Source of the DNA: a virus
Strand: one strand, 5' to 3'
Virus record (IMG/VR): IMGVR_UViG_3300035670_000212
Span: 1 to 61,577 of that record
Length of the DNA stretch: 61,577 nt
This document shows, in pieces, positions 1-61,577 of the stretch. The position numbers and the translations under genes were made by a program. Numbering within the stretch: position 1 is the stretch's first letter; each line of letters begins with the position of its first letter. The notes below the pieces were generated by a model. That model had not been told where the DNA came from. It saw nothing but the letters and a program-made list of their open reading frames with translations, and made no database searches.

Positions 1-127
1 AACCATTTCCTTGCAAGTGCCGGAAAGCTGGTCGAATCGGCGGCGCGAAGCGGCGCTGTCCGGCGCAATCCGCGCCACCAAGCGCCCCGACCTGGATAAC
101 TACGTCAAGGGAATTTTCGATGGCTGC
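1..127. repeat. Contig-end overlap, identical to 61451-61577 (circular closure)
   Basis: The same 127 nt (aaccatttccttgcaagtgccgg...ggaattttcgatggctgc) occurs at both ends. One ORF reads through the junction in frame. Confidence 0.9.
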
Positions 128-244
128 AACGGAATTCTGTGGCAAGATGACGCGCAGATTGTCGAGATAACGCTTCGCAAGGATTACGCGAGAACGCCAG
201 GGGCGACGGTGGCGGTGCGTGAACTTCAAGGCGAAGCGGCCTGA
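1..244 (+). CDS. rusA: RusA-family Holliday junction resolvase, C-terminal part (same gene as 61263..61577 across the junction)
   Basis: Open from base 2 in the frame that continues 61263..61577. ...ATKRPDLDNYVKGIFDGCNGILWQDDAQIVEITLRK... is the Asp-rich RusA catalytic segment. Stop TGA at 242-244. Confidence 0.8.
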   Translation, partial: TISLQVPESWSNRRREAALSGAIRATKRPDLDNYVKGIFDGCNGILWQDDAQIVEITLRKDYARTPGATVAVRELQGEAA

Positions 245-266
245 AACTACGCCAAAGGAGAAACCC

Positions 267-794
267 ATGATTTTCAAGGACACCGCGCAGCGCCTGCGCT
301 TCGCATTTGCATTCATCAGCCAGCCCGCATTCGTCGCAACCCTGCCGCGCAAGGTGCTGATGGCGCTACACGAATCCGGCGCGCTGGACGGCAGCAGCTA
401 TTCGCCCGAAGCGCTGGCCGCCGATGCCAAGGCGATGATCGAGGAATTGACTGCGCTCCAGCACCATGAACAGGCCGCGCTGGTGGCTTCGCATTCGTAC
501 GACTGGCCCGCGCGCCGCATCGCCTGCGACCAGTTGCGCGACCACTACCGCCCGATCCTATCGCGCATCGTGGATGACCGCCATTTGCTCGGTAAGCTGG
601 TGACGCGCCACTACATCGCCGAGCGCGAACGCGGTTCGAGCTGGAGCTTGACCAGCATCTCGCACGAATTCAACGTCGAGGCGGAACGTGTAAAACGCGC
701 CGCCGACCTGATCGACCAGCACGCCAAGGCACTGGAGCGTGCTGCCTTGCAAAGCCTGGAGGCGCGCATGGTCAAAATGGAGCATCCCGCATAA
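267..794 (+). CDS. Hypothetical protein with a C-terminal HTH-like segment (possible late-gene regulator)
   Basis: AGGAG at 256-260, then ATG 267, inside ORF 219..794. C-terminal WSLTSISHEFNVEAERVKRAADLI looks like a sigma-region-4-type helix pair. It sits just after rusA, where Q-type regulators sit in lambdoid layouts (inference). Confidence 0.55.
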   Translation: MIFKDTAQRLRFAFAFISQPAFVATLPRKVLMALHESGALDGSSYSPEALAADAKAMIEELTALQHHEQAALVASHSYDWPARRIACDQLRDHYRPILSRIVDDRHLLGKLVTRHYIAERERGSSWSLTSISHEFNVEAERVKRAADLIDQHAKALERAALQSLEARMVKMEHPA

Positions 795-816
795 CCACAA
801 CGACAGGAGAAACGAG

Positions 817-1440
817 ATGGACCCGATACACGACCGAGTGGAAGAACTGACGAAGCAGATGATCGAGCGCGTGCAGAAGGCAGAACTGGCGCTAAACCGT
901 CACGGCTTCACACAGGACGAGCGCGGCGACTGGAAAGCGCCGGGGATGCCGAATTGGGCCGGGGCGCTGGAGCTGCGCGACTACCTGGCGATGCACTTTC
1001 CCGACATTGCCAAGCAGTCCGGTAGCCTGAGCCAGAAGGCCACGCGCGCGCTGATGGAGTCCGAGCAGCGCCGCAACGATGCAGCGATCGAGTGGATCAG
1101 GTCCAGCCTTCCGAGCCTGCAACTGCGGACCCTGCATCTGATCGCTGCGCCGGAAGAGGCGCGCGAGGCCATCGCAAACATCGAAGCGCAACTGGAGGGC
1201 CGGACCATGGAGCGCGACGCGCTGCACCAGCACATCAGGCAAGCCGCCGCGCAAACGCCAGCGACCGCCCCGCCCAAGGCCGACAGCCCGGAGCTGCCCG
1301 CCGCGCCGCCGATCTTCAAGGCGATCTGGCCGGACCCTAAGACGATGAACTTCACACTGAACGACAGGCGCGACCCCTTCAACCTGGCCGAGCGCCACAC
1401 CGAACTGCGGCGCAGAAGTACAGACCTGGACGAGGACTGA
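817..1440 (+). CDS. Hypothetical protein (207 aa)
   Basis: AGGAGAAACGAG precedes ATG 817, within ORF 739..1440. G/C-ending codons dominate. A terminator follows. Confidence 0.65.
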   Translation: MDPIHDRVEELTKQMIERVQKAELALNRHGFTQDERGDWKAPGMPNWAGALELRDYLAMHFPDIAKQSGSLSQKATRALMESEQRRNDAAIEWIRSSLPSLQLRTLHLIAAPEEAREAIANIEAQLEGRTMERDALHQHIRQAAAQTPATAPPKADSPELPAAPPIFKAIWPDPKTMNFTLNDRRDPFNLAERHTELRRRSTDLDED

Positions 1441-1466
1441 GTGTTGCCAGCAAGAGACAAAAACAA

Positions 1467-1495
1467 GCGCCCCGATGATGGGGCGTTTTTATTTT
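1467..1495 (+). terminator. Rho-independent terminator
   Basis: Stem cgcccc (1468-1473) / ggggcg (1480-1485), loop gatgat, then tttttatttt. Confidence 0.8.
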
Positions 1496-1505
1496 CATCT
1501 TCCGC

Positions 1506-1535
1506 TTGCGAAGCCATAAATTGAGGTGCTACATT
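1506..1535 (+). promoter_or_regulatory. Candidate sigma70-type promoter
   Basis: TTGCGA, 18 nt spacer, TACATT, directly after the terminator and upstream of the 1572 ORF. Confidence 0.35.
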
Positions 1536-1571
1536 GGAGTCTCCAAGCAAATCATTAACTGGAGGCGTAAA

Positions 1572-1754
1572 TTGAATAAGGTAAAAGTGAAGGTCACGAC
1601 GAAGTACGGCAAGGAACTGATCTATCCTGCCTCGGAATCGGCGGAACTGTTCGCCAAGATCGCGGGCGCGAAGACGCTGACGCGCGCCAACATCGAAAGC
1701 ATCAAGCAGTTGGGATTTGAAATCGAAGTGGTCCACGAAATCACTTCGCTATGA
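1572..1754 (+). CDS. Small hypothetical protein (60 aa)
   Basis: GGAGG at 1561-1565, then TTG 1572, in the frame of ORF 1506..1754. The earlier start would lie inside the candidate promoter. Confidence 0.5.
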   Translation: MNKVKVKVTTKYGKELIYPASESAELFAKIAGAKTLTRANIESIKQLGFEIEVVHEITSL

Positions 1755-1776
1755 CAGAAAAACAAGGAGAAAAAGC

Positions 1777-3078
1777 ATGAGCGACAAAGACACCGCATCC
1801 CAATCTCATATCGAGAAAATCGCGCGCGCAATGGCAATCAAAGCTGGCTGGAGCAAGTGGGATGAAGCTAAAGACTACTGCGACACGCTGACCGGGAATG
1901 ACCCCGACGATGAGAAGGCGTACTGGATTGAACTAGCTGAGGTTGCCATTGCATCCCAATCCCAATCAGTTCCGTCCGAGCTGGCGAGCCTGAAGCGGTA
2001 CGAGCCGAACTCGCGCATTGCAGTCATGCAGCGTTCGGAGCAAGGCGACTTCGTGAAACTTGCCGACGTCCATTCCCTCTTCTCCCATAGCGCAGCTACA
2101 GGGAAGGTGCCGGAAGGGTTTGCGCTCGTGCCTCTGCGCATGACCACCGCAATGCAGCAGATCGTGACCGACGAGGATTGGCAGTGGGAAGACCTGCTTG
2201 CCGCCGCCGAGGCAATCACCGAAGACCAATACAACGAACTCGCCGCATCTCCTGCCGCTCCCCTTGCAGCAGCAGTGCCTGCCGAAGAGGCGAGCGAGCT
2301 GCTGGCAGAGTGCCGCGCCGTTTTCGATCTGATGCTGGACGGCTGCTATGAGCAGCATTTCGGCGACTTCCAGAACGGCCACGGCGAAGAGATCGGCCCG
2401 CGCATGGACGCATTGCACGCCAAACTGCGCGGCCTCGCCCCAGCAGAGCCAGCGCCTATCCTGGCGAGTGCCGAGCCTGTTGTCGTGAATGGTCAGATTG
2501 CGCGCCGCGAGAGCATCGCTGCCAACCACGATGCAATGATTATCCTCACGCAGAGTTACCCACGCGAAGCAGTCATTCAAGTCGTGGACGCGCACACTGA
2601 GCGTAATGTCGCCGCTGCTTTGGCTACTGCCCGCCTGTCCACCCCTACCGCACAAGGGACGGCAGAGCCTGTGGCCGAACTGTACGACATTCTTCAGCAA
2701 GTCGAGAAAGAGCTTGAGGGGTGTAGCTTCTCGCAGACTCTTGTGCGTGAAGGCAACAAGCAGGTTTGGCGCTACATCGGAAACGGCAGGATCGTAGCTG
2801 ACCGAGTGAAAGCAGCAGTCAAAGACTACCGCCACATCGCTGCACAAGCTCCAGCAGGACGCGATGCGCAGCCTTTCCCGCTGATTATCGACATCGGCTA
2901 CCGCAAGACGCTGCGCCGCGAAGACCGCGTGCATGGCCCGCATGGCTGGCTGCTCTACGACGAGAACGGCAAGCTGGTGCGCGCCCTGAACTTCTACGAG
3001 GCCAACTTCGTGGATTCCGCAATCCTGGCAATGGGCGGCAAGTCTCATGCAGCAGAGCAGGCAAGTGGAGGTGCGTGA
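1777..3078 (+). CDS. Hypothetical protein (433 aa)
   Basis: AAGGAGAAAAAGC precedes ATG 1777, in ORF 1717..3078. Strong G/C third-position bias. The stop overlaps the next start. Confidence 0.75.
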   Translation: MSDKDTASQSHIEKIARAMAIKAGWSKWDEAKDYCDTLTGNDPDDEKAYWIELAEVAIASQSQSVPSELASLKRYEPNSRIAVMQRSEQGDFVKLADVHSLFSHSAATGKVPEGFALVPLRMTTAMQQIVTDEDWQWEDLLAAAEAITEDQYNELAASPAAPLAAAVPAEEASELLAECRAVFDLMLDGCYEQHFGDFQNGHGEEIGPRMDALHAKLRGLAPAEPAPILASAEPVVVNGQIARRESIAANHDAMIILTQSYPREAVIQVVDAHTERNVAAALATARLSTPTAQGTAEPVAELYDILQQVEKELEGCSFSQTLVREGNKQVWRYIGNGRIVADRVKAAVKDYRHIAAQAPAGRDAQPFPLIIDIGYRKTLRREDRVHGPHGWLLYDENGKLVRALNFYEANFVDSAILAMGGKSHAAEQASGGA

Positions 3079-3365
3079 TGGCTGCCGCTGATTACCGCCT
3101 GTGCGACGTGTGCGAGGGCAAAGCCTTCTACGACTCGAATCTGAGCTACGAGTGGGGGCCAGCCGAGTATCGCCCCGACGATCCACCATACCGCATCGCA
3201 GGTGCCGAGCAGTACGAAGACCCGGCGATTAACCACCGTAGCGGGATGCGCCTCGGCTACTTGGGCGATTGGGCCGTACTGTGCAACGACTGCTCTAAAA
3301 CGCACCGCACGATGATTGTACCAATAGAGGCCGCCGCCCCTACCGCTGAAGGAGAAAAGAAGTGA
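3078..3365 (+). CDS. Small Cys-pair (CxxC...CxxC) hypothetical protein
   Basis: GGAGG at 3067-3071. ATG 3078 overlaps the upstream TGA (TGATG). Contains CDVC and CNDC pairs. Confidence 0.65.
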   Translation: MAAADYRLCDVCEGKAFYDSNLSYEWGPAEYRPDDPPYRIAGAEQYEDPAINHRSGMRLGYLGDWAVLCNDCSKTHRTMIVPIEAAAPTAEGEKK

Positions 3366-4384
3366 CCAATACCACCGCATTAGACCTGGACCGCCAGCGC
3401 GCCGAGTTTGAGGCTTGGCTTTCCGAGAACATGCCAAATGCAGGCGCAGTGATGCGGCAAGTCGCTGAAAAATCATGGCAAGCCGCCCTTGCTCGCCGCT
3501 CCACTTCCTCAGTAAGCGAAGGAGAGATGCCGGAACTGCCGGATGAGACCGAGCCGCAATGGTGGTTTGACCTGCACGCCGCCGCTGCCGCGCTCGAAGA
3601 CTTTGGCGCGACCGGCAACGCTGCCAGTGTCTGCAAGATCGCCAACCAGTTGCTCGCCGCCACTAAGGCAGCAGCACCTGCTGATGCGCCGAAAGTGAGC
3701 CTTGCGCATTTGCTTGATCTGGTTGAGCAGGCCCAGGCGCTGCCAGACTGGTCCACCACCGCACCGATCACGCTGACGCCCATCCAGATCGCCTACGTCG
3801 CCGGGAAATTGGCCGACTTGCGCGCTGCACAAGTACCCGCTACCGGCATTCCGACTGCGGGAGAGGTGGCGAAGGCTGTTCAAGTATTTACCTGCAAGGG
3901 CAAGGGCGGCGAATATGAGCTAGTCGGCTATTCCAACGGCGCGGGCCCGAAGCGCGGGGAAAGCATCGTCGTGTACCGCGACACTACCAAGCCCGATGTC
4001 TTCTACCATCGCAGCCGAGAAGACTTCAGCGAGCGCATGGAATGGCTCGGAGGCCGCGCACCAATCTCCACCACTCATACATCAGGAGAGGTGGAGAAAG
4101 CCGGGTGGATCAGCGTCGAGGATGATCGCAAGCCGAAAGGCCGCACGCCGATTCTGGTCACGGTCGATTACGTGCGCTACGGCGAGTATGAAGATGGTAC
4201 GTCGGGCGAGTGGCGCGGGCAGATCGTGACCGAGGGAGAGTACGTGCCCCAGCACGGCGAGGTGGGCGACTACTTCACTAGCTACAGCAGCCCGCACGGC
4301 GACGGTGAAGCGGTAACGCACTGGATGCCCATTCCCGCCCCGGCCCAGCCGAAGGACACCACGGACACCCGGAGGGATGCATGA
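3362..4384 (+). CDS. DUF551-domain protein with a variable N-terminal region
   Basis: AAGGAG, then GTG 3362 (GTGA overlap). C-terminal GWISVEDD...AVTHWMPIPAP matches the DUF551 signature (W..V.D..P ... THWMPLP). Confidence 0.7.
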   Translation: MTNTTALDLDRQRAEFEAWLSENMPNAGAVMRQVAEKSWQAALARRSTSSVSEGEMPELPDETEPQWWFDLHAAAAALEDFGATGNAASVCKIANQLLAATKAAAPADAPKVSLAHLLDLVEQAQALPDWSTTAPITLTPIQIAYVAGKLADLRAAQVPATGIPTAGEVAKAVQVFTCKGKGGEYELVGYSNGAGPKRGESIVVYRDTTKPDVFYHRSREDFSERMEWLGGRAPISTTHTSGEVEKAGWISVEDDRKPKGRTPILVTVDYVRYGEYEDGTSGEWRGQIVTEGEYVPQHGEVGDYFTSYSSPHGDGEAVTHWMPIPAPAQPKDTTDTRRDA

Positions 4385-5670
4385 GCACCGAGCGCAAAGA
4401 GTTTGAATCGTGGGTGGCGCGCGTGCGCCTTCCTTACTGCGACACGCCTGCCGACCGCGCACAGCAATGGATCGGCTGGCAAGGGTGCCGCGCATCTCCT
4501 GCCGCTGCTGTACCAGAAGGTGCGCTGCCACCGCTGCCGACCGAGAAGTTGCTGCGGATAATTGCCGAGAACACCGGCAAGCGCATCAACCTGAGCCTTG
4601 ACGATCTCGACCAATACCTGTCAGTTGCCCGTGCTGCTGTAGAAGCGGATCGAGCGCAGCGCCCCGAGAATACTCAGCAGCAGGAGGGGTGTGATTCCGC
4701 CCTGCGCGCGGAACCGGCATGGCGCAAGACTCAAGCGCCGTGCTCTGTTTGCGAAGGCCAGAACTACCAGTGTCACCACTGTGACGGTATGGGCATTGAG
4801 CCGCGCAAGATCGATCACTACGGCGACTGCCGGTGCGTCCTGTCGCAATACTGCGACGGCAAATGCAACCCGGTATTTGCCGATGAGTTGGCTTCCCGGT
4901 GCCGCGCGGAGGGCGGCGATGGTGCAAATCGAACTACTACAGATTCTGTAGCAGTTGGGGCGGATCGAGCGCAACAAGGCGAGCCGGTAGCATGGGCCTG
5001 CGCGCTCAACCTTGATCACACTCCGATGGAAACGCCTGATGTCGAATGGGGCGCGGAATGCACATGGGCGCCCGAGTTCAAACCTTTTCCGCTCTACCGC
5101 GCTGCCACCAAGGCAGCAGCAGCTGCTGATGCGCCGAAGTTGTCACGTAACGAGATTCAGGACATGGCATTCGCCTACTGCCCATCGGGGCAGATTGGCG
5201 AGCTGCAAGAGTTCGCTGAAGCGTTGTTGGCAAGGGTCGCTGCACCAGTACCCGATACCGGCGACCGGGCACCTGCTGGGGATGCGCGAGAAGAGGTGCA
5301 GCAGAAGATCGACCTCCAGCTTTGCGTGCTCGAATGGAACCGCGCGCAGAGCAAGCCGCCTATCGAGATCGGGAAGGAATACTTCGTCGCGCAGGAGATC
5401 GCCGCAATGCTCGCCCGCCGCGCATCTTCCACTCCCGCTGTTCCGGGAACGAAGGTAGTGCCGATCACGCCGACCCTGGAGATGGTCAAGGCAGGCGATG
5501 CAACCCTGAACGGGCGCGGAACCTGTGTGCTGGCGTGGCGCGCGATGCTCGCTGCCGCTCCCTCCCATCCATCAGAGGCGAAGACCTGCACCTGCCCAAG
5601 CGGAGACGGATCGTTGCGCTGGCCCTGCCAGGTGCATCCATCAGAGGCGAAAGCCGGGGAGGATGCGTGA
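4381..5670 (+). CDS. Hypothetical protein (429 aa), shares modules with 3362..4384
   Basis: ATGA start/stop overlap at 4381. Shares ...TKAAA(P/A)ADAPK(V/L)S... and ...VP(A/D)TG... segments with the upstream protein. Cys-rich central region. Duplicated HPSEAK at the C-terminus. Confidence 0.7.
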   Translation: MSTERKEFESWVARVRLPYCDTPADRAQQWIGWQGCRASPAAAVPEGALPPLPTEKLLRIIAENTGKRINLSLDDLDQYLSVARAAVEADRAQRPENTQQQEGCDSALRAEPAWRKTQAPCSVCEGQNYQCHHCDGMGIEPRKIDHYGDCRCVLSQYCDGKCNPVFADELASRCRAEGGDGANRTTTDSVAVGADRAQQGEPVAWACALNLDHTPMETPDVEWGAECTWAPEFKPFPLYRAATKAAAAADAPKLSRNEIQDMAFAYCPSGQIGELQEFAEALLARVAAPVPDTGDRAPAGDAREEVQQKIDLQLCVLEWNRAQSKPPIEIGKEYFVAQEIAAMLARRASSTPAVPGTKVVPITPTLEMVKAGDATLNGRGTCVLAWRAMLAAAPSHPSEAKTCTCPSGDGSLRWPCQVHPSEAKAGEDA

Positions 5671-6389
5671 ATGAGCTGGCTCTTTTCGCAGGTGCTGGTG
5701 GAGGAATTCTCGGTGGCAAGCTGCTTGGGTGGACAACCGTCTGTGCAGTTGAACGTGATGCCTACGCAGCACAAGTTTTGGCGCAACGACAAAACGATCG
5801 ATGCCTCCGACCATTCCCTATTTGGTCTGACGTTACGAGTTTTGACGGAAGACCATGGGCAGGAATTGTTGATGTCGTATCGGGCGGCTTTCCGTGCCAG
5901 GATATCAGCGCGTCGGGAAAGGGCGCTGGACTCGATGGCGAGCGAAGCGGACTTTGGGCCGAAATGGCGCGGGTCGTTCGCGAGGTTCAACCTCGATACG
6001 TCTACGTGGAAAACTCCCCAATGCTCACTTCTCGGGGACTCGGAAGAGTTCTCGGAGACCTGGCCGGTATGGGGTTCGATGCGCAATGGGGAGTGCTGGG
6101 CGCTCACCACACCGATGCTCCGCACGAGAGAGAAAGAATCTGGATTCTTGCCGACTCCGGACGCCAGCATGGGCGCGAGGGGGGCGTCAACGAACAAGAC
6201 GAATCGCCGGCCGGATGGCTCAAAAAGGCAAGTAACCATCAACGATATCGTGGGTGGCCGACCGAACCCGACGTGGACCGAATGGGTAATGGGGTGGCCC
6301 ATCGGGTGGACCGACTTAAAGCCGTTGGAAACGGACAGGTTCCAAGAGTGGCGGCAGCAGCATGGGATATTTTAAGAGGCAAATCATGA
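5667..6389 (+). CDS. dcm: DNA (cytosine-5)-methyltransferase, compact 240-aa form
   Basis: GGGGAGG, then GTG 5667. Motifs occur in canonical order: LFAGAGGG (I), GGFPCQDIS (IV), ENSP (VI), HERERIWILA (VIII), RLKAVGNGQVP (X). Confidence 0.85.
   Translation: MNELALFAGAGGGILGGKLLGWTTVCAVERDAYAAQVLAQRQNDRCLRPFPIWSDVTSFDGRPWAGIVDVVSGGFPCQDISASGKGAGLDGERSGLWAEMARVVREVQPRYVYVENSPMLTSRGLGRVLGDLAGMGFDAQWGVLGAHHTDAPHERERIWILADSGRQHGREGGVNEQDESPAGWLKKASNHQRYRGWPTEPDVDRMGNGVAHRVDRLKAVGNGQVPRVAAAAWDILRGKS
5671..6375 (+). CDS. Co-extensive +1-frame ORF (234 aa, Trp-rich) at the methyltransferase locus; candidate second product
   Basis: ATG 5671 immediately follows the upstream TGA (GTGAATG). The frame is open to 14 nt before the MTase stop. 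Protein-like composition with WKTPQCSLL, ETWPVWGSMRNGECW, LPTPDAS and NPTWTEWVMGWPIGWTDL. Confidence 0.4.
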   Translation: MSWLFSQVLVEEFSVASCLGGQPSVQLNVMPTQHKFWRNDKTIDASDHSLFGLTLRVLTEDHGQELLMSYRAAFRARISARRERALDSMASEADFGPKWRGSFARFNLDTSTWKTPQCSLLGDSEEFSETWPVWGSMRNGECWALTTPMLRTREKESGFLPTPDASMGARGASTNKTNRRPDGSKRQVTINDIVGGRPNPTWTEWVMGWPIGWTDLKPLETDRFQEWRQQHGIF

Positions 6390-6748
6390 ACGAAAAAGAT
6401 ATGGTTATTGCGTCAGCAAAAGTCGCTGGAATCAAAGGAAAGTGGGATCAAGGCACCTTCGTTTTGAGGAATCCGATGGCCGATCAATGCAGCTCTTGGA
6501 ATCCTGTTTGGGATGTTTGCGACGCAGTTTTCTTGGCATGCAAATTATCCATGAGGATTTACTTCTCGCTTGAAGCGGTGACGATCTACAAAGGAGAAAT
6601 AACGGTCCAAGAAAATGTGGGTGATGATGGGATGGCTGCTCTGCGGAGTGCAATCGTTCAAGTGGCTGTTGAGTTGCATGAAGAAGACAAGAGATCAAGA
6701 CAACAGCGTCGGGCCGCTCCTGCGCACCCAGGAGAAGAAGGGAAGTGA
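6386..6748 (+). CDS. Hypothetical protein (120 aa), lower-GC gene; possibly NinX/DUF2591-like
   Basis: ATG 6386 overlaps the MTase stop (ATGA). ...SSWNPVWDVCDAVFLACKLSM... resembles the W.P..D..qa..L motif of DUF2591-type phage proteins (weak). Confidence 0.6.
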   Translation: MNEKDMVIASAKVAGIKGKWDQGTFVLRNPMADQCSSWNPVWDVCDAVFLACKLSMRIYFSLEAVTIYKGEITVQENVGDDGMAALRSAIVQVAVELHEEDKRSRQQRRAAPAHPGEEGK

Positions 6749-6784
6749 CCTGTTGCGCTGCTCGCACGACACGATGAAAATATC

Positions 6785-6813
6785 TTGCGTCATAAGTTTA
6801 TCTGATATATATT
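6785..6813 (+). promoter_or_regulatory. Candidate sigma70-type promoter
   Basis: TTGCGT, 17 nt spacer, TATATT, in an AT-rich gap upstream of the 6863 ORF. Confidence 0.45.
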
Positions 6814-6862
6814 GTGTCCATGGGCAGCGCAATGGTGCGCGGCGATAAAAGGAGAAGAGAAA

Positions 6863-7069
6863 ATGAAAGTAGCTGCAATCCTGCTGGTGCTGTGCGCGCT
6901 GGCCGCGCTGGCGATGCACTTGGCATGGCGTGATCTGCCGGAACTGGAGGCGATGACGGACGAGCAGTTGGAGCAGGAATCGTGGTGGGAGGCGCAAAGC
7001 GGTCGCTACCGCAACAAGTACAGCCGCGAGCTGGAGCGCCGCGCCAAGCAGCGCCATGGTGCGCAATGA
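6863..7069 (+). CDS. Small membrane-anchored protein (68 aa)
   Basis: AAAGGAGAAGAG precedes ATG 6863. N-terminal hydrophobic helix VAAILLVLCALAALAM. Confidence 0.6.
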   Translation: MKVAAILLVLCALAALAMHLAWRDLPELEAMTDEQLEQESWWEAQSGRYRNKYSRELERRAKQRHGAQ

Positions 7070-7197
7070 AGCGCCTGATGCTGGGCTTGACGGACGCCGA
7101 GCGCCGCCAGATGCAGCAGAACCGCTCGGCGCGCCGCTGCATGCTGCTGCTGACGCTGTGCATCGTCGTCGTGGGAATGATCGAGAAGTTTTCATAA
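7066..7197 (+). CDS. Small membrane protein (43 aa)
   Basis: ATGA overlap at 7066. C-terminal hydrophobic helix CMLLLTLCIVVVGMI. Confidence 0.45.
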   Translation: MKRLMLGLTDAERRQMQQNRSARRCMLLLTLCIVVVGMIEKFS

Positions 7198-7213
7198 AAA
7201 AGGAGAAATCAAA

Positions 7214-7669
7214 ATGAGCAGCACCATCGAAAAGCGCCCCGCCGAGTTGCGCGCTGGCGACATCGTGAACTACGACTGCGGCGCGTTCATCATCCTGAAA
7301 ATCAGGAACATGAGCGTGGAAGGCTCGGTCGATGCCTATGTTGTCGAGTGCAACGACATCGTGCCGACCGTCGTACTCATGACCTTCACCGGCACCTGCT
7401 ACGTGACCGGCCCATCCATGACGCCAGCGCAGCAGAACGCCGAGGAACTGCTTGCGCTGGTGCGCAATTATGGGACTGTCAGCCTATCGAGCTGGGAATG
7501 CACCGCGCTCGACCTACTCGCCCGCATCGATCCGCCAAAGCCGCCAAGCGCCGAGGAACTGGCGCAAGTCATGGAATATCTCATGCTCGGCCGCACGAAC
7601 CCTCCGCGCGCCGTCGAGATGCTGGAGCGCGCCCGCGCTGCTGGATGCCTGAAAGGCGGCGAGAAATGA
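7214..7669 (+). CDS. Hypothetical protein (151 aa)
   Basis: AGGAGAAATCAAA precedes ATG 7214. Listed in the ORF track. Confidence 0.7.
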   Translation: MSSTIEKRPAELRAGDIVNYDCGAFIILKIRNMSVEGSVDAYVVECNDIVPTVVLMTFTGTCYVTGPSMTPAQQNAEELLALVRNYGTVSLSSWECTALDLLARIDPPKPPSAEELAQVMEYLMLGRTNPPRAVEMLERARAAGCLKGGEK

Positions 7670-7923
7670 GCGGCGCGAAGCCTACGGGCGGCCCGGCATT
7701 CCCGGTCGTGATCGAACCAACCGCACAAGGTCGTGCATCTGGCGAAAAACCGCAGGTCTGCACCGGCCTGACGATCCGCGACAGTTTCGCCATCGCTGCA
7801 TTGCAAGGCGCGCTCTCTGGCGCGCTGGCTGATGGTTCGCATCTCGGTGAGGAATCGCCGCGCCAGTTCGCCGAAATGGCCTACAAGATTGCCGACGCCA
7901 TGATGACGGAGCGCGCCAAATGA
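7666..7923 (+). CDS. Hypothetical phage protein (85 aa)
   Basis: ATGA overlap at 7666. GGPAFP...TIRDSFAIAALQG is a pattern common in small phage proteins. Confidence 0.6.
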   Translation: MSGAKPTGGPAFPVVIEPTAQGRASGEKPQVCTGLTIRDSFAIAALQGALSGALADGSHLGEESPRQFAEMAYKIADAMMTERAK

Positions 7924-8096
7924 GCGAAGCACAAGTGCTGGGCCTGCTCCTGATCGTTTTCGTCCTGCTCCTGCTGCTCGCCATGCTGGCGCGCTCCATC
8001 GGCTGGCGCGAGACGATCAAGGACTTGCTGATCGCGGTCGGCTTCACGCTGGCGCTGTTTCTGGGGATGGGATTGCTGACAGGGAGGATTGCCTGA
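7920..8096 (+). CDS. Small two-helix membrane protein (58 aa), not in the ORF track
   Basis: ATGA overlap at 7920. Two hydrophobic helices: VLGLLLIVFVLLLLLAML and LLIAVGFTLALFLGMGLL. Stop TGA at 8094-8096. Confidence 0.5.
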   Translation: MSEAQVLGLLLIVFVLLLLLAMLARSIGWRETIKDLLIAVGFTLALFLGMGLLTGRIA

Positions 8097-8179
8097 CACT
8101 AGCCGGAAGGAAAGGAAACCCGGACAATAGACCAGCCCGCCAGCGGCCCGCCTGGCACATCTGCCCGAGGAAAACGACC

Positions 8180-8374
8180 ATGTACCGCGAAAGCTTTGAA
8201 GAATACTTGGCAAGGATAGACCAGCAGATACAAGAGGCCCGCGCCAAGAAATCGCCCGGCCTCGACAGGCGACAGAAAAACCAGCCGCTACCCGAGGGCA
8301 TGGAAGACAGAAGAAAGCTCGCCGACCGCCGCAAGGGGCGGCAAGGCGTCAGAGAAAAGGAGAAGCAGGAATGA
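8180..8374 (+). CDS. Small basic hypothetical protein (64 aa)
   Basis: GAGGA upstream of ATG 8180. The stop overlaps the next start. Confidence 0.5.
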   Translation: MYRESFEEYLARIDQQIQEARAKKSPGLDRRQKNQPLPEGMEDRRKLADRRKGRQGVREKEKQE

Positions 8375-8682
8375 GCTACGAGATACCCAACGAACTAGTC
8401 AAATTCCGCGTCGAGACCATCAAGGGCGAGGACGTTTTGATCTTCGACCACGACGCATCGCTGATGGACCGCGAAGTCGCGCGCCAGATTTACGAAGCCG
8501 ACAAGCCCAAGCGAGACGCACTAGACGCAGCGCGCTGGCGATTCTTTGACGATCACGCGCAGGATATTGTCGAGGGCAGTTCGCTGGCGGCGTGGCTCAA
8601 ATTTGACGGCCCCATGAAGCACGGATCGCGCGCCGCCGCAATTGACTTCCTCATCGCAGCAGAGAAGGAGTCCGAGAAATGA
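8371..8682 (+). CDS. Hypothetical protein (103 aa), paralog-like to 8679..8948
   Basis: ATGA overlap. Shares DAAR(W/Y)R and the C-terminal IAAEKE motif with the next gene. Confidence 0.65.
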   Translation: MSYEIPNELVKFRVETIKGEDVLIFDHDASLMDREVARQIYEADKPKRDALDAARWRFFDDHAQDIVEGSSLAAWLKFDGPMKHGSRAAAIDFLIAAEKESEK

Positions 8683-8948
8683 CAGGCCGAACCATCAGCG
8701 AAGAAATCGTGGAAATTTTCAATATCCTGAAAACCCCACGCACCTGGCCGCCGCAGCAAACAGACATCGACGCCATCGACGCCGCCCGTTACCGCAAGTT
8801 GCGCCAGCACTTTAAGAACCGCGAGGCGGACTTGCAACTGTGGGGCTTCAAGTTCAAGGACCAGGACACGGTTGGCGGCGAAGACGACCTGGACGACTTC
8901 TGCGACCAAAGCATCGCAGCAGAGAAGGAGCAAGCAAATGGACAGTAA
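8679..8948 (+). CDS. Hypothetical protein (89 aa)
   Basis: ATGA overlap. DAIDAARYRKL and SIAAEKE motifs. Confidence 0.6.
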   Translation: MTGRTISEEIVEIFNILKTPRTWPPQQTDIDAIDAARYRKLRQHFKNREADLQLWGFKFKDQDTVGGEDDLDDFCDQSIAAEKEQANGQ

Positions 8949-9363
8949 CCGCAGCACACTGAGCCAGCGCGCCCTGGACTGGTACGACAAGGAGCAGGTC
9001 GAGAACGAATACGGCATCAACCGCGACAGCTTCCACCTGTTCGTACTCGGCCTGATTGACGAACTGACCGGCGCGGAAGACTGGATCAAGGTCGAAGACA
9101 GCCTTCCTGAAGGGGAGTGCCTGGCGATCTACGTCACGCCAGCAGGAAAGCGCCGGATGATCCGCGCCAAGTACGCACGTCAGTTCCAGATCGAAGCCGA
9201 GGGCGACGACTGCGAGACCGAATACAACGAGGACGACGACACCTTCTACATCAAAGCTGGGTGGCTGGAGTGCATCGACAACTGGGGCGAGTATTCGAGC
9301 TGCTATGTGGTCGAAGGGGCTGTGACGCACTGGAAGCGCCTACCAGCCCCGCCGTCCGATTGA
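8938..9363 (+). CDS. DUF551-domain protein (141 aa)
   Basis: AAGGAGCAAGCAA precedes ATG 8938. WIKVEDSLPEGE...AVTHWKRLPAPP matches the DUF551 signature. Confidence 0.7.
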   Translation: MDSNRSTLSQRALDWYDKEQVENEYGINRDSFHLFVLGLIDELTGAEDWIKVEDSLPEGECLAIYVTPAGKRRMIRAKYARQFQIEAEGDDCETEYNEDDDTFYIKAGWLECIDNWGEYSSCYVVEGAVTHWKRLPAPPSD

Positions 9364-9387
9364 GTCTGTACGCTGCCGCACCCCAAG

Positions 9388-9409
9388 GCCCGCCGCGCGC
9401 GGGCTTTTT
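9388..9409 (+). terminator. Rho-independent terminator
   Basis: Stem gcccgc / gcgggc with loop cgcgc, followed by ttttt (9405-9409). Confidence 0.7.
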
Positions 9410-9491
9410 CATTATATGTTGTAAATAAACAACCCGACAGTATCGTGGCAAGGATTACCATTGAGCAATCTCGTCAGAGGAATCCTACGCC

Positions 9492-9737
9492 ATGCCAGCC
9501 CGCGAAATCCAGCCGCACATGCCCCAAGTCGGGCGCTCCGTCTACTACTGGCCGATGCAGGAAGACAAGCTGCTCGACCATCCGCAGCCGCACTATGCCG
9601 TGATCGTCTTCGTGAACGACAACGGCACGATCAACCTGGCGATCTACAACGAGCGCGGCTTTCCCTACCGCCGCTGCCGCGTCCCGCTCGTCACCGACCG
9701 CCGCCCGCAATCGGGCGAGGCATCATTCCCGCCGTGA
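9492..9737 (+). CDS. Small hypothetical protein (81 aa)
   Basis: AGAGGA upstream of ATG 9492. Listed in the ORF track. Confidence 0.6.
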   Translation: MPAREIQPHMPQVGRSVYYWPMQEDKLLDHPQPHYAVIVFVNDNGTINLAIYNERGFPYRRCRVPLVTDRRPQSGEASFPP

Positions 9738-9916
9738 CCACCATCGAGCAAATCCGCGCCTGGAGCACCTACCCAGACCGGCTTTGCTTCATCGTCAGGC
9801 GTGCCAATAAAGCAATCCTGCTCCTGCCCGACGACATCGACTCGCGCACCGACACCCAGCTGCAAGCATTCATCGAAGAGAAGTTCAACACCACCAGGGA
9901 GAAAACACCATGCTGA
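9734..9916 (+). CDS. Small hypothetical protein (60 aa)
   Basis: GTGA overlap with the upstream stop. In the frame of ORF 9461..9916. Confidence 0.45.
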   Translation: MTTIEQIRAWSTYPDRLCFIVRRANKAILLLPDDIDSRTDTQLQAFIEEKFNTTREKTPC

Positions 9917-10053
9917 AGAAGACCGTCGAGACCACCCAGAACGAAGACCTGCGCACCACCATTACCACCACCTACCTGATCTGGGGCTTCATCATTTACC
10001 AGAAGAGTATCGACAAGGCCGTGCTGCTGACCTTCCCGCAGGCGAAGTTCTGA
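9910..10053 (+). CDS. Small hypothetical protein (47 aa), not in the ORF track
   Basis: AGGGAGAAAACACC precedes ATG 9910. Stop TGA at 10051-10053 overlaps the next ATG (TGATG). Confidence 0.45.
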   Translation: MLKKTVETTQNEDLRTTITTTYLIWGFIIYQKSIDKAVLLTFPQAKF

Positions 10054-10214
10054 TGGCGCACTTCCCGGAGAACATATCGCGCCATGACCGCACAGAGGAA
10101 TTGCGGAAAAGGCTTATGCACTCCGCAACTATGGCCTGGTATCTGGAGTTCCATGCGCCAAAACGCAATCCAGTGCGATTGGCTGTGCGATACGCCCTGA
10201 TGAACTGGCATTAA
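10053..10214 (+). CDS. Small hypothetical protein (53 aa)
   Basis: ATG 10053 is coupled to the upstream stop. In the frame of ORF 9801..10214. Confidence 0.45.
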   Translation: MAHFPENISRHDRTEELRKRLMHSATMAWYLEFHAPKRNPVRLAVRYALMNWH

Positions 10215-10245
10215 AGCGTAGCAATCTCCAGTTAATTGCATGTAG

Positions 10246-10437
10246 TCACTTCTCAGTGATACCATACGGCAACGGAGCAATGCGGTTATGGGCGATGAGC
10301 AGTTCTAGATAGGCAGTCGCGTACGGGGGCGGATCATTGCCCCATGCGCTGACGGTTCTGGCGTTGAGCTTTAGTCGTCTCGCAAGAGCAGCTTTGGTAA
10401 GACCGGCCTGAGCCAGTAGTTTTTTGAATTCAGACAC
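10246..10437 (-). CDS. XRE/Cro-type HTH DNA-binding protein (63 aa)
   Basis: GGAGG, 5 nt, then GTG on the minus strand. ...GLTKAALARRLKLNARTVSAWGN... is a classic helix-turn-helix. Confidence 0.7.
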   Translation of the reverse strand: MSEFKKLLAQAGLTKAALARRLKLNARTVSAWGNDPPPYATAYLELLIAHNRIAPLPYGITEK

Positions 10438-10484
10438 TCAAGCCTCCATAAGAAATCTACGTTACAATCAAAAACATCTACATT

Positions 10485-10988
10485 ATGGCAGCAAAAGGCA
10501 AAACTGAGAAAGAAACCGCATCAAGAAGCGGCTACTCCCAAGAGGTTGCTGATGAGATTTGCGAGCGCATGTCGAATGGCGAACCATTGCGCGAAATTTG
10601 CCGGGATGACCGGATGCCAGCTTGGCGAACTGTGTACGCATGGCAGGAGGCAAAGCCAGAGTTTCGTGCACGCATCGCATACGCGCGCGAGATGGGCGAG
10701 GAAGCCATTGCCCAAGATTGTATGCGGATTGCTGATACGCCACTGCTAGGTGAAGAGGTAGAAGAGAGCGCCAACGGGATGAAGATCAAGCGTGGCGACA
10801 TGCTTGGACATCGCAAGCTTCAGATTGAAACTCGGCTAAAGCTGCTAGCGAAATGGAACCCGCGAAAGTGGGGTGAAAAAGTTGATGTTAATCATGGCGG
10901 GCAGACAGAAAACCCGCTCGCCATCCTCATGAGCCAGGTGGCGGGGAAGACGCTGAAGCCCGTTGCCAATCCAGAGGATGATGAATGA
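10485..10988 (+). CDS. terS: Terminase small subunit
   Basis: YSQEVADEICERMSNGEPLREICRDDRMPAWRTVYAWQEAKPEFRARIAYAREMG matches the HTH-type TerS family pattern. Immediately upstream of and overlapping terL. Confidence 0.8.
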   Translation: MAAKGKTEKETASRSGYSQEVADEICERMSNGEPLREICRDDRMPAWRTVYAWQEAKPEFRARIAYAREMGEEAIAQDCMRIADTPLLGEEVEESANGMKIKRGDMLGHRKLQIETRLKLLAKWNPRKWGEKVDVNHGGQTENPLAILMSQVAGKTLKPVANPEDDE

Positions 10989-13342
10989 GCGCAGTTTTGG
11001 GTTATCAGCCAATTGACCAAATGGACGAGGATCAGTTCAGCTCCGCGCTTGCTGACCCGATGTTTCGCTTATCCAATTTATATTGGATCAAAACTAAAAC
11101 GGAAAGTGATGACGAGGGCGACGAAGGTTTGGTGGTTCGCTTCAGGCCCAATCAATACCAGAAAAGGCTTCTGAAAAGGCTGCATCACCGCAATATAATT
11201 TTGAAAGCCCGCCAATTGGGCTTCTGTTGCGACCCTGCAACGCGAGTTCTCACCGCTGACTTGCGCTGGGTTCCTATTGGCGCGTTACAGGTCGGACAGG
11301 AAATCGTCGCTGTCGATGAACATCCTGCCGGTGGGCGCGGCTCCGAGCGCAAGATGCGCACCGCTACTGTGCGGGCAGCAGCCAAGGTGCACCGCAAGGC
11401 ATACCGCATCACTTTTGATGATGGCCGTAGCGTAACGTGTACCGATCAGCACCCATGGCTATCCAAAAAGGCGGGGACTAGTGCTGAATGGCGCAGCTTG
11501 AGTGGCAAGGGAAATCAGGTCGTTGGGAAGCTCAAAGTTGGTACGAATGTGCGATGGGTTGCCAAGCCATGGAGCGACGAGCGCACATTTGATGACGGCT
11601 GGATGGGAGGCATGCTTGATGGCGAGGGAAGCATGGCGAAGCCGTGCAGTAGTGGTGCAGAAATCAATGTCTCGCAGGTGCAAGGCCCAGCTTTCGGGCG
11701 CATGGAGATGTACCTGTCGCAGCGTGGCTACCACTACCGTACGGAAGAAGATCAGCCGGTTCGCAAGAGTAAGTTCGGCAAGACAGCAGTGCATAAACTG
11801 TGCGTCAGCCGCATGGACGAGTTGTTTCGGCTGATAGGCCAAACCCGCCCTATTCGCTTCCTTGGGCGTCATTTCTGGGAAGGCAAGGGCCTGCCAGGCA
11901 AGCGCAATGGTGATGTTGGCTGGGCCAAGATCACGCACATCGAAGAGTTGGGCGAGCAGACGATGATCGATCTGCAAACTTCAACTGGAACCTATATTGC
12001 CGAAGGTTTCGTGTCACACAACACGACCCTGATCCAGATTCTCTTCCTGGACTATGCCCTGTTCACGCCCAACGTGCGCTGCGGCGTGATCGCGCACACG
12101 GATGACGCGGCGCTGAAAGTGTTCAAGAAGATCAAGTTCGCATACGACCGCCTGCCCGACATCCTGAAGGCATCGGTTCCGCTCAAGACCTGCAACGCCC
12201 ACGAAATGGAGCTTGCGAACGGCTCGGTGCTGACGGTGGGCACGTCGATGCGCTCGGACACGATCCACTATCTGCACATCTCCGAATTCGGAAAAATCTG
12301 CGCCCAATTCCCGCTGCGCGCCGAAGAGGTCATTACCGGCACGATCCCAGCCGTGCCCAATAGCGGCGTGATCTTCATCGAATCGACCGCCGAGGGGCGC
12401 GACGGGGCATTCTTCAAGATGAGCCAGCGCGCCGAAGCGCTGATGCACCAGGGGAAGGCGCTCACGCCCAAGGAATACCGTTTCCACTTCTTCCCATGGC
12501 ATGACGCCGATGAATACCAGATCGACCCGGCAGGCGTCATCCTGTCGGCGCGCGACAATGAATATTTCGATCTGCTTGAAGCGAAGGTCGGCAAGACGAT
12601 CACCCCGGCGCAGCGCGCATGGTGGATTTCCACGCGCGACAACGACTTCGCGGGCGAAGACTCGAAGATGTGGCAGGAATACCCGTCCACGCCCGAGGAA
12701 GCATTCCAGCAGTCCACCGCTGGCACCTATTACGCCGTGCAGCTTGCCAAGGCCCGCAAGGAAAAGCGCATCGGCAAGGTTCCCTACATGCCAGGCATCC
12801 CTGTCAATACCTTCTGGGACATCGGCCACGGCGACGGTACCGCGATCTGGTTCCACCAGCGCGTCGGACAGAATGACCACTTCATCAACTTCATCGAGGG
12901 ATGGGGCGAGCCTTATGCGCACTTCGTCAAGGAGATGCAAAAGCTCGACTACGTCTGGGGCACGCATTACCTGCCGCACGACGGCAATCATGTCCGCCAG
13001 GGCGAACTGGAGAACCTGTCGCCCAAGCAGATGCTGGAAAAGCTGGGCCTTCGACGCCTGGAAATCGTACCCGTCGTGGCCGAACTCCAGCACGGCATCA
13101 GCGCCGTGCGCGACGCTTTCGCCTCCTACTGGTTCGATGAAGAACGCTGCAAGGAAGGCATCGCCCACATCGAGCTGTACAAAAAGAAGTGGAACAACAC
13201 GACACAGACCTTTACGGACCAGCCGCTGAAGGATATTCACACCGAGGCGGCGGACGCCCTGCGGCAGCATGCTCAAGGCTTCAAGGTCTCGAACGGGCCG
13301 GATAGCTGGAAGCGCCCACAACGAAGCTGGAAGTCCAGCTGA
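10985..13342 (+). CDS. terL: Terminase large subunit, interrupted by an intein
   Basis: The extein junction ...ILKARQLGF|TTLIQILF... restores a terminase Walker-A-type KARQLGF(S/T)T box. A C-terminal nuclease-like region is present (DIGHGDGTAIWF ... HYLPHDG). Confidence 0.85.
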   Translation: MSAVLGYQPIDQMDEDQFSSALADPMFRLSNLYWIKTKTESDDEGDEGLVVRFRPNQYQKRLLKRLHHRNIILKARQLGFCCDPATRVLTADLRWVPIGALQVGQEIVAVDEHPAGGRGSERKMRTATVRAAAKVHRKAYRITFDDGRSVTCTDQHPWLSKKAGTSAEWRSLSGKGNQVVGKLKVGTNVRWVAKPWSDERTFDDGWMGGMLDGEGSMAKPCSSGAEINVSQVQGPAFGRMEMYLSQRGYHYRTEEDQPVRKSKFGKTAVHKLCVSRMDELFRLIGQTRPIRFLGRHFWEGKGLPGKRNGDVGWAKITHIEELGEQTMIDLQTSTGTYIAEGFVSHNTTLIQILFLDYALFTPNVRCGVIAHTDDAALKVFKKIKFAYDRLPDILKASVPLKTCNAHEMELANGSVLTVGTSMRSDTIHYLHISEFGKICAQFPLRAEEVITGTIPAVPNSGVIFIESTAEGRDGAFFKMSQRAEALMHQGKALTPKEYRFHFFPWHDADEYQIDPAGVILSARDNEYFDLLEAKVGKTITPAQRAWWISTRDNDFAGEDSKMWQEYPSTPEEAFQQSTAGTYYAVQLAKARKEKRIGKVPYMPGIPVNTFWDIGHGDGTAIWFHQRVGQNDHFINFIEGWGEPYAHFVKEMQKLDYVWGTHYLPHDGNHVRQGELENLSPKQMLEKLGLRRLEIVPVVAELQHGISAVRDAFASYWFDEERCKEGIAHIELYKKKWNNTTQTFTDQPLKDIHTEAADALRQHAQGFKVSNGPDSWKRPQRSWKSS
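11225..12022 (+). mobile_element. Intein (266 aa) in the TerL ATPase P-loop, with a LAGLIDADG-like endonuclease segment
   Basis: Begins with Cys (CCDPATRVLTADL...), ends ...AEGFVSHN, and is followed by Thr (+1 nucleophile). Internal WMGGMLDGEGSM resembles a LAGLIDADG motif. Confidence 0.8.
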
Positions 13343-13359
13343 TAACCAAGGAGAAGAGA

Positions 13360-13491
13360 ATGAGCGAAGATTTGCAGCAATGGAGTGTGGCTCACAATAA
13401 ATGGCAGAAAAGAGCAAGGGTGACTATGAAAGTTCTCGCTTGGCTTGGTATTGCGACATGGGTCTATGTGATGTATCGAGTGTATCCATGA
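13360..13491 (+). CDS. Small membrane protein (43 aa), not in the ORF track
   Basis: AAGGAGAAGAGA precedes ATG 13360. Hydrophobic helix VLAWLGIATWVYVMY. The stop overlaps the next ATG (ATGA at 13488-13491). Confidence 0.5.
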   Translation: MSEDLQQWSVAHNKWQKRARVTMKVLAWLGIATWVYVMYRVYP

Positions 13492-13919
13492 CGACCATTG
13501 CATTTGATGGTGTCACTCTCGCCGCCGACAAGCAAAGTACATCGCATGGAATGGCTCGCACCGTGACGAAGATTCGCCGCATCCGTGGTGAGCTATTTGC
13601 AATGAGCGGTGGCGGCATCCATTGCCAAGCGCTTATGAAATGGTTTGAGGGATCGCGTAACCCGAGCGAATGGCCTAAAGCGCCCGACGATGAGAGCTGC
13701 GGCAACATCATTCAAGTGACGAAGGCTGGCTTATTCGTGTGGAGTGGCGCGGGCCTTCCGCATCCAGAGCCATTAGAAGATCGATTCATGGCCTTCGGAA
13801 GCGGGCGAGACTTCGCCATGGCTGCTATGCACCTTGGCAAGAGCGCCAAAGAGGCTATCGAAATCGCCAGCATCTACGACATCGCAACGGGAATGGGCAT
13901 CGATACGCTCACCCTCTAG
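13488..13919 (+). CDS. HslV/proteasome-beta-like Ntn-hydrolase (143 aa)
   Basis: MTTIAFDG...AADKQ...TKIRRI...MSGGG...MAFGSGRDFAMAAM...AIEIASIYD parallels HslV (MTTIVSV...AGDGQ...KVRR...AGFAGG...IAIGSGGPYA). Thr2 could be the nucleophile. Confidence 0.7.
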   Translation: MTTIAFDGVTLAADKQSTSHGMARTVTKIRRIRGELFAMSGGGIHCQALMKWFEGSRNPSEWPKAPDDESCGNIIQVTKAGLFVWSGAGLPHPEPLEDRFMAFGSGRDFAMAAMHLGKSAKEAIEIASIYDIATGMGIDTLTL

Positions 13920-13928
13920 GAGAAAAAA

Positions 13929-14369
13929 TTGAACGCACCAACCCGCAAACCCGCCCTCGACCTGACCCGCAATCATTTTGTCCGAGCCATCGGCGATCTG
14001 GTGTGCGTAGGAACGTGGGTGATGAATGAGGCGCAAGAGGACTACGAGCCATGTCTCGCAATCCTGCCACGCTACCGCAGAAAAGGCGGTTTCCGCCCCT
14101 GTTGTGTAGCATTAAGTTCCATCTGGCAATATAATGAACCGGCTTACCTCGCAATGGCGAGCATGAATTTCGCCCGACTTTTGGGCATGGACGACTGCAT
14201 GAGCAACGCCCACAAAATTGGCGAGCTGATCCACAGTCACATCGGCGACCTTGTTAAGATGCCGCCGAACCCGACGCAAAGCATCATTGTCGCCGATGCA
14301 ACGTACACCATCGATGGTCGTACGCATTCGGCGCAGGTGCTGGACCATCAACCCTTGGCGCAAGCCTGA
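13929..14369 (+). CDS. Hypothetical protein (146 aa)
   Basis: AGGAG at 13918-13922, then TTG 13929. Listed in the ORF track. Confidence 0.6.
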   Translation: MNAPTRKPALDLTRNHFVRAIGDLVCVGTWVMNEAQEDYEPCLAILPRYRRKGGFRPCCVALSSIWQYNEPAYLAMASMNFARLLGMDDCMSNAHKIGELIHSHIGDLVKMPPNPTQSIIVADATYTIDGRTHSAQVLDHQPLAQA

Positions 14370-14389
14370 ACTGAACCGGAGAAACGCCC

Positions 14390-23706: not shown

Positions 23707-23988
23707 ATGGACATCAAGAGCAAGCAGCCAGGCGAAGTCGAGGACTTCGACGTGGACTTCACGCGCCGCCTCGGCAGCGACGACACGGTGCTGTCGATGC
23801 AGGCGTTCGTGGTCGATGGCGACGAATTCCTCTTCATCGAGAAGACTTCCGTGCTGGAAGGGGTGCGCGGGAAAGTCTGGCTCTCGGGCGGCACCAACAA
23901 GGCCACCTACAAGATCACCGGCTACGGCGTGACCCAGAACGGGCGCGTGATCGAATTCGATTTTCTGCTGTACGTGAGGGACGAATAA
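23707..23988 (+). CDS. Small virion-module protein (93 aa)
   Basis: AAGGGGAGAGC precedes ATG 23707. Confidence 0.6.
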   Translation: MDIKSKQPGEVEDFDVDFTRRLGSDDTVLSMQAFVVDGDEFLFIEKTSVLEGVRGKVWLSGGTNKATYKITGYGVTQNGRVIEFDFLLYVRDE

Positions 23989-23989
23989 C

Positions 23990-24724
23990 ATGAAACTGAA
24001 AATGACGAACTTCGCGCAGTCCACGCTGGCGGGCGCGCTGACCGATACGGCCACTACCGTGCTGCTCGCGCCGGGCGAGGGCGCGCGCTTCCCGGCGCTC
24101 GCCGCCAACGAATACTTCCCGCTGGTGCTGGTCAAGATCGTGGCGGGCGAGGCCGTGCGCGAGATCGTCCACGTCACCGCGCGCACGAACGATTCCTGCA
24201 CCGTGATCCGGGCGCGCGAGAGCACCACCGCGCAAGCGTTCGCCTCGGGCGACTATGCGGGCCACCATCCGACCGCCGCAGGCATGGCGAGCAAGATGGA
24301 TGTGGACGGCGGCACCTTCGCTGGTCCCGTGGCCTTCGGCGACCAGCCACTGACGGGCGCGGCCTTGCAGGATTGCGGCGACAAGTCGGCCACCGTGGGC
24401 GCGCCCACCGGCACCGTGCACACCATCGACTACCGCAATGGATCGCACCAGGTCTGGAACCCGCCGCCCGGCCCGTGCACACTCATCATCACGAACTGGC
24501 CTCCCGCAGGCATCAACGGCGCGCTGTGGATTCGCGGCACCAACCTCGGGCTGTGCACCATCACGACCCAGACCGCGATTGCCTACCTGAAGTCGGACGG
24601 CACGTACACGACCACTACTTCCCTGAACACGAACCAAGGCGCGACCCTGCGCACCAATGGCGTGGATCAGGTCATGTTCTGGGGCCATACCGGCGCGCCC
24701 ATCGAAGGCAAGGTTGCACGATAA
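23990..24724 (+). CDS. Tail protein (244 aa)
   Basis: The N-terminal NFAQSTLAGALTDTATTVLLAPGEGARFP...REIVHVTARTNDSCTVIRARESTTAQAF pattern is common at N-termini of phage tail/fibre proteins. Confidence 0.65.
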   Translation: MKLKMTNFAQSTLAGALTDTATTVLLAPGEGARFPALAANEYFPLVLVKIVAGEAVREIVHVTARTNDSCTVIRARESTTAQAFASGDYAGHHPTAAGMASKMDVDGGTFAGPVAFGDQPLTGAALQDCGDKSATVGAPTGTVHTIDYRNGSHQVWNPPPGPCTLIITNWPPAGINGALWIRGTNLGLCTITTQTAIAYLKSDGTYTTTTSLNTNQGATLRTNGVDQVMFWGHTGAPIEGKVAR

Positions 24725-24739
24725 CGATATGGAGAAGCA

Positions 24740-25291
24740 ATGCGAAAAATACTTCTGGGAGTTGCCATGAGCGCCGTCATGATGCTGCTGCTCGCCTGCG
24801 GCGGCGCACAGCTGAAAACCGTCACCTTCAACAGCAATGCGACCTGGATTGCACCATCGACCACCACGCGGCTGGAATCGATGTCCGGCTACGGTGCGGC
24901 AGGCCAGCCTGAATCGCCGGGCGATTGGGGTTATGACGTAACCATCGTCACCAAGTATTACAAGAATGGTGTCCTGCAATCCACCGTCACGTCATCGGAC
25001 ACGGTCTACTATGAAAGCGCACCGGCTGACTACTGCAACGGCAGTCAGAATAGCAACGGTGAATCGTCGGAGACTTGCTACTACCATAGCAGCTTCGACA
25101 ATTCGAGTCCTGCGACTACCGGCGCGAGCACGCGCATGACCGGGCCGAGCGGATTTAGCCGCACCTTCCCCGGCGGCACGGGTGGACCTGCATCCGTGAC
25201 GACCTTCAGCAACGTGACCGTCAACCCGAACGGCTCGTATTCCGTTGTCGTTCCTGCTGGCGGTTCGCTGACCATCACCTACCTGGAATAA
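24740..25291 (+). CDS. Lipoprotein paralog of the glycine-rich tail-associated protein (183 aa)
   Basis: Signal peptide with lipobox LLLAC|GG. FNSNATWIAP... and C-terminal GGTGGPASVTTFSNVTVNPNGSYSVVVPAGGSLTITY parallel 21796..22395. Confidence 0.65.
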   Translation: MRKILLGVAMSAVMMLLLACGGAQLKTVTFNSNATWIAPSTTTRLESMSGYGAAGQPESPGDWGYDVTIVTKYYKNGVLQSTVTSSDTVYYESAPADYCNGSQNSNGESSETCYYHSSFDNSSPATTGASTRMTGPSGFSRTFPGGTGGPASVTTFSNVTVNPNGSYSVVVPAGGSLTITYLE

Positions 25292-25294
25292 GCC

Positions 25295-27040
25295 ATGTCC
25301 ATCATCAAGCTGACCGGGTTCGCAGGTGAAATGCCGCGCATCACGCCGCGCCTACTGCCCGCCACTGCGGCGCAGCTGGCGCAATCGGTGCGCCTGGAAG
25401 ATGGCGAGCTGTCGCCGTTTAGGAAACCCTTCCTCGTCCAGCAGCTTGACGGCGCGGAACCGGGGCAGGTCAAAACGATCTACCGCCACCTCGGCCAGTG
25501 GCTGTATTGGGACAAGATCGTGCATGCGGTTCCTGGCCCGGTCGCGCAGGACCGCCTCTACTTCACGGGCGACGGCGTGCCCAAGATGCGCGTCGGCGGC
25601 GTCACGTACCCGCTCGCCCTGACCGCGCCAACCACCAAGCTGACGGCGGTTGTCACTGGCACCGTCAACCCGTCCCTGTCGGCAACGCGCCTGTACCTCT
25701 ACACGCGCGTGACGCAGTTCGGCGAAGAGTCTGAACCCAGCCCGATCAGCAGCGATGTCGTGGTCTCGCCGGGAAACACCGTCACCCTGTCCGGCTTCGT
25801 GGCAGCGCCAGCCGGGCGCGGCTATGCAACCCAGCGCATCTACCGCTCGCAGACCGGCACCACGGGCGGCGCGAACCTGTTCCTGATCGCTGAGCGCGGC
25901 GACACCACGGCAGATTTCGTGGACAACGTGCCATTGAACAGCTTTGCTGAACCGCTGCCGTCGCTCGAATGGAATCCGCCTCCAGCTGGTTTGAAGGGCT
26001 TGGTCGCCATGCCGAACGGGATGATGGCGGGGTATGTCGGCAAAGACCTGTACCTGTGCGAGCCATACCGCCCGCATGCATGGCCGGAAAAATACGTGCT
26101 GACCACGAACTTCGACATCACCGGCCTGGCTGTCACTGGCACCACGCTTGTTGTCGGCACCAAGGGATGGCCGGAACTGGTATCGGGCACCGCGCCGGAC
26201 ACCATGACGATGGAGCGCGTCGAATTGTCGATGCCGTGCCTGAGTGAGAAGGGCATGATCGACATGGGCTACGCCGCCCTGTATCCGTCGAACGATGGCC
26301 TCGTCATGGTGCAGAACGGCTCGCCCTCGCTCATCTCGGGGCCGCTCCTGACGCGCGACCAGTGGCAACGACTGGACCCGGCAACGCTGGTGTGCGGCCA
26401 GTTCTACGGGCGTTTTTACGCCTCGTACCGCTACACGGACAGCGACAACCTGCTCCAGCAGGGAACGCTGATCTTCGACATCACGGGCGAACAGCCCTAC
26501 CTGATCCGCAGCCAGCACCGCGCGGACGCCATGTTCTACGACGTGACGGACAACCGCCTGTATCTGGCAATCGGCACCGGCATCTACGAGTGGGATTCGC
26601 TGCTGTCGGATAACGACATCATGACGTACCGCAGCAAGGCATACCTGACACCGCAGCCGACCAGCTTTGGCGCGATCATGGTCGAGGGGGATGATAGCCA
26701 AGACCCTGACGCCCTGATAGCGTACAACGCCGCGCGCTCCGAAATCACGGCGGCGAACAACGCGCGCATGGCCGCGCATACGCTCGATGGCGCGCTGGGC
26801 CTGACGCCGATGGGCGAACTGCCGATGGCGGGCGACAAGCTGCTGGCGATGCCTCCTGGTCCGCAAATCTCGGTGAACATCTACGCCGACAGCGAGTTCC
26901 TTGCCACCATCAACACCATCGGCGAAGTAGAACGCCTGCCGCCCGTGCTCGCGCGCCAGTGGGAAGTCGAGGCGGTCGGCAATATCAACATTCAGGAAAT
27001 CACCATGGCGGGCACCGCCCAAGAACTGCGAGGCGCTTGA
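25295..27040 (+). CDS. Large virion structural protein (581 aa)
   Basis: ORF track. Located in the structural block. Confidence 0.7.
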   Translation: MSIIKLTGFAGEMPRITPRLLPATAAQLAQSVRLEDGELSPFRKPFLVQQLDGAEPGQVKTIYRHLGQWLYWDKIVHAVPGPVAQDRLYFTGDGVPKMRVGGVTYPLALTAPTTKLTAVVTGTVNPSLSATRLYLYTRVTQFGEESEPSPISSDVVVSPGNTVTLSGFVAAPAGRGYATQRIYRSQTGTTGGANLFLIAERGDTTADFVDNVPLNSFAEPLPSLEWNPPPAGLKGLVAMPNGMMAGYVGKDLYLCEPYRPHAWPEKYVLTTNFDITGLAVTGTTLVVGTKGWPELVSGTAPDTMTMERVELSMPCLSEKGMIDMGYAALYPSNDGLVMVQNGSPSLISGPLLTRDQWQRLDPATLVCGQFYGRFYASYRYTDSDNLLQQGTLIFDITGEQPYLIRSQHRADAMFYDVTDNRLYLAIGTGIYEWDSLLSDNDIMTYRSKAYLTPQPTSFGAIMVEGDDSQDPDALIAYNAARSEITAANNARMAAHTLDGALGLTPMGELPMAGDKLLAMPPGPQISVNIYADSEFLATINTIGEVERLPPVLARQWEVEAVGNINIQEITMAGTAQELRGA

Positions 27041-27306
27041 TGTATCCACCACCACGAAAACGCACGCCACCGGAAGTCATCGCGCAGAACGAGAGGAATC
27101 AGGCGCTGACCGGAACGCGCAGCGACGCCGCGCCCGAACGCGCCGCCGTCACGCGCGAGCAGGCGGCGTCCCTCGGCATCGTCCAGCTGCGCGCCGCCCG
27201 CGTCTCAGCCGCACCGACGATGGACCAATACAACGCCCTCTTGACCGACATGCAGCAGATCGCCCTCGCCCTGAACGCCATGGGTGCAAAATTCGTCCTG
27301 CCATGA
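27040..27306 (+). CDS. Small hypothetical protein (88 aa)
   Basis: TGATG coupling at 27040, in the frame of ORF 26959..27306. Confidence 0.5.
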   Translation: MYPPPRKRTPPEVIAQNERNQALTGTRSDAAPERAAVTREQAASLGIVQLRAARVSAAPTMDQYNALLTDMQQIALALNAMGAKFVLP

Positions 27307-27351
27307 CGATAGTGTTATCGCTCGGCAACACAAATGCTTTAAAATGCGGCA

Positions 27352-27792
27352 ATGACAGCGCTGATCTATAACCGTCGAGAAGAGTTGCTTTCGTGGGCAT
27401 GCGTGCGCATCGGCATCGCTTCTTTCCGGGGTGACGCGCATGCGATTGGGCTGGAGAGCGAAGGGCGGATCGTGGCTGTGTGTGTTTTCGATTCATTCTC
27501 CAGCTTCGACTGCGCGATGCACATTGCGAGCGATGGCAGCGGGCACTGGTTGACGCGGGATTTCCTGAAGGCGTGCTTCTCGTACCCATTCATCCAGTGC
27601 AAATACCGGCGCGTCTACTCGCCCATCGCAAAGTCGAACGAGCGGGCGCTGCGCTTCAACCTGAAGCTCGGCTTCAAGGTCGAGGGAATCCACCCGTTCG
27701 GCGCGAAAGATGGCGACTTGATAACCACGGGGCTGCTGCGCGAATCGTGCCGCTTCATCCCGAAGCAATACCAACACATGAGGAAGGACTGA
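27352..27792 (+). CDS. GNAT-family N-acyltransferase-like protein (146 aa)
   Basis: ...RRVYSPIAKSNERALRFNLKLGFKVEGIHPFGAKDGDLI... matches the GNAT C-terminal beta-alpha-beta pattern. Lower-GC leader. Confidence 0.6.
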   Translation: MTALIYNRREELLSWACVRIGIASFRGDAHAIGLESEGRIVAVCVFDSFSSFDCAMHIASDGSGHWLTRDFLKACFSYPFIQCKYRRVYSPIAKSNERALRFNLKLGFKVEGIHPFGAKDGDLITTGLLRESCRFIPKQYQHMRKD

Positions 27793-27794
27793 CC

Positions 27795-28958
27795 GTGGGC
27801 AAGGATTCCAAGCCAGCTCCAGCACCTGACCCGCTAATCGGTCAGGCCGCACAGCAAAACGTCGAGCTTGGGCGCGAGGCGCTTGCCTTCGCGCGCCAGC
27901 AGTACGAAGAGGGCAAGATTCGCCAGGAAGACCTGGACGAACTGACGAAGAAGGTGGCCGATTCGGCGCTTGCTTCGCAGGGCAAATCCGAGGAATGGGC
28001 GCTGCAAGACCGCGACATCTCGAACCAGCTTCGCGGCAAGTACGACGCATGGGCGAATCAGGACCGCGTTACAGGCCAGGCCACGAAGGCGTGGTCGGAT
28101 GGCGTCGCGGATTCGCTGCTGAACAACGCCGCGATGTACGAGAAGACCTACGGCGCGGAAGCGGCGCGCCAGTCGGAGTTCGGGCAGGAAGAAGTGGCGC
28201 GCTACCGCGACAAGTTCCGCCCCGTGCAGGATCAGATCGTCAGCGATGCGATGACGTGGGACAGTGCAGGCCGCCTTGATTCGGAAGCGGCCAAGGCCAA
28301 GTCTGACGTGATGTCGAATGCGCAGGCGCAGCGCGACGCCAGCCAGCGCTCCATGATGTCCATGGGCGTGAACCCGAACAGCGGGCGATTTGCGGGCGTC
28401 GAGCGAGCCACCGACACCATGACGGCGCTGGGGGCGGCTGGCGCGCAGAACAGCGCGCGTGACAATGCACGCATGCAGGCGCAGCAGCTTCGTGGGCAGG
28501 CGGCATCGCTCGGCCAGCAGGTGCTGGCGAACGGCCAGCAGGCAAACCAAATTTCGCTGTCAGCGGTCGGCGCTGGACAGCAAGCACGTCTCGCAGGAAC
28601 GTCGGCGGCGATGCAGGCCAAGAACCTGGGGCTGGCGGCGGCAGGCATCGGCAATACGTCAGCGGGCCTGTCGGTGGGCAATCAGGGAGCGGGCTATCAG
28701 GGCATCGGCTCAGGCATCCAGGCGGGCAACGCCGCCATCGGCGCGACCCAAGCTGGAACGCAAGGTTGGATGTCGAATAACGGTGTGATGCAGGGCGGCT
28801 TCGGCACGGCCATAGGCGCAAATCAATCCGGTGCAGGCATCGCCAATGGTCTGTACGGCAACCAACTCAATGCGTGGGGCATGCAGCAGCAGGCCAATGC
28901 AACTAACAATTCCACGATCGGCGCTCTGTTGGGAACCGGCGCAGCGCTGTATATGTGA
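27795..28958 (+). CDS. Internal virion / ejection-type protein (387 aa), Gln/Gly/Ala-rich C-terminus
   Basis: GAGGAAGGA, then GTG 27795, in ORF 27480..28958. Coiled-coil N-terminal half. The C-terminal half is low-complexity G/A/Q/N. Confidence 0.6.
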   Translation: MGKDSKPAPAPDPLIGQAAQQNVELGREALAFARQQYEEGKIRQEDLDELTKKVADSALASQGKSEEWALQDRDISNQLRGKYDAWANQDRVTGQATKAWSDGVADSLLNNAAMYEKTYGAEAARQSEFGQEEVARYRDKFRPVQDQIVSDAMTWDSAGRLDSEAAKAKSDVMSNAQAQRDASQRSMMSMGVNPNSGRFAGVERATDTMTALGAAGAQNSARDNARMQAQQLRGQAASLGQQVLANGQQANQISLSAVGAGQQARLAGTSAAMQAKNLGLAAAGIGNTSAGLSVGNQGAGYQGIGSGIQAGNAAIGATQAGTQGWMSNNGVMQGGFGTAIGANQSGAGIANGLYGNQLNAWGMQQQANATNNSTIGALLGTGAALYM

Positions 28959-29713
28959 TGCGAACCGACGAAGAAATGACGCATTACCTGAATTGCGTTC
29001 TGGCACGCCACGACCGCATCGCCTTGCAGGTCTCGGGCGGAAAGGATTCGCTTGCCGTGCTCGAACTGCTGCGCCCGCACTGGCACAAGCTGACGGTGTA
29101 CTGGCTCAACACTGGCGACCCGTACCCGGAAACCGTCGACGTAATGGATTGGGCCAAATCCGAGGTGCCTTTCTTCGTGGAGGTGCAAGGCAATCAGCCG
29201 CAGGTGGTCAACATGTTCGGCATTCCGTCCGACATCGTACCCGTCAGCCGCACACAGTTGGGTGTGGCAGTGTCGGGCAGGCTGGCGCAAGTGATTCAGG
29301 ATCGTTACGCATGCTGCGCACGCGTTCTCATGAACCCGATGCATGAACGCATGGTCGCCGATGGCATCACGCTCATCATCCGTGGTCAAAAGGATGATGA
29401 CACCTACAAATCTCCGCTTCGCTCAGGTGCGGTGGTCGATGGCGTCGAACTTCTGTTTCCCATCGAGGACTGGACGCAGAGCGACGTGATGTCCTACCTG
29501 ACGCAGAAAGGTGTGCCGATCCCGCGCTTCTACCGCCACATGGATAGTGCACCCGACTGCATGACCTGCTCTGCATGGTGGGAGAATGGTGCGGCAAAGT
29601 ATCTAAAAAAATACCATCCAGAGGCACATCGCGAAGTACAGGCCCGGCTGGACATCATCAACGAAGCAGTCGGCGTGCACATCGCCGCATTCAATATTGA
29701 GGTGAACACATGA
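28958..29713 (+). CDS. PAPS-reductase / PP-loop ATP-pyrophosphatase family protein
   Basis: SGGKDS PP-loop in ...RIALQVSGGKDSLAVLELL.... C-terminal CMTC Cys pair. TGATG start coupling. Confidence 0.75.
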   Translation: MRTDEEMTHYLNCVLARHDRIALQVSGGKDSLAVLELLRPHWHKLTVYWLNTGDPYPETVDVMDWAKSEVPFFVEVQGNQPQVVNMFGIPSDIVPVSRTQLGVAVSGRLAQVIQDRYACCARVLMNPMHERMVADGITLIIRGQKDDDTYKSPLRSGAVVDGVELLFPIEDWTQSDVMSYLTQKGVPIPRFYRHMDSAPDCMTCSAWWENGAAKYLKKYHPEAHREVQARLDIINEAVGVHIAAFNIEVNT

Positions 29714-31128
29714 GCGGATTCGGACTGGCTGGCTTTGCAAACGGCCTGAACAACGGTCTTCAGTTGGGCATGCGTATCAACGAACTGCGCGACCAGCACA
29801 AGATAGCGAAAATCCGCGAGCAGGGCATCGCAGAAGCAAAGGCGCTGCAAGCAAAGGCCGCGCCGCAGGTGCAGGACAACGGCGACATGCAGAACCTGAC
29901 CGCGAACCCGCAGGCAAGCCGCGATCCGAACGCCAACCCGGACATCATGGGTGCGCTCGGCGCGGTCCCGTCGCTCGCACAGCAGGCGCAGCAGCAAACG
30001 CCGCCGCAGCCGACCGAGTTTGCCCGCTCGATTCCGCCAGAACAGGTTCCGCTGTCGTCCATGCCGATGTCTTCGCCAGTGCCAGGCGCACAGCCTGAAG
30101 CGCCGGGCTTCGCCAGCGGCATGCCGGAACTGACCCGCAAGCGCTTCAGCGCGGGCGACAAGCAGTTCGACACCAAGGAAGAAGCAGACTCCTACGCCAA
30201 GAGCCAGATGCCGGACATCGAGACTTTCTACGCCAAGACGCTGGTTCCGCGCATGAAGGAACAGCTGATGTCGATGGGGCGCGTGGAAGACGCGGCGAAG
30301 TGGGAAAAGTACGCCGAAGAGTCCAAGGCCAAGGGCGACATGAAGACGTGGGGCAGGGCACTCCAGTTCGCGCAGGGCGGCGACTACGAGAATGCGGCCA
30401 CCCAGCTGATGAAGCTGTACCCGGACTACGACGACGGCTTCGAGCTGGTGTCGAGCAAGAAGGACAAGGGGCCGAACGGCGAAGACGGTTTTACGATGAA
30501 GGTCAAGGACTCCGAGGGCAACGTGCGCGAAGTTTTCCACGACTCCAAGACGATCACCGAAGTGGGCCTGGCGCAACTGTCGCCCATCGAGATGTTCCAG
30601 CAGCGCCTGAAGCGCCAGACCGCCGCCGAAACACTGGCCGCGCGCGAAGCCATCGACCGTCGCAACGACGAGCGCACTTTCTCGTCCCGCGCTACCATCG
30701 AGGCAACCAAGGAGCAGGGGCGCAACGAGCGTCAAGAAGCTAAGATCGAGGCGACTGAAAAGCGCGACGAGAAGTTGGAAGCTGGCCGCAATCAGCGCCA
30801 AGACAAGGCGCTCGCCGCTCGCATAGAGGCCGATGCAAAACGGCTTGCCGCCAACTTGACCAAGGGCGAGCCTCCTGAGCGGCAATACATGAAGGCGCTG
30901 GAGATGGTTGAGCAGGGTAAATTTGCGGCAGTTCAAACCACTGAGCAGAAAGATGAATTGGCGCGAGCGCTTGTAGCGCAAGCAAAGAAATTTGCGGCTG
31001 ACCAATCTGGCGTAAATTCCCAGCCTACCACTTCCGCACCTGCTGGCGGCGTTGCCAATCCTTTCGGTAGTGGCGAAAAGCCGAAAGGTGTGCCAGTATT
31101 CCGTAACGGGAAAATCGAATATCGTTAA
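29710..31128 (+). CDS. Internal virion protein candidate (472 aa)
   Basis: ATGA overlap. Gly-rich N-terminus, then a long charged coiled-coil-like region. Confidence 0.6.
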   Translation: MSGFGLAGFANGLNNGLQLGMRINELRDQHKIAKIREQGIAEAKALQAKAAPQVQDNGDMQNLTANPQASRDPNANPDIMGALGAVPSLAQQAQQQTPPQPTEFARSIPPEQVPLSSMPMSSPVPGAQPEAPGFASGMPELTRKRFSAGDKQFDTKEEADSYAKSQMPDIETFYAKTLVPRMKEQLMSMGRVEDAAKWEKYAEESKAKGDMKTWGRALQFAQGGDYENAATQLMKLYPDYDDGFELVSSKKDKGPNGEDGFTMKVKDSEGNVREVFHDSKTITEVGLAQLSPIEMFQQRLKRQTAAETLAAREAIDRRNDERTFSSRATIEATKEQGRNERQEAKIEATEKRDEKLEAGRNQRQDKALAARIEADAKRLAANLTKGEPPERQYMKALEMVEQGKFAAVQTTEQKDELARALVAQAKKFAADQSGVNSQPTTSAPAGGVANPFGSGEKPKGVPVFRNGKIEYR

Positions 31129-31225
31129 ACAGCGCCATCCAGTACACGGGCAATAAAACCCATTCTGGCACCGCCCCGCTGCGTGAATATAGGGCGGTGA
31201 AATAGAAAACTATGGAGGATTCAAA

Positions 31226-31321
31226 ATGAAAGAGGGCATCGGCGTGGCAGAGGGCATCGGTGGCGCGATCAGCGACGGCATCGGCGGCGCAATTACGCAG
31301 GAAGGAACTGGAATCGTCTAG
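31226..31321 (+). CDS. 31-aa glycine-zipper peptide (MKEGIGVAEGIGGAISDGIGGAITQEGTGIV), not in the ORF track
   Basis: GGAGGA, 6 nt, then ATG 31226. Repeated (E/D)GIGGAI units. A strong terminator lies downstream. Confidence 0.45.
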   Translation: MKEGIGVAEGIGGAISDGIGGAITQEGTGIV

Positions 31322-31414
31322 CATTTGCCAAGCGGGACATTTTGTCCCATACTGCAATCCTTGCTTGTACGGCCCTGTTCGATAACGTGATTTCGTTGCA
31401 GGGCTGGCGACCTT

Positions 31415-31445
31415 GAGGCTGCTTTCGAGCAGCCTTTTCTTTTTC
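31415..31445 (+). terminator. Rho-independent terminator with a UUCG tetraloop
   Basis: Stem aggctgct (31416-31423) / agcagcct (31428-31435), loop ttcg, then ttttctttttt. Confidence 0.8.
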
Positions 31446-31460
31446 CGCAGGGCAATCTGA

Positions 31461-31491
31461 CGTAGAATTAGTGCCATCCAACAATTCTACG
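31461..31491 (+). promoter_or_regulatory. 9-bp perfect inverted repeat upstream of the giant gene
   Basis: cgtagaatt ... aattctacg with a 13-nt spacer, 15 nt before GTG 31506. Confidence 0.4.
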
Positions 31492-31505
31492 CGCGAGGCC
31501 CGCCA

Positions 31506-34500
31506 GTGGCGACCATCTCTCCCTTCCTCAAATCGCCATTCCAAGAACTGATCGACCGTCAAGAGCCGCAGCCGATGCCGGGCAGCGATCCGGTCGTCAA
31601 CGTCGAGATGCCGCAGATCGAAGCTGCGCCCGTCGTGCAGGCCGTGCCGCAGCCCGAGCCGCAGACGTTCGCACCGAAGTCGGGCAAAAAGGCCAGTCTC
31701 GCGCCGCCGCCCGAACTGCGCCCGCTGTTCGCCGCGACCGCCGAGCACTTCGGCGTACCGGAAAACGTGCTGATGGCTATTGCTCAGCAGGAATCGAGCT
31801 ACAACGCCAATGCAGTCAACAAGGAAACTGGCGCATCGGGGATTGCGCAGTACATGGGCGCTACGGCTAAGGCATTGGGTATCAATGCACTTGATCCGAA
31901 CGAAGCTATCCCAAATACCGCAAGGCAAATCCGCGAACGCCTGGATAATGGCGCAAGTCTGGAAGACGCGATCAAGGAACACTTCGCAGGTCCGAACCGC
32001 AAGCTTTGGGGCAGCAAGACTGCCGCCTACGGTAAGGAGGTACTGGCAAAGGCCGAGCAGATCGGCGCGGAACTGTACGGCGAAGCGCCGCAGCAAGCCG
32101 AGCCAGAGAAGCAAAACGCCTTCGCCGCCGACCGCATGGCGCGCGCCGAATACGAAGCCAATTTCAAAGCGATGAACCCGAAGGCGTCACCGGATGCGCT
32201 GGCCGCCGTGATGGCGCAGTACGACGAGCAGGCCAGCGCGCGCACCAAGGCCAAGGCTAATTCGGTGCAGGACCGCTTCAACAAGCTGAAGTCGCCCGAG
32301 GCGATGTTTGACGAGCGCCTGAACGCCAAGTTGCAAGCGAAGAATCGGGGCGTGGCGCAAGTCGCGCCAGAGCGCCAGCAGCCGGTGGACGTGAACAGCG
32401 TTACGCACGAGCGCCCCGGCGTCATGGAGCAGGCGCAGGGCGACTTCGGGCGCGGCATCAGCAATCTTAAGGCGCTTGGTTACGGCGTGGGCGGCCTTGT
32501 CGCCGAGCAGATGGGCAACGACGAAGCGGCCACCCGCATGTTAGACGAGTACGTCGCCATTCAGGACGACATCGCCAAGAACAACCCGGCCACCATCGGC
32601 ACGTATAAAAACGTCAAGTCGCTGGGCGACGCCGGGCGCTACGCCGTCGAGGCGGTCGCGGAAAACCTGCCGATGCTGCTGCCGTCCCTTGTCACGGGCG
32701 GCATCGGCGCGCAGATTGGCAAGAAGGCCGCAGAGCGCGTCGTTGCGGGCATGATCGAAACGCAGGTAGCCAAGGGCGTGGCGCGCGAGGTGGCCGAGAA
32801 GCAGGCTGCGCAATTCGTCGCCAAGCGCATCATGCAAGGCTCTATTGCAGGCGCTGCCCCGGCCTCCATCGGCATGGAATCCGGCTCGATCATGGGCGAC
32901 ATCTACCAGGAGACTGGCGAGAAGCGCCCCGGCCTGGCACTGGCGGGCGGCATTCCGGCTGGCCTGCTCGACACGATCCAGCCCGTCATGGCGCTGCGCA
33001 AGATCGCTGGCCCTGTCGTGGATGAAGTCGCGGGCGGCATCGTCAAGCGCATGGGGCGTGAAGCTGGCCTGCAATTCCTGACCGAAGCAGGCACCGAGGG
33101 CTTGCAGACCGTGATCGAGGAATTCGCAGCAGCCAAGGCAGCAAACCGTGATATGTCCACCGACCACATCATCGACGCCATGCTCAAGGGCGGCATCGGT
33201 GGCGGCGTCATGGGCGTGGCGTCGCAAGGCGTGAACGAGGCGCGCGGTGCGATTAAGGGGCGGCCTGCTGCAAGTCCACCACCGGGCCAAATCGACGCCG
33301 CACTCCAGAAAAATCAACAGGTTAGCGCGACTCCTACCCGGCCTGCTGGACCATTGACCACCGCCCTGTCGAGTGCCGCCAACGTTCAGGCTGACGATGA
33401 GGGCTTCACGGCGCAGGTTCTGGGCGACGACGGCCAGATGTACACACTGGACAGCCGCACGGGCGTGGTCGCCCCAGCAGAACCCGCCGCGCCGAGCGGC
33501 CCGCTGGAAGCCGCGATTAGCGATGCCGCCGAGCAGCATGCAGCCGATCCCGCCCCCGCCCCGATCCAACCGGAAGCAGAACCGGCCGCCCCTGACTATA
33601 CCGCAATGGCGCTGCCGGACCTGCAAGCACGCCTGAAGGACATCGCGGAGCAAGCCAAGGCCAGCCCGCAGGCGCGCCAGCAGCTCATGCCAGAGCGCAA
33701 GCAGATAGAACAGGCCGTCAATGCCAAACTCAAGGAAGCGAAGGAGGCGTCGAAGCCCGCCGAGGAACCGCTTGCCGCAGGTCCATTCGAGGACATCAAG
33801 GCCGCGAACCGCATGATGCTGCGCTTCGTGGAATCGACCGGCACGCCGCACGAAGTCGTAGGCGAGGAAAAAACTGGCTACAAGGTAAGAAAATTAAGTG
33901 GCAGCGTAGTAGAATACGGGCATGAAAAAATACCCGCCACCAACAGGAATCGCAGCGACCTTAACGTTCGTAACGTGGAGGTCGATCCGACGCAGATGCT
34001 ACGACAAGGGCGATACCAGCTACCACAAGTACGGGGCGCTGGGGATCGAGATGTATCAGCCTTGGAGGGAAAGTTACCACCAGTTCGTAAGGGACGTGGG
34101 GGAGCGCCCGAGCAAGGAATACACGATGGATCGAATCGACGGGAAGAAGGGCTACTTTCCGGGGAACGTGCGCTGGGCGACCAGAAAGGAGCAAGCGCAG
34201 AATCGGTCAAGCAACGTCCTTCTGACATTCAACGGGAAAACGCAAGTGGCGGTCGAGTGGGCGCGGGAGATGGGGATGTTGCCGGTAACTCTGATGGCTC
34301 GACTCAGGAAGGGTTGGACGACCGAGCGCGCCCTAACGGAGCCCGTAGCAAAAAGGACGCCAAAGCCCAAGTAAAACCTCAACCAACCCCTCACTCCGAG
34401 GCCAACGATGGAATCGACGCTGCTGCACAAGGAAGAACTGATGGACTCGGACGAAGCGGCGGAACTGCTGATCCAGTACGGGTTTCGGACGACGGAGCAG

Positions 34501-37500
34501 GTCAACCATCTGGAATCGTGCCTGGCGCAAAACCTGATGGCGCTGCCCGAGGACGCGGAACTGACGCTGCAACTGATCGAACTGGTGCAGATGTCGCCGC
34601 CAACGCTGACCAAGCACTGAGCGACGATACGCGCCCGAAAGTCAACCCCTACGCCAACCGCCGCTTCAGTGCGCCGGAAAAGGGTGAAGCCTTCATCGAC
34701 AAGGAAGGGATTGACCGCAACCATTTTGAAGTCGTGCAAACCGGCCCGGCGCGCTGGCAAGTGCTGCCGCGCCTTCCTAAATCCGATGCTGCGGAGGTGA
34801 AAACGAATGTGCCCGAACGCCAGGAAGTTCCAGAAGAAGCGCCGGTTGCGCGCGGAGAGGAAAGCGCGCAACAAGGTGCTGCCGCTGGAAGCGAAGCCGC
34901 AGGAGCAGGAAAAGCCGCAGCGCCTGCCGCGCCAGCAGTAGCGGGAAAACCCAAGCGCCCGCTGTACCAGCGCGAAATCACGAACGCCAAACAGGAAGAG
35001 GCCGTACGCAAGGCCGCCGAATCGCTGGCAGCGCGCAAGGCAAAAAAGGACGGTGGCACGAAGCTGGCCGACAAGGACGGCAAGCCGCTGGTCGTTTATC
35101 ACGGCAGCACCGAGAAATTGCCCGCAAAGATGCGCAGCGGCGAGCCGGTCTACGTGACTACGGATCGCGGCTATGCCGACTCGTTCAACCCGCTGCGCGA
35201 GGGCGAAACCGCTTCCTTCACCGCTGACATCCGCAACCCGTACTACGCCACCGAGCAGGGCGAAATCGACGGTATCAAGTACAGCAAGGAAGCCATCGCC
35301 AAGCTGAAGGAGCAAGGCTATGACGGGGCAATCTACAAAGGCGGCAAGGGGCCGCAGCAGGCGCTCGTCTTCGATGCCGATCAACTAACTCGCGTGGCCG
35401 AGCCGCAGCAGGCGGCGGCAGAACAACCGCCTGCACCAACAGCCGCACCAGCCTATCGCCTGCCGGAAGATGTGGGCACGGATTGGCGTCGCGCCGAGGC
35501 GCTGGACTTCGAGCCGGACGCGCGCCAGAAGATCGTCATGGATGCGGTCGAGAAGGCACTTGCTAATGGCGTCTTCTACAACCGTGACATGGACGAGAAG
35601 GTGGCCGAAGCCTTGGGCGTGGGCGCTGACGTGCGCAGCCGCAAGAATTCCGGCACCGAAGGCGGCGACTTCGGTTATGACGTGTACATGGCACGCAAGG
35701 CGGTCGAGGCCAAGCAGCGCCATGCGGAAATCGCCCGCGTGCAAGCCGAGCAGAACTTCAAGGCTGGCGACGTTCTGGGTACCCTGATTTTCAACGACTT
35801 CAAGGTCAACACGGGCGTTACCGTCGAGGCAGTCAACGGCGACCAGATCAAGCTTCGCGGCAAGCGTGGCGCGTATTCGGTCACGATGGAAACCGGCCCG
35901 ACGAACATCAAGTATGCCATCGAGCGCGCGCACGAAAAAGGCAAGCGCAAGGACTCTTACGAGGAATTCATTGCATCGCGCAATGAAGCCGCACCAGCCA
36001 AGCCAAAGCGCAAGCCTGCTGCAAAGAAGGCTGCGCCAGAGCAAGCAGAGGAAGCGGAAGGCGTGCGCTACTCTGTTTCTGGCGACATCGGCGCTGTCTC
36101 GCATCTTCGTGACGGCATCGGCGCGCCCGTGCGCGTGGAATCCGTAGATGAGAACTTCGGCACCGGCACCGCGTTCGTGGTCGAGTTCGACAACGCAACC
36201 GTCCAGATGTCGGTACGCGAAGAGTCTGACGGCATTTACGTGATCGGCCTTCAGGCCAAGCAGCCAGGCGACCTGACCAAGCCAGTGCGCGGCACCGGGC
36301 GCGGGCGCGAAATCATGGAGTCGCTGAAGCAATACGCCGACCAGACTGGCAAGCCGCTCAACATCATGGGTGTGACCGAAGGCGGCGCGAACTTCTGGCG
36401 CTCGCTGCCGTGGCTGCACCCCTCGCCCGTCTCGCTGGAGATGGCGGGCGACATGCAAACCGACGAGCGCGGCTTCATCTATCAGCCGCAGGGCGTGCGC
36501 TACTCTGTAAGCGGAGATGTGACAGATAGCCCGGCTTTCCGCCGCTGGTTTGAAGGCAGCGCTGTGGTGGACTCGGGCGGTAAGCCGCTGATGGTTTTCC
36601 ACGGCACCGACCAGGATTTCAATTCGTTTGCCAAAGAAAAACTTGGCGAAGCGACCGGCGCACAGTCGGCGGCGCAGGGCTTCTTCTTTGTCTCGCGTCC
36701 CGACGTGGCAACCAGCTACGCAAACTACGCGGCCATGCAAGCGCCGGTTCGCCGTGAACTTTTGCAGTCCGAGCGTGCTGAGAAACGCGGCGACTGGGAT
36801 GGCTACGATGCCGCGCTTCAGCGCGCCGAGGAACTGGAATCGGAAATCGCTGACCGCCCGCAGCGCGGCCAGAATGTCCTGCCAGTCTACCTGAGCATCA
36901 AGAACCCCGCCATCATGGACGCGGAAGGCGAATTGTTCATGTCGATTCAGGACAAGATCAATGCCTTCATCAAGGTAGCGAAGCGCAAAGGCCACGATGG
37001 CGTGATCTTGAGAAACCTTGATGATGACCCGAATTTCTCGGATCGCGTCGGGGATCATTACATCGCATTCCAGCCCGAGCAGATTAAATCAGCAATCGGC
37101 AACAACGGCGAGTTCTCGCCGGATAACCCTGACATCCGTTATTCGGCAGCGGCCATGGTGGAAGACGCCCTGCCAGCCGTCTCTCCCTTCATCCAGGCGC
37201 TGGCCGATGCGGGCGCAATCGAACTGCATGCCGACGCTTCGACGCTTCCCGTAAAGGGCCGCGTGCCGCAGGGCGTGCAGGCGCTCACCACGGCAGACGG
37301 TCGCATCCACGTCGTCGCCAGCGCGCTCAACAGCAACGCCAAGGGCATCGTCCTGCACGAAGCCTTCCACGCTGGCGGCAAGGCGCTCGTCGGCAGCAAG
37401 GCATGGAGCGACCTGATGGCGCGGCTCGGCTCGCTGTACCGCCAGTATGAAAAGTCGGGCGGCGCGGCGCGCACGTTCTGGGACAAGGCCCGCGCTCGCG

Positions 37501-40500
37501 TAGCAACTGCAAAGGCCAAGGGCGCTGTCGCCGATGGCATGGAGCACGAAGAATTCGGCGCTTACGCCATCGAGGAATACGAGAATGCCCCGCTGACGGT
37601 CAGGAAGTGGGTCGATGACCTGCTGGGCGCGGTGAAAGCATGGGCGCTGCGCCGCTTCGGGCGGCAACTTGGGCAGGTCACGCCTGCGCAGCTGTCGGCG
37701 CTGGCAAAGCTGGCGCTGCTGGACGTGCAATCGAGCCGGGCGCAGGAAGCCTTCTCGACGGACGACCGCCGCGCGGAAGATCGCGGCACCGAAGACCGCC
37801 GCCAAACTGTCCAATTCGAGGGCGAGCGCCGTCCAATCGAAAACTCGCGCGGCACCCTGATCGCCGAGGACATGAACAAGCAGCTGGCCTTCTATCGCTG
37901 GTTCAAGGATTCGCAAGTCGTGGACGAGCAGCAGCGCCCGCGCGTAGTTTTCCACGGCACCAACGTTGACTTCGACGCATTCAAATCCGACAAAACCGGA
38001 TCGTCGTGGGATGCTGGAAAGCTTGGCAAGGGCTTCTATTTCAGCACCGACCCGCGCCTTGCAAGCAGCTATGCTACGAATGCCCGCGCCAAGTCGCGCG
38101 ACGATGCGCCGAGCATCATGCCGGTGTACCTGTCGATCCAGAATCCGCTGGAAATCGGCCCTCTCGACTGGCAAGCTGGAGAAAACTTGTGGGACAAGTT
38201 GCGTGACTTTTCCGAGCAGGCTGGCATCGACATCGATCCGGTAAGCGACCCAGACAGCAATCAGCCTAATCCGGAATGGTCGGAGCCGTTCCGTGACGCC
38301 CTGAAGCGCTTTGGCTATGACGGCGTGATGCTGAAGTTCAGCGATGGACATCAGGAGTTGGTAGCCTTCGATCCCGAGCAGATCAAGTCGTCGGTCGGCA
38401 ATTCCGGCTCGTTCTCGTCCGATACTACGGACATCCGCTACTCGGTAGCGGGAGACCCGCAGCCGCGCGAACTGACGCCTGACAATCAAAGTCTGCTGCG
38501 CCGCGTTCAAGAAGTAGGCCAGGATCGAATGAACCGCATCAATCAGATTCAGAAAACGATTGAGCGCGAATTTGGAGTGGAGATTGCCGAGGGCGACGAC
38601 ACGTACCTGAAGGACACGAACCGCCCCGGCAAGGTATCGGCGCGCCAAGAGGACGGCGAAGACCGCCTGCTGAAGCCGATGGTGAAGAAGCTGGCAGATT
38701 CGGGATACAAGCTTTCCGATCTGGAAGAACTTCTGCACGCCATGCACGCCAAGGAGCGTAACGCCTACGTCGCCACTATCAATCCGAAACACGACCCAGA
38801 CAGTCCCGAATACGAGGGAACGCAAGGCTCGGGCATGAACGATGATAAGGCCGAGCGCATCATCGAGAAATACGAAGGCGCGGCGGAACTGCACCAGATC
38901 GCCAATCAGGCGCGCGCCATCGCAAAGCGCACGCTCGACCTTCAACTCGAATACCAGCTCATCAACAAAGAAACGCATGAGCGCCTGACCAAGACCTACG
39001 AGTATTACGTTCCGCTCAAGGGCGACGGAGAATACGGCGTCAAGATCAAGCGTGCGATGGGCCACGGTGAACGCGACGAGAATATCCTTGAACACCTGTC
39101 GCGCGACTACAACCAAGTCATTGCCAAGGGCGAGCGCAACCTTGTCGTCCAGTCATTAATCCGGCTGGCGCTCAAGTTCCCCGACGATTCGACCTGGACC
39201 GTGCGCGTGCCGCCAAAGGGCCGCTACGTCGCGGGCAAGGTCTACAACATCGTCCATGTTGGACCCGGCGCACCGACGAACGGTGAAACCGTGGCGTCCT
39301 TCGAGTCGCATTCGCAAGTGACGGCATGGCTGGAAGCGAAAGGCGCGGAAGCTCGCCACTACAAAGTCCTCGATAGCAACGGCGAGCAGGTTGTCGAATT
39401 CACGAAGCCGTTGCAAGACAACGAGGTCATGGGCTACATCCAAGGCGACGCCGTGCGAATGCAGATTCACGACGAGGCCCTGGCAAGGCAAATCCGCCCG
39501 CTGGACGTGAAGCAGTTGAATATGTTCGTGCGCGGTCTAGCTAAGATTCATCGTTGGTATGCCACCGTCTACACCGCCTACAGCCCGACCTTTATCTTCA
39601 CGAACGTGATCCGCGACGCGGGAAGCGGAACCATCAACATGCTCGGCAACTATGGCGCTGGTGTGGCGGCTGAAGCATGGCTCAAACACTATGCCAAGGC
39701 GTCGGCGGCGCTGCTCTACTGGTCCAAGTCTCACAACGCACCGCAAGGCAAGACGGGCCAGTACCTGAACGAGTATCGCGCCCAAGGCGGCAAAACTGGC
39801 GCTGCGCACATGAGCGACCTTGAACAACAGCGCGAATCGTTCCAGCGCATGTATGACGATGCCTACGGCGCATTCAAGTATGCCAAGGATGGGCGCGTGG
39901 ACAAGGCAGCCTTGATTGCGGCACGCAAGACCGTCATGGGGCTGGCAAAGACCATCGAAATGGCGAACGTGGCAACCGAGAATTCGCTGCGACTGGCGCT
40001 GTTCATCACCCTGAGGGAGCGTGGCGTCAGCCCTGGCAAGGCAGCTGCGGCAGCTAAGAATGTCACGGTCAATTTCGACCGCAAAGGAACTGCCACTGGC
40101 TTTATCAGCGCCTTCTACCTGTTCTTCAACCCGCGCGTGCAAGGTGCGGCGAACGCTCTGCGCACCCTCACCAGTGGAAAGCACAAGTACCAGGCATGGA
40201 CAGCACTTGGCATGATGGCTACCGCAGGCTACTTCATGGCGGCGGCAGGCATGGATGAGGACAAAGACCGATGGCTGGGCACGAAGTGGGATACCCGCTC
40301 GAAGAAGCTGATTTTCTTCAATGGTGACAAGACCATCGAAGTTCCTGTAACGCAGGAGTATGCCCCAGCAATGGCTGCTGGCGTGGCACTTGCGGAAGTC
40401 GTGCGCGGCGAGTCGCCGACCAAGAGCGGCGCTCGTCTGATGGCGTCCATTGCTGACGCCTATGTGCCAATCGACGTTGCACACCCGGATAGCGACAACC

Positions 40501-41246
40501 CGATGCTTGACTTCATGCTGGGAATCATGCCAACGAATGCCCAGATTCTTCTTCGTTCGGCCAATAATCGCAGTGCATTCGGTTCGGAAATCGTGCCGGA
40601 ATCCGACAACACCAAGGACCAGCCTGACAATTTCAAGATGAACCGGGCGACCAAAGGCACCGTCTACGACCGCGCTGCTCAAGTGATCGCCAGCGGCAAG
40701 CTGCCCGTACTGGACAAGACCATCGGCGAAACTTTCGGCAACCGCAAGTATGCAAACGACTGGTCCAAGATCAGTCCCGAAACTCTCAAGATGCTCTGGG
40801 GTACGGCAGCGGGCGGGCTGGGCAACTTCGTGGCCGACTCGGCGGGCCTTGGTGTATTGGCGAAGGAAGGTGCGCAGCAGATCATTAGTGACGACGTGCC
40901 AGTGCTAAAAGCGTTCTACAAGACGAATGACTCCAAGCCACTGCGCAACCGCTTCTACGAGCTTGCCGATGAGTCCAAGCGACTTGATGCGCAGGTCAAG
41001 CAGGCTATCAAGCAAGGTGACGAACTGGCCGCCCGAGACATCATGCAAGGCGACGATGCGATCTTCTGGGCGCTGGTCGAGGCAAATGAGGCGACACGCA
41101 AAATCACGGCACTTCGAGCGGAGCAGGCTGTTGCTATCAACGCGGATAAAACCCTGTCCGTTCCTGAGAAGCGCGCAAAGCTGAAGGAGCTTGACGCACT
41201 GATGGAGCAGGACTACCGCAAAGCAATTAGTAACTTCAGGCCGTAA
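31506..41246 (+). CDS. Giant polyvalent virion (ejected) protein, 3246 codons as one open frame
   Basis: Uninterrupted frame. Contains an SLT domain, a Gly-rich hydrophobic region, three ART-like modules, a GNAT-like Q..G.G segment, an HExxH peptidase motif and a long C-terminal domain. The start (GTG 31506 after GAGG) is uncertain. 33.89-34.62 kb looks like an out-of-frame insert. Confidence 0.75.
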   Translation: MATISPFLKSPFQELIDRQEPQPMPGSDPVVNVEMPQIEAAPVVQAVPQPEPQTFAPKSGKKASLAPPPELRPLFAATAEHFGVPENVLMAIAQQESSYNANAVNKETGASGIAQYMGATAKALGINALDPNEAIPNTARQIRERLDNGASLEDAIKEHFAGPNRKLWGSKTAAYGKEVLAKAEQIGAELYGEAPQQAEPEKQNAFAADRMARAEYEANFKAMNPKASPDALAAVMAQYDEQASARTKAKANSVQDRFNKLKSPEAMFDERLNAKLQAKNRGVAQVAPERQQPVDVNSVTHERPGVMEQAQGDFGRGISNLKALGYGVGGLVAEQMGNDEAATRMLDEYVAIQDDIAKNNPATIGTYKNVKSLGDAGRYAVEAVAENLPMLLPSLVTGGIGAQIGKKAAERVVAGMIETQVAKGVAREVAEKQAAQFVAKRIMQGSIAGAAPASIGMESGSIMGDIYQETGEKRPGLALAGGIPAGLLDTIQPVMALRKIAGPVVDEVAGGIVKRMGREAGLQFLTEAGTEGLQTVIEEFAAAKAANRDMSTDHIIDAMLKGGIGGGVMGVASQGVNEARGAIKGRPAASPPPGQIDAALQKNQQVSATPTRPAGPLTTALSSAANVQADDEGFTAQVLGDDGQMYTLDSRTGVVAPAEPAAPSGPLEAAISDAAEQHAADPAPAPIQPEAEPAAPDYTAMALPDLQARLKDIAEQAKASPQARQQLMPERKQIEQAVNAKLKEAKEASKPAEEPLAAGPFEDIKAANRMMLRFVESTGTPHEVVGEEKTGYKVRKLSGSVVEYGHEKIPATNRNRSDLNVRNVEVDPTQMLRQGRYQLPQVRGAGDRDVSALEGKLPPVRKGRGGAPEQGIHDGSNRREEGLLSGERALGDQKGASAESVKQRPSDIQRENASGGRVGAGDGDVAGNSDGSTQEGLDDRARPNGARSKKDAKAQVKPQPTPHSEANDGIDAAAQGRTDGLGRSGGTADPVRVSDDGAGQPSGIVPGAKPDGAARGRGTDAATDRTGADVAANADQALSDDTRPKVNPYANRRFSAPEKGEAFIDKEGIDRNHFEVVQTGPARWQVLPRLPKSDAAEVKTNVPERQEVPEEAPVARGEESAQQGAAAGSEAAGAGKAAAPAAPAVAGKPKRPLYQREITNAKQEEAVRKAAESLAARKAKKDGGTKLADKDGKPLVVYHGSTEKLPAKMRSGEPVYVTTDRGYADSFNPLREGETASFTADIRNPYYATEQGEIDGIKYSKEAIAKLKEQGYDGAIYKGGKGPQQALVFDADQLTRVAEPQQAAAEQPPAPTAAPAYRLPEDVGTDWRRAEALDFEPDARQKIVMDAVEKALANGVFYNRDMDEKVAEALGVGADVRSRKNSGTEGGDFGYDVYMARKAVEAKQRHAEIARVQAEQNFKAGDVLGTLIFNDFKVNTGVTVEAVNGDQIKLRGKRGAYSVTMETGPTNIKYAIERAHEKGKRKDSYEEFIASRNEAAPAKPKRKPAAKKAAPEQAEEAEGVRYSVSGDIGAVSHLRDGIGAPVRVESVDENFGTGTAFVVEFDNATVQMSVREESDGIYVIGLQAKQPGDLTKPVRGTGRGREIMESLKQYADQTGKPLNIMGVTEGGANFWRSLPWLHPSPVSLEMAGDMQTDERGFIYQPQGVRYSVSGDVTDSPAFRRWFEGSAVVDSGGKPLMVFHGTDQDFNSFAKEKLGEATGAQSAAQGFFFVSRPDVATSYANYAAMQAPVRRELLQSERAEKRGDWDGYDAALQRAEELESEIADRPQRGQNVLPVYLSIKNPAIMDAEGELFMSIQDKINAFIKVAKRKGHDGVILRNLDDDPNFSDRVGDHYIAFQPEQIKSAIGNNGEFSPDNPDIRYSAAAMVEDALPAVSPFIQALADAGAIELHADASTLPVKGRVPQGVQALTTADGRIHVVASALNSNAKGIVLHEAFHAGGKALVGSKAWSDLMARLGSLYRQYEKSGGAARTFWDKARARVATAKAKGAVADGMEHEEFGAYAIEEYENAPLTVRKWVDDLLGAVKAWALRRFGRQLGQVTPAQLSALAKLALLDVQSSRAQEAFSTDDRRAEDRGTEDRRQTVQFEGERRPIENSRGTLIAEDMNKQLAFYRWFKDSQVVDEQQRPRVVFHGTNVDFDAFKSDKTGSSWDAGKLGKGFYFSTDPRLASSYATNARAKSRDDAPSIMPVYLSIQNPLEIGPLDWQAGENLWDKLRDFSEQAGIDIDPVSDPDSNQPNPEWSEPFRDALKRFGYDGVMLKFSDGHQELVAFDPEQIKSSVGNSGSFSSDTTDIRYSVAGDPQPRELTPDNQSLLRRVQEVGQDRMNRINQIQKTIEREFGVEIAEGDDTYLKDTNRPGKVSARQEDGEDRLLKPMVKKLADSGYKLSDLEELLHAMHAKERNAYVATINPKHDPDSPEYEGTQGSGMNDDKAERIIEKYEGAAELHQIANQARAIAKRTLDLQLEYQLINKETHERLTKTYEYYVPLKGDGEYGVKIKRAMGHGERDENILEHLSRDYNQVIAKGERNLVVQSLIRLALKFPDDSTWTVRVPPKGRYVAGKVYNIVHVGPGAPTNGETVASFESHSQVTAWLEAKGAEARHYKVLDSNGEQVVEFTKPLQDNEVMGYIQGDAVRMQIHDEALARQIRPLDVKQLNMFVRGLAKIHRWYATVYTAYSPTFIFTNVIRDAGSGTINMLGNYGAGVAAEAWLKHYAKASAALLYWSKSHNAPQGKTGQYLNEYRAQGGKTGAAHMSDLEQQRESFQRMYDDAYGAFKYAKDGRVDKAALIAARKTVMGLAKTIEMANVATENSLRLALFITLRERGVSPGKAAAAAKNVTVNFDRKGTATGFISAFYLFFNPRVQGAANALRTLTSGKHKYQAWTALGMMATAGYFMAAAGMDEDKDRWLGTKWDTRSKKLIFFNGDKTIEVPVTQEYAPAMAAGVALAEVVRGESPTKSGARLMASIADAYVPIDVAHPDSDNPMLDFMLGIMPTNAQILLRSANNRSAFGSEIVPESDNTKDQPDNFKMNRATKGTVYDRAAQVIASGKLPVLDKTIGETFGNRKYANDWSKISPETLKMLWGTAAGGLGNFVADSAGLGVLAKEGAQQIISDDVPVLKAFYKTNDSKPLRNRFYELADESKRLDAQVKQAIKQGDELAARDIMQGDDAIFWALVEANEATRKITALRAEQAVAINADKTLSVPEKRAKLKELDALMEQDYRKAISNFRP
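31730..32080 (+). other. Lytic transglycosylase (SLT) domain of the giant protein (approximate bounds)
   Basis: ...VLMAIAQQESSYNANAVNKETGASGIAQYMGATAK... carries the catalytic E-S and the AQ.M signature. Confidence 0.8.
33922..34374 (+). CDS. Homing-endonuclease-like DNA-binding protein (150 aa), nested out of frame in the giant ORF
   Basis: ...TWRSIRRRCYDKGDTSYHKYGALGIEMYQPWRESYHQFVRDVGERPSKEYTMDRIDGKKGYFPGNVRWATRKEQAQNR...GWTTERAL matches the free-standing phage family usually annotated HNH/AP2-like (from memory). Confidence 0.65.
   Translation: MKKYPPPTGIAATLTFVTWRSIRRRCYDKGDTSYHKYGALGIEMYQPWRESYHQFVRDVGERPSKEYTMDRIDGKKGYFPGNVRWATRKEQAQNRSSNVLLTFNGKTQVAVEWAREMGMLPVTLMARLRKGWTTERALTEPVAKRTPKPK
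34408..34620 (+). CDS. Small acidic protein (70 aa), nested, same frame as 33922
   Basis: GAGG, 6 nt, then ATG 34408. Strong G/C third-position bias in this frame. Confidence 0.45.
   Translation: MESTLLHKEELMDSDEAAELLIQYGFRTTEQVNHLESCLAQNLMALPEDAELTLQLIELVQMSPPTLTKH
35076..35387 (+). other. ART-like module 1 of the giant protein (approximate)
   Basis: KPLVVYHGST...VYVTTDRGYADSF...DIRNPYY...QGYDGAIY...ALVFDADQL. Paralogous to modules 2 and 3. Confidence 0.5.
36576..37145 (+). other. ART-like module 2 (approximate)
   Basis: KPLMVFHGTDQDFNSF...GFFFVSRPDVATSYA...LPVYLSIKNP...GHDGVIL...IAFQPEQIKSAIGNNGEFSPDNPDIRYS. Confidence 0.55.
37356..37370 (+). other. HExxH zinc-metallopeptidase motif (HEAFH) in the giant protein
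   Basis: ...AKGIVLHEAFHAGGKAL... Confidence 0.6.
37929..38444 (+). other. ART-like module 3 (approximate)
   Basis: RPRVVFHGTNVDFDAF...GFYFSTDPRLASSYA...MPVYLSIQNP...GYDGVML...VAFDPEQIKSSVGNSGSFSSDTTDIRYS. Confidence 0.55.
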
Positions 41247-41359
41247 GTGCGATGCCGCATGGACGAATTGCGTGCCATGCGGCAAATATTTATGGAACGC
41301 AAGGTTACTTTGGAGATACAATCGCGGCATATTCCTACAAACCAACCAGGCACGCGCCC

Positions 41360-41620
41360 ATGTCCAAATTCAGCCTTGCCGAGCACGGCAGCAGTTTGTT
41401 TTCCCTCGACGGCATGCGCCATGCTGTCGAGTCCGCTGCCAGCAATCCCAAGGTCGCTACCATCGTGGCGGGAACATCGGTGGGCATGGGCTACAAGTCC
41501 TCGGCCATGATCGAAACTGTTATCGGGCAAGTAACGCTGGTCGTCGGCTGCATTACTGCCGTCATCGTGATGGTCATTCAGGGCATCAAGCTGGCGCGCA
41601 TGCTCAAGGGTAAAGAATGA
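41360..41620 (+). CDS. Holin candidate (86 aa)
   Basis: Two hydrophobic helices (VATIVAGTSVGMGY, VTLVVGCITAVIVMVIQGI) and a charged tail KLARMLKGKE. ATGA overlap with the endolysin gene. The start is uncertain (ATG 41252 or 41360). Confidence 0.6.
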   Translation: MSKFSLAEHGSSLFSLDGMRHAVESAASNPKVATIVAGTSVGMGYKSSAMIETVIGQVTLVVGCITAVIVMVIQGIKLARMLKGKE

Positions 41621-42162
41621 GCATCGACCAGATGATAGACGCCCTGATTGCTCGTGAGGGTGGTTATGTCAACAGCCCGGACGATTTGGGTTCGGAGACA
41701 AATTTTGGCGTGACTAAAGCTGTCGCCCGCGCCTATGGCTACGTCGGCGACATGCGCGTCATGCCGCGCGCCGTGGCGGTCAACATCTACCGTAAGAAGT
41801 ATTTCACCGAGCCGAAATTCGACCGCGTGTACGCACTCTCCCAGCGCATCGCCGAGGAAATGTTCGACACGGGCGTCAACATGGGTGTTGCGCACCCTGC
41901 GCCCTGGCTGCAACGCATCCTGAACGCCTTGAACCGTAAGCAGGGTGACTACCCGGACATCAAGGTGGACGGCGACATTGGACCAGCCACCGTCGCCAGC
42001 TTGCGCGCGCTGCTCAACAAGCGCGGCGCGGACGGCGAGAAGGCGATTCTGCGCCTGCTGAATTGCCTGCAAGGCGTGCGCTACCTGGACATCACCGAAG
42101 CCCGTGAGGCCAACGAGACCTTCTTGTTTGGCTGGATCATGAACCGACTGGAGATTTGCTGA
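41617..42162 (+). CDS. Endolysin, GH108 lysozyme-like with a C-terminal PG_binding_3-type domain
   Basis: ...LIAREGGYVNSPDDLGSETNFGVT... matches the GH108 EGGY...G..T.yG motif. ...VDGDIGPATVASL... matches the peptidoglycan-binding repeat. Confidence 0.8.
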   Translation: MSIDQMIDALIAREGGYVNSPDDLGSETNFGVTKAVARAYGYVGDMRVMPRAVAVNIYRKKYFTEPKFDRVYALSQRIAEEMFDTGVNMGVAHPAPWLQRILNALNRKQGDYPDIKVDGDIGPATVASLRALLNKRGADGEKAILRLLNCLQGVRYLDITEAREANETFLFGWIMNRLEIC

Positions 42163-42683
42163 TGGCTCCCCTCATCCCAATTGCAATGCAGCTGGCGCAG
42201 TTCGTGCCGGGCATCATCGCCATGCTGTCGGGAAGTGATAAGGCGGGCGAAGTCGCGGGCAAGGTTGTCGAAATCGCGCAGACCATCACCGGCGCGGAAA
42301 CCCCTGAAGCGGCAGTGGCCGCTATTCAGGCCGATCCCGCCAAGATGCTGGAGTTCCAGTTGGCGATGGAGTCGATGAAGCTGGAGCGCGACAAGGCATA
42401 CCTGAACGACACGCAGGACGCGCGCCGCCGTGATGCTGAACTTGCCAAGTCAGGTATCGTGAACTACCGCGCCAACGTCATCGCGGCCTGCGCCATCCTG
42501 ATCGTCCTTATCTGCCTGTTCGTCGTCATTCTCAACTCCGAAGCAAACGACTTCGTCAAGGGCATCGTTGGTTTGATCCTTGGCCGTGCGCTTGGCTGGG
42601 TTGAGCAAATCTTCAGCTTTGAGTTCGGAACGACCCGGACCAGCAAAGACAAAGACAACACCATCTCCAACCTTACCAAGTGA
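42162..42683 (+). CDS. 3TM holin-family membrane protein (GTA-type holin-like)
   Basis: TGATG coupling to the endolysin gene. N-terminal helix, central ...NDTQDARRRDAE... and C-terminal helices (AACAILIVLICLFVVIL, GIVGLILGRALGW) resemble the holin-of-3TMs family. Confidence 0.55.
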   Translation: MAPLIPIAMQLAQFVPGIIAMLSGSDKAGEVAGKVVEIAQTITGAETPEAAVAAIQADPAKMLEFQLAMESMKLERDKAYLNDTQDARRRDAELAKSGIVNYRANVIAACAILIVLICLFVVILNSEANDFVKGIVGLILGRALGWVEQIFSFEFGTTRTSKDKDNTISNLTK

Positions 42684-43063
42684 CCGCCATGCGATACCTG
42701 CACCCTGATGTCCTCGACAACGGCCCGGCGCACATTCGCGCCAACGCCATCCGCGCGCTGGTCCTGCCGTTCTACACGACCAACTACAGCCAGGCGGTCG
42801 CTTCCGCCCTCGTCACCGCCACCATCGCGCCGTCCGACTTTACCCTGTCGAATGAGGGCACGGGCCGCAAGATGGTCTTCGGCGGCGTTACCGAGCAGGC
42901 TACGGGCGGCATCGCCCTGAGTAACAACGTGCACATCGCCTACACAGATGGCAGTGCGCGCCTGCTGTGGGTCGAGGGCGTGCAGCCGTCCGTCATCATC
43001 GCGGGCCAGAACTACAAGCTTCCCGTGCAAACCTTGATTTCCCCGCAGCCTCAAGAGCAATAG
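42680..43063 (+). CDS. Hypothetical protein (127 aa)
   Basis: GTGA overlap at 42680 (ATG 42689 is the alternative). Listed in the ORF track. Confidence 0.5.
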   Translation: MTAMRYLHPDVLDNGPAHIRANAIRALVLPFYTTNYSQAVASALVTATIAPSDFTLSNEGTGRKMVFGGVTEQATGGIALSNNVHIAYTDGSARLLWVEGVQPSVIIAGQNYKLPVQTLISPQPQEQ

Positions 43064-43071
43064 GACCAACA

Positions 43072-46000
43072 ATGGCAATCCGAATGAATCCGGAGCTGGC
43101 GGCCATCCTTGCCGCCGCCGACTCGCAGTACGAGCAAGTACGGCTGCTTGACGCCGCCCTTACCGCCAACAAGCGGATCAAGGCCAAGCGCGTGGCGAAC
43201 TCCTCGACGCCGCAATCGGATGTGTGGGCAACCGGCACCCTGTTCCGTGACGCCGCACTCAACGGCGCTTTCACGTTCCAAGGTGTCGAGATCATCGGCT
43301 ATGGCGTAACGTCCGACTTGACCACTTGCCTTCCAGCCGACGTATCCACCGGCATCTCAGTGATGCGTATTGAGGGTGGCGAGCACTGGATCGAAGGCAG
43401 GTTCGGGCTGCAAGCCGACGCCGAGGGCAACCCCGACATCGATTTCACTTTCCCGACGAATCCAACAGCGACCAACTCGATTGCCATTGCAGGCACGTTC
43501 CGGCTGCGCGCAAACCAGGCGCTGCCGGACGGCACGCCGGACACCATCGCGCCAACCATCACGCTTTCAGTGCCAAGTAATACCGTCACCGTTGCCGGCC
43601 CGTTCGTACTGACCGCCAACGTCAGCGACAACGTGGGGGTGGCGAGCGTGTCGTTCTACTGCAATGGAGCATTGCTGGGCACACGCAACAGCGCGCCGTG
43701 GGCCTATACCGAGACTATTCCGTCGGATCGATTCGGCACCTTCAGCTATACTGCCATCGTTAGCGATGCCGCTGGCAACAGCACTACCAGCGCCGCGCAG
43801 TCCGTCACCGTGGACATCGTCGAAACCGGCCCGGCGACGGCTATTGGTTCCGAACTGACCACGATCAGCATGCAGAACACGGACGCATCCACGCAAACCA
43901 ATATCCCGGTCACGTTCGGCCAGGTATTTTCGGTTGGCGCACTGCCAGCTACCGACGCCGCCGTCGAGCTGCGCGCGCCGAACAATTCCATTGTTCCCTG
44001 TCAGCTGGACGTGAAAGCCACGCACCAGGACGGCTCGGTGCGCCACGCAATCATCTCCGCCGTCCTGCCTTCCCTAGGCGCATCGGAAAGTCGTACCTTC
44101 AGCATCTTGCGCAAGGCCAGCCCGATTGGTGGCGCGGCTGCTATCCCATCGGACTTTTCGGGCCTGAACGCTGTTGCGACCATCGTGGACACCGGCACCG
44201 ATGCGGCGGGTCCCAATGCTGGCACGACCTATACTGCCGATGCTGCTCCGCTGCTGGCGGCGGGCACTTATGAAACATGGCTCTCCGGGCCTGTCGCTTC
44301 AGAGTGGATTGTTCGCGCCCCGTTGAAAACCGATGCGGGCGTTGAACACCCCCACTTACACGCACGCTTCAACATCCGTGCATATAAGGGGCAGGCAAAA
44401 GCAAAAATCGACTACACGATAGAAAATACGTGGGCCAAACCTAAAGCTGTTATGCCAGTTACCGTGGGCGCGTCACCTTGGGAGGACGTTAGCAACCTAG
44501 ACTTGGTGTACGCCGTATCTTTGCACGCTGGAACCCAAGAGGTATATACACGCGCTTCCAATGGGTACACCGTTGCCCGATTTAACTATAACAGTAACGG
44601 CACTTACGATGGTAATGCAACAGGTATCCCAAACAATGCCACTGTTTACACCGCCACGATTATTGTTGACGGAGTGTCCAAGTCCATTTCAGTTGTGGGA
44701 AGCAGTATCCAAACTTACGGCGCTTTGATTTCGCAACTCAACACCCAGCTCGGCGGCGCTGCCACCGTAAACCGTGATGCGTCAAATTTGGGCATCAAGA
44801 TCACTTCTGCAACAACAGGGGCGAACTCGTCTGTCATTGTAAATCGAGGGACGCTATTCCCTGCACTTATGCACGATGTTATTTATCGACCGATTCGTGG
44901 CGATGAAATCATCCACTACAGCCGTACCCGCTGGAAGAAGACATTATGGTGGAATACCACGGCTCCTGCTGTACATATTGCTCATAACACACAATATTTG
45001 ATCTCCACCAAGGCCGTACCGAATTATGATCCGACACTTACAGGTTCGCCTGAAACCATTGCCGCGAACAAGGCCAAGATGGCGGGAAATAGTGATTTCA
45101 ACCAAGCTGGCATCAGCAAGGGGTACTGGCCAGATGTGGGATATGCACCTCAGATCGGAATTTTGCCAGAGTGGCAGGCCATGTACCTCGTCAACGGCGG
45201 CAAGGATGCCAAAGACATTATGTTGGGAATGGCAGACCTAGGCGGAGGTTGGAGTACCCACACGCGTGAATACGATACTGACAAGCCCCTACAACTGTCC
45301 AAGTGGCCCTACGTCACATTCTCCCCCAATGCCACAGATAGCAGAAACCCTGCAACTAACTTGAACGAGAAATTGCCGACGAGTGTAAGTAATCCTGCCA
45401 TTCCGCCATCAGGGAATTCTCCAGACATCGCACACCACCCTGACCTGTATTTTGTCCCGTACCTTGTGACGGGGGATCATTGGTATATGGAGGGCATGGC
45501 TTTCATGAACCGCTATACCTGCCTCGTTACCAATCCGGGCGCAACATTACGAGACGGACGAAAGTGCCTGTGGAGAGTGGAACAGGGGCGTGGACAGGGC
45601 TGGATGATCCGCACGGCAGCACATGCCGCGTACCTTCTGCCAGATAACTACCCTATCCGAGCTGACATCACTTACACGATTCAGGAAAACGCAGAGTGGT
45701 ATCGTGCCAATTACATCGACCCTGCTGGGCAATATCATAACAAACTGGGTGTCATGCACCACAATGGTTTTGGATATGGAGATGGTGTTAGTATCGCTCT
45801 TTGGATGGATGACCACCTCACATCTGCAACAGGCCGAGCAGTGGAGCTGGGCATTAAGCAACTGATGCCATGGTTTGAATTCAAGGCCAAGTGCCCTGTT
45901 GGCCGTATGACTTCCGGCCCGGATTTCTGCTGGCAGCTTGCTACACTGTACAAGTTCGCGGTTAGGGCGCAGGGGGCTACTTCCCCGTATGAGACGTGGG

Positions 46001-46293
46001 GCGAGGTTTATCAGGCATCCATTGACGAATTGATGCGCGCTGCCACTTGCGGATCGCAAGAAATGGCGAATGCAATTTTTGCGGCTGATTCTACGGCGAC
46101 AACTGCCTTGAATTCGATGATTGGCCGACCTGATTATATTGGTGGATACCCTGCTAATTTGCAGCCAGCACTCGCGTACGCAGAAACGCATAAGGTGTCA
46201 AATGCGGATAACGGGTGGCTGGTGTACTCGGGTAGGTCGGTAAAACAGCCGTTCAACCAAGGCCCACAGTTCGCCATTGTTCCCCGCGCTTAA
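43072..46293 (+). CDS. Tailspike / receptor-binding protein with an Ig-like domain and a putative polysaccharide-degrading C-terminal module
   Basis: 1073 aa from ATG 43072. ...APTITLSVPSNTVTVAGPFVLTANVSDNVGVASVSFYCNG... is Ig-like. The lower-GC C-terminal half has ...HHPDLYFVPYLVTGDHWYMEG..., reminiscent of alpha/alpha-toroid lyases (weak). Confidence 0.65.
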   Translation: MAIRMNPELAAILAAADSQYEQVRLLDAALTANKRIKAKRVANSSTPQSDVWATGTLFRDAALNGAFTFQGVEIIGYGVTSDLTTCLPADVSTGISVMRIEGGEHWIEGRFGLQADAEGNPDIDFTFPTNPTATNSIAIAGTFRLRANQALPDGTPDTIAPTITLSVPSNTVTVAGPFVLTANVSDNVGVASVSFYCNGALLGTRNSAPWAYTETIPSDRFGTFSYTAIVSDAAGNSTTSAAQSVTVDIVETGPATAIGSELTTISMQNTDASTQTNIPVTFGQVFSVGALPATDAAVELRAPNNSIVPCQLDVKATHQDGSVRHAIISAVLPSLGASESRTFSILRKASPIGGAAAIPSDFSGLNAVATIVDTGTDAAGPNAGTTYTADAAPLLAAGTYETWLSGPVASEWIVRAPLKTDAGVEHPHLHARFNIRAYKGQAKAKIDYTIENTWAKPKAVMPVTVGASPWEDVSNLDLVYAVSLHAGTQEVYTRASNGYTVARFNYNSNGTYDGNATGIPNNATVYTATIIVDGVSKSISVVGSSIQTYGALISQLNTQLGGAATVNRDASNLGIKITSATTGANSSVIVNRGTLFPALMHDVIYRPIRGDEIIHYSRTRWKKTLWWNTTAPAVHIAHNTQYLISTKAVPNYDPTLTGSPETIAANKAKMAGNSDFNQAGISKGYWPDVGYAPQIGILPEWQAMYLVNGGKDAKDIMLGMADLGGGWSTHTREYDTDKPLQLSKWPYVTFSPNATDSRNPATNLNEKLPTSVSNPAIPPSGNSPDIAHHPDLYFVPYLVTGDHWYMEGMAFMNRYTCLVTNPGATLRDGRKCLWRVEQGRGQGWMIRTAAHAAYLLPDNYPIRADITYTIQENAEWYRANYIDPAGQYHNKLGVMHHNGFGYGDGVSIALWMDDHLTSATGRAVELGIKQLMPWFEFKAKCPVGRMTSGPDFCWQLATLYKFAVRAQGATSPYETWGEVYQASIDELMRAATCGSQEMANAIFAADSTATTALNSMIGRPDYIGGYPANLQPALAYAETHKVSNADNGWLVYSGRSVKQPFNQGPQFAIVPRA

Positions 46294-46305
46294 AAGGGCT
46301 TTTAT

Positions 46306-48078
46306 ATGCCAATTCTTCGTTCACAAAGGTCATACCCTCTTACCCTGAAATCTGCCGCTGCCGCTCCGATTAATTTGGGTATTGTGGCAGCTTACGATTT
46401 TCAGGGCGACCCAAACAACAGCTACGCCAAGGGCGACGGCGTCGCCCATATCGGGACTAATAACTATACCAAGTCACACGCACCAACCCTTCTAGCCGTT
46501 ACCGAGCATATTAGCGGCCGTGACGTTTCACAGGGACGGACAATTGCGGGCACCTATCGCGGCACGAACATCGGCGCACTGGGTTTTGGCAGTGCGGACG
46601 GAAAAGGGGGGTTCACTATACATCGCAGATTCCGCACCCCATCCTCGGCAAGCGGGCAATCTGGCGCTCGGGCTATTACGGAATACCGTGATGCAGGAGC
46701 CGCAAAAATTACGTTAATCATGCACGAGTTGGCAGGCTACTGCCACTTCAGGTGGGAGTTTTGGGGGTATGCCTTACCTTCGGCGGCACTTTCTGATTCC
46801 ACAGTAGCAAACCGAGTGTCGTACAATAGCATCGTTGACCTCCACGTAACGCGATCTGGTGATACGCTTAAGATTTTTGTCAACGGTGTTTTGCTTTTTA
46901 CTGGCTCATCGCCGGGGCTGACAACTCTCAACACTAATTGGGGCGGAACAGCTCCGTTCAACGGACTGACAACAGGAAACCCAGCCGATCTGGTTTGGAT
47001 TGACGAAACCTACTGGAACCGTGCATTGTCTGACAGTGAAGTGGCAGCGCATCAAGCTGACCCCTACTACGGGTACGTCAATGTTATTCCGGCACCCACC
47101 GGCACGATTACCGACCAACCTGCTCCGGACGGCCAGAGCCAGCGCTTCGCCGGGACCACGACCAATGCCACCATCGGCACTTACACCCTGACCGGCAGCA
47201 ATGGCGGCACGACAGTCGGGCCACTTCCTTTCGGTGTTGCCGACAACGCTTTCGACTTTTCCGCCACCGGCCTGCCCCCCGGAACGTACAGCCCGACCCT
47301 GACCGTCACCGGCCCTGGCGGCACGGCAGGCGTTACCGGCATTAGCACGTTCAGCATTGCAGGAGTCGGCGGCGGTGGCGAGGTTTATCCGCCCGCCCCT
47401 GTCTCGATCGTCGCCAGCGTGGTTGTCTCGCCATCCACGGCGACCGGCTCCGGGACCTTCACGGCTGTTGTCAATGGCACCAACAGCCCGTCGCAGGCCG
47501 TTACGTGGGCAGCAAGTGCGGGCAGCATCAACAGCGCCGGGGTATTCACCGCGCCTGCGGCAACCGGCTCGGCGCAGACCATCACGATTACCGCCACCAG
47601 CGTGCAGGACCCGAGCGTTTCCGGTACGGCTACTGTCACCATCGCCGCAGAGATTCCGACCGTTGTTGCGGTATCGGTGTCGCCATCGCTCATCGCCAGC
47701 TTGACCGCTGCAACAGCGCAGTTCTCGGCGACCGTTTCCGGCACGAATTCGCCACCGCAGACAGTAACGTGGTCTGCCAGTTCGGGCGGCATTTCGTCGT
47801 CCGGGCTGTTCACCGCGCCAGCTCGCACCGACACGACGCAAACGATCACGATCACCGCCACAAGCGTGTTCGATCCGAGCAAGTCGGGCACGGCAACGGC
47901 AATCATACCTGCGCAGGAAGTGATAACGTACGAGCTGGAGGCGCTTTCCCCTTCGGTGCTGCAACGCTACACGACGACAGGCTCGCTGCGCCTGGTGCTG
48001 AACTTCATCGACACGCCCGCGCCAGCAGAGCGCACTATTGTGCTGGGCGCGCGCTCGCGCACCATCACCGCAGGGTAA
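46306..48078 (+). CDS. Fibre / surface protein with a LamG-like jelly-roll and two Big_2-type Ig repeats
   Basis: ...VDLHVTRSGDTLKIFVNGVLLF...ETYWNRALSDSEV... is LamG-like. Two roughly 80-aa repeats follow (...VTWAASAGSINSAGVFTAP...TITITATSV.DPS.SGTATV). Confidence 0.7.
   Translation: MPILRSQRSYPLTLKSAAAAPINLGIVAAYDFQGDPNNSYAKGDGVAHIGTNNYTKSHAPTLLAVTEHISGRDVSQGRTIAGTYRGTNIGALGFGSADGKGGFTIHRRFRTPSSASGQSGARAITEYRDAGAAKITLIMHELAGYCHFRWEFWGYALPSAALSDSTVANRVSYNSIVDLHVTRSGDTLKIFVNGVLLFTGSSPGLTTLNTNWGGTAPFNGLTTGNPADLVWIDETYWNRALSDSEVAAHQADPYYGYVNVIPAPTGTITDQPAPDGQSQRFAGTTTNATIGTYTLTGSNGGTTVGPLPFGVADNAFDFSATGLPPGTYSPTLTVTGPGGTAGVTGISTFSIAGVGGGGEVYPPAPVSIVASVVVSPSTATGSGTFTAVVNGTNSPSQAVTWAASAGSINSAGVFTAPAATGSAQTITITATSVQDPSVSGTATVTIAAEIPTVVAVSVSPSLIASLTAATAQFSATVSGTNSPPQTVTWSASSGGISSSGLFTAPARTDTTQTITITATSVFDPSKSGTATAIIPAQEVITYELEALSPSVLQRYTTTGSLRLVLNFIDTPAPAERTIVLGARSRTITAG
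47404..47895 (+). repeat. Tandem duplicated Ig-like (Big_2-type) coding repeats (approximate bounds)
   Basis: Two adjacent roughly 240-nt units with the shared peptide pattern NSP.Q.VTW.AS.G.I.S.G.FTAPA.T...QTITITATSV. Confidence 0.7.
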
Positions 48079-48111
48079 GACTTTCTCCTGCCATCCTTCG
48101 GGGTGGACTTC

Positions 48112-48146
48112 GCCCGGCGCACTTGAAAAGGTGGCCGGGCTTTTTT
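48112..48146 (+). terminator. Rho-independent terminator at the convergence of the late and leftward operons
   Basis: Stem gcccggc (48112-48118) / gccgggc (48134-48140), then tttttt. An A-run lies on the other side. Confidence 0.75.
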
Positions 48147-48149
48147 ACG

Positions 48150-48284
48150 TCACTGCGGCTGTCCGCATTCCGGGCAGTGCCATGCCCCATTTCGGTAATC
48201 CGAATCTTCAAATTCTCCTGCTGGGCAGTCGCAATGTTCGCAGTCTTCAGGGTCACACCATGGCTCATCATCTTCCGGCTTCAC
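48150..48284 (-). CDS. Small Cys-rich zinc-ribbon-like protein (44 aa), not in the ORF track
   Basis: Minus strand: AAGGAG, 5 nt, then GTG 48284. Peptide VKPEDDEPWCDPEDCEHCDCPAGEFEDSDYRNGAWHCPECGQPQ. The stop abuts the terminator. Confidence 0.5.
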   Translation of the reverse strand: MKPEDDEPWCDPEDCEHCDCPAGEFEDSDYRNGAWHCPECGQPQ

Positions 48285-48298
48285 TTTTTCTCCTTTGG

Positions 48299-48646
48299 TC
48301 AGATGCGGCCTGCGCCGCGATTATTGGCAGAGCGGGTGCGCCATGCCTCCAGTGTGGCTTCGGCGTGCGTGCGTCGCCAGCTCAGTTCCTCGAACTTTCG
48401 CGTTGCTTCCCATTGTGCATCTAGCACGACCTGATAATCCTCATGCGCTCGCGCCCATGCTTCCTTGCCTGCATCGGTGCGCTCGGGCGATTCACGCTTC
48501 AGGCGCGCGAGTTCGGACTTGCGAAAGTGTTCCATGTAGATCATCTGCGCCCGTGCGCGGCCTGCCTCTTCCGCGTTCTCCAGCAGGAAGTCCAGGGCGC
48601 GCTGGGCGGCGGCGTCGCCCATGGGATCGGGGCGTTCGTCGCTCAT
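48299..48646 (-). CDS. Hypothetical protein (115 aa)
   Basis: GGAG upstream. ATGA coupling to the upstream gene. Listed in the ORF track. Confidence 0.65.
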   Translation of the reverse strand: MSDERPDPMGDAAAQRALDFLLENAEEAGRARAQMIYMEHFRKSELARLKRESPERTDAGKEAWARAHEDYQVVLDAQWEATRKFEELSWRRTHAEATLEAWRTRSANNRGAGRI

Positions 48647-48888
48647 GGCGTCACTCCGGCGCAGCCACTGTGCGTTTTGCCGTCAGCCGCAATGCGCGGC
48701 GTCAGCGAATTCGCATTCACGGTAGACAAGTATTCGCATCCGGTTGTCGGATCGCTGTAAAGCACCGGGCTGGAGACGTATCGTTTGTCGTCCTTTGGGT
48801 CGATTGCTGGATTGCACCCGGCAAGCGTGGGCAGGATCAGGCACATCAGGAAAAGCCCCGCGAACAGCTTTCCGGCAAGGCGGCTCAT
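48643..48888 (-). CDS. Lipoprotein (81 aa)
   Basis: Signal peptide plus lipobox LPTLAG|C. GAAGGAG upstream. Confidence 0.7.
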   Translation of the reverse strand: MSRLAGKLFAGLFLMCLILPTLAGCNPAIDPKDDKRYVSSPVLYSDPTTGCEYLSTVNANSLTPRIAADGKTHSGCAGVTP

Positions 48889-49739
48889 GCTGGCTCCTTC
48901 GGTTCCGGAGCGAACGGCAGCATGGCATCGATCTGCTCATTCGTCGCGTTTTCTGGATCGGCCAGCACGTTCAAGATATACGCTGGCGCGCCGAGCGCCG
49001 ATGCGATCTGGTAGGCGTAGGCGATGATCGTCAACAGCTTGTCTTCCGGTTCGTGGCCTTCCGGGACGGCGTCGGCCAGGTCACCGAGTTTTCCGTATTC
49101 CTGATTGACTGCATCGCGCATTTTCTTCGCTCCCTCGATAATGACCGCCTGTTCGTAGCGCGGGCGCAGCGCCAGCAGCGCCGTGTCCTGCGCCATCTTG
49201 ACCACGCCCGCGCCAAGGCCGAATTCGTCTTCGGTAATCGAGCGCGCGGCGATGGCGTCTATTGCGAGCTTGATGTCGCCCGCATTGCCCTGCTGCCTGC
49301 TCATCTTCTGCATGTTGCGGATCACCAGCATGGCTTCGCGCTGCTGCTTGTCGGCGATGACGCGCTGGGCGTGGGCAATGGCTTCGGCGCGCGCCTGAAT
49401 CTCGCGCTCTTGGTCTTCCGCTTCGCGCTGGCGCTTGGTGTCGCGCAACTGCTCCAGGGCGCTTCGTGTCGTGTCCACGGCCATGCGCGCCTCTTCCGTG
49501 AATTCCTCGAATTCGTCGGGCATCACCACCAGCATGCCGAGCCGTGCGAGCACGATGCTGATGGCGACTGAGTGGTCATGCGCGTGCATTTCCGGCAGGC
49601 GCACGATGCCGTCGATGCGGGCGCGGATCGCGGCTACCCGCGCCATCTCCTTGTCGATGTCGGACTTTTCGACCACGACGATATCGGGCTTTCCTTCGTC
49701 GTGGCCGTCAGGCTGGACGATTGCGTCATTGTTTTTCAT
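48885..49739 (-). CDS. Hypothetical protein (284 aa)
   Basis: ORF track. ATGA couplings at both ends. Confidence 0.7.
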   Translation of the reverse strand: MKNNDAIVQPDGHDEGKPDIVVVEKSDIDKEMARVAAIRARIDGIVRLPEMHAHDHSVAISIVLARLGMLVVMPDEFEEFTEEARMAVDTTRSALEQLRDTKRQREAEDQEREIQARAEAIAHAQRVIADKQQREAMLVIRNMQKMSRQQGNAGDIKLAIDAIAARSITEDEFGLGAGVVKMAQDTALLALRPRYEQAVIIEGAKKMRDAVNQEYGKLGDLADAVPEGHEPEDKLLTIIAYAYQIASALGAPAYILNVLADPENATNEQIDAMLPFAPEPKEPA

Positions 49740-49984
49740 GGGGCTACCTTAAAATTTTCATCGTTAAATTCGTGAACCCAGCGCGAGGCCGAATCCAGGC
49801 GGGCGGCTCGGGCGTTTTCGGCAGGCGCGCGTTCTTCGGTCAGCGGCTGCACAAAGAGCCAGGGGCCGCGCTGCTGGTCGAAGAAAACATGGTCCTGCCG
49901 CTTCACCACTTCCCACCGCTCGCCGTGCTGCTTCACAAGCTGCTTGGCGCGCTTGGTCAATGGAAGCAGACTAACAACTCTCAT
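49736..49984 (-). CDS. Hypothetical protein (82 aa)
   Basis: GGAGGAG upstream of ATG 49984. Confidence 0.65.
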   Translation of the reverse strand: MRVVSLLPLTKRAKQLVKQHGERWEVVKRQDHVFFDQQRGPWLFVQPLTEERAPAENARAARLDSASRWVHEFNDENFKVAP

Positions 49985-50001
49985 GCGCTCCTCCTTTTCA
50001 T

Positions 50002-50580
50002 CTATGGGAACTTCTTTTTGACTTCTTCCGAAAGCAGGCGCGAGATTGCAGCCGCCATTTCCGGCACAAGGCGGCGCTCCAATTCTTCGCGCGGCATGCG
50101 GGTAAGCGCCATCTCGCTTATGGCATAGCCGACCACGCCGCCCGCCAGTTGCACGCGGAAATGCATCTGGCCGCGCAGCTGGTCGCGCACCGCCTGGATG
50201 TCAAGCAGGCGGATGACCTCGTAGCGCACCTGTTCGACAGTCAACATCACCGTACTGCCAAATGCATCGACATGCCGAATCTCGGGCGGCAATGCAACGC
50301 GCATGCCGTACGTGGCCGCCTCGTACCTGTCGGCATGAAAGCTTTGCGGCAGGGCGACGCCCGCATAGACGCAACTGCGGCCCACGGCGCGCGCCACGTC
50401 ACGCGCGAAGTCGCGCGCCTCGCGCAGTTCTCGTGCTTGCTGATCGAGCAGAGCGCGGTCCATCTGCCGCACTTCGCGCAGCCCGCCAATCTGGCGGTCC
50501 CTGCTGTCGATTTCCTGCTGCGCGGCTGCCAGCGCCTCGCGCGCCCTGCGGCGCTGGTTGCGCCCGAATCGTTTGCTCAT
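50002..50580 (-). CDS. Hypothetical protein (192 aa)
   Basis: AAGGGGA upstream of ATG 50580. Listed in the ORF track. Confidence 0.65.
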   Translation of the reverse strand: MSKRFGRNQRRRAREALAAAQQEIDSRDRQIGGLREVRQMDRALLDQQARELREARDFARDVARAVGRSCVYAGVALPQSFHADRYEAATYGMRVALPPEIRHVDAFGSTVMLTVEQVRYEVIRLLDIQAVRDQLRGQMHFRVQLAGGVVGYAISEMALTRMPREELERRLVPEMAAAISRLLSEEVKKKFP

Positions 50581-50592
50581 GCTTTCCCCTTG

Positions 50593-51330
50593 TTAGGACT
50601 TCTCTTCGTGGAACCGCTCGATCAGGGCGGCGATGTACTTCTGCGCTTCTCGGGCCTTCACTTCCAGACGCCGTTCCTTGTCTGGGTCTTTCTTGTAGAT
50701 GATGCGCGTGATGCGGTGCGCCGGATCCAGATGCGATACCTTGTGCGCCGCGCGCTCGTCGTCGCTGCACCATTTAATCAGGTCGTCCGGCGTGTCCACC
50801 ATGCCGTAAAACAGTTCATGGTATTGAGTGTCCGGCCAGAGGATGCCGTAGGCCACGCCCTGCCACTCGTAGCCAGAGTCGTGGCAGTCCTCCGAAAGCA
50901 GCGGGAAGGTATAGAGCGACCAGGACGACTTCGCATCCTTGGTGCATTCGCCCGGCACGTAGATGTCGCATTCGCCGGTCAGCCAGTCGTTGGTGCGTCG
51001 CTCGGTGTTCTTGACGTGGCGCGTGAAGAAGACGCGGTTGTACAGGTCGATGGTGTCCTGCTCGACCATCAAGCCCTTCTCCAGCACCTTCGTCGTGACG
51101 ATCTTGCGATAGCCGAAGATTTCCTGGCTGGCGATCAGTTTGCAGTAGGTCTTCGCGCCCGCCGACAAGGTGCGCTCCCAGAGCGGTTCGAGCAGCGCCT
51201 TGTCCTCGTCGGTCTTCTTGGTCTTCTTGGCGATGGCCGCCAGCTCAGGGTCGCGCAGCAGGTCCGGGTCGATGGACTTGGCCTCGCCCATCAGGCAGCC
51301 GATGCTGGAAGGATGGAAGCGGTAGCTCAT
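50593..51330 (-). CDS. PD-(D/E)xK-type recombination exonuclease candidate (245 aa)
   Basis: GGGAGGG upstream of ATG 51330. ...LTGECDIYVPGECTKDAKSS... fits a D...(D/E)xK nuclease core. Adjacent to recT. Confidence 0.55.
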   Translation of the reverse strand: MSYRFHPSSIGCLMGEAKSIDPDLLRDPELAAIAKKTKKTDEDKALLEPLWERTLSAGAKTYCKLIASQEIFGYRKIVTTKVLEKGLMVEQDTIDLYNRVFFTRHVKNTERRTNDWLTGECDIYVPGECTKDAKSSWSLYTFPLLSEDCHDSGYEWQGVAYGILWPDTQYHELFYGMVDTPDDLIKWCSDDERAAHKVSHLDPAHRITRIIYKKDPDKERRLEVKAREAQKYIAALIERFHEEKS

Positions 51331-51653
51331 GCGGCCCTCCCGGTTGCCTTGGTGATGGCGGCGCGGGCCTTCTCGCGCGCCTCTCGCATCCTCGGCGATG
51401 GCGAGCAATTAGCGCACGATTCAAAGTGGCCGCATAGGCATCCAGCATCAGCGCCAAGAACGGCTTGCAGTGCTTCGAGCAGGTCCGGCGCTGCCGAGAT
51501 CAATGGGGCATTCTTAGGATCAAGGGGATGCGGATAGTAAGTCTGATTGTCAGCGACTACTTCGCCAGCAGCATCAACGACTTCAATACCATTTCCGCCC
51601 TCATAAAGTTCAATTTCCCGCACAACCCATGGCGCTGGTGAAAAGTAGCTCAT
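51327..51653 (-). CDS. Hypothetical protein (108 aa)
   Basis: AAGGAGGGAGC precedes ATG 51653. ATGA overlaps with recT and the exonuclease gene. Contains a ...[12 protein letters not shown]... motif. Confidence 0.6.
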
Positions 51654-52573
51654 GCTCCCTCCTTCGCTGCAACCGCTTGGCCGCGCTGTTCTTCGGTAAG
51701 TTCGTACACGGCTTCGATTTCTTCTAGTGTGTACGAGCCTGAGCGGATCGCCTTCAGTGCGCGCTCGAATGCCTTCTCGCCCATTTTGTGCTTCTCCTTC
51801 TCCTGTGGCGGCTGGTCCTTGGCGGGCGGCTCGTTGATGTCCACCAGTCCTTCGCCGCCGTCCGTGTTCAGGTGGTGGATGGCCTGCTCCAGTCGGCCCG
51901 AGCCGCGCGGCCACGTTTTCGCGGCCTGCTTGATGACGGTTTTTTTAATCATCTCGCCTGCATCAGTCACCCACGGGCACTTCTTCTTGTTGTCGGCCAT
52001 GTAGGCTTTCCAGGATTCCGAGCGGTCGCGGATGTCGTAGACCTCGCCGATGCTCATTTCATGCGTCAGGTAGTCGCCCGATGCGGTCTTGACGACGACG
52101 TAGACGCCGATGATCTGGCCGCGATCCAGCGCCGATTTAAACGGCTGGTACTTATGCACGGGCGGCTTGTCCACGCCCTGGCTTTCGTACTCGTCCGCCT
52201 CGCGCACCAGCTTGGCCTGCGCCCAGAGGATCGAGCCGGATTCCACGGCCAGGTCGATCAGGCCCATGTAGCTGATGTCCAGGCAGATTGCCGTGTCAGC
52301 GCCAGCCTTCGGGCGGCGCGGCACCAGATAGGCTTGCTTCTTGGCCGGATTCAGGCTGATGCCAATCGCCGCCACGTTGCGCACCGCGTTGATGACCGAC
52401 TGGCGGTTGTTCATCGCGGTCTTGAGCATGTAGCTGTTGCCCTCGATGATCTGCATGGCGAATTCGGCCTCGCGCTCGAAGTTGATCTTCTGGTCAACCA
52501 GCACGGCATTGAAGGTCTCGCGCTGGCCGTAAACGTCCTGCGTGATGATGGTGAGCGGACTGTCGTTACTCAT
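51650..52573 (-). CDS. recT: RecT-family single-strand annealing protein
   Basis: ...[25 protein letters not shown]...[10 protein letters not shown]...[14 protein letters not shown]... matches the RecT pattern. ATG 52573 follows AGGTGG; GTG 52582 is the alternative. Confidence 0.8.
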
Positions 52574-52934
52574 CGCGGCCACCTTCGATCATGTCCAGCA
52601 CGCGGTCTTCCAGCGCCGACACTTGCGCGCCAGTGAACATGCCCATCAGGTCAGCGCCGCGCTTGACGCGCAGCTCGCAGTCGTCACCCTCGAAAGTGAC
52701 GGCGGCAGTCAGCACAACCGCCGTGATCGTCAGTTCGGCAGGCATGGGTTCTTCGGCATCCTCGAAGCGGCCCGATAGATTGCCGGGATGGCCTGGCAGG
52801 TAGTCGTATTTGACTTCGACCTCGAATTCGCTGGCATACACGGATTCCAGCGTGATGGCCGCCGTGTCGGTCGATTTGATGTTCAGCGACAGTTCGCCGA
52901 TGGTGAGAGTCTTGCTGCCTTTCGTGCTTTTCAT
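52566..52934 (-). CDS. Hypothetical protein (122 aa)
   Basis: AAGGA upstream of ATG 52934. Listed in the ORF track. Confidence 0.65.
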   Translation of the reverse strand: MKSTKGSKTLTIGELSLNIKSTDTAAITLESVYASEFEVEVKYDYLPGHPGNLSGRFEDAEEPMPAELTITAVVLTAAVTFEGDDCELRVKRGADLMGMFTGAQVSALEDRVLDMIEGGRDE

Positions 52935-52943
52935 GTTGTTTCC

Positions 52944-54041
52944 TTAATAGCTGATGGATACGGCGGGAATCTTGCCCGACGCAATGAGCGTCACGCACTT
53001 TTTCGCGCATTCTTCGGTCATGCCGCCTTCAACCAGCGCTGCCAGTGCAGCGCGGTTGATGCGGGCCTTGTGTGCCTTGTTTGCTTCGCGCCGCGCTTGC
53101 TCTTCCGCCTCGCGCTTTGCTTCGGCTGCGACGCGATCCTTCTCGCGCTGGACCGCTTCCGCAGCCTCGCGCTCCGCTTTTGCCAGCGCTTCGACTCGAT
53201 CACGCTCTGCGCGGGCCTGAGCATCCCTGCGCTCCTGTTCGGCGCGCTGCTCGGCTTCGACGCGGCGACGCTCGGCAGCTTCAGCTGCAAGTTTCAGTTC
53301 CAGTTCGCGCCGCTCGGATGCCTCGCGCTCGGCCTTGGCGCGCGCTTCGGCTTCCGCAATCGCCCTCGCAGCTGCTGCGCGTTCTTCTTCTGCTTTGCGT
53401 GCCGCCTCTGCTTGCGCACGCTCCACGGCTGCGCGCGCAATGGCTTCCTCGCGCTCCCGGCGCTCACGCTCGGCAGCTTCGGCACGCAGTCGCTCCAGTT
53501 CTGCGGCCTGCGCTTCTGACCGCTCCGCTTCCGTCAGCATGTCGCGGTATTTTGCAAGCGCTGAATCCTTGGTCTTTGCTGCATCAGCCAGGAATTCGGC
53601 GAACGAATCATCGATGGCGACTGCTTCGATGTGGGCGATGCGCTCGCGCAGATCGCTCGATTTTCGAGCTTCGATCACGAAGCCAAGATCGGAAATTCGC
53701 GCTTGAATTGCGGCGATGCGGTCTTTTTCGCGCTGCTCGATTTCGTCAAGCCTGACTTGATGAACCTGAATCATTGCTTCGATGCGCGCTTCAATCGCGG
53801 CTTTTTCCGAGTCGATGGCGCGCCCTTTGACGAGGATTTCAGCCTTCACCTGCTTGCGCACCGCTTCGAGCGCGCCCTTGGTCTGGCGAAGCTTGAAGAC
53901 GTGGCTGCGCGCCTCCTTGTTTCCCTTCTTCGAGTCGTAGTCAAACACAAGCTTGGCGTTGCTCGCCTCAAGCTCTGCAAGCTGCGCATAAAAGGGCTTG
54001 TACTCGGCAACCGCACTTCCTGCTTCATCAATCAATTCCAT
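52944..54041 (-). CDS. Coiled-coil protein, DUF1351-like (365 aa), first gene of the leftward operon
   Basis: AGGAGAAGAGAAG precedes ATG 54041. Long E/R/A-rich coiled coil. The N-terminal ...FDYDSKKGNKEARSHVFKLRQTKGALEAVRK... and C-terminal ...GKIPAVSISY resemble the RecT-associated DUF1351 family (from memory). Confidence 0.65.
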   Translation of the reverse strand: MELIDEAGSAVAEYKPFYAQLAELEASNAKLVFDYDSKKGNKEARSHVFKLRQTKGALEAVRKQVKAEILVKGRAIDSEKAAIEARIEAMIQVHQVRLDEIEQREKDRIAAIQARISDLGFVIEARKSSDLRERIAHIEAVAIDDSFAEFLADAAKTKDSALAKYRDMLTEAERSEAQAAELERLRAEAAERERREREEAIARAAVERAQAEAARKAEEERAAAARAIAEAEARAKAEREASERRELELKLAAEAAERRRVEAEQRAEQERRDAQARAERDRVEALAKAEREAAEAVQREKDRVAAEAKREAEEQARREANKAHKARINRAALAALVEGGMTEECAKKCVTLIASGKIPAVSISY

Positions 54042-54090
54042 CTTCTCTTCTCCTGTTGTCACGGCGTCAAGCGCACCGCCTTGGTGAAGC

Positions 54091-54120
54091 ATATTAGCTT
54101 GAAGTGGGAAGGCAACGCAA
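54091..54120 (-). promoter_or_regulatory. Candidate leftward early promoter
   Basis: On the minus strand: TTGCGT, 18 nt spacer, TAATAT, about 50 nt upstream of ATG 54041. Confidence 0.45.
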
Positions 54121-54132
54121 GCGAAATTTCGC
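54121..54132. promoter_or_regulatory. Perfect 12-bp palindrome (candidate operator) between the divergent promoters
   Basis: gcgaaatttcgc. Flanked by the 9-bp inverted repeat aagtgggaa (54102-54110) / ttcccactt (54164-54172) and tandem cattttNtttct repeats (54132-54155). Confidence 0.5.
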
Positions 54133-54154
54133 ATTTTATTTCTCATTTTGTTTC

Positions 54155-54183
54155 TTGCTTCATTTCCCACTTTGAGATAGCAT
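54155..54183 (+). promoter_or_regulatory. Candidate rightward early promoter
   Basis: TTGCTT, 17 nt spacer, TAGCAT, upstream of the Cro-like gene (AAGGAG, then ATG 54214). Confidence 0.45.
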
Positions 54184-54213
54184 GTGATCTCCCGCAAACA
54201 AGGAGATATACCG

Positions 54214-54429
54214 ATGAAAATCGAAGCAATACGAATGCGCTTGGCGCAAGCCAGTCAAAAGCATGGCGAGCTGGCGCGCATCGCAAGGGAGTCTGGCGTG
54301 ACGTACCGGACTCTGTTCAATATCCTCAAGGGCGAGCGAGAAACTAAGTCGCATACGATCCTTCGCCTCGCCGCTCAGTTCAGAAAAGAAGATCGTCGCG
54401 TCACCTCCAAAGAAGAGGTGAAGGCATGA
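54214..54429 (+). CDS. Cro-like HTH regulator (71 aa)
   Basis: AAGGAGATATACCG precedes ATG 54214. ...ELARIARESGVTYRTLFNILKGE... is an HTH. Confidence 0.7.
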   Translation: MKIEAIRMRLAQASQKHGELARIARESGVTYRTLFNILKGERETKSHTILRLAAQFRKEDRRVTSKEEVKA

Positions 54430-54518
54430 TCGACCCACAAACGATCCCGCACGCGATGAGCCGCAAGGCATGGGAAAAGCTGCTGCGCGAGCAGGGCCAG
54501 AACAAGGAGGGCAAGTAA
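54426..54518 (+). CDS. Very small ORF (30 aa), not in the ORF track
   Basis: ATGA coupling at 54426. Its 3' end carries the AAGGAGG that serves the next gene. Confidence 0.35.
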   Translation: MIDPQTIPHAMSRKAWEKLLREQGQNKEGK

Positions 54519-54926
54519 ATGACGCGGCAAGCACCGAACATCAACCCGCTGGCGCTGATCGCCTGCAAGCAGCGCGCCGGGCAAGAGGATGCAGATGCAA
54601 TCGCGCTGCCCGTGCTGTGCTGGTTCGACGCCGCCAAGCGCGGGCAATGCACGAATACGGGCCTGAACCATTTGACCACACACGTTTTGATTGCCATGCA
54701 TATCGCCGCCATGACGAAATCCAAGGTGCTCGATGACATCTGCAAGAAGGGTTACGACATGCTGTACAAAGCGGCGGGCCGTCCTGGCGACCTGCTGGCG
54801 CTGACCACGCCGGAATATGCGGCGCTCAAAAAGGTGTTTGGCTGGTACGTCCGCGCACTGCCGAATTGCGAAGTAGCGATTCTCAGCGCGGCTTGCGCTA
54901 AGACTGAAAAAATCATGGGGGCGTAA
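54519..54926 (+). CDS. Hypothetical early protein (135 aa)
   Basis: AAGGAGGGCAAGTAA precedes ATG 54519. Listed in the ORF track. Confidence 0.65.
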   Translation: MTRQAPNINPLALIACKQRAGQEDADAIALPVLCWFDAAKRGQCTNTGLNHLTTHVLIAMHIAAMTKSKVLDDICKKGYDMLYKAAGRPGDLLALTTPEYAALKKVFGWYVRALPNCEVAILSAACAKTEKIMGA

Positions 54927-55622
54927 ATGGTTCCGTCCTGCCTCAAGGAGTACAAATTCACCAGCCAGCGCGCCAACATCCTGATCGAGCGCATCCTGAA
55001 GGCGCTGGAAGGCCAGCACATGACGCGCGCCGAACTGTGCGCCAAGCTTTACCGCAGCAAAACCAGCATCATGCACTACCTGCTATATCTGCGCGGCGAC
55101 AAGAAGCTGGGCTGGCCGCGCCGCATCTACATCGCCGAATGGCGGCCAAGCGGCGGGCATTACGTGCCGTGCTACGCCCTTGGCGACCAGCGCGACAAGA
55201 AGGAGCCGCCGCGCCTGAGTGACAAGGAGCGCAGCGCGCAGCGCATGGCGCAACTGCGAGCCGATCCGGTCAAGCATGAAGAATTGAAGGCCCGCCGCCG
55301 CGAGCTGCACAACTCGCCGCGCCCGCGCGAGACTTCCCTGTCGAATCGCATCCTGCGCCATCTCGCGCTGTGCGCCGGGCAGACTTCGCGCGAAATCGCG
55401 GCGGCGCTGGACGCGGACCTGCGCTGCACGGTCACGAACTTGCAGCGCCTGCGCCGGGGCGGCAAGGCGCGCGTGATCGCAAGGCCAGGCAAGAAGGCGA
55501 AGCTCTACTGGTACTTGACCACCGCCATCGACATTCCCGATGCGTCCAACGTCGTCACGGTGCGCGCCTGGGTGCGCCCGCGCGTAAAGCAGCAAAGCTG
55601 GGCTTCGGCTCTGGGAGTCTGA
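54927..55622 (+). CDS. Winged-helix DNA-binding protein candidate (231 aa)
   Basis: TAAATG coupling. Two MarR-like segments (...MTRAELCAKLYRSKTSIMHYLLYL..., ...QTSREIAAALDADLRCTVTNLQRLRR...). Confidence 0.55.
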   Translation: MVPSCLKEYKFTSQRANILIERILKALEGQHMTRAELCAKLYRSKTSIMHYLLYLRGDKKLGWPRRIYIAEWRPSGGHYVPCYALGDQRDKKEPPRLSDKERSAQRMAQLRADPVKHEELKARRRELHNSPRPRETSLSNRILRHLALCAGQTSREIAAALDADLRCTVTNLQRLRRGGKARVIARPGKKAKLYWYLTTAIDIPDASNVVTVRAWVRPRVKQQSWASALGV

Positions 55623-55623
55623 C

Positions 55624-55995
55624 ATGAAGCGCCGCCACTGGAACAAGAACGGCGTCGTGAGCCAGCGCCAGCAGATTTTCCTGTTCGTTGAAGAGAACCC
55701 CGGCTGCACCACGCAGGCCGTCAAGGACCGCTTCGGCATGGAGGGTAATCAGGCCAGTATGGCGCTGTCCAGGCTGCGCCGCGAAGGCGTGATCGCGGGC
55801 CGCAAAATGGACGACTCAAAGATGTGGGAATGGGTCGCCATCGAGAAGGACGGAGAAGACGGCAAGGATCGCGCGCCGTTCAAGCACATCCTGACTTCGA
55901 CCTGGACCGACAAGCCCGCGCGCTGCCCGCTGGTGGCGGCCCTGTTCGGGGAGGCGAACGCCGCCGATCCTTTCGCAGTACAGAACGCAGCATAA
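55624..55995 (+). CDS. Winged-helix protein candidate (123 aa)
   Basis: ...IFLFVEENPGCTTQAVKDRFGMEGNQASMALSRLRREGVI... Confidence 0.55.
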   Translation: MKRRHWNKNGVVSQRQQIFLFVEENPGCTTQAVKDRFGMEGNQASMALSRLRREGVIAGRKMDDSKMWEWVAIEKDGEDGKDRAPFKHILTSTWTDKPARCPLVAALFGEANAADPFAVQNAA

Positions 55996-56011
55996 CAACA
56001 GAGGGAATAGC

Positions 56012-56611
56012 ATGCCACGTGCAACTGTATTCTGGTCGGAAGAAGAAATTGAATTTCTAAAAAAGAATTACTTGAAACTAGGCCCGACAGGGTGCGCCAA
56101 ATTTTTACCGGACAAAGGGAGGGATAGAATAAGTAGATTCGCAAAAAATATAGGTCTAAGTGCGATTGCAGAATCTAGCAAGCAGCGGTTTGAGCTTTGC
56201 TTAAGGATTACGCCTAGCTGCTGGCTATGGGAGAAAGGAAAAGACGCAGATGGATATGGTCAATTCTACTTTGAGGGCTCAAACCAGCGCGCGCATCGTG
56301 TCTCATATCAACTTTATGTAGGCGCTTTACCTTCTGGATTATGTGTTTGCCATCGCTGCGACAACCCATCTTGCGTAAATCCGGACCACCTTTTTCTTGG
56401 AACCATTGGCGATAACAATATCGACAGACATAAGAAGGGGCGATCTCCTAAGGGGGAATCTATAGGCAGGTCAAAGCTAACAAGCGAACAGGTGTTGGAA
56501 ATTAAAGCATCAGCATCTACAGCCAAAGAAATGGCTGAAAAATTTGAAGTGACGGCAGCTACTATCCGCAAAATAAGAAATCGAAAGCTATGGAAACACG
56601 TAAACCCCTGA
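56012..56611 (+). CDS. HNH homing endonuclease (199 aa), AT-rich gene
   Basis: ...CWLWEKGKDADGYGQFYFEGSNQRAHRVSYQLYVGALPSGLCVCHRCDNPSCVNPDHLFLGT..DN is the classic HNH_3 pattern. Markedly lower GC than its neighbours. Confidence 0.85.
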   Translation: MPRATVFWSEEEIEFLKKNYLKLGPTGCAKFLPDKGRDRISRFAKNIGLSAIAESSKQRFELCLRITPSCWLWEKGKDADGYGQFYFEGSNQRAHRVSYQLYVGALPSGLCVCHRCDNPSCVNPDHLFLGTIGDNNIDRHKKGRSPKGESIGRSKLTSEQVLEIKASASTAKEMAEKFEVTAATIRKIRNRKLWKHVNP

Positions 56612-57087
56612 AAGTGTCAAAAAATCCCATGAAGCGATCTTCTATAGCTCGTGGAGACTCAACTCTCAAGACAGTCAGGCCGCTCCAAGCAAAACAGCCG
56701 ATGAAGCGCAGCAGTGTGCCGATGAAGGCCAGAAAGAGCGTGAAGGACAAGCCCAAGCGCGCGGCGCGCGAGAACCACGCGATCCGCCAGAGCGCACGCG
56801 GCCAGCAATGCACGATCTGCATTCCTGGCGTGTGCAACCGCAATCCTGAAACGGTAGTCTGGTGTCATGAGAACTCGTTTGTGGCTGGAAAAGGCATGGG
56901 CATCAAAGCGCGATGCGAGCATGGTGCGTACGGGTGTTCTTCATGCCATGCCGTTTTTGACGGCCAAGCGCCGCGCCCGCCCGGCTTGACGAAGGAAGAT
57001 GTCAACGTCTACTTCGCCAGGGGAAAGCACATCAGCAGGCAGATTCTCGTCCGGCTTGGGCTGTTGTCCGATTCCAACGATCAATAA
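56590..57087 (+). CDS. YbcO/DUF1364-like putative nuclease with a basic N-terminal repeat
   Basis: ...ARGQQCTICIPGVCNRNPETVVWCHEN...GAYGCSSCHAVFD parallels E. coli YbcO (ARGRECQVRIPGVCNGNPETSVLAH...ACSACHDEID). N-terminal K.PMKRSS occurs twice. The start is uncertain. Confidence 0.65.
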   Translation: METRKPLKVSKNPMKRSSIARGDSTLKTVRPLQAKQPMKRSSVPMKARKSVKDKPKRAARENHAIRQSARGQQCTICIPGVCNRNPETVVWCHENSFVAGKGMGIKARCEHGAYGCSSCHAVFDGQAPRPPGLTKEDVNVYFARGKHISRQILVRLGLLSDSNDQ

Positions 57088-57093
57088 TTTAAT

Positions 57094-57122
57094 TTGCGTT
57101 CCGTTTAAATTCGCGTTAATAT
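57094..57122 (+). promoter_or_regulatory. Candidate promoter with operator-like direct repeats
   Basis: TTGCGT, 17 nt spacer, TAATAT. Overlapped by aatttgcgtt (57091-57100) and aaattcgcgtt (57107-57117). Confidence 0.45.
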
Positions 57123-57158
57123 TTAACCCGGCTAAACAACGTTACTAAAGGAGCAAAA

Positions 57159-57485
57159 ATGCGAGCTAAACAGGTTCCGCCCTCGACCGACCCGAACATC
57201 ATCAGGGCGGAAAAGAAGGCGCAAAAAATGCTGTATGCATACATGCGCCAGCGCCACGGCATCCAGCAAGAGCTGGCGCGCGAAACCGGCATCAAAGCAT
57301 CGTTCCTGTCGCGCCTTGCCAACCGCGACAACCAGGTCATCGCCATGGAAACGGCGATTCTGATCGAACTGGCATCGAAGGGCGAACTGAAGGCTGAACT
57401 GCTGTGCCCGGCCCGCGCCGATGTCATCAAGCGCTTCCTGGCAGCGCGCCAACCGGAGAGCGCGCCATGCTCGCCTACCGCGTAA
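57159..57485 (+). CDS. Cro/YdaS-like HTH protein (108 aa)
   Basis: AAAGGAGCAAAA precedes ATG 57159. ...IQQELARETGIKASFLSRLAN...IELASKGELKAELLCP... fits the YdaS/Cro-type pattern. Confidence 0.65.
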   Translation: MRAKQVPPSTDPNIIRAEKKAQKMLYAYMRQRHGIQQELARETGIKASFLSRLANRDNQVIAMETAILIELASKGELKAELLCPARADVIKRFLAARQPESAPCSPTA

Positions 57486-57703
57486 CCGGGCCGGACGAAT
57501 CAGGCATGTATTGGCTCGCGTACCCAACGCCAGGCGCAGAACACGTTCTGACGCTTGCCGGTTGCTCGCCCAGCAAGGCGCTGGCTGACGAGGAATGCGC
57601 GCGCCTGAACGAATTGCAGATCGTTGACCGCCGCGCCGCCATCCGCGACAGGGCCGACCGCATCGTGGACGATCTGACGCCGGGCGAAAGGAGCGGCAAG
57701 TAA
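57467..57703 (+). CDS. Small hypothetical protein (78 aa)
   Basis: ATG 57467, in ORF 57404..57703. TAATG coupling to the O-like gene. Confidence 0.5.
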   Translation: MLAYRVTGPDESGMYWLAYPTPGAEHVLTLAGCSPSKALADEECARLNELQIVDRRAAIRDRADRIVDDLTPGERSGK

Positions 57704-58533
57704 TGGCGTCACCGCAGCTTGAAGACGGCTACATCAGGATCGCCAACGAACTGATGGAGGCCATTTTAGGATTCGGCTTCACGCACCGCGAAGTCATGGT
57801 GCTGTTCGCCATCATCCGCAAGACCTACGGCTACGGGAAAAAGAAGGATGACATCTCAGCATCGCAGCTTGGCGACCTGTGCGGCATCGCGCGCCAGCAC
57901 GTTACGACGACCCTGAACACGCTGGCGCAATGCAACGTCATCACCAAGGAAAAAGGGCAGTTCGGCTCGATCATCGGCGTGCAGAAAAACTACAAGAAGT
58001 GGATCACCTCCACTCGGCTGAAGGAGATTGTTGCTAGTCCCGATTCGGGACAGGTAGGTAGTCCCAATTTGGGACAGGGTAGTCCCGAATCGGGACATGT
58101 CCCAAATCAGGACGCATGTAGTCCCGAATTGGGACAGGTCGATAGTCCCACGGTGGGACACACAAAAGACAACCTTCCAAAAGACAATCCTACAAAGAAA
58201 GGCCCGCGTGAGGAAGTGACGTTCAAGCAGTGGATGGAGGCATGTGCCGAGCAACAGGTTGCTCCGATTCCTGAAGACGATCCGGTCTTCGGTTATGCAG
58301 ACGATGTAGGGCTGACGACCGATTTCATCCGCATGGCTTGGGTCGAGTTCAAGCGCAAGTACGGCGCGAATAGAAAGAAATACAAGAACTGGAACCAGCA
58401 CTTCCAGAATGCAGTGCGGGAAAACTGGTACGGCATCTGGTACGAGAAGGATGGAGTCTGGCACCTGACAACCCGTGGCAAGCAAATCGAAATTGAAATG
58501 AGGGCAAGGAAAAATGAACAACATGCAGCATGA
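57703..58533 (+). CDS. Replication initiator, lambda-O-like N-terminal domain
   Basis: ...GYIRIANELMEAILGFGFTHREVMVLFAIIRKTYGYGKKKDDISASQLGDLCGIARQHV... matches the phage Rep_O N-terminal pattern. Contains the internal iteron array. Confidence 0.8.
   Translation: MASPQLEDGYIRIANELMEAILGFGFTHREVMVLFAIIRKTYGYGKKKDDISASQLGDLCGIARQHVTTTLNTLAQCNVITKEKGQFGSIIGVQKNYKKWITSTRLKEIVASPDSGQVGSPNLGQGSPESGHVPNQDACSPELGQVDSPTVGHTKDNLPKDNPTKKGPREEVTFKQWMEACAEQQVAPIPEDDPVFGYADDVGLTTDFIRMAWVEFKRKYGANRKKYKNWNQHFQNAVRENWYGIWYEKDGVWHLTTRGKQIEIEMRARKNEQHAA
58037..58159. repeat. Origin iterons: six 15-bp GTCCC-N5-GGGAC (4th copy AGGAC) palindromic repeats inside the O-like gene
   Basis: Copies at 58037, 58061, 58082, 58099, 58121 and 58145. 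An A-rich stretch follows (58160-58203). Confidence 0.85.
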
Positions 58534-59887
58534 GGACAACGCCGTATCGATCCGCGCCGAGCAGGCCGTACTTGGGGCGTTATTGGCAGACAACGATGCA
58601 CTAGACCGCATCACAGACCTAGACCCGTCACATTTCTATCGCGCTGACCATCGCCTCATCTTCACTGAGTTGCGTTGCCAGATCGCGGAGGGTAAACGTG
58701 CTGACGCAATTACGCTCTACGAGCAGTTGCAAAATACCGTAGAAGACTGCCTGCCCTACCTCGCGCAACTGCGCCAGTCGGCGGTCAGTTCCGCTAACAT
58801 CACCCGTCACGCCTCCATCGTCATCGACAAGGCCACCAAACGGGCGCTGGCGGGCCTTTCGGACGAAATGCGGGAACTGGCAGCCTCGCCTCAATCGGCG
58901 AGCCTATGCGTCGATCTGATGGCCTCCAGGCTTGAAGAGTTGGCGCATAAGAAAACCAGCCGCGACCCGGTGCGTATCGATTCGATGCTGGCCGACTATG
59001 CCGACGTACTGACGCGCCGTATGAATGGCGAAATCCGCCCCATCTCGACCGGCTACCGCGACCTGGACGAGCAGATGGATGGTGGCCTGGAGCGCGGCAC
59101 CTTGACTATCATCGCTGGCCGTCCGCGCATGGGCAAGACGGCGGCGGGCCTGGGCATCGCCCGCAATTCGTCCTACGATGGCGCGTCCCTGTTCTTTTCG
59201 ATGGAGATGTCGCGCGACCAGGTCAGCGACCGCAACGTCTCGGCACTCGGCCATGTGCCGATCAAGTGGCTCAGGAAGCCTACCGAGCATGAGCGCGACA
59301 AGATGAATTGGGAGGGCATGACGGCGGCGTTTCACAAGGCGCGCAACCTGAACCTGTTCATCGATGACGAGACGGGCCTGAACATGCTGGAAATCCGCGC
59401 CAAGGCGCGCGCCGTCAAGCGCAAGCACGGTCTGGACGTGATCGTGATCGACCAGCTCTCGTTCATCACGGGCGGCAAGTCCGACAAGCGCTACGAGGTC
59501 GTGGGCGAATACACCCGCGCGCTGGTGGCGCTGTCGAAGGAACTGGATTGCGCCGTGGTGCTGCTTTGCCAACTGAATCGCAAGTGCGAGGAACGCCCGA
59601 ACAAGCGCCCGATCCTGTCGGACCTTGCCGAATCTGGCTCCATCGAGCAGGATGCAGCGAACATCATTTTCCTGCACCGGGAAGTGATCTACAACCCGGA
59701 CCTGCCGGAAGGCGAGCGCGACATCTGCGAATGGATCATCGCCAAGCAGCGCCAGGGCGAGCCGGGCACGGTCGGCCTGAAGTACGTCGGGCACCTGACG
59801 CGCTTCGATGACCTGCCGTATCGCTGGACGCCAAAGCGCGAAGACCCAGACCGGCGCAAGGGCGACCGGCGCGGCGGCTTGAGTTAA
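58514..59887 (+). CDS. dnaB: Replicative DNA helicase, DnaB family
   Basis: ...AEQAVLGALLADNDALD... (N-terminal domain), GTLTIIAGRPRMGKTA (Walker A), VIVIDQLSF (Walker B), ...AESGSIEQDA... Confidence 0.9.
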   Translation: MNNMQHEDNAVSIRAEQAVLGALLADNDALDRITDLDPSHFYRADHRLIFTELRCQIAEGKRADAITLYEQLQNTVEDCLPYLAQLRQSAVSSANITRHASIVIDKATKRALAGLSDEMRELAASPQSASLCVDLMASRLEELAHKKTSRDPVRIDSMLADYADVLTRRMNGEIRPISTGYRDLDEQMDGGLERGTLTIIAGRPRMGKTAAGLGIARNSSYDGASLFFSMEMSRDQVSDRNVSALGHVPIKWLRKPTEHERDKMNWEGMTAAFHKARNLNLFIDDETGLNMLEIRAKARAVKRKHGLDVIVIDQLSFITGGKSDKRYEVVGEYTRALVALSKELDCAVVLLCQLNRKCEERPNKRPILSDLAESGSIEQDAANIIFLHREVIYNPDLPEGERDICEWIIAKQRQGEPGTVGLKYVGHLTRFDDLPYRWTPKREDPDRRKGDRRGGLS

Positions 59888-59897
59888 GGAAGCTGAC

Positions 59898-60131
59898 ATG
59901 AAAGACATCCTCCAACGGCGCACCAAGCGCGATGACGTGCCGCTGGTGCGGACGTGGCGCGAGCGCGCCGGGCTGCCGACGACGTTTCCGCTGGAGTTTG
60001 CAACGCCGGTTGAAAAGGCGATGGTCGAGGAAATCGCGGAACTGCGTGAGACCCTGGAGGCGCTGTTGTGGCCTTCGCGCGTCAAGGTGGCGATTGACCC
60101 GCGCCAGATGGACATCGAGGACGAGGAATGA
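59898..60131 (+). CDS. Hypothetical protein (77 aa)
   Basis: ORF track. ATGA coupling downstream. Confidence 0.6.
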   Translation: MKDILQRRTKRDDVPLVRTWRERAGLPTTFPLEFATPVEKAMVEEIAELRETLEALLWPSRVKVAIDPRQMDIEDEE

Positions 60132-60364
60132 CGGCCCGCTACGAAGCGCGCGGCGTGCGCTGCCTGGAGTGTAAGGGGTTAGACCTGCAATCGAATCCCG
60201 AGCAGGCCAAGGGCGGCTTCGGCTGGTGCGCCTTAAAACCTGTTCCGCAGTTCGTCTCGGCGGGCATGGCGCGCAACTGCGTGGAGTTTGACCCTGCGCC
60301 GGAAGATGTGGTTGCGCCGCGCGACGCCTGGGACAAGGGGCGGCGCATGTTCTGGCAGAAGTAA
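60128..60364 (+). CDS. Hypothetical protein (78 aa)
   Basis: ATGA overlap at 60128. Contains a CLEC Cys pair. Confidence 0.55.
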   Translation: MTARYEARGVRCLECKGLDLQSNPEQAKGGFGWCALKPVPQFVSAGMARNCVEFDPAPEDVVAPRDAWDKGRRMFWQK

Positions 60365-60410
60365 AACGCGATGCGCGCCCGCGATGAGGCGAGCAAACTA
60401 GGGAGAAAGC

Positions 60411-60800
60411 ATGAATTTGAATTCCGAACACGCACGCAGCGCCGCTGAGGTGCTGACCGACGTTTGCCACGGCTATGCCTTCGCGGCGGGCTGGTGGAAC
60501 TCGAATGATCCGAACACCAGCAAGGCAAACCCGTTGCACTTCTCGAATAAGCTTTGCCTGATTCACTCGGAAATCAGTGAGGCGATGGAGGGCGACCGCA
60601 AGAAGCTGAAGGACGACAAGCTGCCGCACCGCGACATGCGCGAAGTGGAGCTGGCCGATGCCGTGATCCGTATCTTCGACCTAGCAGGCGGCTACGGCAT
60701 GGACTTGGCTGGGGCAATCGCCGAGAAACTAGCCTATAACGCCAGCCGGGCAGACCACAAGCCCGAGAATCGCGCTGCTGCTGGCGGTAAGGCGTATTGA
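60411..60800 (+). CDS. MazG-like nucleotide pyrophosphohydrolase
   Basis: ...LCLIHSEISEAMEGDRK...EVELADAVIRIFDLAGGYGMDLAGAIAEKLAYNASR... matches the all-alpha NTP-PPase E..E...E..D pattern. Confidence 0.75.
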   Translation: MNLNSEHARSAAEVLTDVCHGYAFAAGWWNSNDPNTSKANPLHFSNKLCLIHSEISEAMEGDRKKLKDDKLPHRDMREVELADAVIRIFDLAGGYGMDLAGAIAEKLAYNASRADHKPENRAAAGGKAY

Positions 60801-60849
60801 CCGGAAGCCGCGCCTCAGTGCGCGGCAATCTATAACGACAGGAGAAATC

Positions 60850-61263
60850 ATGAAACTACCAACGATGCCAGTCTGGGTCCGCGTCAAGAAAGTGCAGGCC
60901 GCGAGAATTACGGGCTGGGCGATCAATGACGAGCGCGGCCTGACGCTGGCGCTGGACGTGCCGGGCGGCGCAACAGTCGATGTCTCACTGCCGTACGCAC
61001 GCATGAACAAGCCGGAAATAGGGCATTGGTTCCTGGTTGACGAAAACGGCGGGACGAGAACCGTATCGCCCCAGCACTTCGAGCAGCGGTATCAGCGCGC
61101 GCCCGACCCGCAGCCGGTGCTCTGGCCGGAAATCCAGCGCCTGGCGTCGATGCAGCCGCAGGCCGAGCTTGTCAAGAAGATGTGCGAACCCGTGCAGCGC
61201 GGCGGCGACATCTTCGGCACGCGGGCGCAGATGGACATTGTGCTGGGCAAGGGGGCTGCTTGA
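60850..61263 (+). CDS. Hypothetical protein (137 aa)
   Basis: CAGGAGAAATC precedes ATG 60850. TGATG coupling to rusA. Confidence 0.65.
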   Translation: MKLPTMPVWVRVKKVQAARITGWAINDERGLTLALDVPGGATVDVSLPYARMNKPEIGHWFLVDENGGTRTVSPQHFEQRYQRAPDPQPVLWPEIQRLASMQPQAELVKKMCEPVQRGGDIFGTRAQMDIVLGKGAA

Positions 61264-61577
61264 TGCTGGTCGAGTTCACCGTTCCCGGTCAGCCGGTTGC
61301 AAAAGGTCGGCCACGCTTCGCCCGGCGCGGCGCAAACGTGGTTGCCTACACACCCGCCAAGACGGTCAGCTACGAAAGGCTGGTGGCGCTGGCGGCCAAG
61401 GTGGCGATGGCTGGGCGCGGGCCGAGCGAGCAGCCGCTGCATTTGGCCGTAACCATTTCCTTGCAAGTGCCGGAAAGCTGGTCGAATCGGCGGCGCGAAG
61501 CGGCGCTGTCCGGCGCAATCCGCGCCACCAAGCGCCCCGACCTGGATAACTACGTCAAGGGAATTTTCGATGGCTGC
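61263..61577 (+). CDS. rusA: RusA-family resolvase, N-terminal part (runs off the contig end and continues at base 128)
   Basis: MLVEFTVPGQPVAKGRPRF...AYTPAKTVSYE... is the RusA N-terminal signature. In frame with 1..244 via the overlap. Confidence 0.85.
   Translation, partial: MLVEFTVPGQPVAKGRPRFARRGANVVAYTPAKTVSYERLVALAAKVAMAGRGPSEQPLHLAVTISLQVPESWSNRRREAALSGAIRATKRPDLDNYVKGIFDGC
61451..61577. repeat. Contig-end overlap, identical to 1-127
   Basis: Direct comparison with bases 1-127. Confidence 0.9.

Follow-up and report, generated by a model that had tools for sequence, protein, structure and literature searches.

The question raised by this locus is whether two long reading frames, which run in parallel on the same strand over almost exactly the same DNA, encode two proteins and, if so, what each contributes to the cytosine-C5 DNA methyltransferase (C5-MTase) that one of them resembles. 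The window, by which we mean the whole stretch of DNA analysed, is the 61,577 nt virus record IMGVR_UViG_3300035670_000212; a megablast search of its positions 1-20000 against phages found no close relative. Frame A runs on the plus strand from GTG 5667 to TGA 6389 and encodes 240 amino acids; frame B, in the +1 frame of the same strand, runs from ATG 5671 to TAA 6375 and encodes 234, and its stop lies 14 nt before that of A. These two co-extensive frames, their motifs and their coordinates are as the initial annotation gave them, and its observation on the codons of A also holds: of its 15 internal NTG codons, 12 have G as the next base, three have C and none has A, the sole NTA-A being the TTA-A at codon 236, which forms the B stop. 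The shadow ORF 12501..13229, cited there as an example of meaningless translation, is indeed rich in Arg, Ser, Thr and Pro. The third forward frame is closed at the locus (longest open run 120 codons) and, across homologous loci, has a median open run of 31 codons.

The two starts form a nested module, GTGAATG (5667..5673, plus strand), in which the A GTG at 5667 is followed by the TGA of the upstream gene (5668-5670), directly adjoined by the B ATG at 5671. A shared Shine-Dalgarno sequence, GGGGAGG (5656..5662, plus strand), lies 4 nt 5' of the former start and 8 nt 5' of the latter. The context xTGAATGAG(C/T)TGG is near-universal among homologous loci, and in the non-redundant set of 99 a start codon is found at -4 in 83 and an SD-like tetramer upstream in 76, and in 42 the embedded TGA closes an upstream ORF that is 50 codons or longer. 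At the other end, the A stop overlaps the start of the downstream gene (6386..6748, phrog_5086) in an ATGA at 6386..6389 on the plus strand, as it does in 32/99 loci.

Frame A carries the C5-MTase motifs I, IV, VI, VIII and X in canonical order, all on the plus strand: FAGAGGG (motif I, FxGxGG; 5685-5705), GGFPCQDIS (motif IV, PCQ; 5883-5909), ENSP (motif VI, ENV/S; 6009-6020), HERERIWILA (motif VIII, xRxR; 6123-6152) and GNGQVP (motif X, GNxxxP; 6327-6344). Its translation matches Pfam PF00145 over residues 4-164 (104.3 bits, E=1.2e-29; gathering cut-off 22) and phrog_363 over its full length (E=6e-62). The alignments to Pfam and the PDB end at about residue 162, that to M.HhaI in the PDB reaching motif VIII only. 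In the AlphaFold2 model of A the core is folded and the helices at 211-237, which hold motif X, have pLDDT values of 72-81; Foldseek matches the model to the large domain only of M.HhaI and M.HaeIII, some 170 of 327 residues. Between motifs VIII and X lie 58 unconserved residues, predicted to be disordered, which bears out the initial view that A lacks a credible target recognition domain (TRD). Within them, residues 168-220 (GREGGVNEQDESPAGW...EPDVDRMGNGVAHRVDRLKAV; 6168..6326, plus strand) have pLDDT below 50, and the conservation of A falls to 0.18-0.37 across codons 161-200. This stretch is a passenger, a filler that would be translated only as a bridge from motif VIII to motif X, and the small domain (TRD and motif IX) that would be expected there is absent from the A polypeptide; the homologous elements sit in frame B. 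A lowered third-position GC content in A, noted at first as a further peculiarity, stands against two neighbouring genes (0.51 vs 0.66 and 0.79); however, the gene just downstream has 0.47, so the point is weak.

The frame B product contains 12 Trp and includes the peptides FNLDTSTWK and NGECWALTTPMLR. Searched separately, it has 3,306 full-length homologues, with no match in Pfam, NCBIfam or the PDB; a profile of the B family found no match among PDB sequences at E values up to 10, and a Pfam search of unusually long family members, a hunt for Rosetta-stone fusions, returned nothing informative. The AlphaFold2 model of B alone is poor (pLDDT 52, pTM 0.22), too low for a fold search. The elements of B described next are all on the plus strand. 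The N-terminus, MSWLFSQVLV (5671..5700), is written over the lead-in to motif I of A (NELALFAGAG) and here both frames are constrained, with conservation above 0.9 in each and H3=0.40 bits. A middle module, WKTPQCSLL...ETWPVWGSMRNGECW (6007..6099), overlies motifs VI-VII of A and is a case of true dual coding; W113, T115, W131, P132, G135 and G140 of B are invariant in 100 sequences. There follows LPTPDAS (6148..6168), the single unit at this locus of a W/LPTPxA repeat of the TRD, of which relatives have between 0 and 5. A motif IX-like element, NPTWTEWVMGWPIGWTDL (6265..6318), comes next, and here B is the selected frame, with a conservation of 0.82-0.85 vs 0.72-0.75 for A and with the variation falling mostly at the third position of B. 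The conserved tail KPLETDRFQEWRQQH (6319-6363), which overlaps motif X of A, matches phrog_26627 and phrog_35493 and follows the family pattern KPLExDKFxEW..H. The C-terminus of B is KPLETDRFQEWRQQHGIF, and motif X is found not in B but in A.

A shadow ORF of this length might in principle be a non-coding by-product, arising by chance or from the composition of a conserved, GC-rich gene, or the remains of a recently frameshifted gene, and the same DNA does provide an example of the former in a 375-codon antisense ORF. The comparative data already refute such an explanation for B, and we regard its probability as negligible. When the protein and codon usage of A were held fixed and the gene shuffled, 3.3 stops were expected in B and none of 200 shuffles was open; with B fixed, 7.0 were expected in A and again 0/200 shuffles were open. 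Over 142 loci the median number of stops expected was about 5 for B when A was fixed and about 8 for A when B was fixed, with a probability of openness close to 0, and in nearly all loci, genes of 46-50% GC included, 0/200 shuffles were open. The parts of each frame that appear to be passengers are also kept open: among 85 non-redundant loci, B over motifs I-VIII should contain 3.6 stops (mean P 0.011) and A over the TRD 2.65 (mean P 0.094), though the homologous loci are phylogenetically non-independent, so that any combined probability serves only as an illustration.

Both frames are open and co-extensive in six unrelated phages, in 151/167 loci ascertained through B and in 68/69 ascertained through A, and these loci span phages of Proteobacteria, Cyanobacteria and other hosts. 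The antisense ORF, in contrast, is open in only 3/108 homologous loci, a set in which the A identity is below 80%, so that these are not near-identical copies; we take it to be a chance ORF. The overlapped arrangement is conserved in at least some 200 sampled phage and prophage loci, and probably exists in many thousands. Since it is kept across very divergent phages, of several phyla, the recent frameshift that the initial annotation listed among its three alternatives is excluded. A part of the similarity among B frames is, it should be said, a by-product of the conservation of A, and the B profile HMM still gives 6-100 bits to +1 frames that have been shuffled; the real +1 frames, however, stand 5-9 SD above their synonymous shuffles in mycobacteriophages, cyanophages and phages of Paenibacillus and Stenotrophomonas.

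Codon-level variation shows which frame is constrained, and where. The signature is that of frame A over codons 11-160 and 221-235, and that of frame B over the TRD repeats and codons ~195-220; at anchored W/LPTPxA units the third codon positions of B are saturated (1.8-1.96 bits). Synonymous variation in A is suppressed: its synonymous sites are frozen wherever the B residue is conserved. Leu4 of A is encoded as xTG, where B has Trp3; Ala5 is GCT in 93% of sequences, Ala10 GCT in 98%, Gly11 GGT in 91% and Val68 GTT in 98%, and over the middle module Ala133 is GCC in 100% (background 32%) and Gly136 GGG in 99% (background 18%), with further 4-fold sites of A reaching 1.9 bits. The constrained frame is A over motifs I-VIII as well as X, and B over the W/LPTPxA repeats and the segment NPxWVEWLMGWPxGW, and selection both keeps the two ORFs open and acts at the amino-acid level on each, in complementary segments.

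The nature of the B product is suggested by its relatives among single-chain actinophage C5-MTases of the PF00145 family (Wachhund gp69, Martik, Yorick, Tweety gp72 and others). These share with the window locus the core motifs, LLPTPxA repeats, FxEWMMGWPxGW and GNGxVP, in the same order, but have them in one frame and one polypeptide of 330-470 amino acids; their +1 frame is B-like only across motifs IV-VIII and then runs into stops. The TRD/IX region of B matches that of Wachhund gp69 (pairwise E=8e-7; hhalign probability 96%), its repeats are homologous to the in-frame repeats of that protein, and its motif IX-like segment aligns with FPEWMMGWPAGW of Wachhund, just 5' of motif X; likewise, in single-chain relatives, the residues that immediately precede motif X align significantly with NPTWTEWVMGWPIGW of B. 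The gp69-type region in turn matches 4,069 proteins, mostly single-chain PF00145 enzymes of 330-420 amino acids. The signature named in the initial annotation, WPTP together with NP.F.EW(L/M)MG.P.GWT, is thus found where it was placed there, in frame with motifs I-VIII and between motifs VIII and X, in Wachhund gp69 and thousands of relatives, and sequence homology links the C-terminal half of B to the TRD and motif IX of these enzymes. The sole alignment of the B family with the C-terminal half of M.HhaI (a sequence partly verified) falls exactly on motif IX and is not significant (E=0.15), and an in-silico A-B-A chimera, in which B sequence takes the place of the A filler, lengthened the Pfam match by 34 residues for a gain of only ~5 bits and aligned with M.HhaI in the PDB only as far as motif VIII. 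The products of A and B are complementary in that the predicted fold of A comprises the large domain and the helices of motif X, with disorder over residues 168-220, and superposes on the large domain only.

A B protein that is translated but has an independent task, such as DNA binding, regulation or anti-defence, with A working alone through a minimal recognition surface or with another partner, would fit the want of any Pfam, NCBIfam or PDB match and the low-confidence fold. It would also fit the ~10% of B-ascertained loci in which A is broken and B intact, where B could function without A, though by appearance most of these are single nonsense hits or assembly errors. In Wachhund, moreover, where a TRD is already present in the main frame, a B-like +1 frame is nevertheless retained under selection, and the middle module may accordingly have a role other than TRD delivery. 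Even so we consider an independent B unlikely: thousands of bona fide single-chain C5-MTases have a TRD/motif IX segment homologous to the C-terminal half of B, A specifically lacks these very elements and has disordered filler in their place, B was never found apart from an A frame in the approximately 250 loci examined, and in Mycobacterium phage Phanphagia a B-like module runs in frame into motifs IX and X.

The alternating constraint might instead reflect programmed recoding, whereby a single chain would be read in A to motif VIII, in B, after a +1 shift, across the TRD and motif IX, and in A again, after a -1 shift, for motif X, giving junction peptides such as ...IWILATPDASMGAR or ...GWTDLKAVGNGQVPR; a partial version would fuse beta to motif X through the -1 slip only. 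The resulting order, A(I-VIII), B(TRD, IX), A(X), is the canonical single-chain layout of Wachhund, and the selective signal changes frame at exactly these junctions. After GWTD the sequence TTA AAG holds a shift-prone A-AAG that is fairly conserved, and in four loci A is interrupted by a stop inside the filler with motif X still conserved 3' of it. Recoding, however, needs neither an open and conserved B over motifs I-VIII nor an open A over the TRD, and both are maintained, the two frames being open from end to end; nor does it call for the B ATG and the N-terminus MSWLFSQ, which are kept in nearly all loci. A conserved slippery site is lacking: a canonical X_XXY_YYZ heptamer occurs in only 1/85 loci, 59/85 genes have no homopolymer run of six or more, after motif VIII frame A offers neither a stop nor a rare-codon site for the +1 shift, and L104 and L107, the loci most in need of a slip, are without the AAG site. 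We know of no precedent for two efficient frameshifts in one gene. The A to B to A shift proposed as a second alternative in the initial annotation is accordingly unsupported, and we judge it very improbable, more so than an independent B.

Its first alternative, an overprinted pair of which one frame encodes the catalytic core and the other a TRD-like polypeptide, is the one that the shuffles, the conservation and the homology support. We think it likely that two genes, overlapping almost completely and with nested starts behind one ribosome-binding site, encode the two polypeptides of a C5 cytosine DNA methyltransferase at this locus. Ribosomes recruited by the single Shine-Dalgarno sequence, or re-initiating after the upstream TGA, would begin at either nested codon. 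From GTG 5667 they would make alpha, the AdoMet-binding catalytic large domain with motifs I-VIII, whose disordered filler would serve only to carry the ribosome on to motif X. From ATG 5671 they would make beta, whose N-terminal part, written over motifs I-VIII, would dock on alpha, by analogy with the beta N-terminus of EcoHK31I, and which would supply the small-domain parts missing from alpha: the SWKT...ETWP.WG.MRNG module, one or more W/LPTPxA units (the TRD) and the motif IX-like segment NPxWxEWLMGWPxGW. The two subunits would then assemble into an active enzyme that methylates the phage DNA. We infer that both frames are translated, that the products form a heterodimer, that both are needed for activity and that the repeats act in specificity.

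Only M.AquI and M.EcoHK31I are described in the literature as C5-MTases of two polypeptides, each an isolated exception (PMC3404938). M.AquI of Agmenellum quadruplicatum is an alpha/beta enzyme split, like the proposed pair, into a core subunit, which has motifs I-VIII, and a second one that bears the distal variable region (PMC3404938); there, however, the small subunit carries motif X and the overlap of the genes is partial, whereas in the window motif X is in alpha and the overlap is total. The arrangement with motifs IX and X on the small subunit is found in Phanphagia, where two methylase genes that overlap are annotated, gp65 (motifs I-VIII) and gp66, the apparent actinophage analogue of M.AquI. 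Like B, gp66 lies in the +1 frame and begins with a B-like module (ETFPTSGMTRSG) over motifs VII-VIII of alpha, contiguous with the repeats/TRD, motif IX and motif X; unlike B, its overlap with gp65 is partial (251 nt) and motif X is on the small subunit.

A published precedent is M.EcoHK31I of E. coli (YGGCCR; Lee, Kam and Shaw 1995), which, according to published descriptions, consists of two polypeptides, both required: alpha with motifs I-VIII as well as X, plus the predicted TRD, and beta, with motif IX, encoded in a different reading frame wholly inside the alpha gene, its N-terminal residues being important for association with alpha (PMC2836561, PMC3404938). By that description the window locus shares the motif content of alpha and a beta frame within the alpha gene. 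It differs in several respects: the EcoHK31I beta is shorter and internally nested, whereas the overlap here extends over 234/240 codons with starts 4 nt apart behind one ribosome-binding site; the predicted TRD of EcoHK31I lies in alpha, whereas here alpha has filler and the TRD-like region falls in beta, as judged from the repeats and from the codon signature of frame B; and EcoHK31I belongs to a characterised R-M pair, whereas this is an orphan enzyme of phages and prophages. The design is best explained as the M.EcoHK31I principle carried to the point where the overlap is complete and beta, not alpha, holds the TRD. The novelty implied when the locus was first noted is to that extent somewhat overstated, a precedent being published, although an overprinted pair was correctly recognised; our literature searches found no description of this overlapped phage A/B family. 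Long same-strand overprinted pairs in viruses have been reviewed (PMC8227390) and likewise have two frames on one DNA, one product largely disordered when modelled alone, and alternating constraint. In those classical pairs the second protein is an accessory one that arose de novo, whereas frame B carries a domain that is ancestral and homologous and belongs to the very enzyme encoded in A; the present pair, furthermore, belongs to dsDNA tailed phages and prophages and occurs on a very large scale.

With less assurance than for the locus itself, we lean towards the wider view that these loci form a very large class of obligate two-subunit C5-MTases, in tailed phages and prophages of several phyla, encoded by ~700 nt in two frames with nested start codons, in which the W/LPTPxA array of beta sets the target specificity and alpha tolerates any open filler. 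Their scale is judged from how many B-frame protein clusters have been called, 31,604 representatives at 50% identity; the arrangement will have been missed because annotators keep a single frame. If this is true, the pairs would rank, in length and in spread, among the foremost cases of same-strand dual coding known from the genomes of cells or dsDNA viruses, and several specificities would be possible, as in the multispecific Bacillus phage enzymes. If the family works as proposed, the split, overlapped design would be a major phage solution and not a curiosity, more than 30,000 clusters of 'hypothetical protein' would gain a function, and a modular beta could let phages shift their methylation specificity fast and so evade restriction. 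Any clone of such an 'MTase gene' would silently co-express beta, and activity assigned in publications to the alpha ORF alone may therefore be wrong. The family also offers hundreds of divergent examples in which the roles of driver and passenger swap between frames along one gene, and in which indels of whole repeat units must preserve both frames; it would be a strong natural data set on the sharing of codons by two functional proteins and a benchmark for overlap detectors.

Two minor observations concern annotation. The profile phrog_1008 joins segments resembling B and motif X; when it was traced to PS-1 and phiRSP, both annotations proved to be of frame A. Database labels for the same DNA vary with the frame kept by the gene caller, from 'DNA cytosine methyltransferase' to 'hypothetical protein' and 'internal gene', the last being the annotation, in the frame of B, in phage Lily.

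Two co-extensive frames lie on the plus strand at the methyltransferase locus, namely frame A (5667-6389, GTG start, 240 aa) and, in the +1 frame relative to it, frame B (5671-6375, ATG start, 234 aa), and both are open, unlike the third forward frame of 5667-6389, which is closed. The initial annotation had read C5-methyltransferase motifs in canonical order in A, and all five are found there (FAGAGGG, GGFPCQDIS, ENSP, HERERIWILA and GNGQVP), together with matches to PF00145 over residues 4-164 (E=1.2e-29) and, end to end, to phrog_363 (E=6e-62). Frame B, searched separately, has no match in Pfam or NCBIfam; it matches phrog_1008, labelled 'DNA methyltransferase' (E=2.4e-23), and its C-terminus matches two small PHROGs of unknown function. 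Peptides specific to B are FNLDTSTWK, TPQCSLLGDSEEFSETWPVWGSMR and NGECWALTTPMLR. Recounting agrees with the earlier statements that the 15 internal NTG codons of A precede G or C, that the single NTA-A in A is the stop of B and that B contains 12 Trp; the claim that GC3 of A (0.51) is below that of its neighbours stands for two neighbouring genes but not for the gene just downstream. When the A protein and its codon usage are fixed, 3.3 stops are expected in B of the window, and when B is fixed 7.0 are expected in A; in each case the other frame was open in 0/200 shuffles. A 375-codon antisense ORF (5175-6302, minus strand) also covers most of the gene; it was rejected as a chance feature of the window sequence, the equivalent frame being open in only 3/108 homologous loci.

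We propose that one SD element, GGGGAGG (5656-5662, plus strand), together with the TGA of the upstream gene (5668-5670, plus strand, embedded in GTGAATG), would serve the two nested starts of A and B. Of 99 loci, 83 have a start codon at -4 and 76 an SD-like element, and in 42 an upstream gene terminates at the embedded TGA. In the window (4381-5673) the upstream 429-aa gene, whose stop is overlapped by the GTG of A (GTGA), shares its frame with B, and the TGA alone separates them; its Cys-rich product gives no more than a weak PHROG match (phrog_3956, E=2e-4).

The A/B pair is very widespread and unannotated. Full-length homologues of B number 3,306, at 40-69% identity, nearly all named 'hypothetical' and none with a Pfam domain, and an exhaustive search with a B profile yields, at a cut-off of E<=1e-3, 31,604 cluster representatives, of which 4,757 reach E<=1e-30. 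A and B are co-extensive and open in all six unrelated phages examined (Salmonella S9-5, Acinetobacter ABMM1, Pseudomonas phPA-G, Ralstonia Gerry, Microcystis Mel-JY01 and Vibrio 1.236.O), with the ATG of B at an identical position relative to NELALFAG of A. Among 167 homologous loci collected through frame B, A is open across all of B in 151 and all four A motifs are present in 145; among 69 collected through frame A and with A intact, B is open to 30 codons or fewer from the stop of A in 68 and stops 32 codons before it in the remaining one. When positions 1-20000 of the window were compared with 50,697 deposited phage genomes no close relative was found, the sole matches being about 230 nt at 75% identity to a Klebsiella phage portal gene (15.9-16.1 kb) and 89 nt at the methyltransferase start; the window appears to belong to a novel phage. 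In Mel-JY01 (locus L005) an S-adenosylmethionine synthase gene (1-977) lies two genes upstream of the pair, which suggests that this phage provides its own methyl donor.

When synonymous codons were shuffled inside each gene at 142 loci, the median expectation was about 5 stops in B with A fixed and about 8 in A with B fixed; P(open) was about 0/200 in essentially all of these loci, genes of 46-50% GC included. Passenger-like segments are likewise held open: at 85 loci with A identity below 80%, B over motifs I-VIII has 3.6 expected stops and a mean P(open) of 0.011, and A over the variable region 2.65 and 0.094. The driver frame along the gene was read from codon-position entropies. Both frames are selected at A codons 1-10 (NELALFAGA / MSWLFSQAL), A at codons 11-160 (motifs I-VIII), B at the repeats of the target-recognition region (TRD; W/LPTPxA units, B third positions 1.8-1.96 bits) and at A codons ~195-220 (NPxWVEWLMGWPIGWTDLKPL), and A at codons 221-235 (motif X). 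At conserved A residues with at least four synonymous codons, many third positions are saturated (up to 1.9 bits); those beneath conserved B residues are frozen: Ala133 is GCC in 100% (background 32%), fixing B Pro132; Gly136 is GGG in 99% (18%), fixing Gly135; Val68 is GTT in 98% (33%), fixing Leu67; Ala10 is GCT in 98% (20%), fixing Leu9; and Leu4 is xTG in 103/104, fixing Trp3. Amino-acid selection therefore acts on the N-terminal half of B too, beyond its C-terminus. Scored with a B-family HMM, the real +1 frame of the mycophage Phanphagia, Paenibacillus phage Lily, Stenotrophomonas phage SOVA965 and a cyanophage lies 5-9 SD higher than its synonymous shuffles.

These comparative data refute the reading of B as a by-product or of the locus as a pseudogene, and with it the earlier suggestion of a recently frameshifted gene. 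Programmed frameshifting from A to B and back to A, building one chain, would account for the motif order, but it leaves unexplained the openness of both passenger segments and the conserved start and N-terminus of B; slippery heptamers occur in only 1/85 loci, and this alternative is not supported.

The AF2 model of A comprises a Rossmann-like core and the motif X helices, with residues 168-220 at pLDDT <50, and in Foldseek A superposes on only ~170/327 residues of M.HhaI or M.HaeIII, corresponding to the large domain; the small (TRD) domain is thus missing from A. Modelled alone, B does poorly (pLDDT 52), as often happens with overprinted or partner-dependent chains. Strict [WLFY]PTP units number 0-5 per B protein, and the overlapped A frame is open throughout. 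The sole hhalign alignment of B with M.HhaI falls exactly on motif IX (KLHPRECARVMGYPDSY vs LNPxWVEWLMGWPiGWT) and is not significant (E=0.15), so that this putative assignment is rated positional. Motifs of the B type do occur in frame with motifs I-VIII elsewhere: gp69 of Mycobacterium phage Wachhund carries motifs I-VIII, LLPTPxA repeats, FPEWMMGWPAGW and GNGVVP in one frame. The repeat and EWLMGWP region of B aligns with gp69 (pairwise E=8e-7; hhalign probability 96%), whose C-terminal region matches 4,069 proteins, mostly single-chain PF00145 enzymes of 330-420 aa, and the C-terminal half of B is therefore a homologue of a bona fide TRD/motif IX module. In Phanphagia two overlapping methylase genes are annotated, in an M.AquI-like split: gp65 carries motifs I-VIII, and gp66, in the +1 frame with a 251-nt overlap, has in order ETFPTSGMTRSG, LLPTP repeats, FPEWMMGWPAGW and GNGVCP, a layout which shows that the B mid-module (the segment over A motifs VI-VII) and the TRD belong to the same polypeptide. 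In Wachhund (L167, 1333-1869) the +1 frame over motifs IV-VIII is open for 178 codons despite the in-frame TRD of gp69; it is B-like (55 bits vs 12±8 for shuffles) and closes with 'FNDWAELPMSW', a degenerate sequence resembling motif IX.

That B is an unrelated protein and no methyltransferase subunit is unlikely, given its homology to TRD/IX modules and the complementary deficiency of A, although A is damaged in about 10% of the loci ascertained through B. Most of these cases are single nonsense hits; there are also one indel, one HNH-like insertion and four stops in the filler (A residues ~168-220, between motifs VIII and X). At L097 a natural C-to-T nonsense change in A (Gln78 CAG to TAG), equivalent to C5898T of the window, is silent in B (Ala76 GCC to GCT). 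The filler stops (L104 and L107, at the same position, 'NAT*T'; L120; L162) leave the downstream A-frame motif X conserved, which points to re-initiation, readthrough or an enzyme made of three pieces there. At L082 (IMGVR_UViG_3300043823_000105) an HNH-endonuclease-like ORF (~3150-3600 of the locus; …KCERCGGTQTLHRHHLDHNP…CQICHGTLHANERW…) is inserted in the gene, between motif IX of B and motif X, and brings motif X into register with B; it is possibly an intron-like or homing-endonuclease insertion.

A and B are real genes that overlap completely and are under strong selection as a pair, the first of the alternatives initially offered. The pair is most likely an alpha/beta C5-methyltransferase, a novel form of the enzyme type represented by M.EcoHK31I and M.AquI, these two being listed as the exceptions to monomeric C5-methyltransferases (PMC3404938). 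In M.EcoHK31I the alpha subunit holds motifs I-VIII as well as X, plus the predicted TRD; beta, encoded wholly within alpha in a different frame, holds motif IX; both are needed, and the N-terminal 42-67 residues of beta matter for association (PMC2836561). Beta of EcoHK31I was rescued by its internal Met codons. By homology and analogy, alpha (core, filler and motif X) and beta (docking or N-terminal part, small-domain module, repeats and motif IX) would assemble into an active enzyme. Our confidence is highest for the coding of both frames and lower for the subunit model. A literature search for the phage A/B family found no description. In the six phages annotators kept either A, named 'DNA cytosine methyltransferase', or B, named 'hypothetical protein', by no consistent rule, and PGAP retains A only. 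B alone is annotated, as 'hypothetical', in several phages (L003, L004 and L006), and in Stenotrophomonas phage SOVA965 (L169) as 'DNA-cytosine methyltransferase', the true catalytic frame being unannotated; in Paenibacillus phage Lily (L170) a 'g62 internal gene' is annotated in the B frame.

Follow-up and report, generated by a model that had tools for sequence, protein, structure and literature searches.

Sequence comparisons point to a selfish endonuclease gene of about 0.5 kb nested out of frame in a 3246-codon phage virion gene, beside a conserved small gene that is nested alike (the window is the whole 61,577-nt stretch of viral DNA analyzed). In the explanation that we consider probable, a free-standing-type HNH-like homing-endonuclease gene invaded a giant polyvalent virion gene, in the linker that separates two of its small repeated modules. 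The inserted unit would consist of a 34-nt leader and 150 codons, with a stop codon at its extreme 3' end, on the host strand and in the +1 frame, and it would have landed about 25 nt 5' of the ribosome-binding site of a 70-aa ORF already nested in the linker in that same frame. Without splicing, ribosomes on the giant gene would pass through both nested genes in frame 0 and add a linker of about 245 residues, rich in Gly, Arg, Asp, and Ser and low in hydrophobicity, which a linker-rich modular polyvalent protein would tolerate. The endonuclease and the small protein would each be made from the same mRNA by predicted internal initiation. As an intact host protein is required, selection would have purged from the endonuclease ORF those contexts with T at the third position that give host-frame stops. 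The anatomy of the locus, its homologies, its presence or absence among relatives and a depletion of stops specific to the host frame were observed directly.

The giant virion gene and its modules

The host gene is a polyvalent ("DarB-like") virion protein ORF of 3246 codons (31506..41246, plus strand), with no internal stop on translation. It has Pfam matches to SLT, to three ART-PolyVal stretches and to LPD38, and its neighbors encode an internal virion protein, a PAPS reductase and virion structural proteins in the gene order of the Ralstonia phages GP4 and Gamede; the window phage is a GC-rich relative of Ralstonia/Burkholderia podophages. As in the DarB-like polyvalent proteins that phages and conjugative elements encode (Pfam ART-PolyVal and LPD families), very large size goes together with many unrelated enzymatic modules and low-complexity linkers, and module content varies among relatives. 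To our knowledge, same-strand nested genes in the linkers of polyvalent proteins have not been reported, and a full-text literature search run without the terms "polyvalent" and "DarB" returned none. The window is GC-rich, and long spurious ORFs are common in it; on the minus strand, for instance, ORFs of 410 to 675 aa overlap the giant gene.

By codon score and alignment, module A (...FEDIKAANRMMLRFVESTGTPHEVVGEEKTGYKV; 33786..33887, plus strand) is the last host-coded segment 5' of the insertion, and it aligns with GP4 residues 698 to 833 and with three related giant genes (L095, L099, and L100) at 53 to 62% identity. The host coding signal is back in module B (RRFSAPEKGEAFIDKEGIDRNHFEVVQTGPARWQV; 34659..34763, plus strand), which has neither a start codon nor a ribosome-binding site. 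In BLASTP, module B matches GP4 residues 1033 to 1066, the module directly 5' of the HNH cassette in GP4 and Gamede. The flanks had been described as tandem copies of one module, and alignment identified modules A and B as true paralogues.

The original prediction of an open giant ORF enclosing +1 ORFs of 150 and 70 aa was borne out by the ORF list and translation, and two measures agree that the coding signal there lies in the +1 frame. In a codon-usage scan of the entire giant ORF, the frame-0 score is positive until about 33880 and again from about 34566, and an alternative frame outscores frame 0 only at 33906 to 34625; GC content by codon position shifts to the +1 phase across the nested stretch.

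An inserted endonuclease element

Comparison with insert-less relatives, which had been proposed as a check, placed the boundaries of the insertion. DNA alignment against L095, L099, and L100, which lack the HNH gene and align on both flanks, leaves one clean block of about 500 nt unique to the window and limits the insertion to about 486 nt (33888..34373, plus strand; 162 host codons). Its edges are ambiguous within a short repeat, AAGGTA (33882 to 33887) and AAGTA (34369 to 34373), and they are uncertain by a few codons because the defining relatives are only 53 to 62% identical in protein; a search for a close relative of the window phage without the insert found none. Deleting the element in silico joins ...GYKV to KPQPTPHSEANDGID, and the counterpart in L099 reads ...GHFVIQPIGGKPYGID. 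The GP4 cassette, at about 488 nt, is near it in size. The GP4 lineage also has empty sites: relatives with about 95% identical upstream DNA have an ordinary in-frame module of about 125 aa in place of that 488-nt cassette.

The element begins with an AT-rich leader of 34 nt (33888..33921, plus strand), within which TAG at 33910 to 33912 closes the +1 frame 5' of ATG 33922. No clear Shine-Dalgarno sequence was found in the leader and no promoter-like site nearby, in contrast to GP4 (AAGGAG) and L007 (GGAGAG), where a Shine-Dalgarno sequence directly precedes the HNH start codon. Only 34 to 36 nt of the element lie outside the ORF. The foreign arginine codons reported earlier were found again (AGG, AGA, or CGA in 10 of 16 positions of the 150-aa ORF, against CGC in 137 of 178 in the giant ORF outside the insert). 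Together with the relatives that lack the block and the Pfam polyvalent domains, these codons support the predicted insertion of a foreign element into an inter-module linker of the giant virion gene. As a candidate, an intron or intein was also considered for the insert, and no signature of either was found.

An assembly or sequencing artifact, with compensating indels or a chimeric contig making the frame switch, seems extremely improbable. The independent JGI contig L083 begins at window position 34341, within the 3' end of the HNH ORF, and this start may reflect a variable site at which assembly broke off; the same contig, 99.98% identical to window positions 34341 to 40315, bears out both the 3' junction and the small ORF. 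Further against an artifact, two isolate genomes, GP4 and Gamede, and further independent contigs share the out-of-frame arrangement, and the HNH ORF, bounded by stops in a frame of its own, has a start codon and intact family-invariant residues.

Identity of the 150-aa ORF

The 150-aa ORF (33922..34374, plus strand, +1 relative to the host frame) matches phrog_3377 (HNH endonuclease; E = 1.1e-44), and tblastn found matches in 761 phage records, with intergenic, separately annotated genes in the records and contigs inspected. Its AlphaFold2 model, built from a 65-sequence alignment, has a pLDDT of 94, and Foldseek against BFVD gave TM scores of up to 0.85 to "HNH/HTH homing endonuclease" proteins. 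In agreement with the original family assignment, these data support its membership in a widespread, mostly free-standing phage family annotated as HNH/HTH homing endonucleases.

The "HNH" part of that label is softer than had been assumed. The family layout is an N-terminal W..RC module, then DR..N..N, then a C-terminal HTH. The best PDB match, I-HmuI, is weak. Because an invariant Arg occupies the position of the I-HmuI catalytic His and the family has neither a Pfam HNH match nor a significant match to solved structures, its nuclease activity is putative; we infer both activity and homing for the 150-aa protein.

A run of six A residues (33925 to 33930) lies exactly at the overlap of the two frames, at the start of the HNH ORF, and a programmed +1 frameshift there could fuse the N-terminal 800 residues of the giant protein to the endonuclease, so that virions would deliver the nuclease. 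On this reading, the nested ORF is no independent gene and only extends the giant protein by frameshift. Polyvalent proteins often bear nuclease domains, which fits such a fusion. GP4, Gamede, and L007, however, lack such a slippery run at the corresponding position, Shine-Dalgarno boxes precede the ATG of their own HNH genes, and the 150-aa family is overwhelmingly free-standing. A frameshift would also leave selection for an open host frame downstream unexplained, and we judge it highly improbable.

A resident small gene beside the insertion

The second nested ORF (34408..34620, plus strand, +1 frame) encodes 70 aa, acidic (13 D+E versus 3 K+R) and helical, with no match in Pfam, PHROG, or PDB. 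The predicted GAGG box is present at 34398..34401 (plus strand), 6 nt 5' of ATG 34408, where the host frame reads Glu-Ala. Codon usage of the small ORF is host-like, with CTG at 14 of 14 Leu codons.

The small ORF had been taken as part of a single mobile cassette, a view contradicted by at least seven related giant genes without the HNH gene, in which homologues of 72 to 75 aa are nested in the same position and frame. Its ribosome-binding site, start, and stop are conserved among relatives, with GGAGG, AAGGAG, or GAGG boxes 6 to 8 nt 5' of the start in L095, L099, L100, L125, L126, and L127. Mean pairwise identity over the small ORF is 46% in the +1 frame versus 35% in the host frame, and substitutions in its alignment number 610/477/653 at codon positions 1/2/3. 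Since HNH-less relatives keep it nested, its signals are conserved, and it is conserved better than the host frame, the 70-aa ORF is, on comparative evidence, a real and resident overprinted gene, separate from the mobile insertion.

The host frame across the nested genes

Frame 0 is stop-free through both nested genes (33885..34625, plus strand; residues 794 to 1040 of the giant protein). As predicted, its translation is of low complexity, Gly/Ala/Arg/Asp/Ser-rich, with 15% hydrophobic residues versus 26.5% in the rest of the giant protein; it includes the peptides LSGSVVEYGHEK, GGAPEQGIHDGSNR, and EEGLLSGER, and no protein homologue of it was found in a 5.8-billion-protein database.

When the synonymous codons of both +1 ORFs were shuffled, frame 0 contained 3.4 stops on average and was free of them in 1.5% of trials; shuffles of the HNH ORF alone gave an open frame in 4%. 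Where the arrangement recurs, in the giant ORFs of GP4 and Gamede, in the polyvalent ORF of L007, and in two Hint-like elements (L044 and L081) in a DNA polymerase gene and an SNF2 helicase gene, the nested HNH gene is always in the +1 frame. Under synonymous shuffling, the host frame stayed open with a probability of 0.02 for GP4, 0.006 for Gamede, 0.006 for L007, and 0.002 for L044; for the AT-rich copy in L081, 0 of 5000 shuffles were open and 16.6 stops were expected. Stops were not depleted in the other alternative frame of the nested copies. All 62 distinct free-standing homologues carry stops in the host-equivalent frame (1 to 25; median, 13), including the GC-rich ones (n = 12; 1 to 12 stops). 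These results support selection as the probable cause of the open host frame over the HNH part. Over the small-ORF segment, stop statistics are uninformative, both frames being easily open and the host frame staying open in 27 to 100% of shuffles.

Between GP4 and Gamede, 15 differences are 9 synonymous and 6 nonsynonymous changes in the HNH frame; in the host frame, the same differences are 2 synonymous and 13 nonsynonymous, with no stop created. As judged by substitution patterns, purifying selection acts on the nested frames and not on the overlapping host frame.

HNH-type phage homing endonucleases often reside in group I introns (for a review, see PMC3943268), and the 5' leader is AT-richer than its flanks, so the endonuclease ORF might be carried by a group I or II intron, with the open host frame incidental to splicing. 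The intron search suggested with the original prediction gave no Rfam match at E ≤ 10 in 33000 to 35500, nor did the window or the GP4 and L007 loci yield one at gathering score. Because only about 34 to 36 nt of the element lie outside the ORF, there is no space for a ribozyme core; the 3' flank reads as coding sequence of a conserved protein, and its RNA has no more structure than shuffled sequences (z = +0.8). Splicing of the element would make the stop depletion seen in six independent copies needless, and in L044 and L081 the arrangement sits in Hint-like protein-splicing elements, which require an unbroken polypeptide. We therefore regard an intron as very unlikely. Of the two routes to tolerance first proposed, read-through under selection against stops is upheld by the shuffles and the 62 controls, and the intron is not.

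Alternatively, the insertion may split the gene, as with mobE in Aeh1 nrdA, so that the N-terminal product continues into junk, a separate C-terminal product restarts downstream, and high GC3 leaves the 245-codon frame open as a by-product. Splitting by nested HNH genes has been published (Gibb and Edgell 2007); the long spurious minus-strand ORFs of this GC-rich window fit such a by-product, as does the small-ORF segment, whose host frame on its own is expected to be open in 27 to 100% of shuffles. Yet an N-terminal product cannot terminate at the insert, because frame 0 has no stop there, and module B offers no start signals for a restart. Stop depletion in the HNH part is significant and host-frame-specific in six of six copies, including the AT-rich one, and each of the 62 free-standing controls has at least one stop. 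From the small-ORF stop to a conserved CC[CG]TAC motif, counts on the DNA alignment give spacers of 26 nt (window), 17 nt (L099), 20 nt (L100), and 32 nt (L095); each leaves a remainder of 2 on division by 3, and therefore indels there keep the host frame. A split gene is thus unlikely. The giant gene appears to survive by read-through of both nested genes as a flexible linker, not by splicing; we infer read-through translation from sequence statistics.

Relation to known nested endonucleases

The architecture of the window matches out-of-frame "hidden HNH" insertions and inteins with an out-of-frame endonuclease, both described in actinobacteriophages in 2025; the endonuclease family, the phage group, and the host, here a polyvalent virion protein, differ. 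The closest systems are the ShiLan domain and Pacc40 gp60, hidden HNH insertions in mycobacteriophage DNA methylase genes (Arsenault, Gosselin and Gogarten 2025, Genes 16:178, PMC11855218). In these and in the window, an HNH-type ORF lies out of frame in a host ORF without internal stops, no intron or intein signature was found, distribution among relatives is patchy, and the in-frame translation, predicted by those authors to be loop or disordered, has no homologues. The start codon lies 18 bp into the ShiLan insertion and about 35 nt into that of the window, and a TAA stop occupies the last bases of both (PMC11855218). The ShiLan-type insertions are in nonessential methylase genes of Mycobacterium phages, whereas the window insertion is in a giant polyvalent virion gene of a relative of Ralstonia/Burkholderia podophages (PMC11855218). 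By motif layout, the ShiLan endonuclease is an HNH flanked by zinc fingers, in contrast to the W..RC module, DR..N..N (not DH..N..N) and C-terminal HTH of the window (PMC11855218). Unlike ShiLan-type insertions, the window element adjoins a second, resident nested gene, and selection for an open frame, only noted for ShiLan-type insertions, was measured for the window.

Noncanonical inteins with the homing endonuclease in a separate reading frame (Gosselin, Arsenault and Gogarten, bioRxiv 10.1101/2025.01.02.630785) likewise nest a free-standing-type endonuclease gene centrally, in a tolerant part of a host coding sequence that must stay open, and L044 and L081 carry the window's HNH family in that arrangement. 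Unlike inteins, the window host segment lacks Hint blocks: it has neither Cys/Ser/Thr at its junctions nor a terminal His-Asn. Because Hint blocks are absent, the extra residues would not be removable by protein splicing and would stay in the mature protein.

The HNH gene mobE of Aeromonas phage Aeh1 is said to split nrdA into two polypeptides that reassemble. Like mobE and other free-standing T4-type seg and mob genes (for T4 mobE, see PMC2790892), the window element is an HNH gene without intron or intein that has its own start codon and lies in or beside a conserved phage gene. Aeh1 nrdA is reportedly split in two, whereas the host frame of the window is continuous and apparently translated through.

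A giant virion gene contains two genes in its +1 frame

The structural module of the window phage encodes terminase, portal, major head protein, internal virion protein, PAPS reductase, and virion structural proteins in the gene order of Ralstonia phages GP4 and Gamede, and the giant ORF comes next (31506..41246, plus strand; 3246 codons, stop-free). Pfam searches of its product detected ART-PolyVal in three stretches (E=5.5e-57), LPD38 (E=3.7e-20), and SLT (E=8.6e-11), a combination that identifies it as a polyvalent "DarB-like" virion protein. The features by which such proteins are recognized are all found here: a multidomain giant, ART-PolyVal/LPD modules, low-complexity linkers, and a position in the virion gene block.

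Inside the giant ORF, in its +1 frame, lie an endonuclease ORF of 150 amino acids (33922..34374) and a small ORF of 70 amino acids (34408..34620). A codon-usage scan across all 9.7 kb of the giant ORF found an alternative frame outscoring the host frame (frame 0) only at 33906-34625, and over the same interval GC content by codon position moves to the +1 phase. Arginine codons in the endonuclease ORF are AGG, AGA, or CGA in 10 of 16 cases, while in the giant gene 137 of 178 are CGC; codon usage in the small ORF is host-like, with CTG for all 14 leucines. ORF reading, codon scan, and GC phase thus bear out the original prediction of nested +1 ORFs, a stop-free giant frame, and a switch in codon usage.

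Read through in frame 0, the interval specifies 247 residues (Gly 15%, Ala 12%, Arg 10%, Asp 10%), of which 15% are hydrophobic versus 26.5% elsewhere in the giant protein. The frame-0 translation of the insert matched nothing among 5.8 billion proteins. Predicted frame-0 peptides of the giant protein include LSGSVVEYGHEK, NVEVDPTQMLR, GGAPEQGIHDGSNR, EEGLLSGER, and VGAGDGDVAGNSDGSTQEGLDDR. A scan for promoters and terminators found nothing relevant. A potential slippery site, six A residues in a row (33925-33930), lies in the overlap of the two frames as the endonuclease ORF begins; neither GP4 nor L007, a locus with the same endonuclease family in another polyvalent ORF, conserves it.

The endonuclease gene is an insertion at a site that is empty in relatives

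Megablast against the phage collection returned no close relatives of the window, and none were found in IMG/VR with the giant N terminus or among metagenome contigs with the segment preceding the insert. The nearest relatives over residues 640-786 are the contigs L095, L099, and L100/L111, and since no exact empty-site allele of the window phage was obtained, the element boundaries rest on these sequences, which are 53-62% identical. Comparison with relatives lacking the insert had been proposed at the outset, and DNA alignment with L095, L099, and L100 revealed one block of ∼500 nt that is present in the window alone, with ends placed at 33888-34373. Excising this interval (486 nt, 162 codons) yields ...GYKV/KPQPTPHSEANDGID, where the L099 counterpart reads ...GHFVIQPIGGKPYGID; the reconstructed empty allele of the window reads ...GGCTACAAGGTAAAACCTCAACC... 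Junction readings and alignment together define the element as a 34-nt leader, 150 codons, and a TAA overlapping its last bases: the ATG at 33922 is ∼35 nt inside the element, and the TAA at 34372-34374 overlaps its final bases. A short imperfect direct repeat, AAGGTA (33882-33887) and AAGTA (34369-34373), is seen at the element ends; it may be due to chance or may be a trace of the insertion event.

The nested genes are flanked by two paralogous small host-coded segments, module A (33786..33887) and module B (34659..34763). The window element comes after module A, whereas the GP4 cassette comes after the paralogous module B; because the insertion sites differ, each phage shows the other's site empty. 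Relatives of the GP4 lineage, comprising L086, L089, and L107 (∼95% identical upstream) and the more distant L091-L098 and Burkholderia contig L117, continue after ...FEIKPK with an in-frame module of ∼125 amino acids (VAEGMERF...DGHIIDGHHQ...SPSAQ; L089 6278-6628, L091 1628-2004). GP4 and Gamede have a 488-nt cassette in its place, and both versions rejoin at AADDAAARWSRA. Since the module of the relatives lies exactly at the GP4/Gamede cassette site, the cassette replaces it and is not a simple addition. An assignment of the replaced module as a ParB-like domain was dropped, as it had no Pfam match. A scan of genome contigs found one Burkholderia contig with a giant gene and without the HNH. 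An independent metagenome contig, L083 (JGI Ga0310127_012282), is 99.98% identical to window 34341-40315. It starts within the 3' end of the endonuclease ORF, which may reflect a break in assembly where the population is variable.

The element lacks signatures of an intron or intein

Splicing of an intron had been offered in the original prediction as an alternative to read-through. The covariance-model check was negative: Rfam searches of 33000-35500 had no match at E<=10, and at gathering score none was found in the window or in the GP4 and L007 loci. Downstream of the endonuclease ORF, the sequence is protein coding, and its RNA folds no better than shuffled sequence (z=+0.8). Furthermore, the non-ORF part of the element amounts to 34-36 nt only, which leaves no room for a ribozyme core. 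Together, these results argue against the intron.

An intein would be recognized by an N-terminal Cys/Ser, a block B TxxH, and a C-terminal His-Asn followed by Cys/Ser/Thr. Frame 0 of the insert contains no Hint blocks, and the junctions ...GYKV/RKLS... and ...AKAQV/KPQP... are without intein residues. As a positive control, a canonical in-frame mini-intein (∼11222-12022; CDPATRVLT...EGFVSHN/T) was readily detected in the TerL ORF of the window (10985..13342, 785 amino acids), with E=2e-16 for the NCBIfam intein-containing model and E=4e-7 for Pfam Intein_splicing.

The small nested ORF is a resident gene

The original prediction treated the 150-amino-acid and 70-amino-acid ORFs as a single cassette. 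That grouping does not hold, as the small ORF is nested likewise in relatives that have no endonuclease: contigs L095, L099, L100/L111, and L122 each contain a homologue of 73 to 75 codons that occupies the same linker, again in the +1 frame. By tblastn, the small ORF gave E=5e-12 and 6e-9 in the +1 frame; when the same DNA was translated in frame 0, the values were 0.16 and 0.002. Three further full-length members (P0096-P0098) came from a search of 1.84 billion representative proteins, and on their contigs (L125-L127) the ORF is nested likewise, with the giant-protein frame uninterrupted. The family consists of acidic proteins of 70 to 75 amino acids with the pattern MESxLL..LMD.DEAA..L...G... 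(window 34408..34620; L095 6417-6638; L099 6657-6884; L100 6306-6533; L125 358-576; L126 171-398; L127 105-332). Three long phmmer matches, P0095, P0099, and P0100, were rejected as repeat-driven false positives.

All copies have a Shine-Dalgarno box 6 to 8 nt before the small-ORF ATG, which in most of them the host frame reads as Gly-Gly or Glu-Ala, and the position of the stop is conserved among them. Mean pairwise identity over seven lineages is 46% in the small-ORF frame versus 35% in the host frame. Substitutions at small-ORF codon positions 1, 2, and 3 number 610, 477, and 653, the pattern of a gene read in the small-ORF frame; the host frame alone would give the reverse. These sequence comparisons show the small ORF to be a resident overprinted gene that is not part of the mobile element, and the endonuclease element sits ∼25 nt upstream of its ribosome-binding site.

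The small ORF had no match in Pfam, PHROGs, or PDB profiles or by tblastn against phages. A single-sequence AlphaFold model is weak (pLDDT 60) and contains four helices; the protein is predicted, with low confidence, to be helical. The JGI name "transposase" for the 70-amino-acid product is unsupported.

Nested endonucleases recur in other phages

GP4 and Gamede, which are cultivable relatives, each carry a 184-codon ORF of the endonuclease family (42-43% identical to that of the window) in the +1 frame of an annotated "DarB-like antirestriction" gene (GP4, locus L001, 11910-12464; Gamede, locus L002, 11887-12441). Their host genes encode 3224 and 4639 amino acids, respectively. Within the cassette the GP4 nested ORF meets no stop codon, and it extends 33 codons into host sequence. 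At L007, a different polyvalent ORF, with InPase, helicase, and methyltransferase domains, carries a member of the family in its +1 frame.

Two further loci have an HNH ORF in the +1 frame inside a Hint-like element: L044, in a family A DNA polymerase gene (3744-6545; HNH ORF 5773-6408), and L081, in an SNF2 helicase gene (4662-6977; HNH ORF 5773-6423). Both elements have C..T/E.LT, T.DH, VYD, and HN followed by C, and they are 35% identical to each other (E=2e-25); the host frame is stop-free in each, even at 40% GC. HMM support is weak (TIGR01445 at E=0.011 for one element and no match for the second); their motifs and mutual homology suggest that they are intein-like.

The host frame is kept free of stops

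Each host codon is built from position 3 of one nested codon and positions 1 and 2 of the next, so a high GC3 in the nested gene makes host-frame stops rarer. High GC3 is nevertheless insufficient to account for the open host frame. When synonymous codons were shuffled so that the +1 proteins were kept, and frame-0 stops were counted, frame 0 was open in 1.5% of shuffles for both nested ORFs and in 4% for the endonuclease ORF alone, the statistic being uninformative over the small-ORF segment. Across the insertion, 0 stops were observed versus a mean of 2.7-3.4 expected (P=0.015-0.04), whereas the other alternative frame was not depleted (9 observed versus 8.6 expected). The probability of an open host frame by shuffling was 0.02 for GP4, 0.006 for Gamede, 0.006 for L007, and 0.002 for L044; for L081, at 40% GC, 0 of 5000 shuffles were open, with 16.6 stops expected. 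In the opposite phase no shuffle was ever open. Stops in that phase depend on nonsynonymous positions, which explains why the endonuclease ORFs are always in the +1 phase.

As an empirical control, we used 80 IMG/VR loci encoding relatives of the endonuclease. Free-standing copies (62 distinct) have 1 to 25 stops in the corresponding frame (median, 13), and twelve GC-rich ones among the free-standing copies have 1 to 12. Only five of the loci are without a stop, each with the gene enclosed in a much longer ORF on the same strand. The depletion in shuffles and the 62 free-standing controls support the reading put forward originally, a read-through linker under selection against stops.

GP4 and Gamede differ at 15 positions in 453 nt. 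In the endonuclease frame 9 of these are synonymous and 6 nonsynonymous, against a synonymous share of 22% for random point changes; in the host frame 2 are synonymous and 13 nonsynonymous. This split indicates that the nested frame is under purifying selection and that the host frame is only kept stop-free. In shuffles, hydrophobic residues were avoided in the read-through in polyvalent hosts (P=0.001-0.03) and not in intein hosts, a pattern that is suggestive only.

The endonuclease belongs to a phage family with an atypical HNH motif

The 150-amino-acid protein is a member of the phage "HNH/HTH homing endonuclease" family phrog_3377, which it matches over residues 13-145 (E=1.1e-44). AlphaFold2 with a 65-sequence alignment gave a model with pLDDT 94, for which Foldseek against BFVD returned numerous viral models carrying HNH or HTH homing endonuclease annotations (E down to 4e-16, TM 0.81-0.85). 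Matches to C-terminal HTH domains were found in relatives of the protein. Foldseek against PDB returned nothing below E=1, with the HNH enzyme PacI at E=8, and the family profile matched I-HmuI (1u3e) in PDB weakly, at E=0.07. Pfam gave no match at E<=0.1, and none to HNH models; among 23 relatives, one reached HNH_3 (E=0.014). The two nearest homologues with contigs inspected (52% and 55% identical) are free-standing, between other genes.

Over the motif DRID...NVRWAT..EQ..N, the model has strands at 68-71 and 83-86 followed by a helix at 88-93, a candidate for the beta-beta-alpha core of I-HmuI-like enzymes, and N82 and N94, the structural/metal-ligand Asn residues of the HNH motif, are invariant in the family. 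In the E=0.07 alignment, the DH dipeptide of I-HmuI, which contains the catalytic general base His75 (the first H of HNH), is DR in the window protein, and this Arg71 (codon 34132-34134) is invariant in sets of 23 and 65 family members; other HNH enzymes, like I-HmuI, have the general-base His at this position. The family that the original prediction named, an HNH/AP2-like one, is thus upheld by the phrog_3377 match and the fold, and its HNH label is less secure, given Arg71 for His and no Pfam HNH match. Placement of the protein among catalytically canonical HNH enzymes is not firm, and behind the "HNH" label of this large family of phage proteins there may be a different chemistry or a noncatalytic role.

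Proposed model and relation to known systems

The giant gene is probably translated by read-through across the nested genes. Ribosomes on the giant mRNA would continue in frame 0, adding 247 residues that a modular, linker-rich giant protein could accommodate, and the endonuclease and small protein would each be made by internal initiation. The endonuclease may cut empty alleles and then be copied in by repair; the patchy distribution of the family and the insertion polymorphism appear compatible with homing. The window endonuclease ORF has no clear Shine-Dalgarno sequence, whereas the GP4 and L007 copies have one, and this is the weak point of the model for the window copy itself. Of the original prediction, then, the observation holds and read-through finds support; the intron and the single cassette do not.

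An out-of-frame HNH architecture was described in 2025 in mycobacteriophage methylase genes (the ShiLan domain and Pacc40 gp60), and the ShiLan insertion has its start 18 bp in and its TAA within the last four bases (PMC11855218). A bioRxiv preprint (10.1101/2025.01.02.630785) also describes inteins with an endonuclease in another frame. The window element resembles the ShiLan type in its insertion inside a host ORF, its patchiness among relatives, and a stop-free host frame; in a same-strand, alternative-frame HNH-type ORF with its start near the 5' junction and its stop at the 3' junction; and in the absence of an intron or intein signature. By domain descriptions the endonucleases are set apart, with zinc fingers in ShiLan/Pacc40 and HTH in the window family. 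New relative to the 2025 cases are the endonuclease family, the phage lineage, the giant virion host, the measured selection, and the neighboring resident nested gene. The class, known in 2025 from actinobacteriophages, now reaches proteobacterial phages with a different endonuclease family, and its host here, a large virion protein, is probably indispensable. The evidence for selection on the open host frame is quantitative, where the original description could only note openness.

We find the case evenly balanced for a broader reading, in which polyvalent virion linkers are safe harbors for same-strand overprinted genes, the conserved acidic gene of 70 to 75 amino acids being already there. 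The HNH-like family would profit from this tolerance and, alongside introns and inteins, represent a third means of living inside an indispensable gene, in that it stays stop-free in the host frame and contributes a disordered linker; the Hint-nested copies would show a route from free-standing to intein endonucleases. Full-text literature searches, whose terms did not include "polyvalent" or "DarB," turned up no published case of genes nested in the linkers of polyvalent proteins. A homing event would give a protein a new linker stretch of ∼160 residues at once, and a conserved protein can be encoded wholly inside the linker of another; both bear on module gain by polyvalent proteins and on the origin of overlapping genes.

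Same-strand nested genes cannot be reported by gene callers, and both the endonuclease and the small ORF would be missed systematically. The RefSeq records of GP4 and Gamede annotate the giant CDS only, with the nested endonuclease absent, and the small ORF had previously been called only on truncated contigs.
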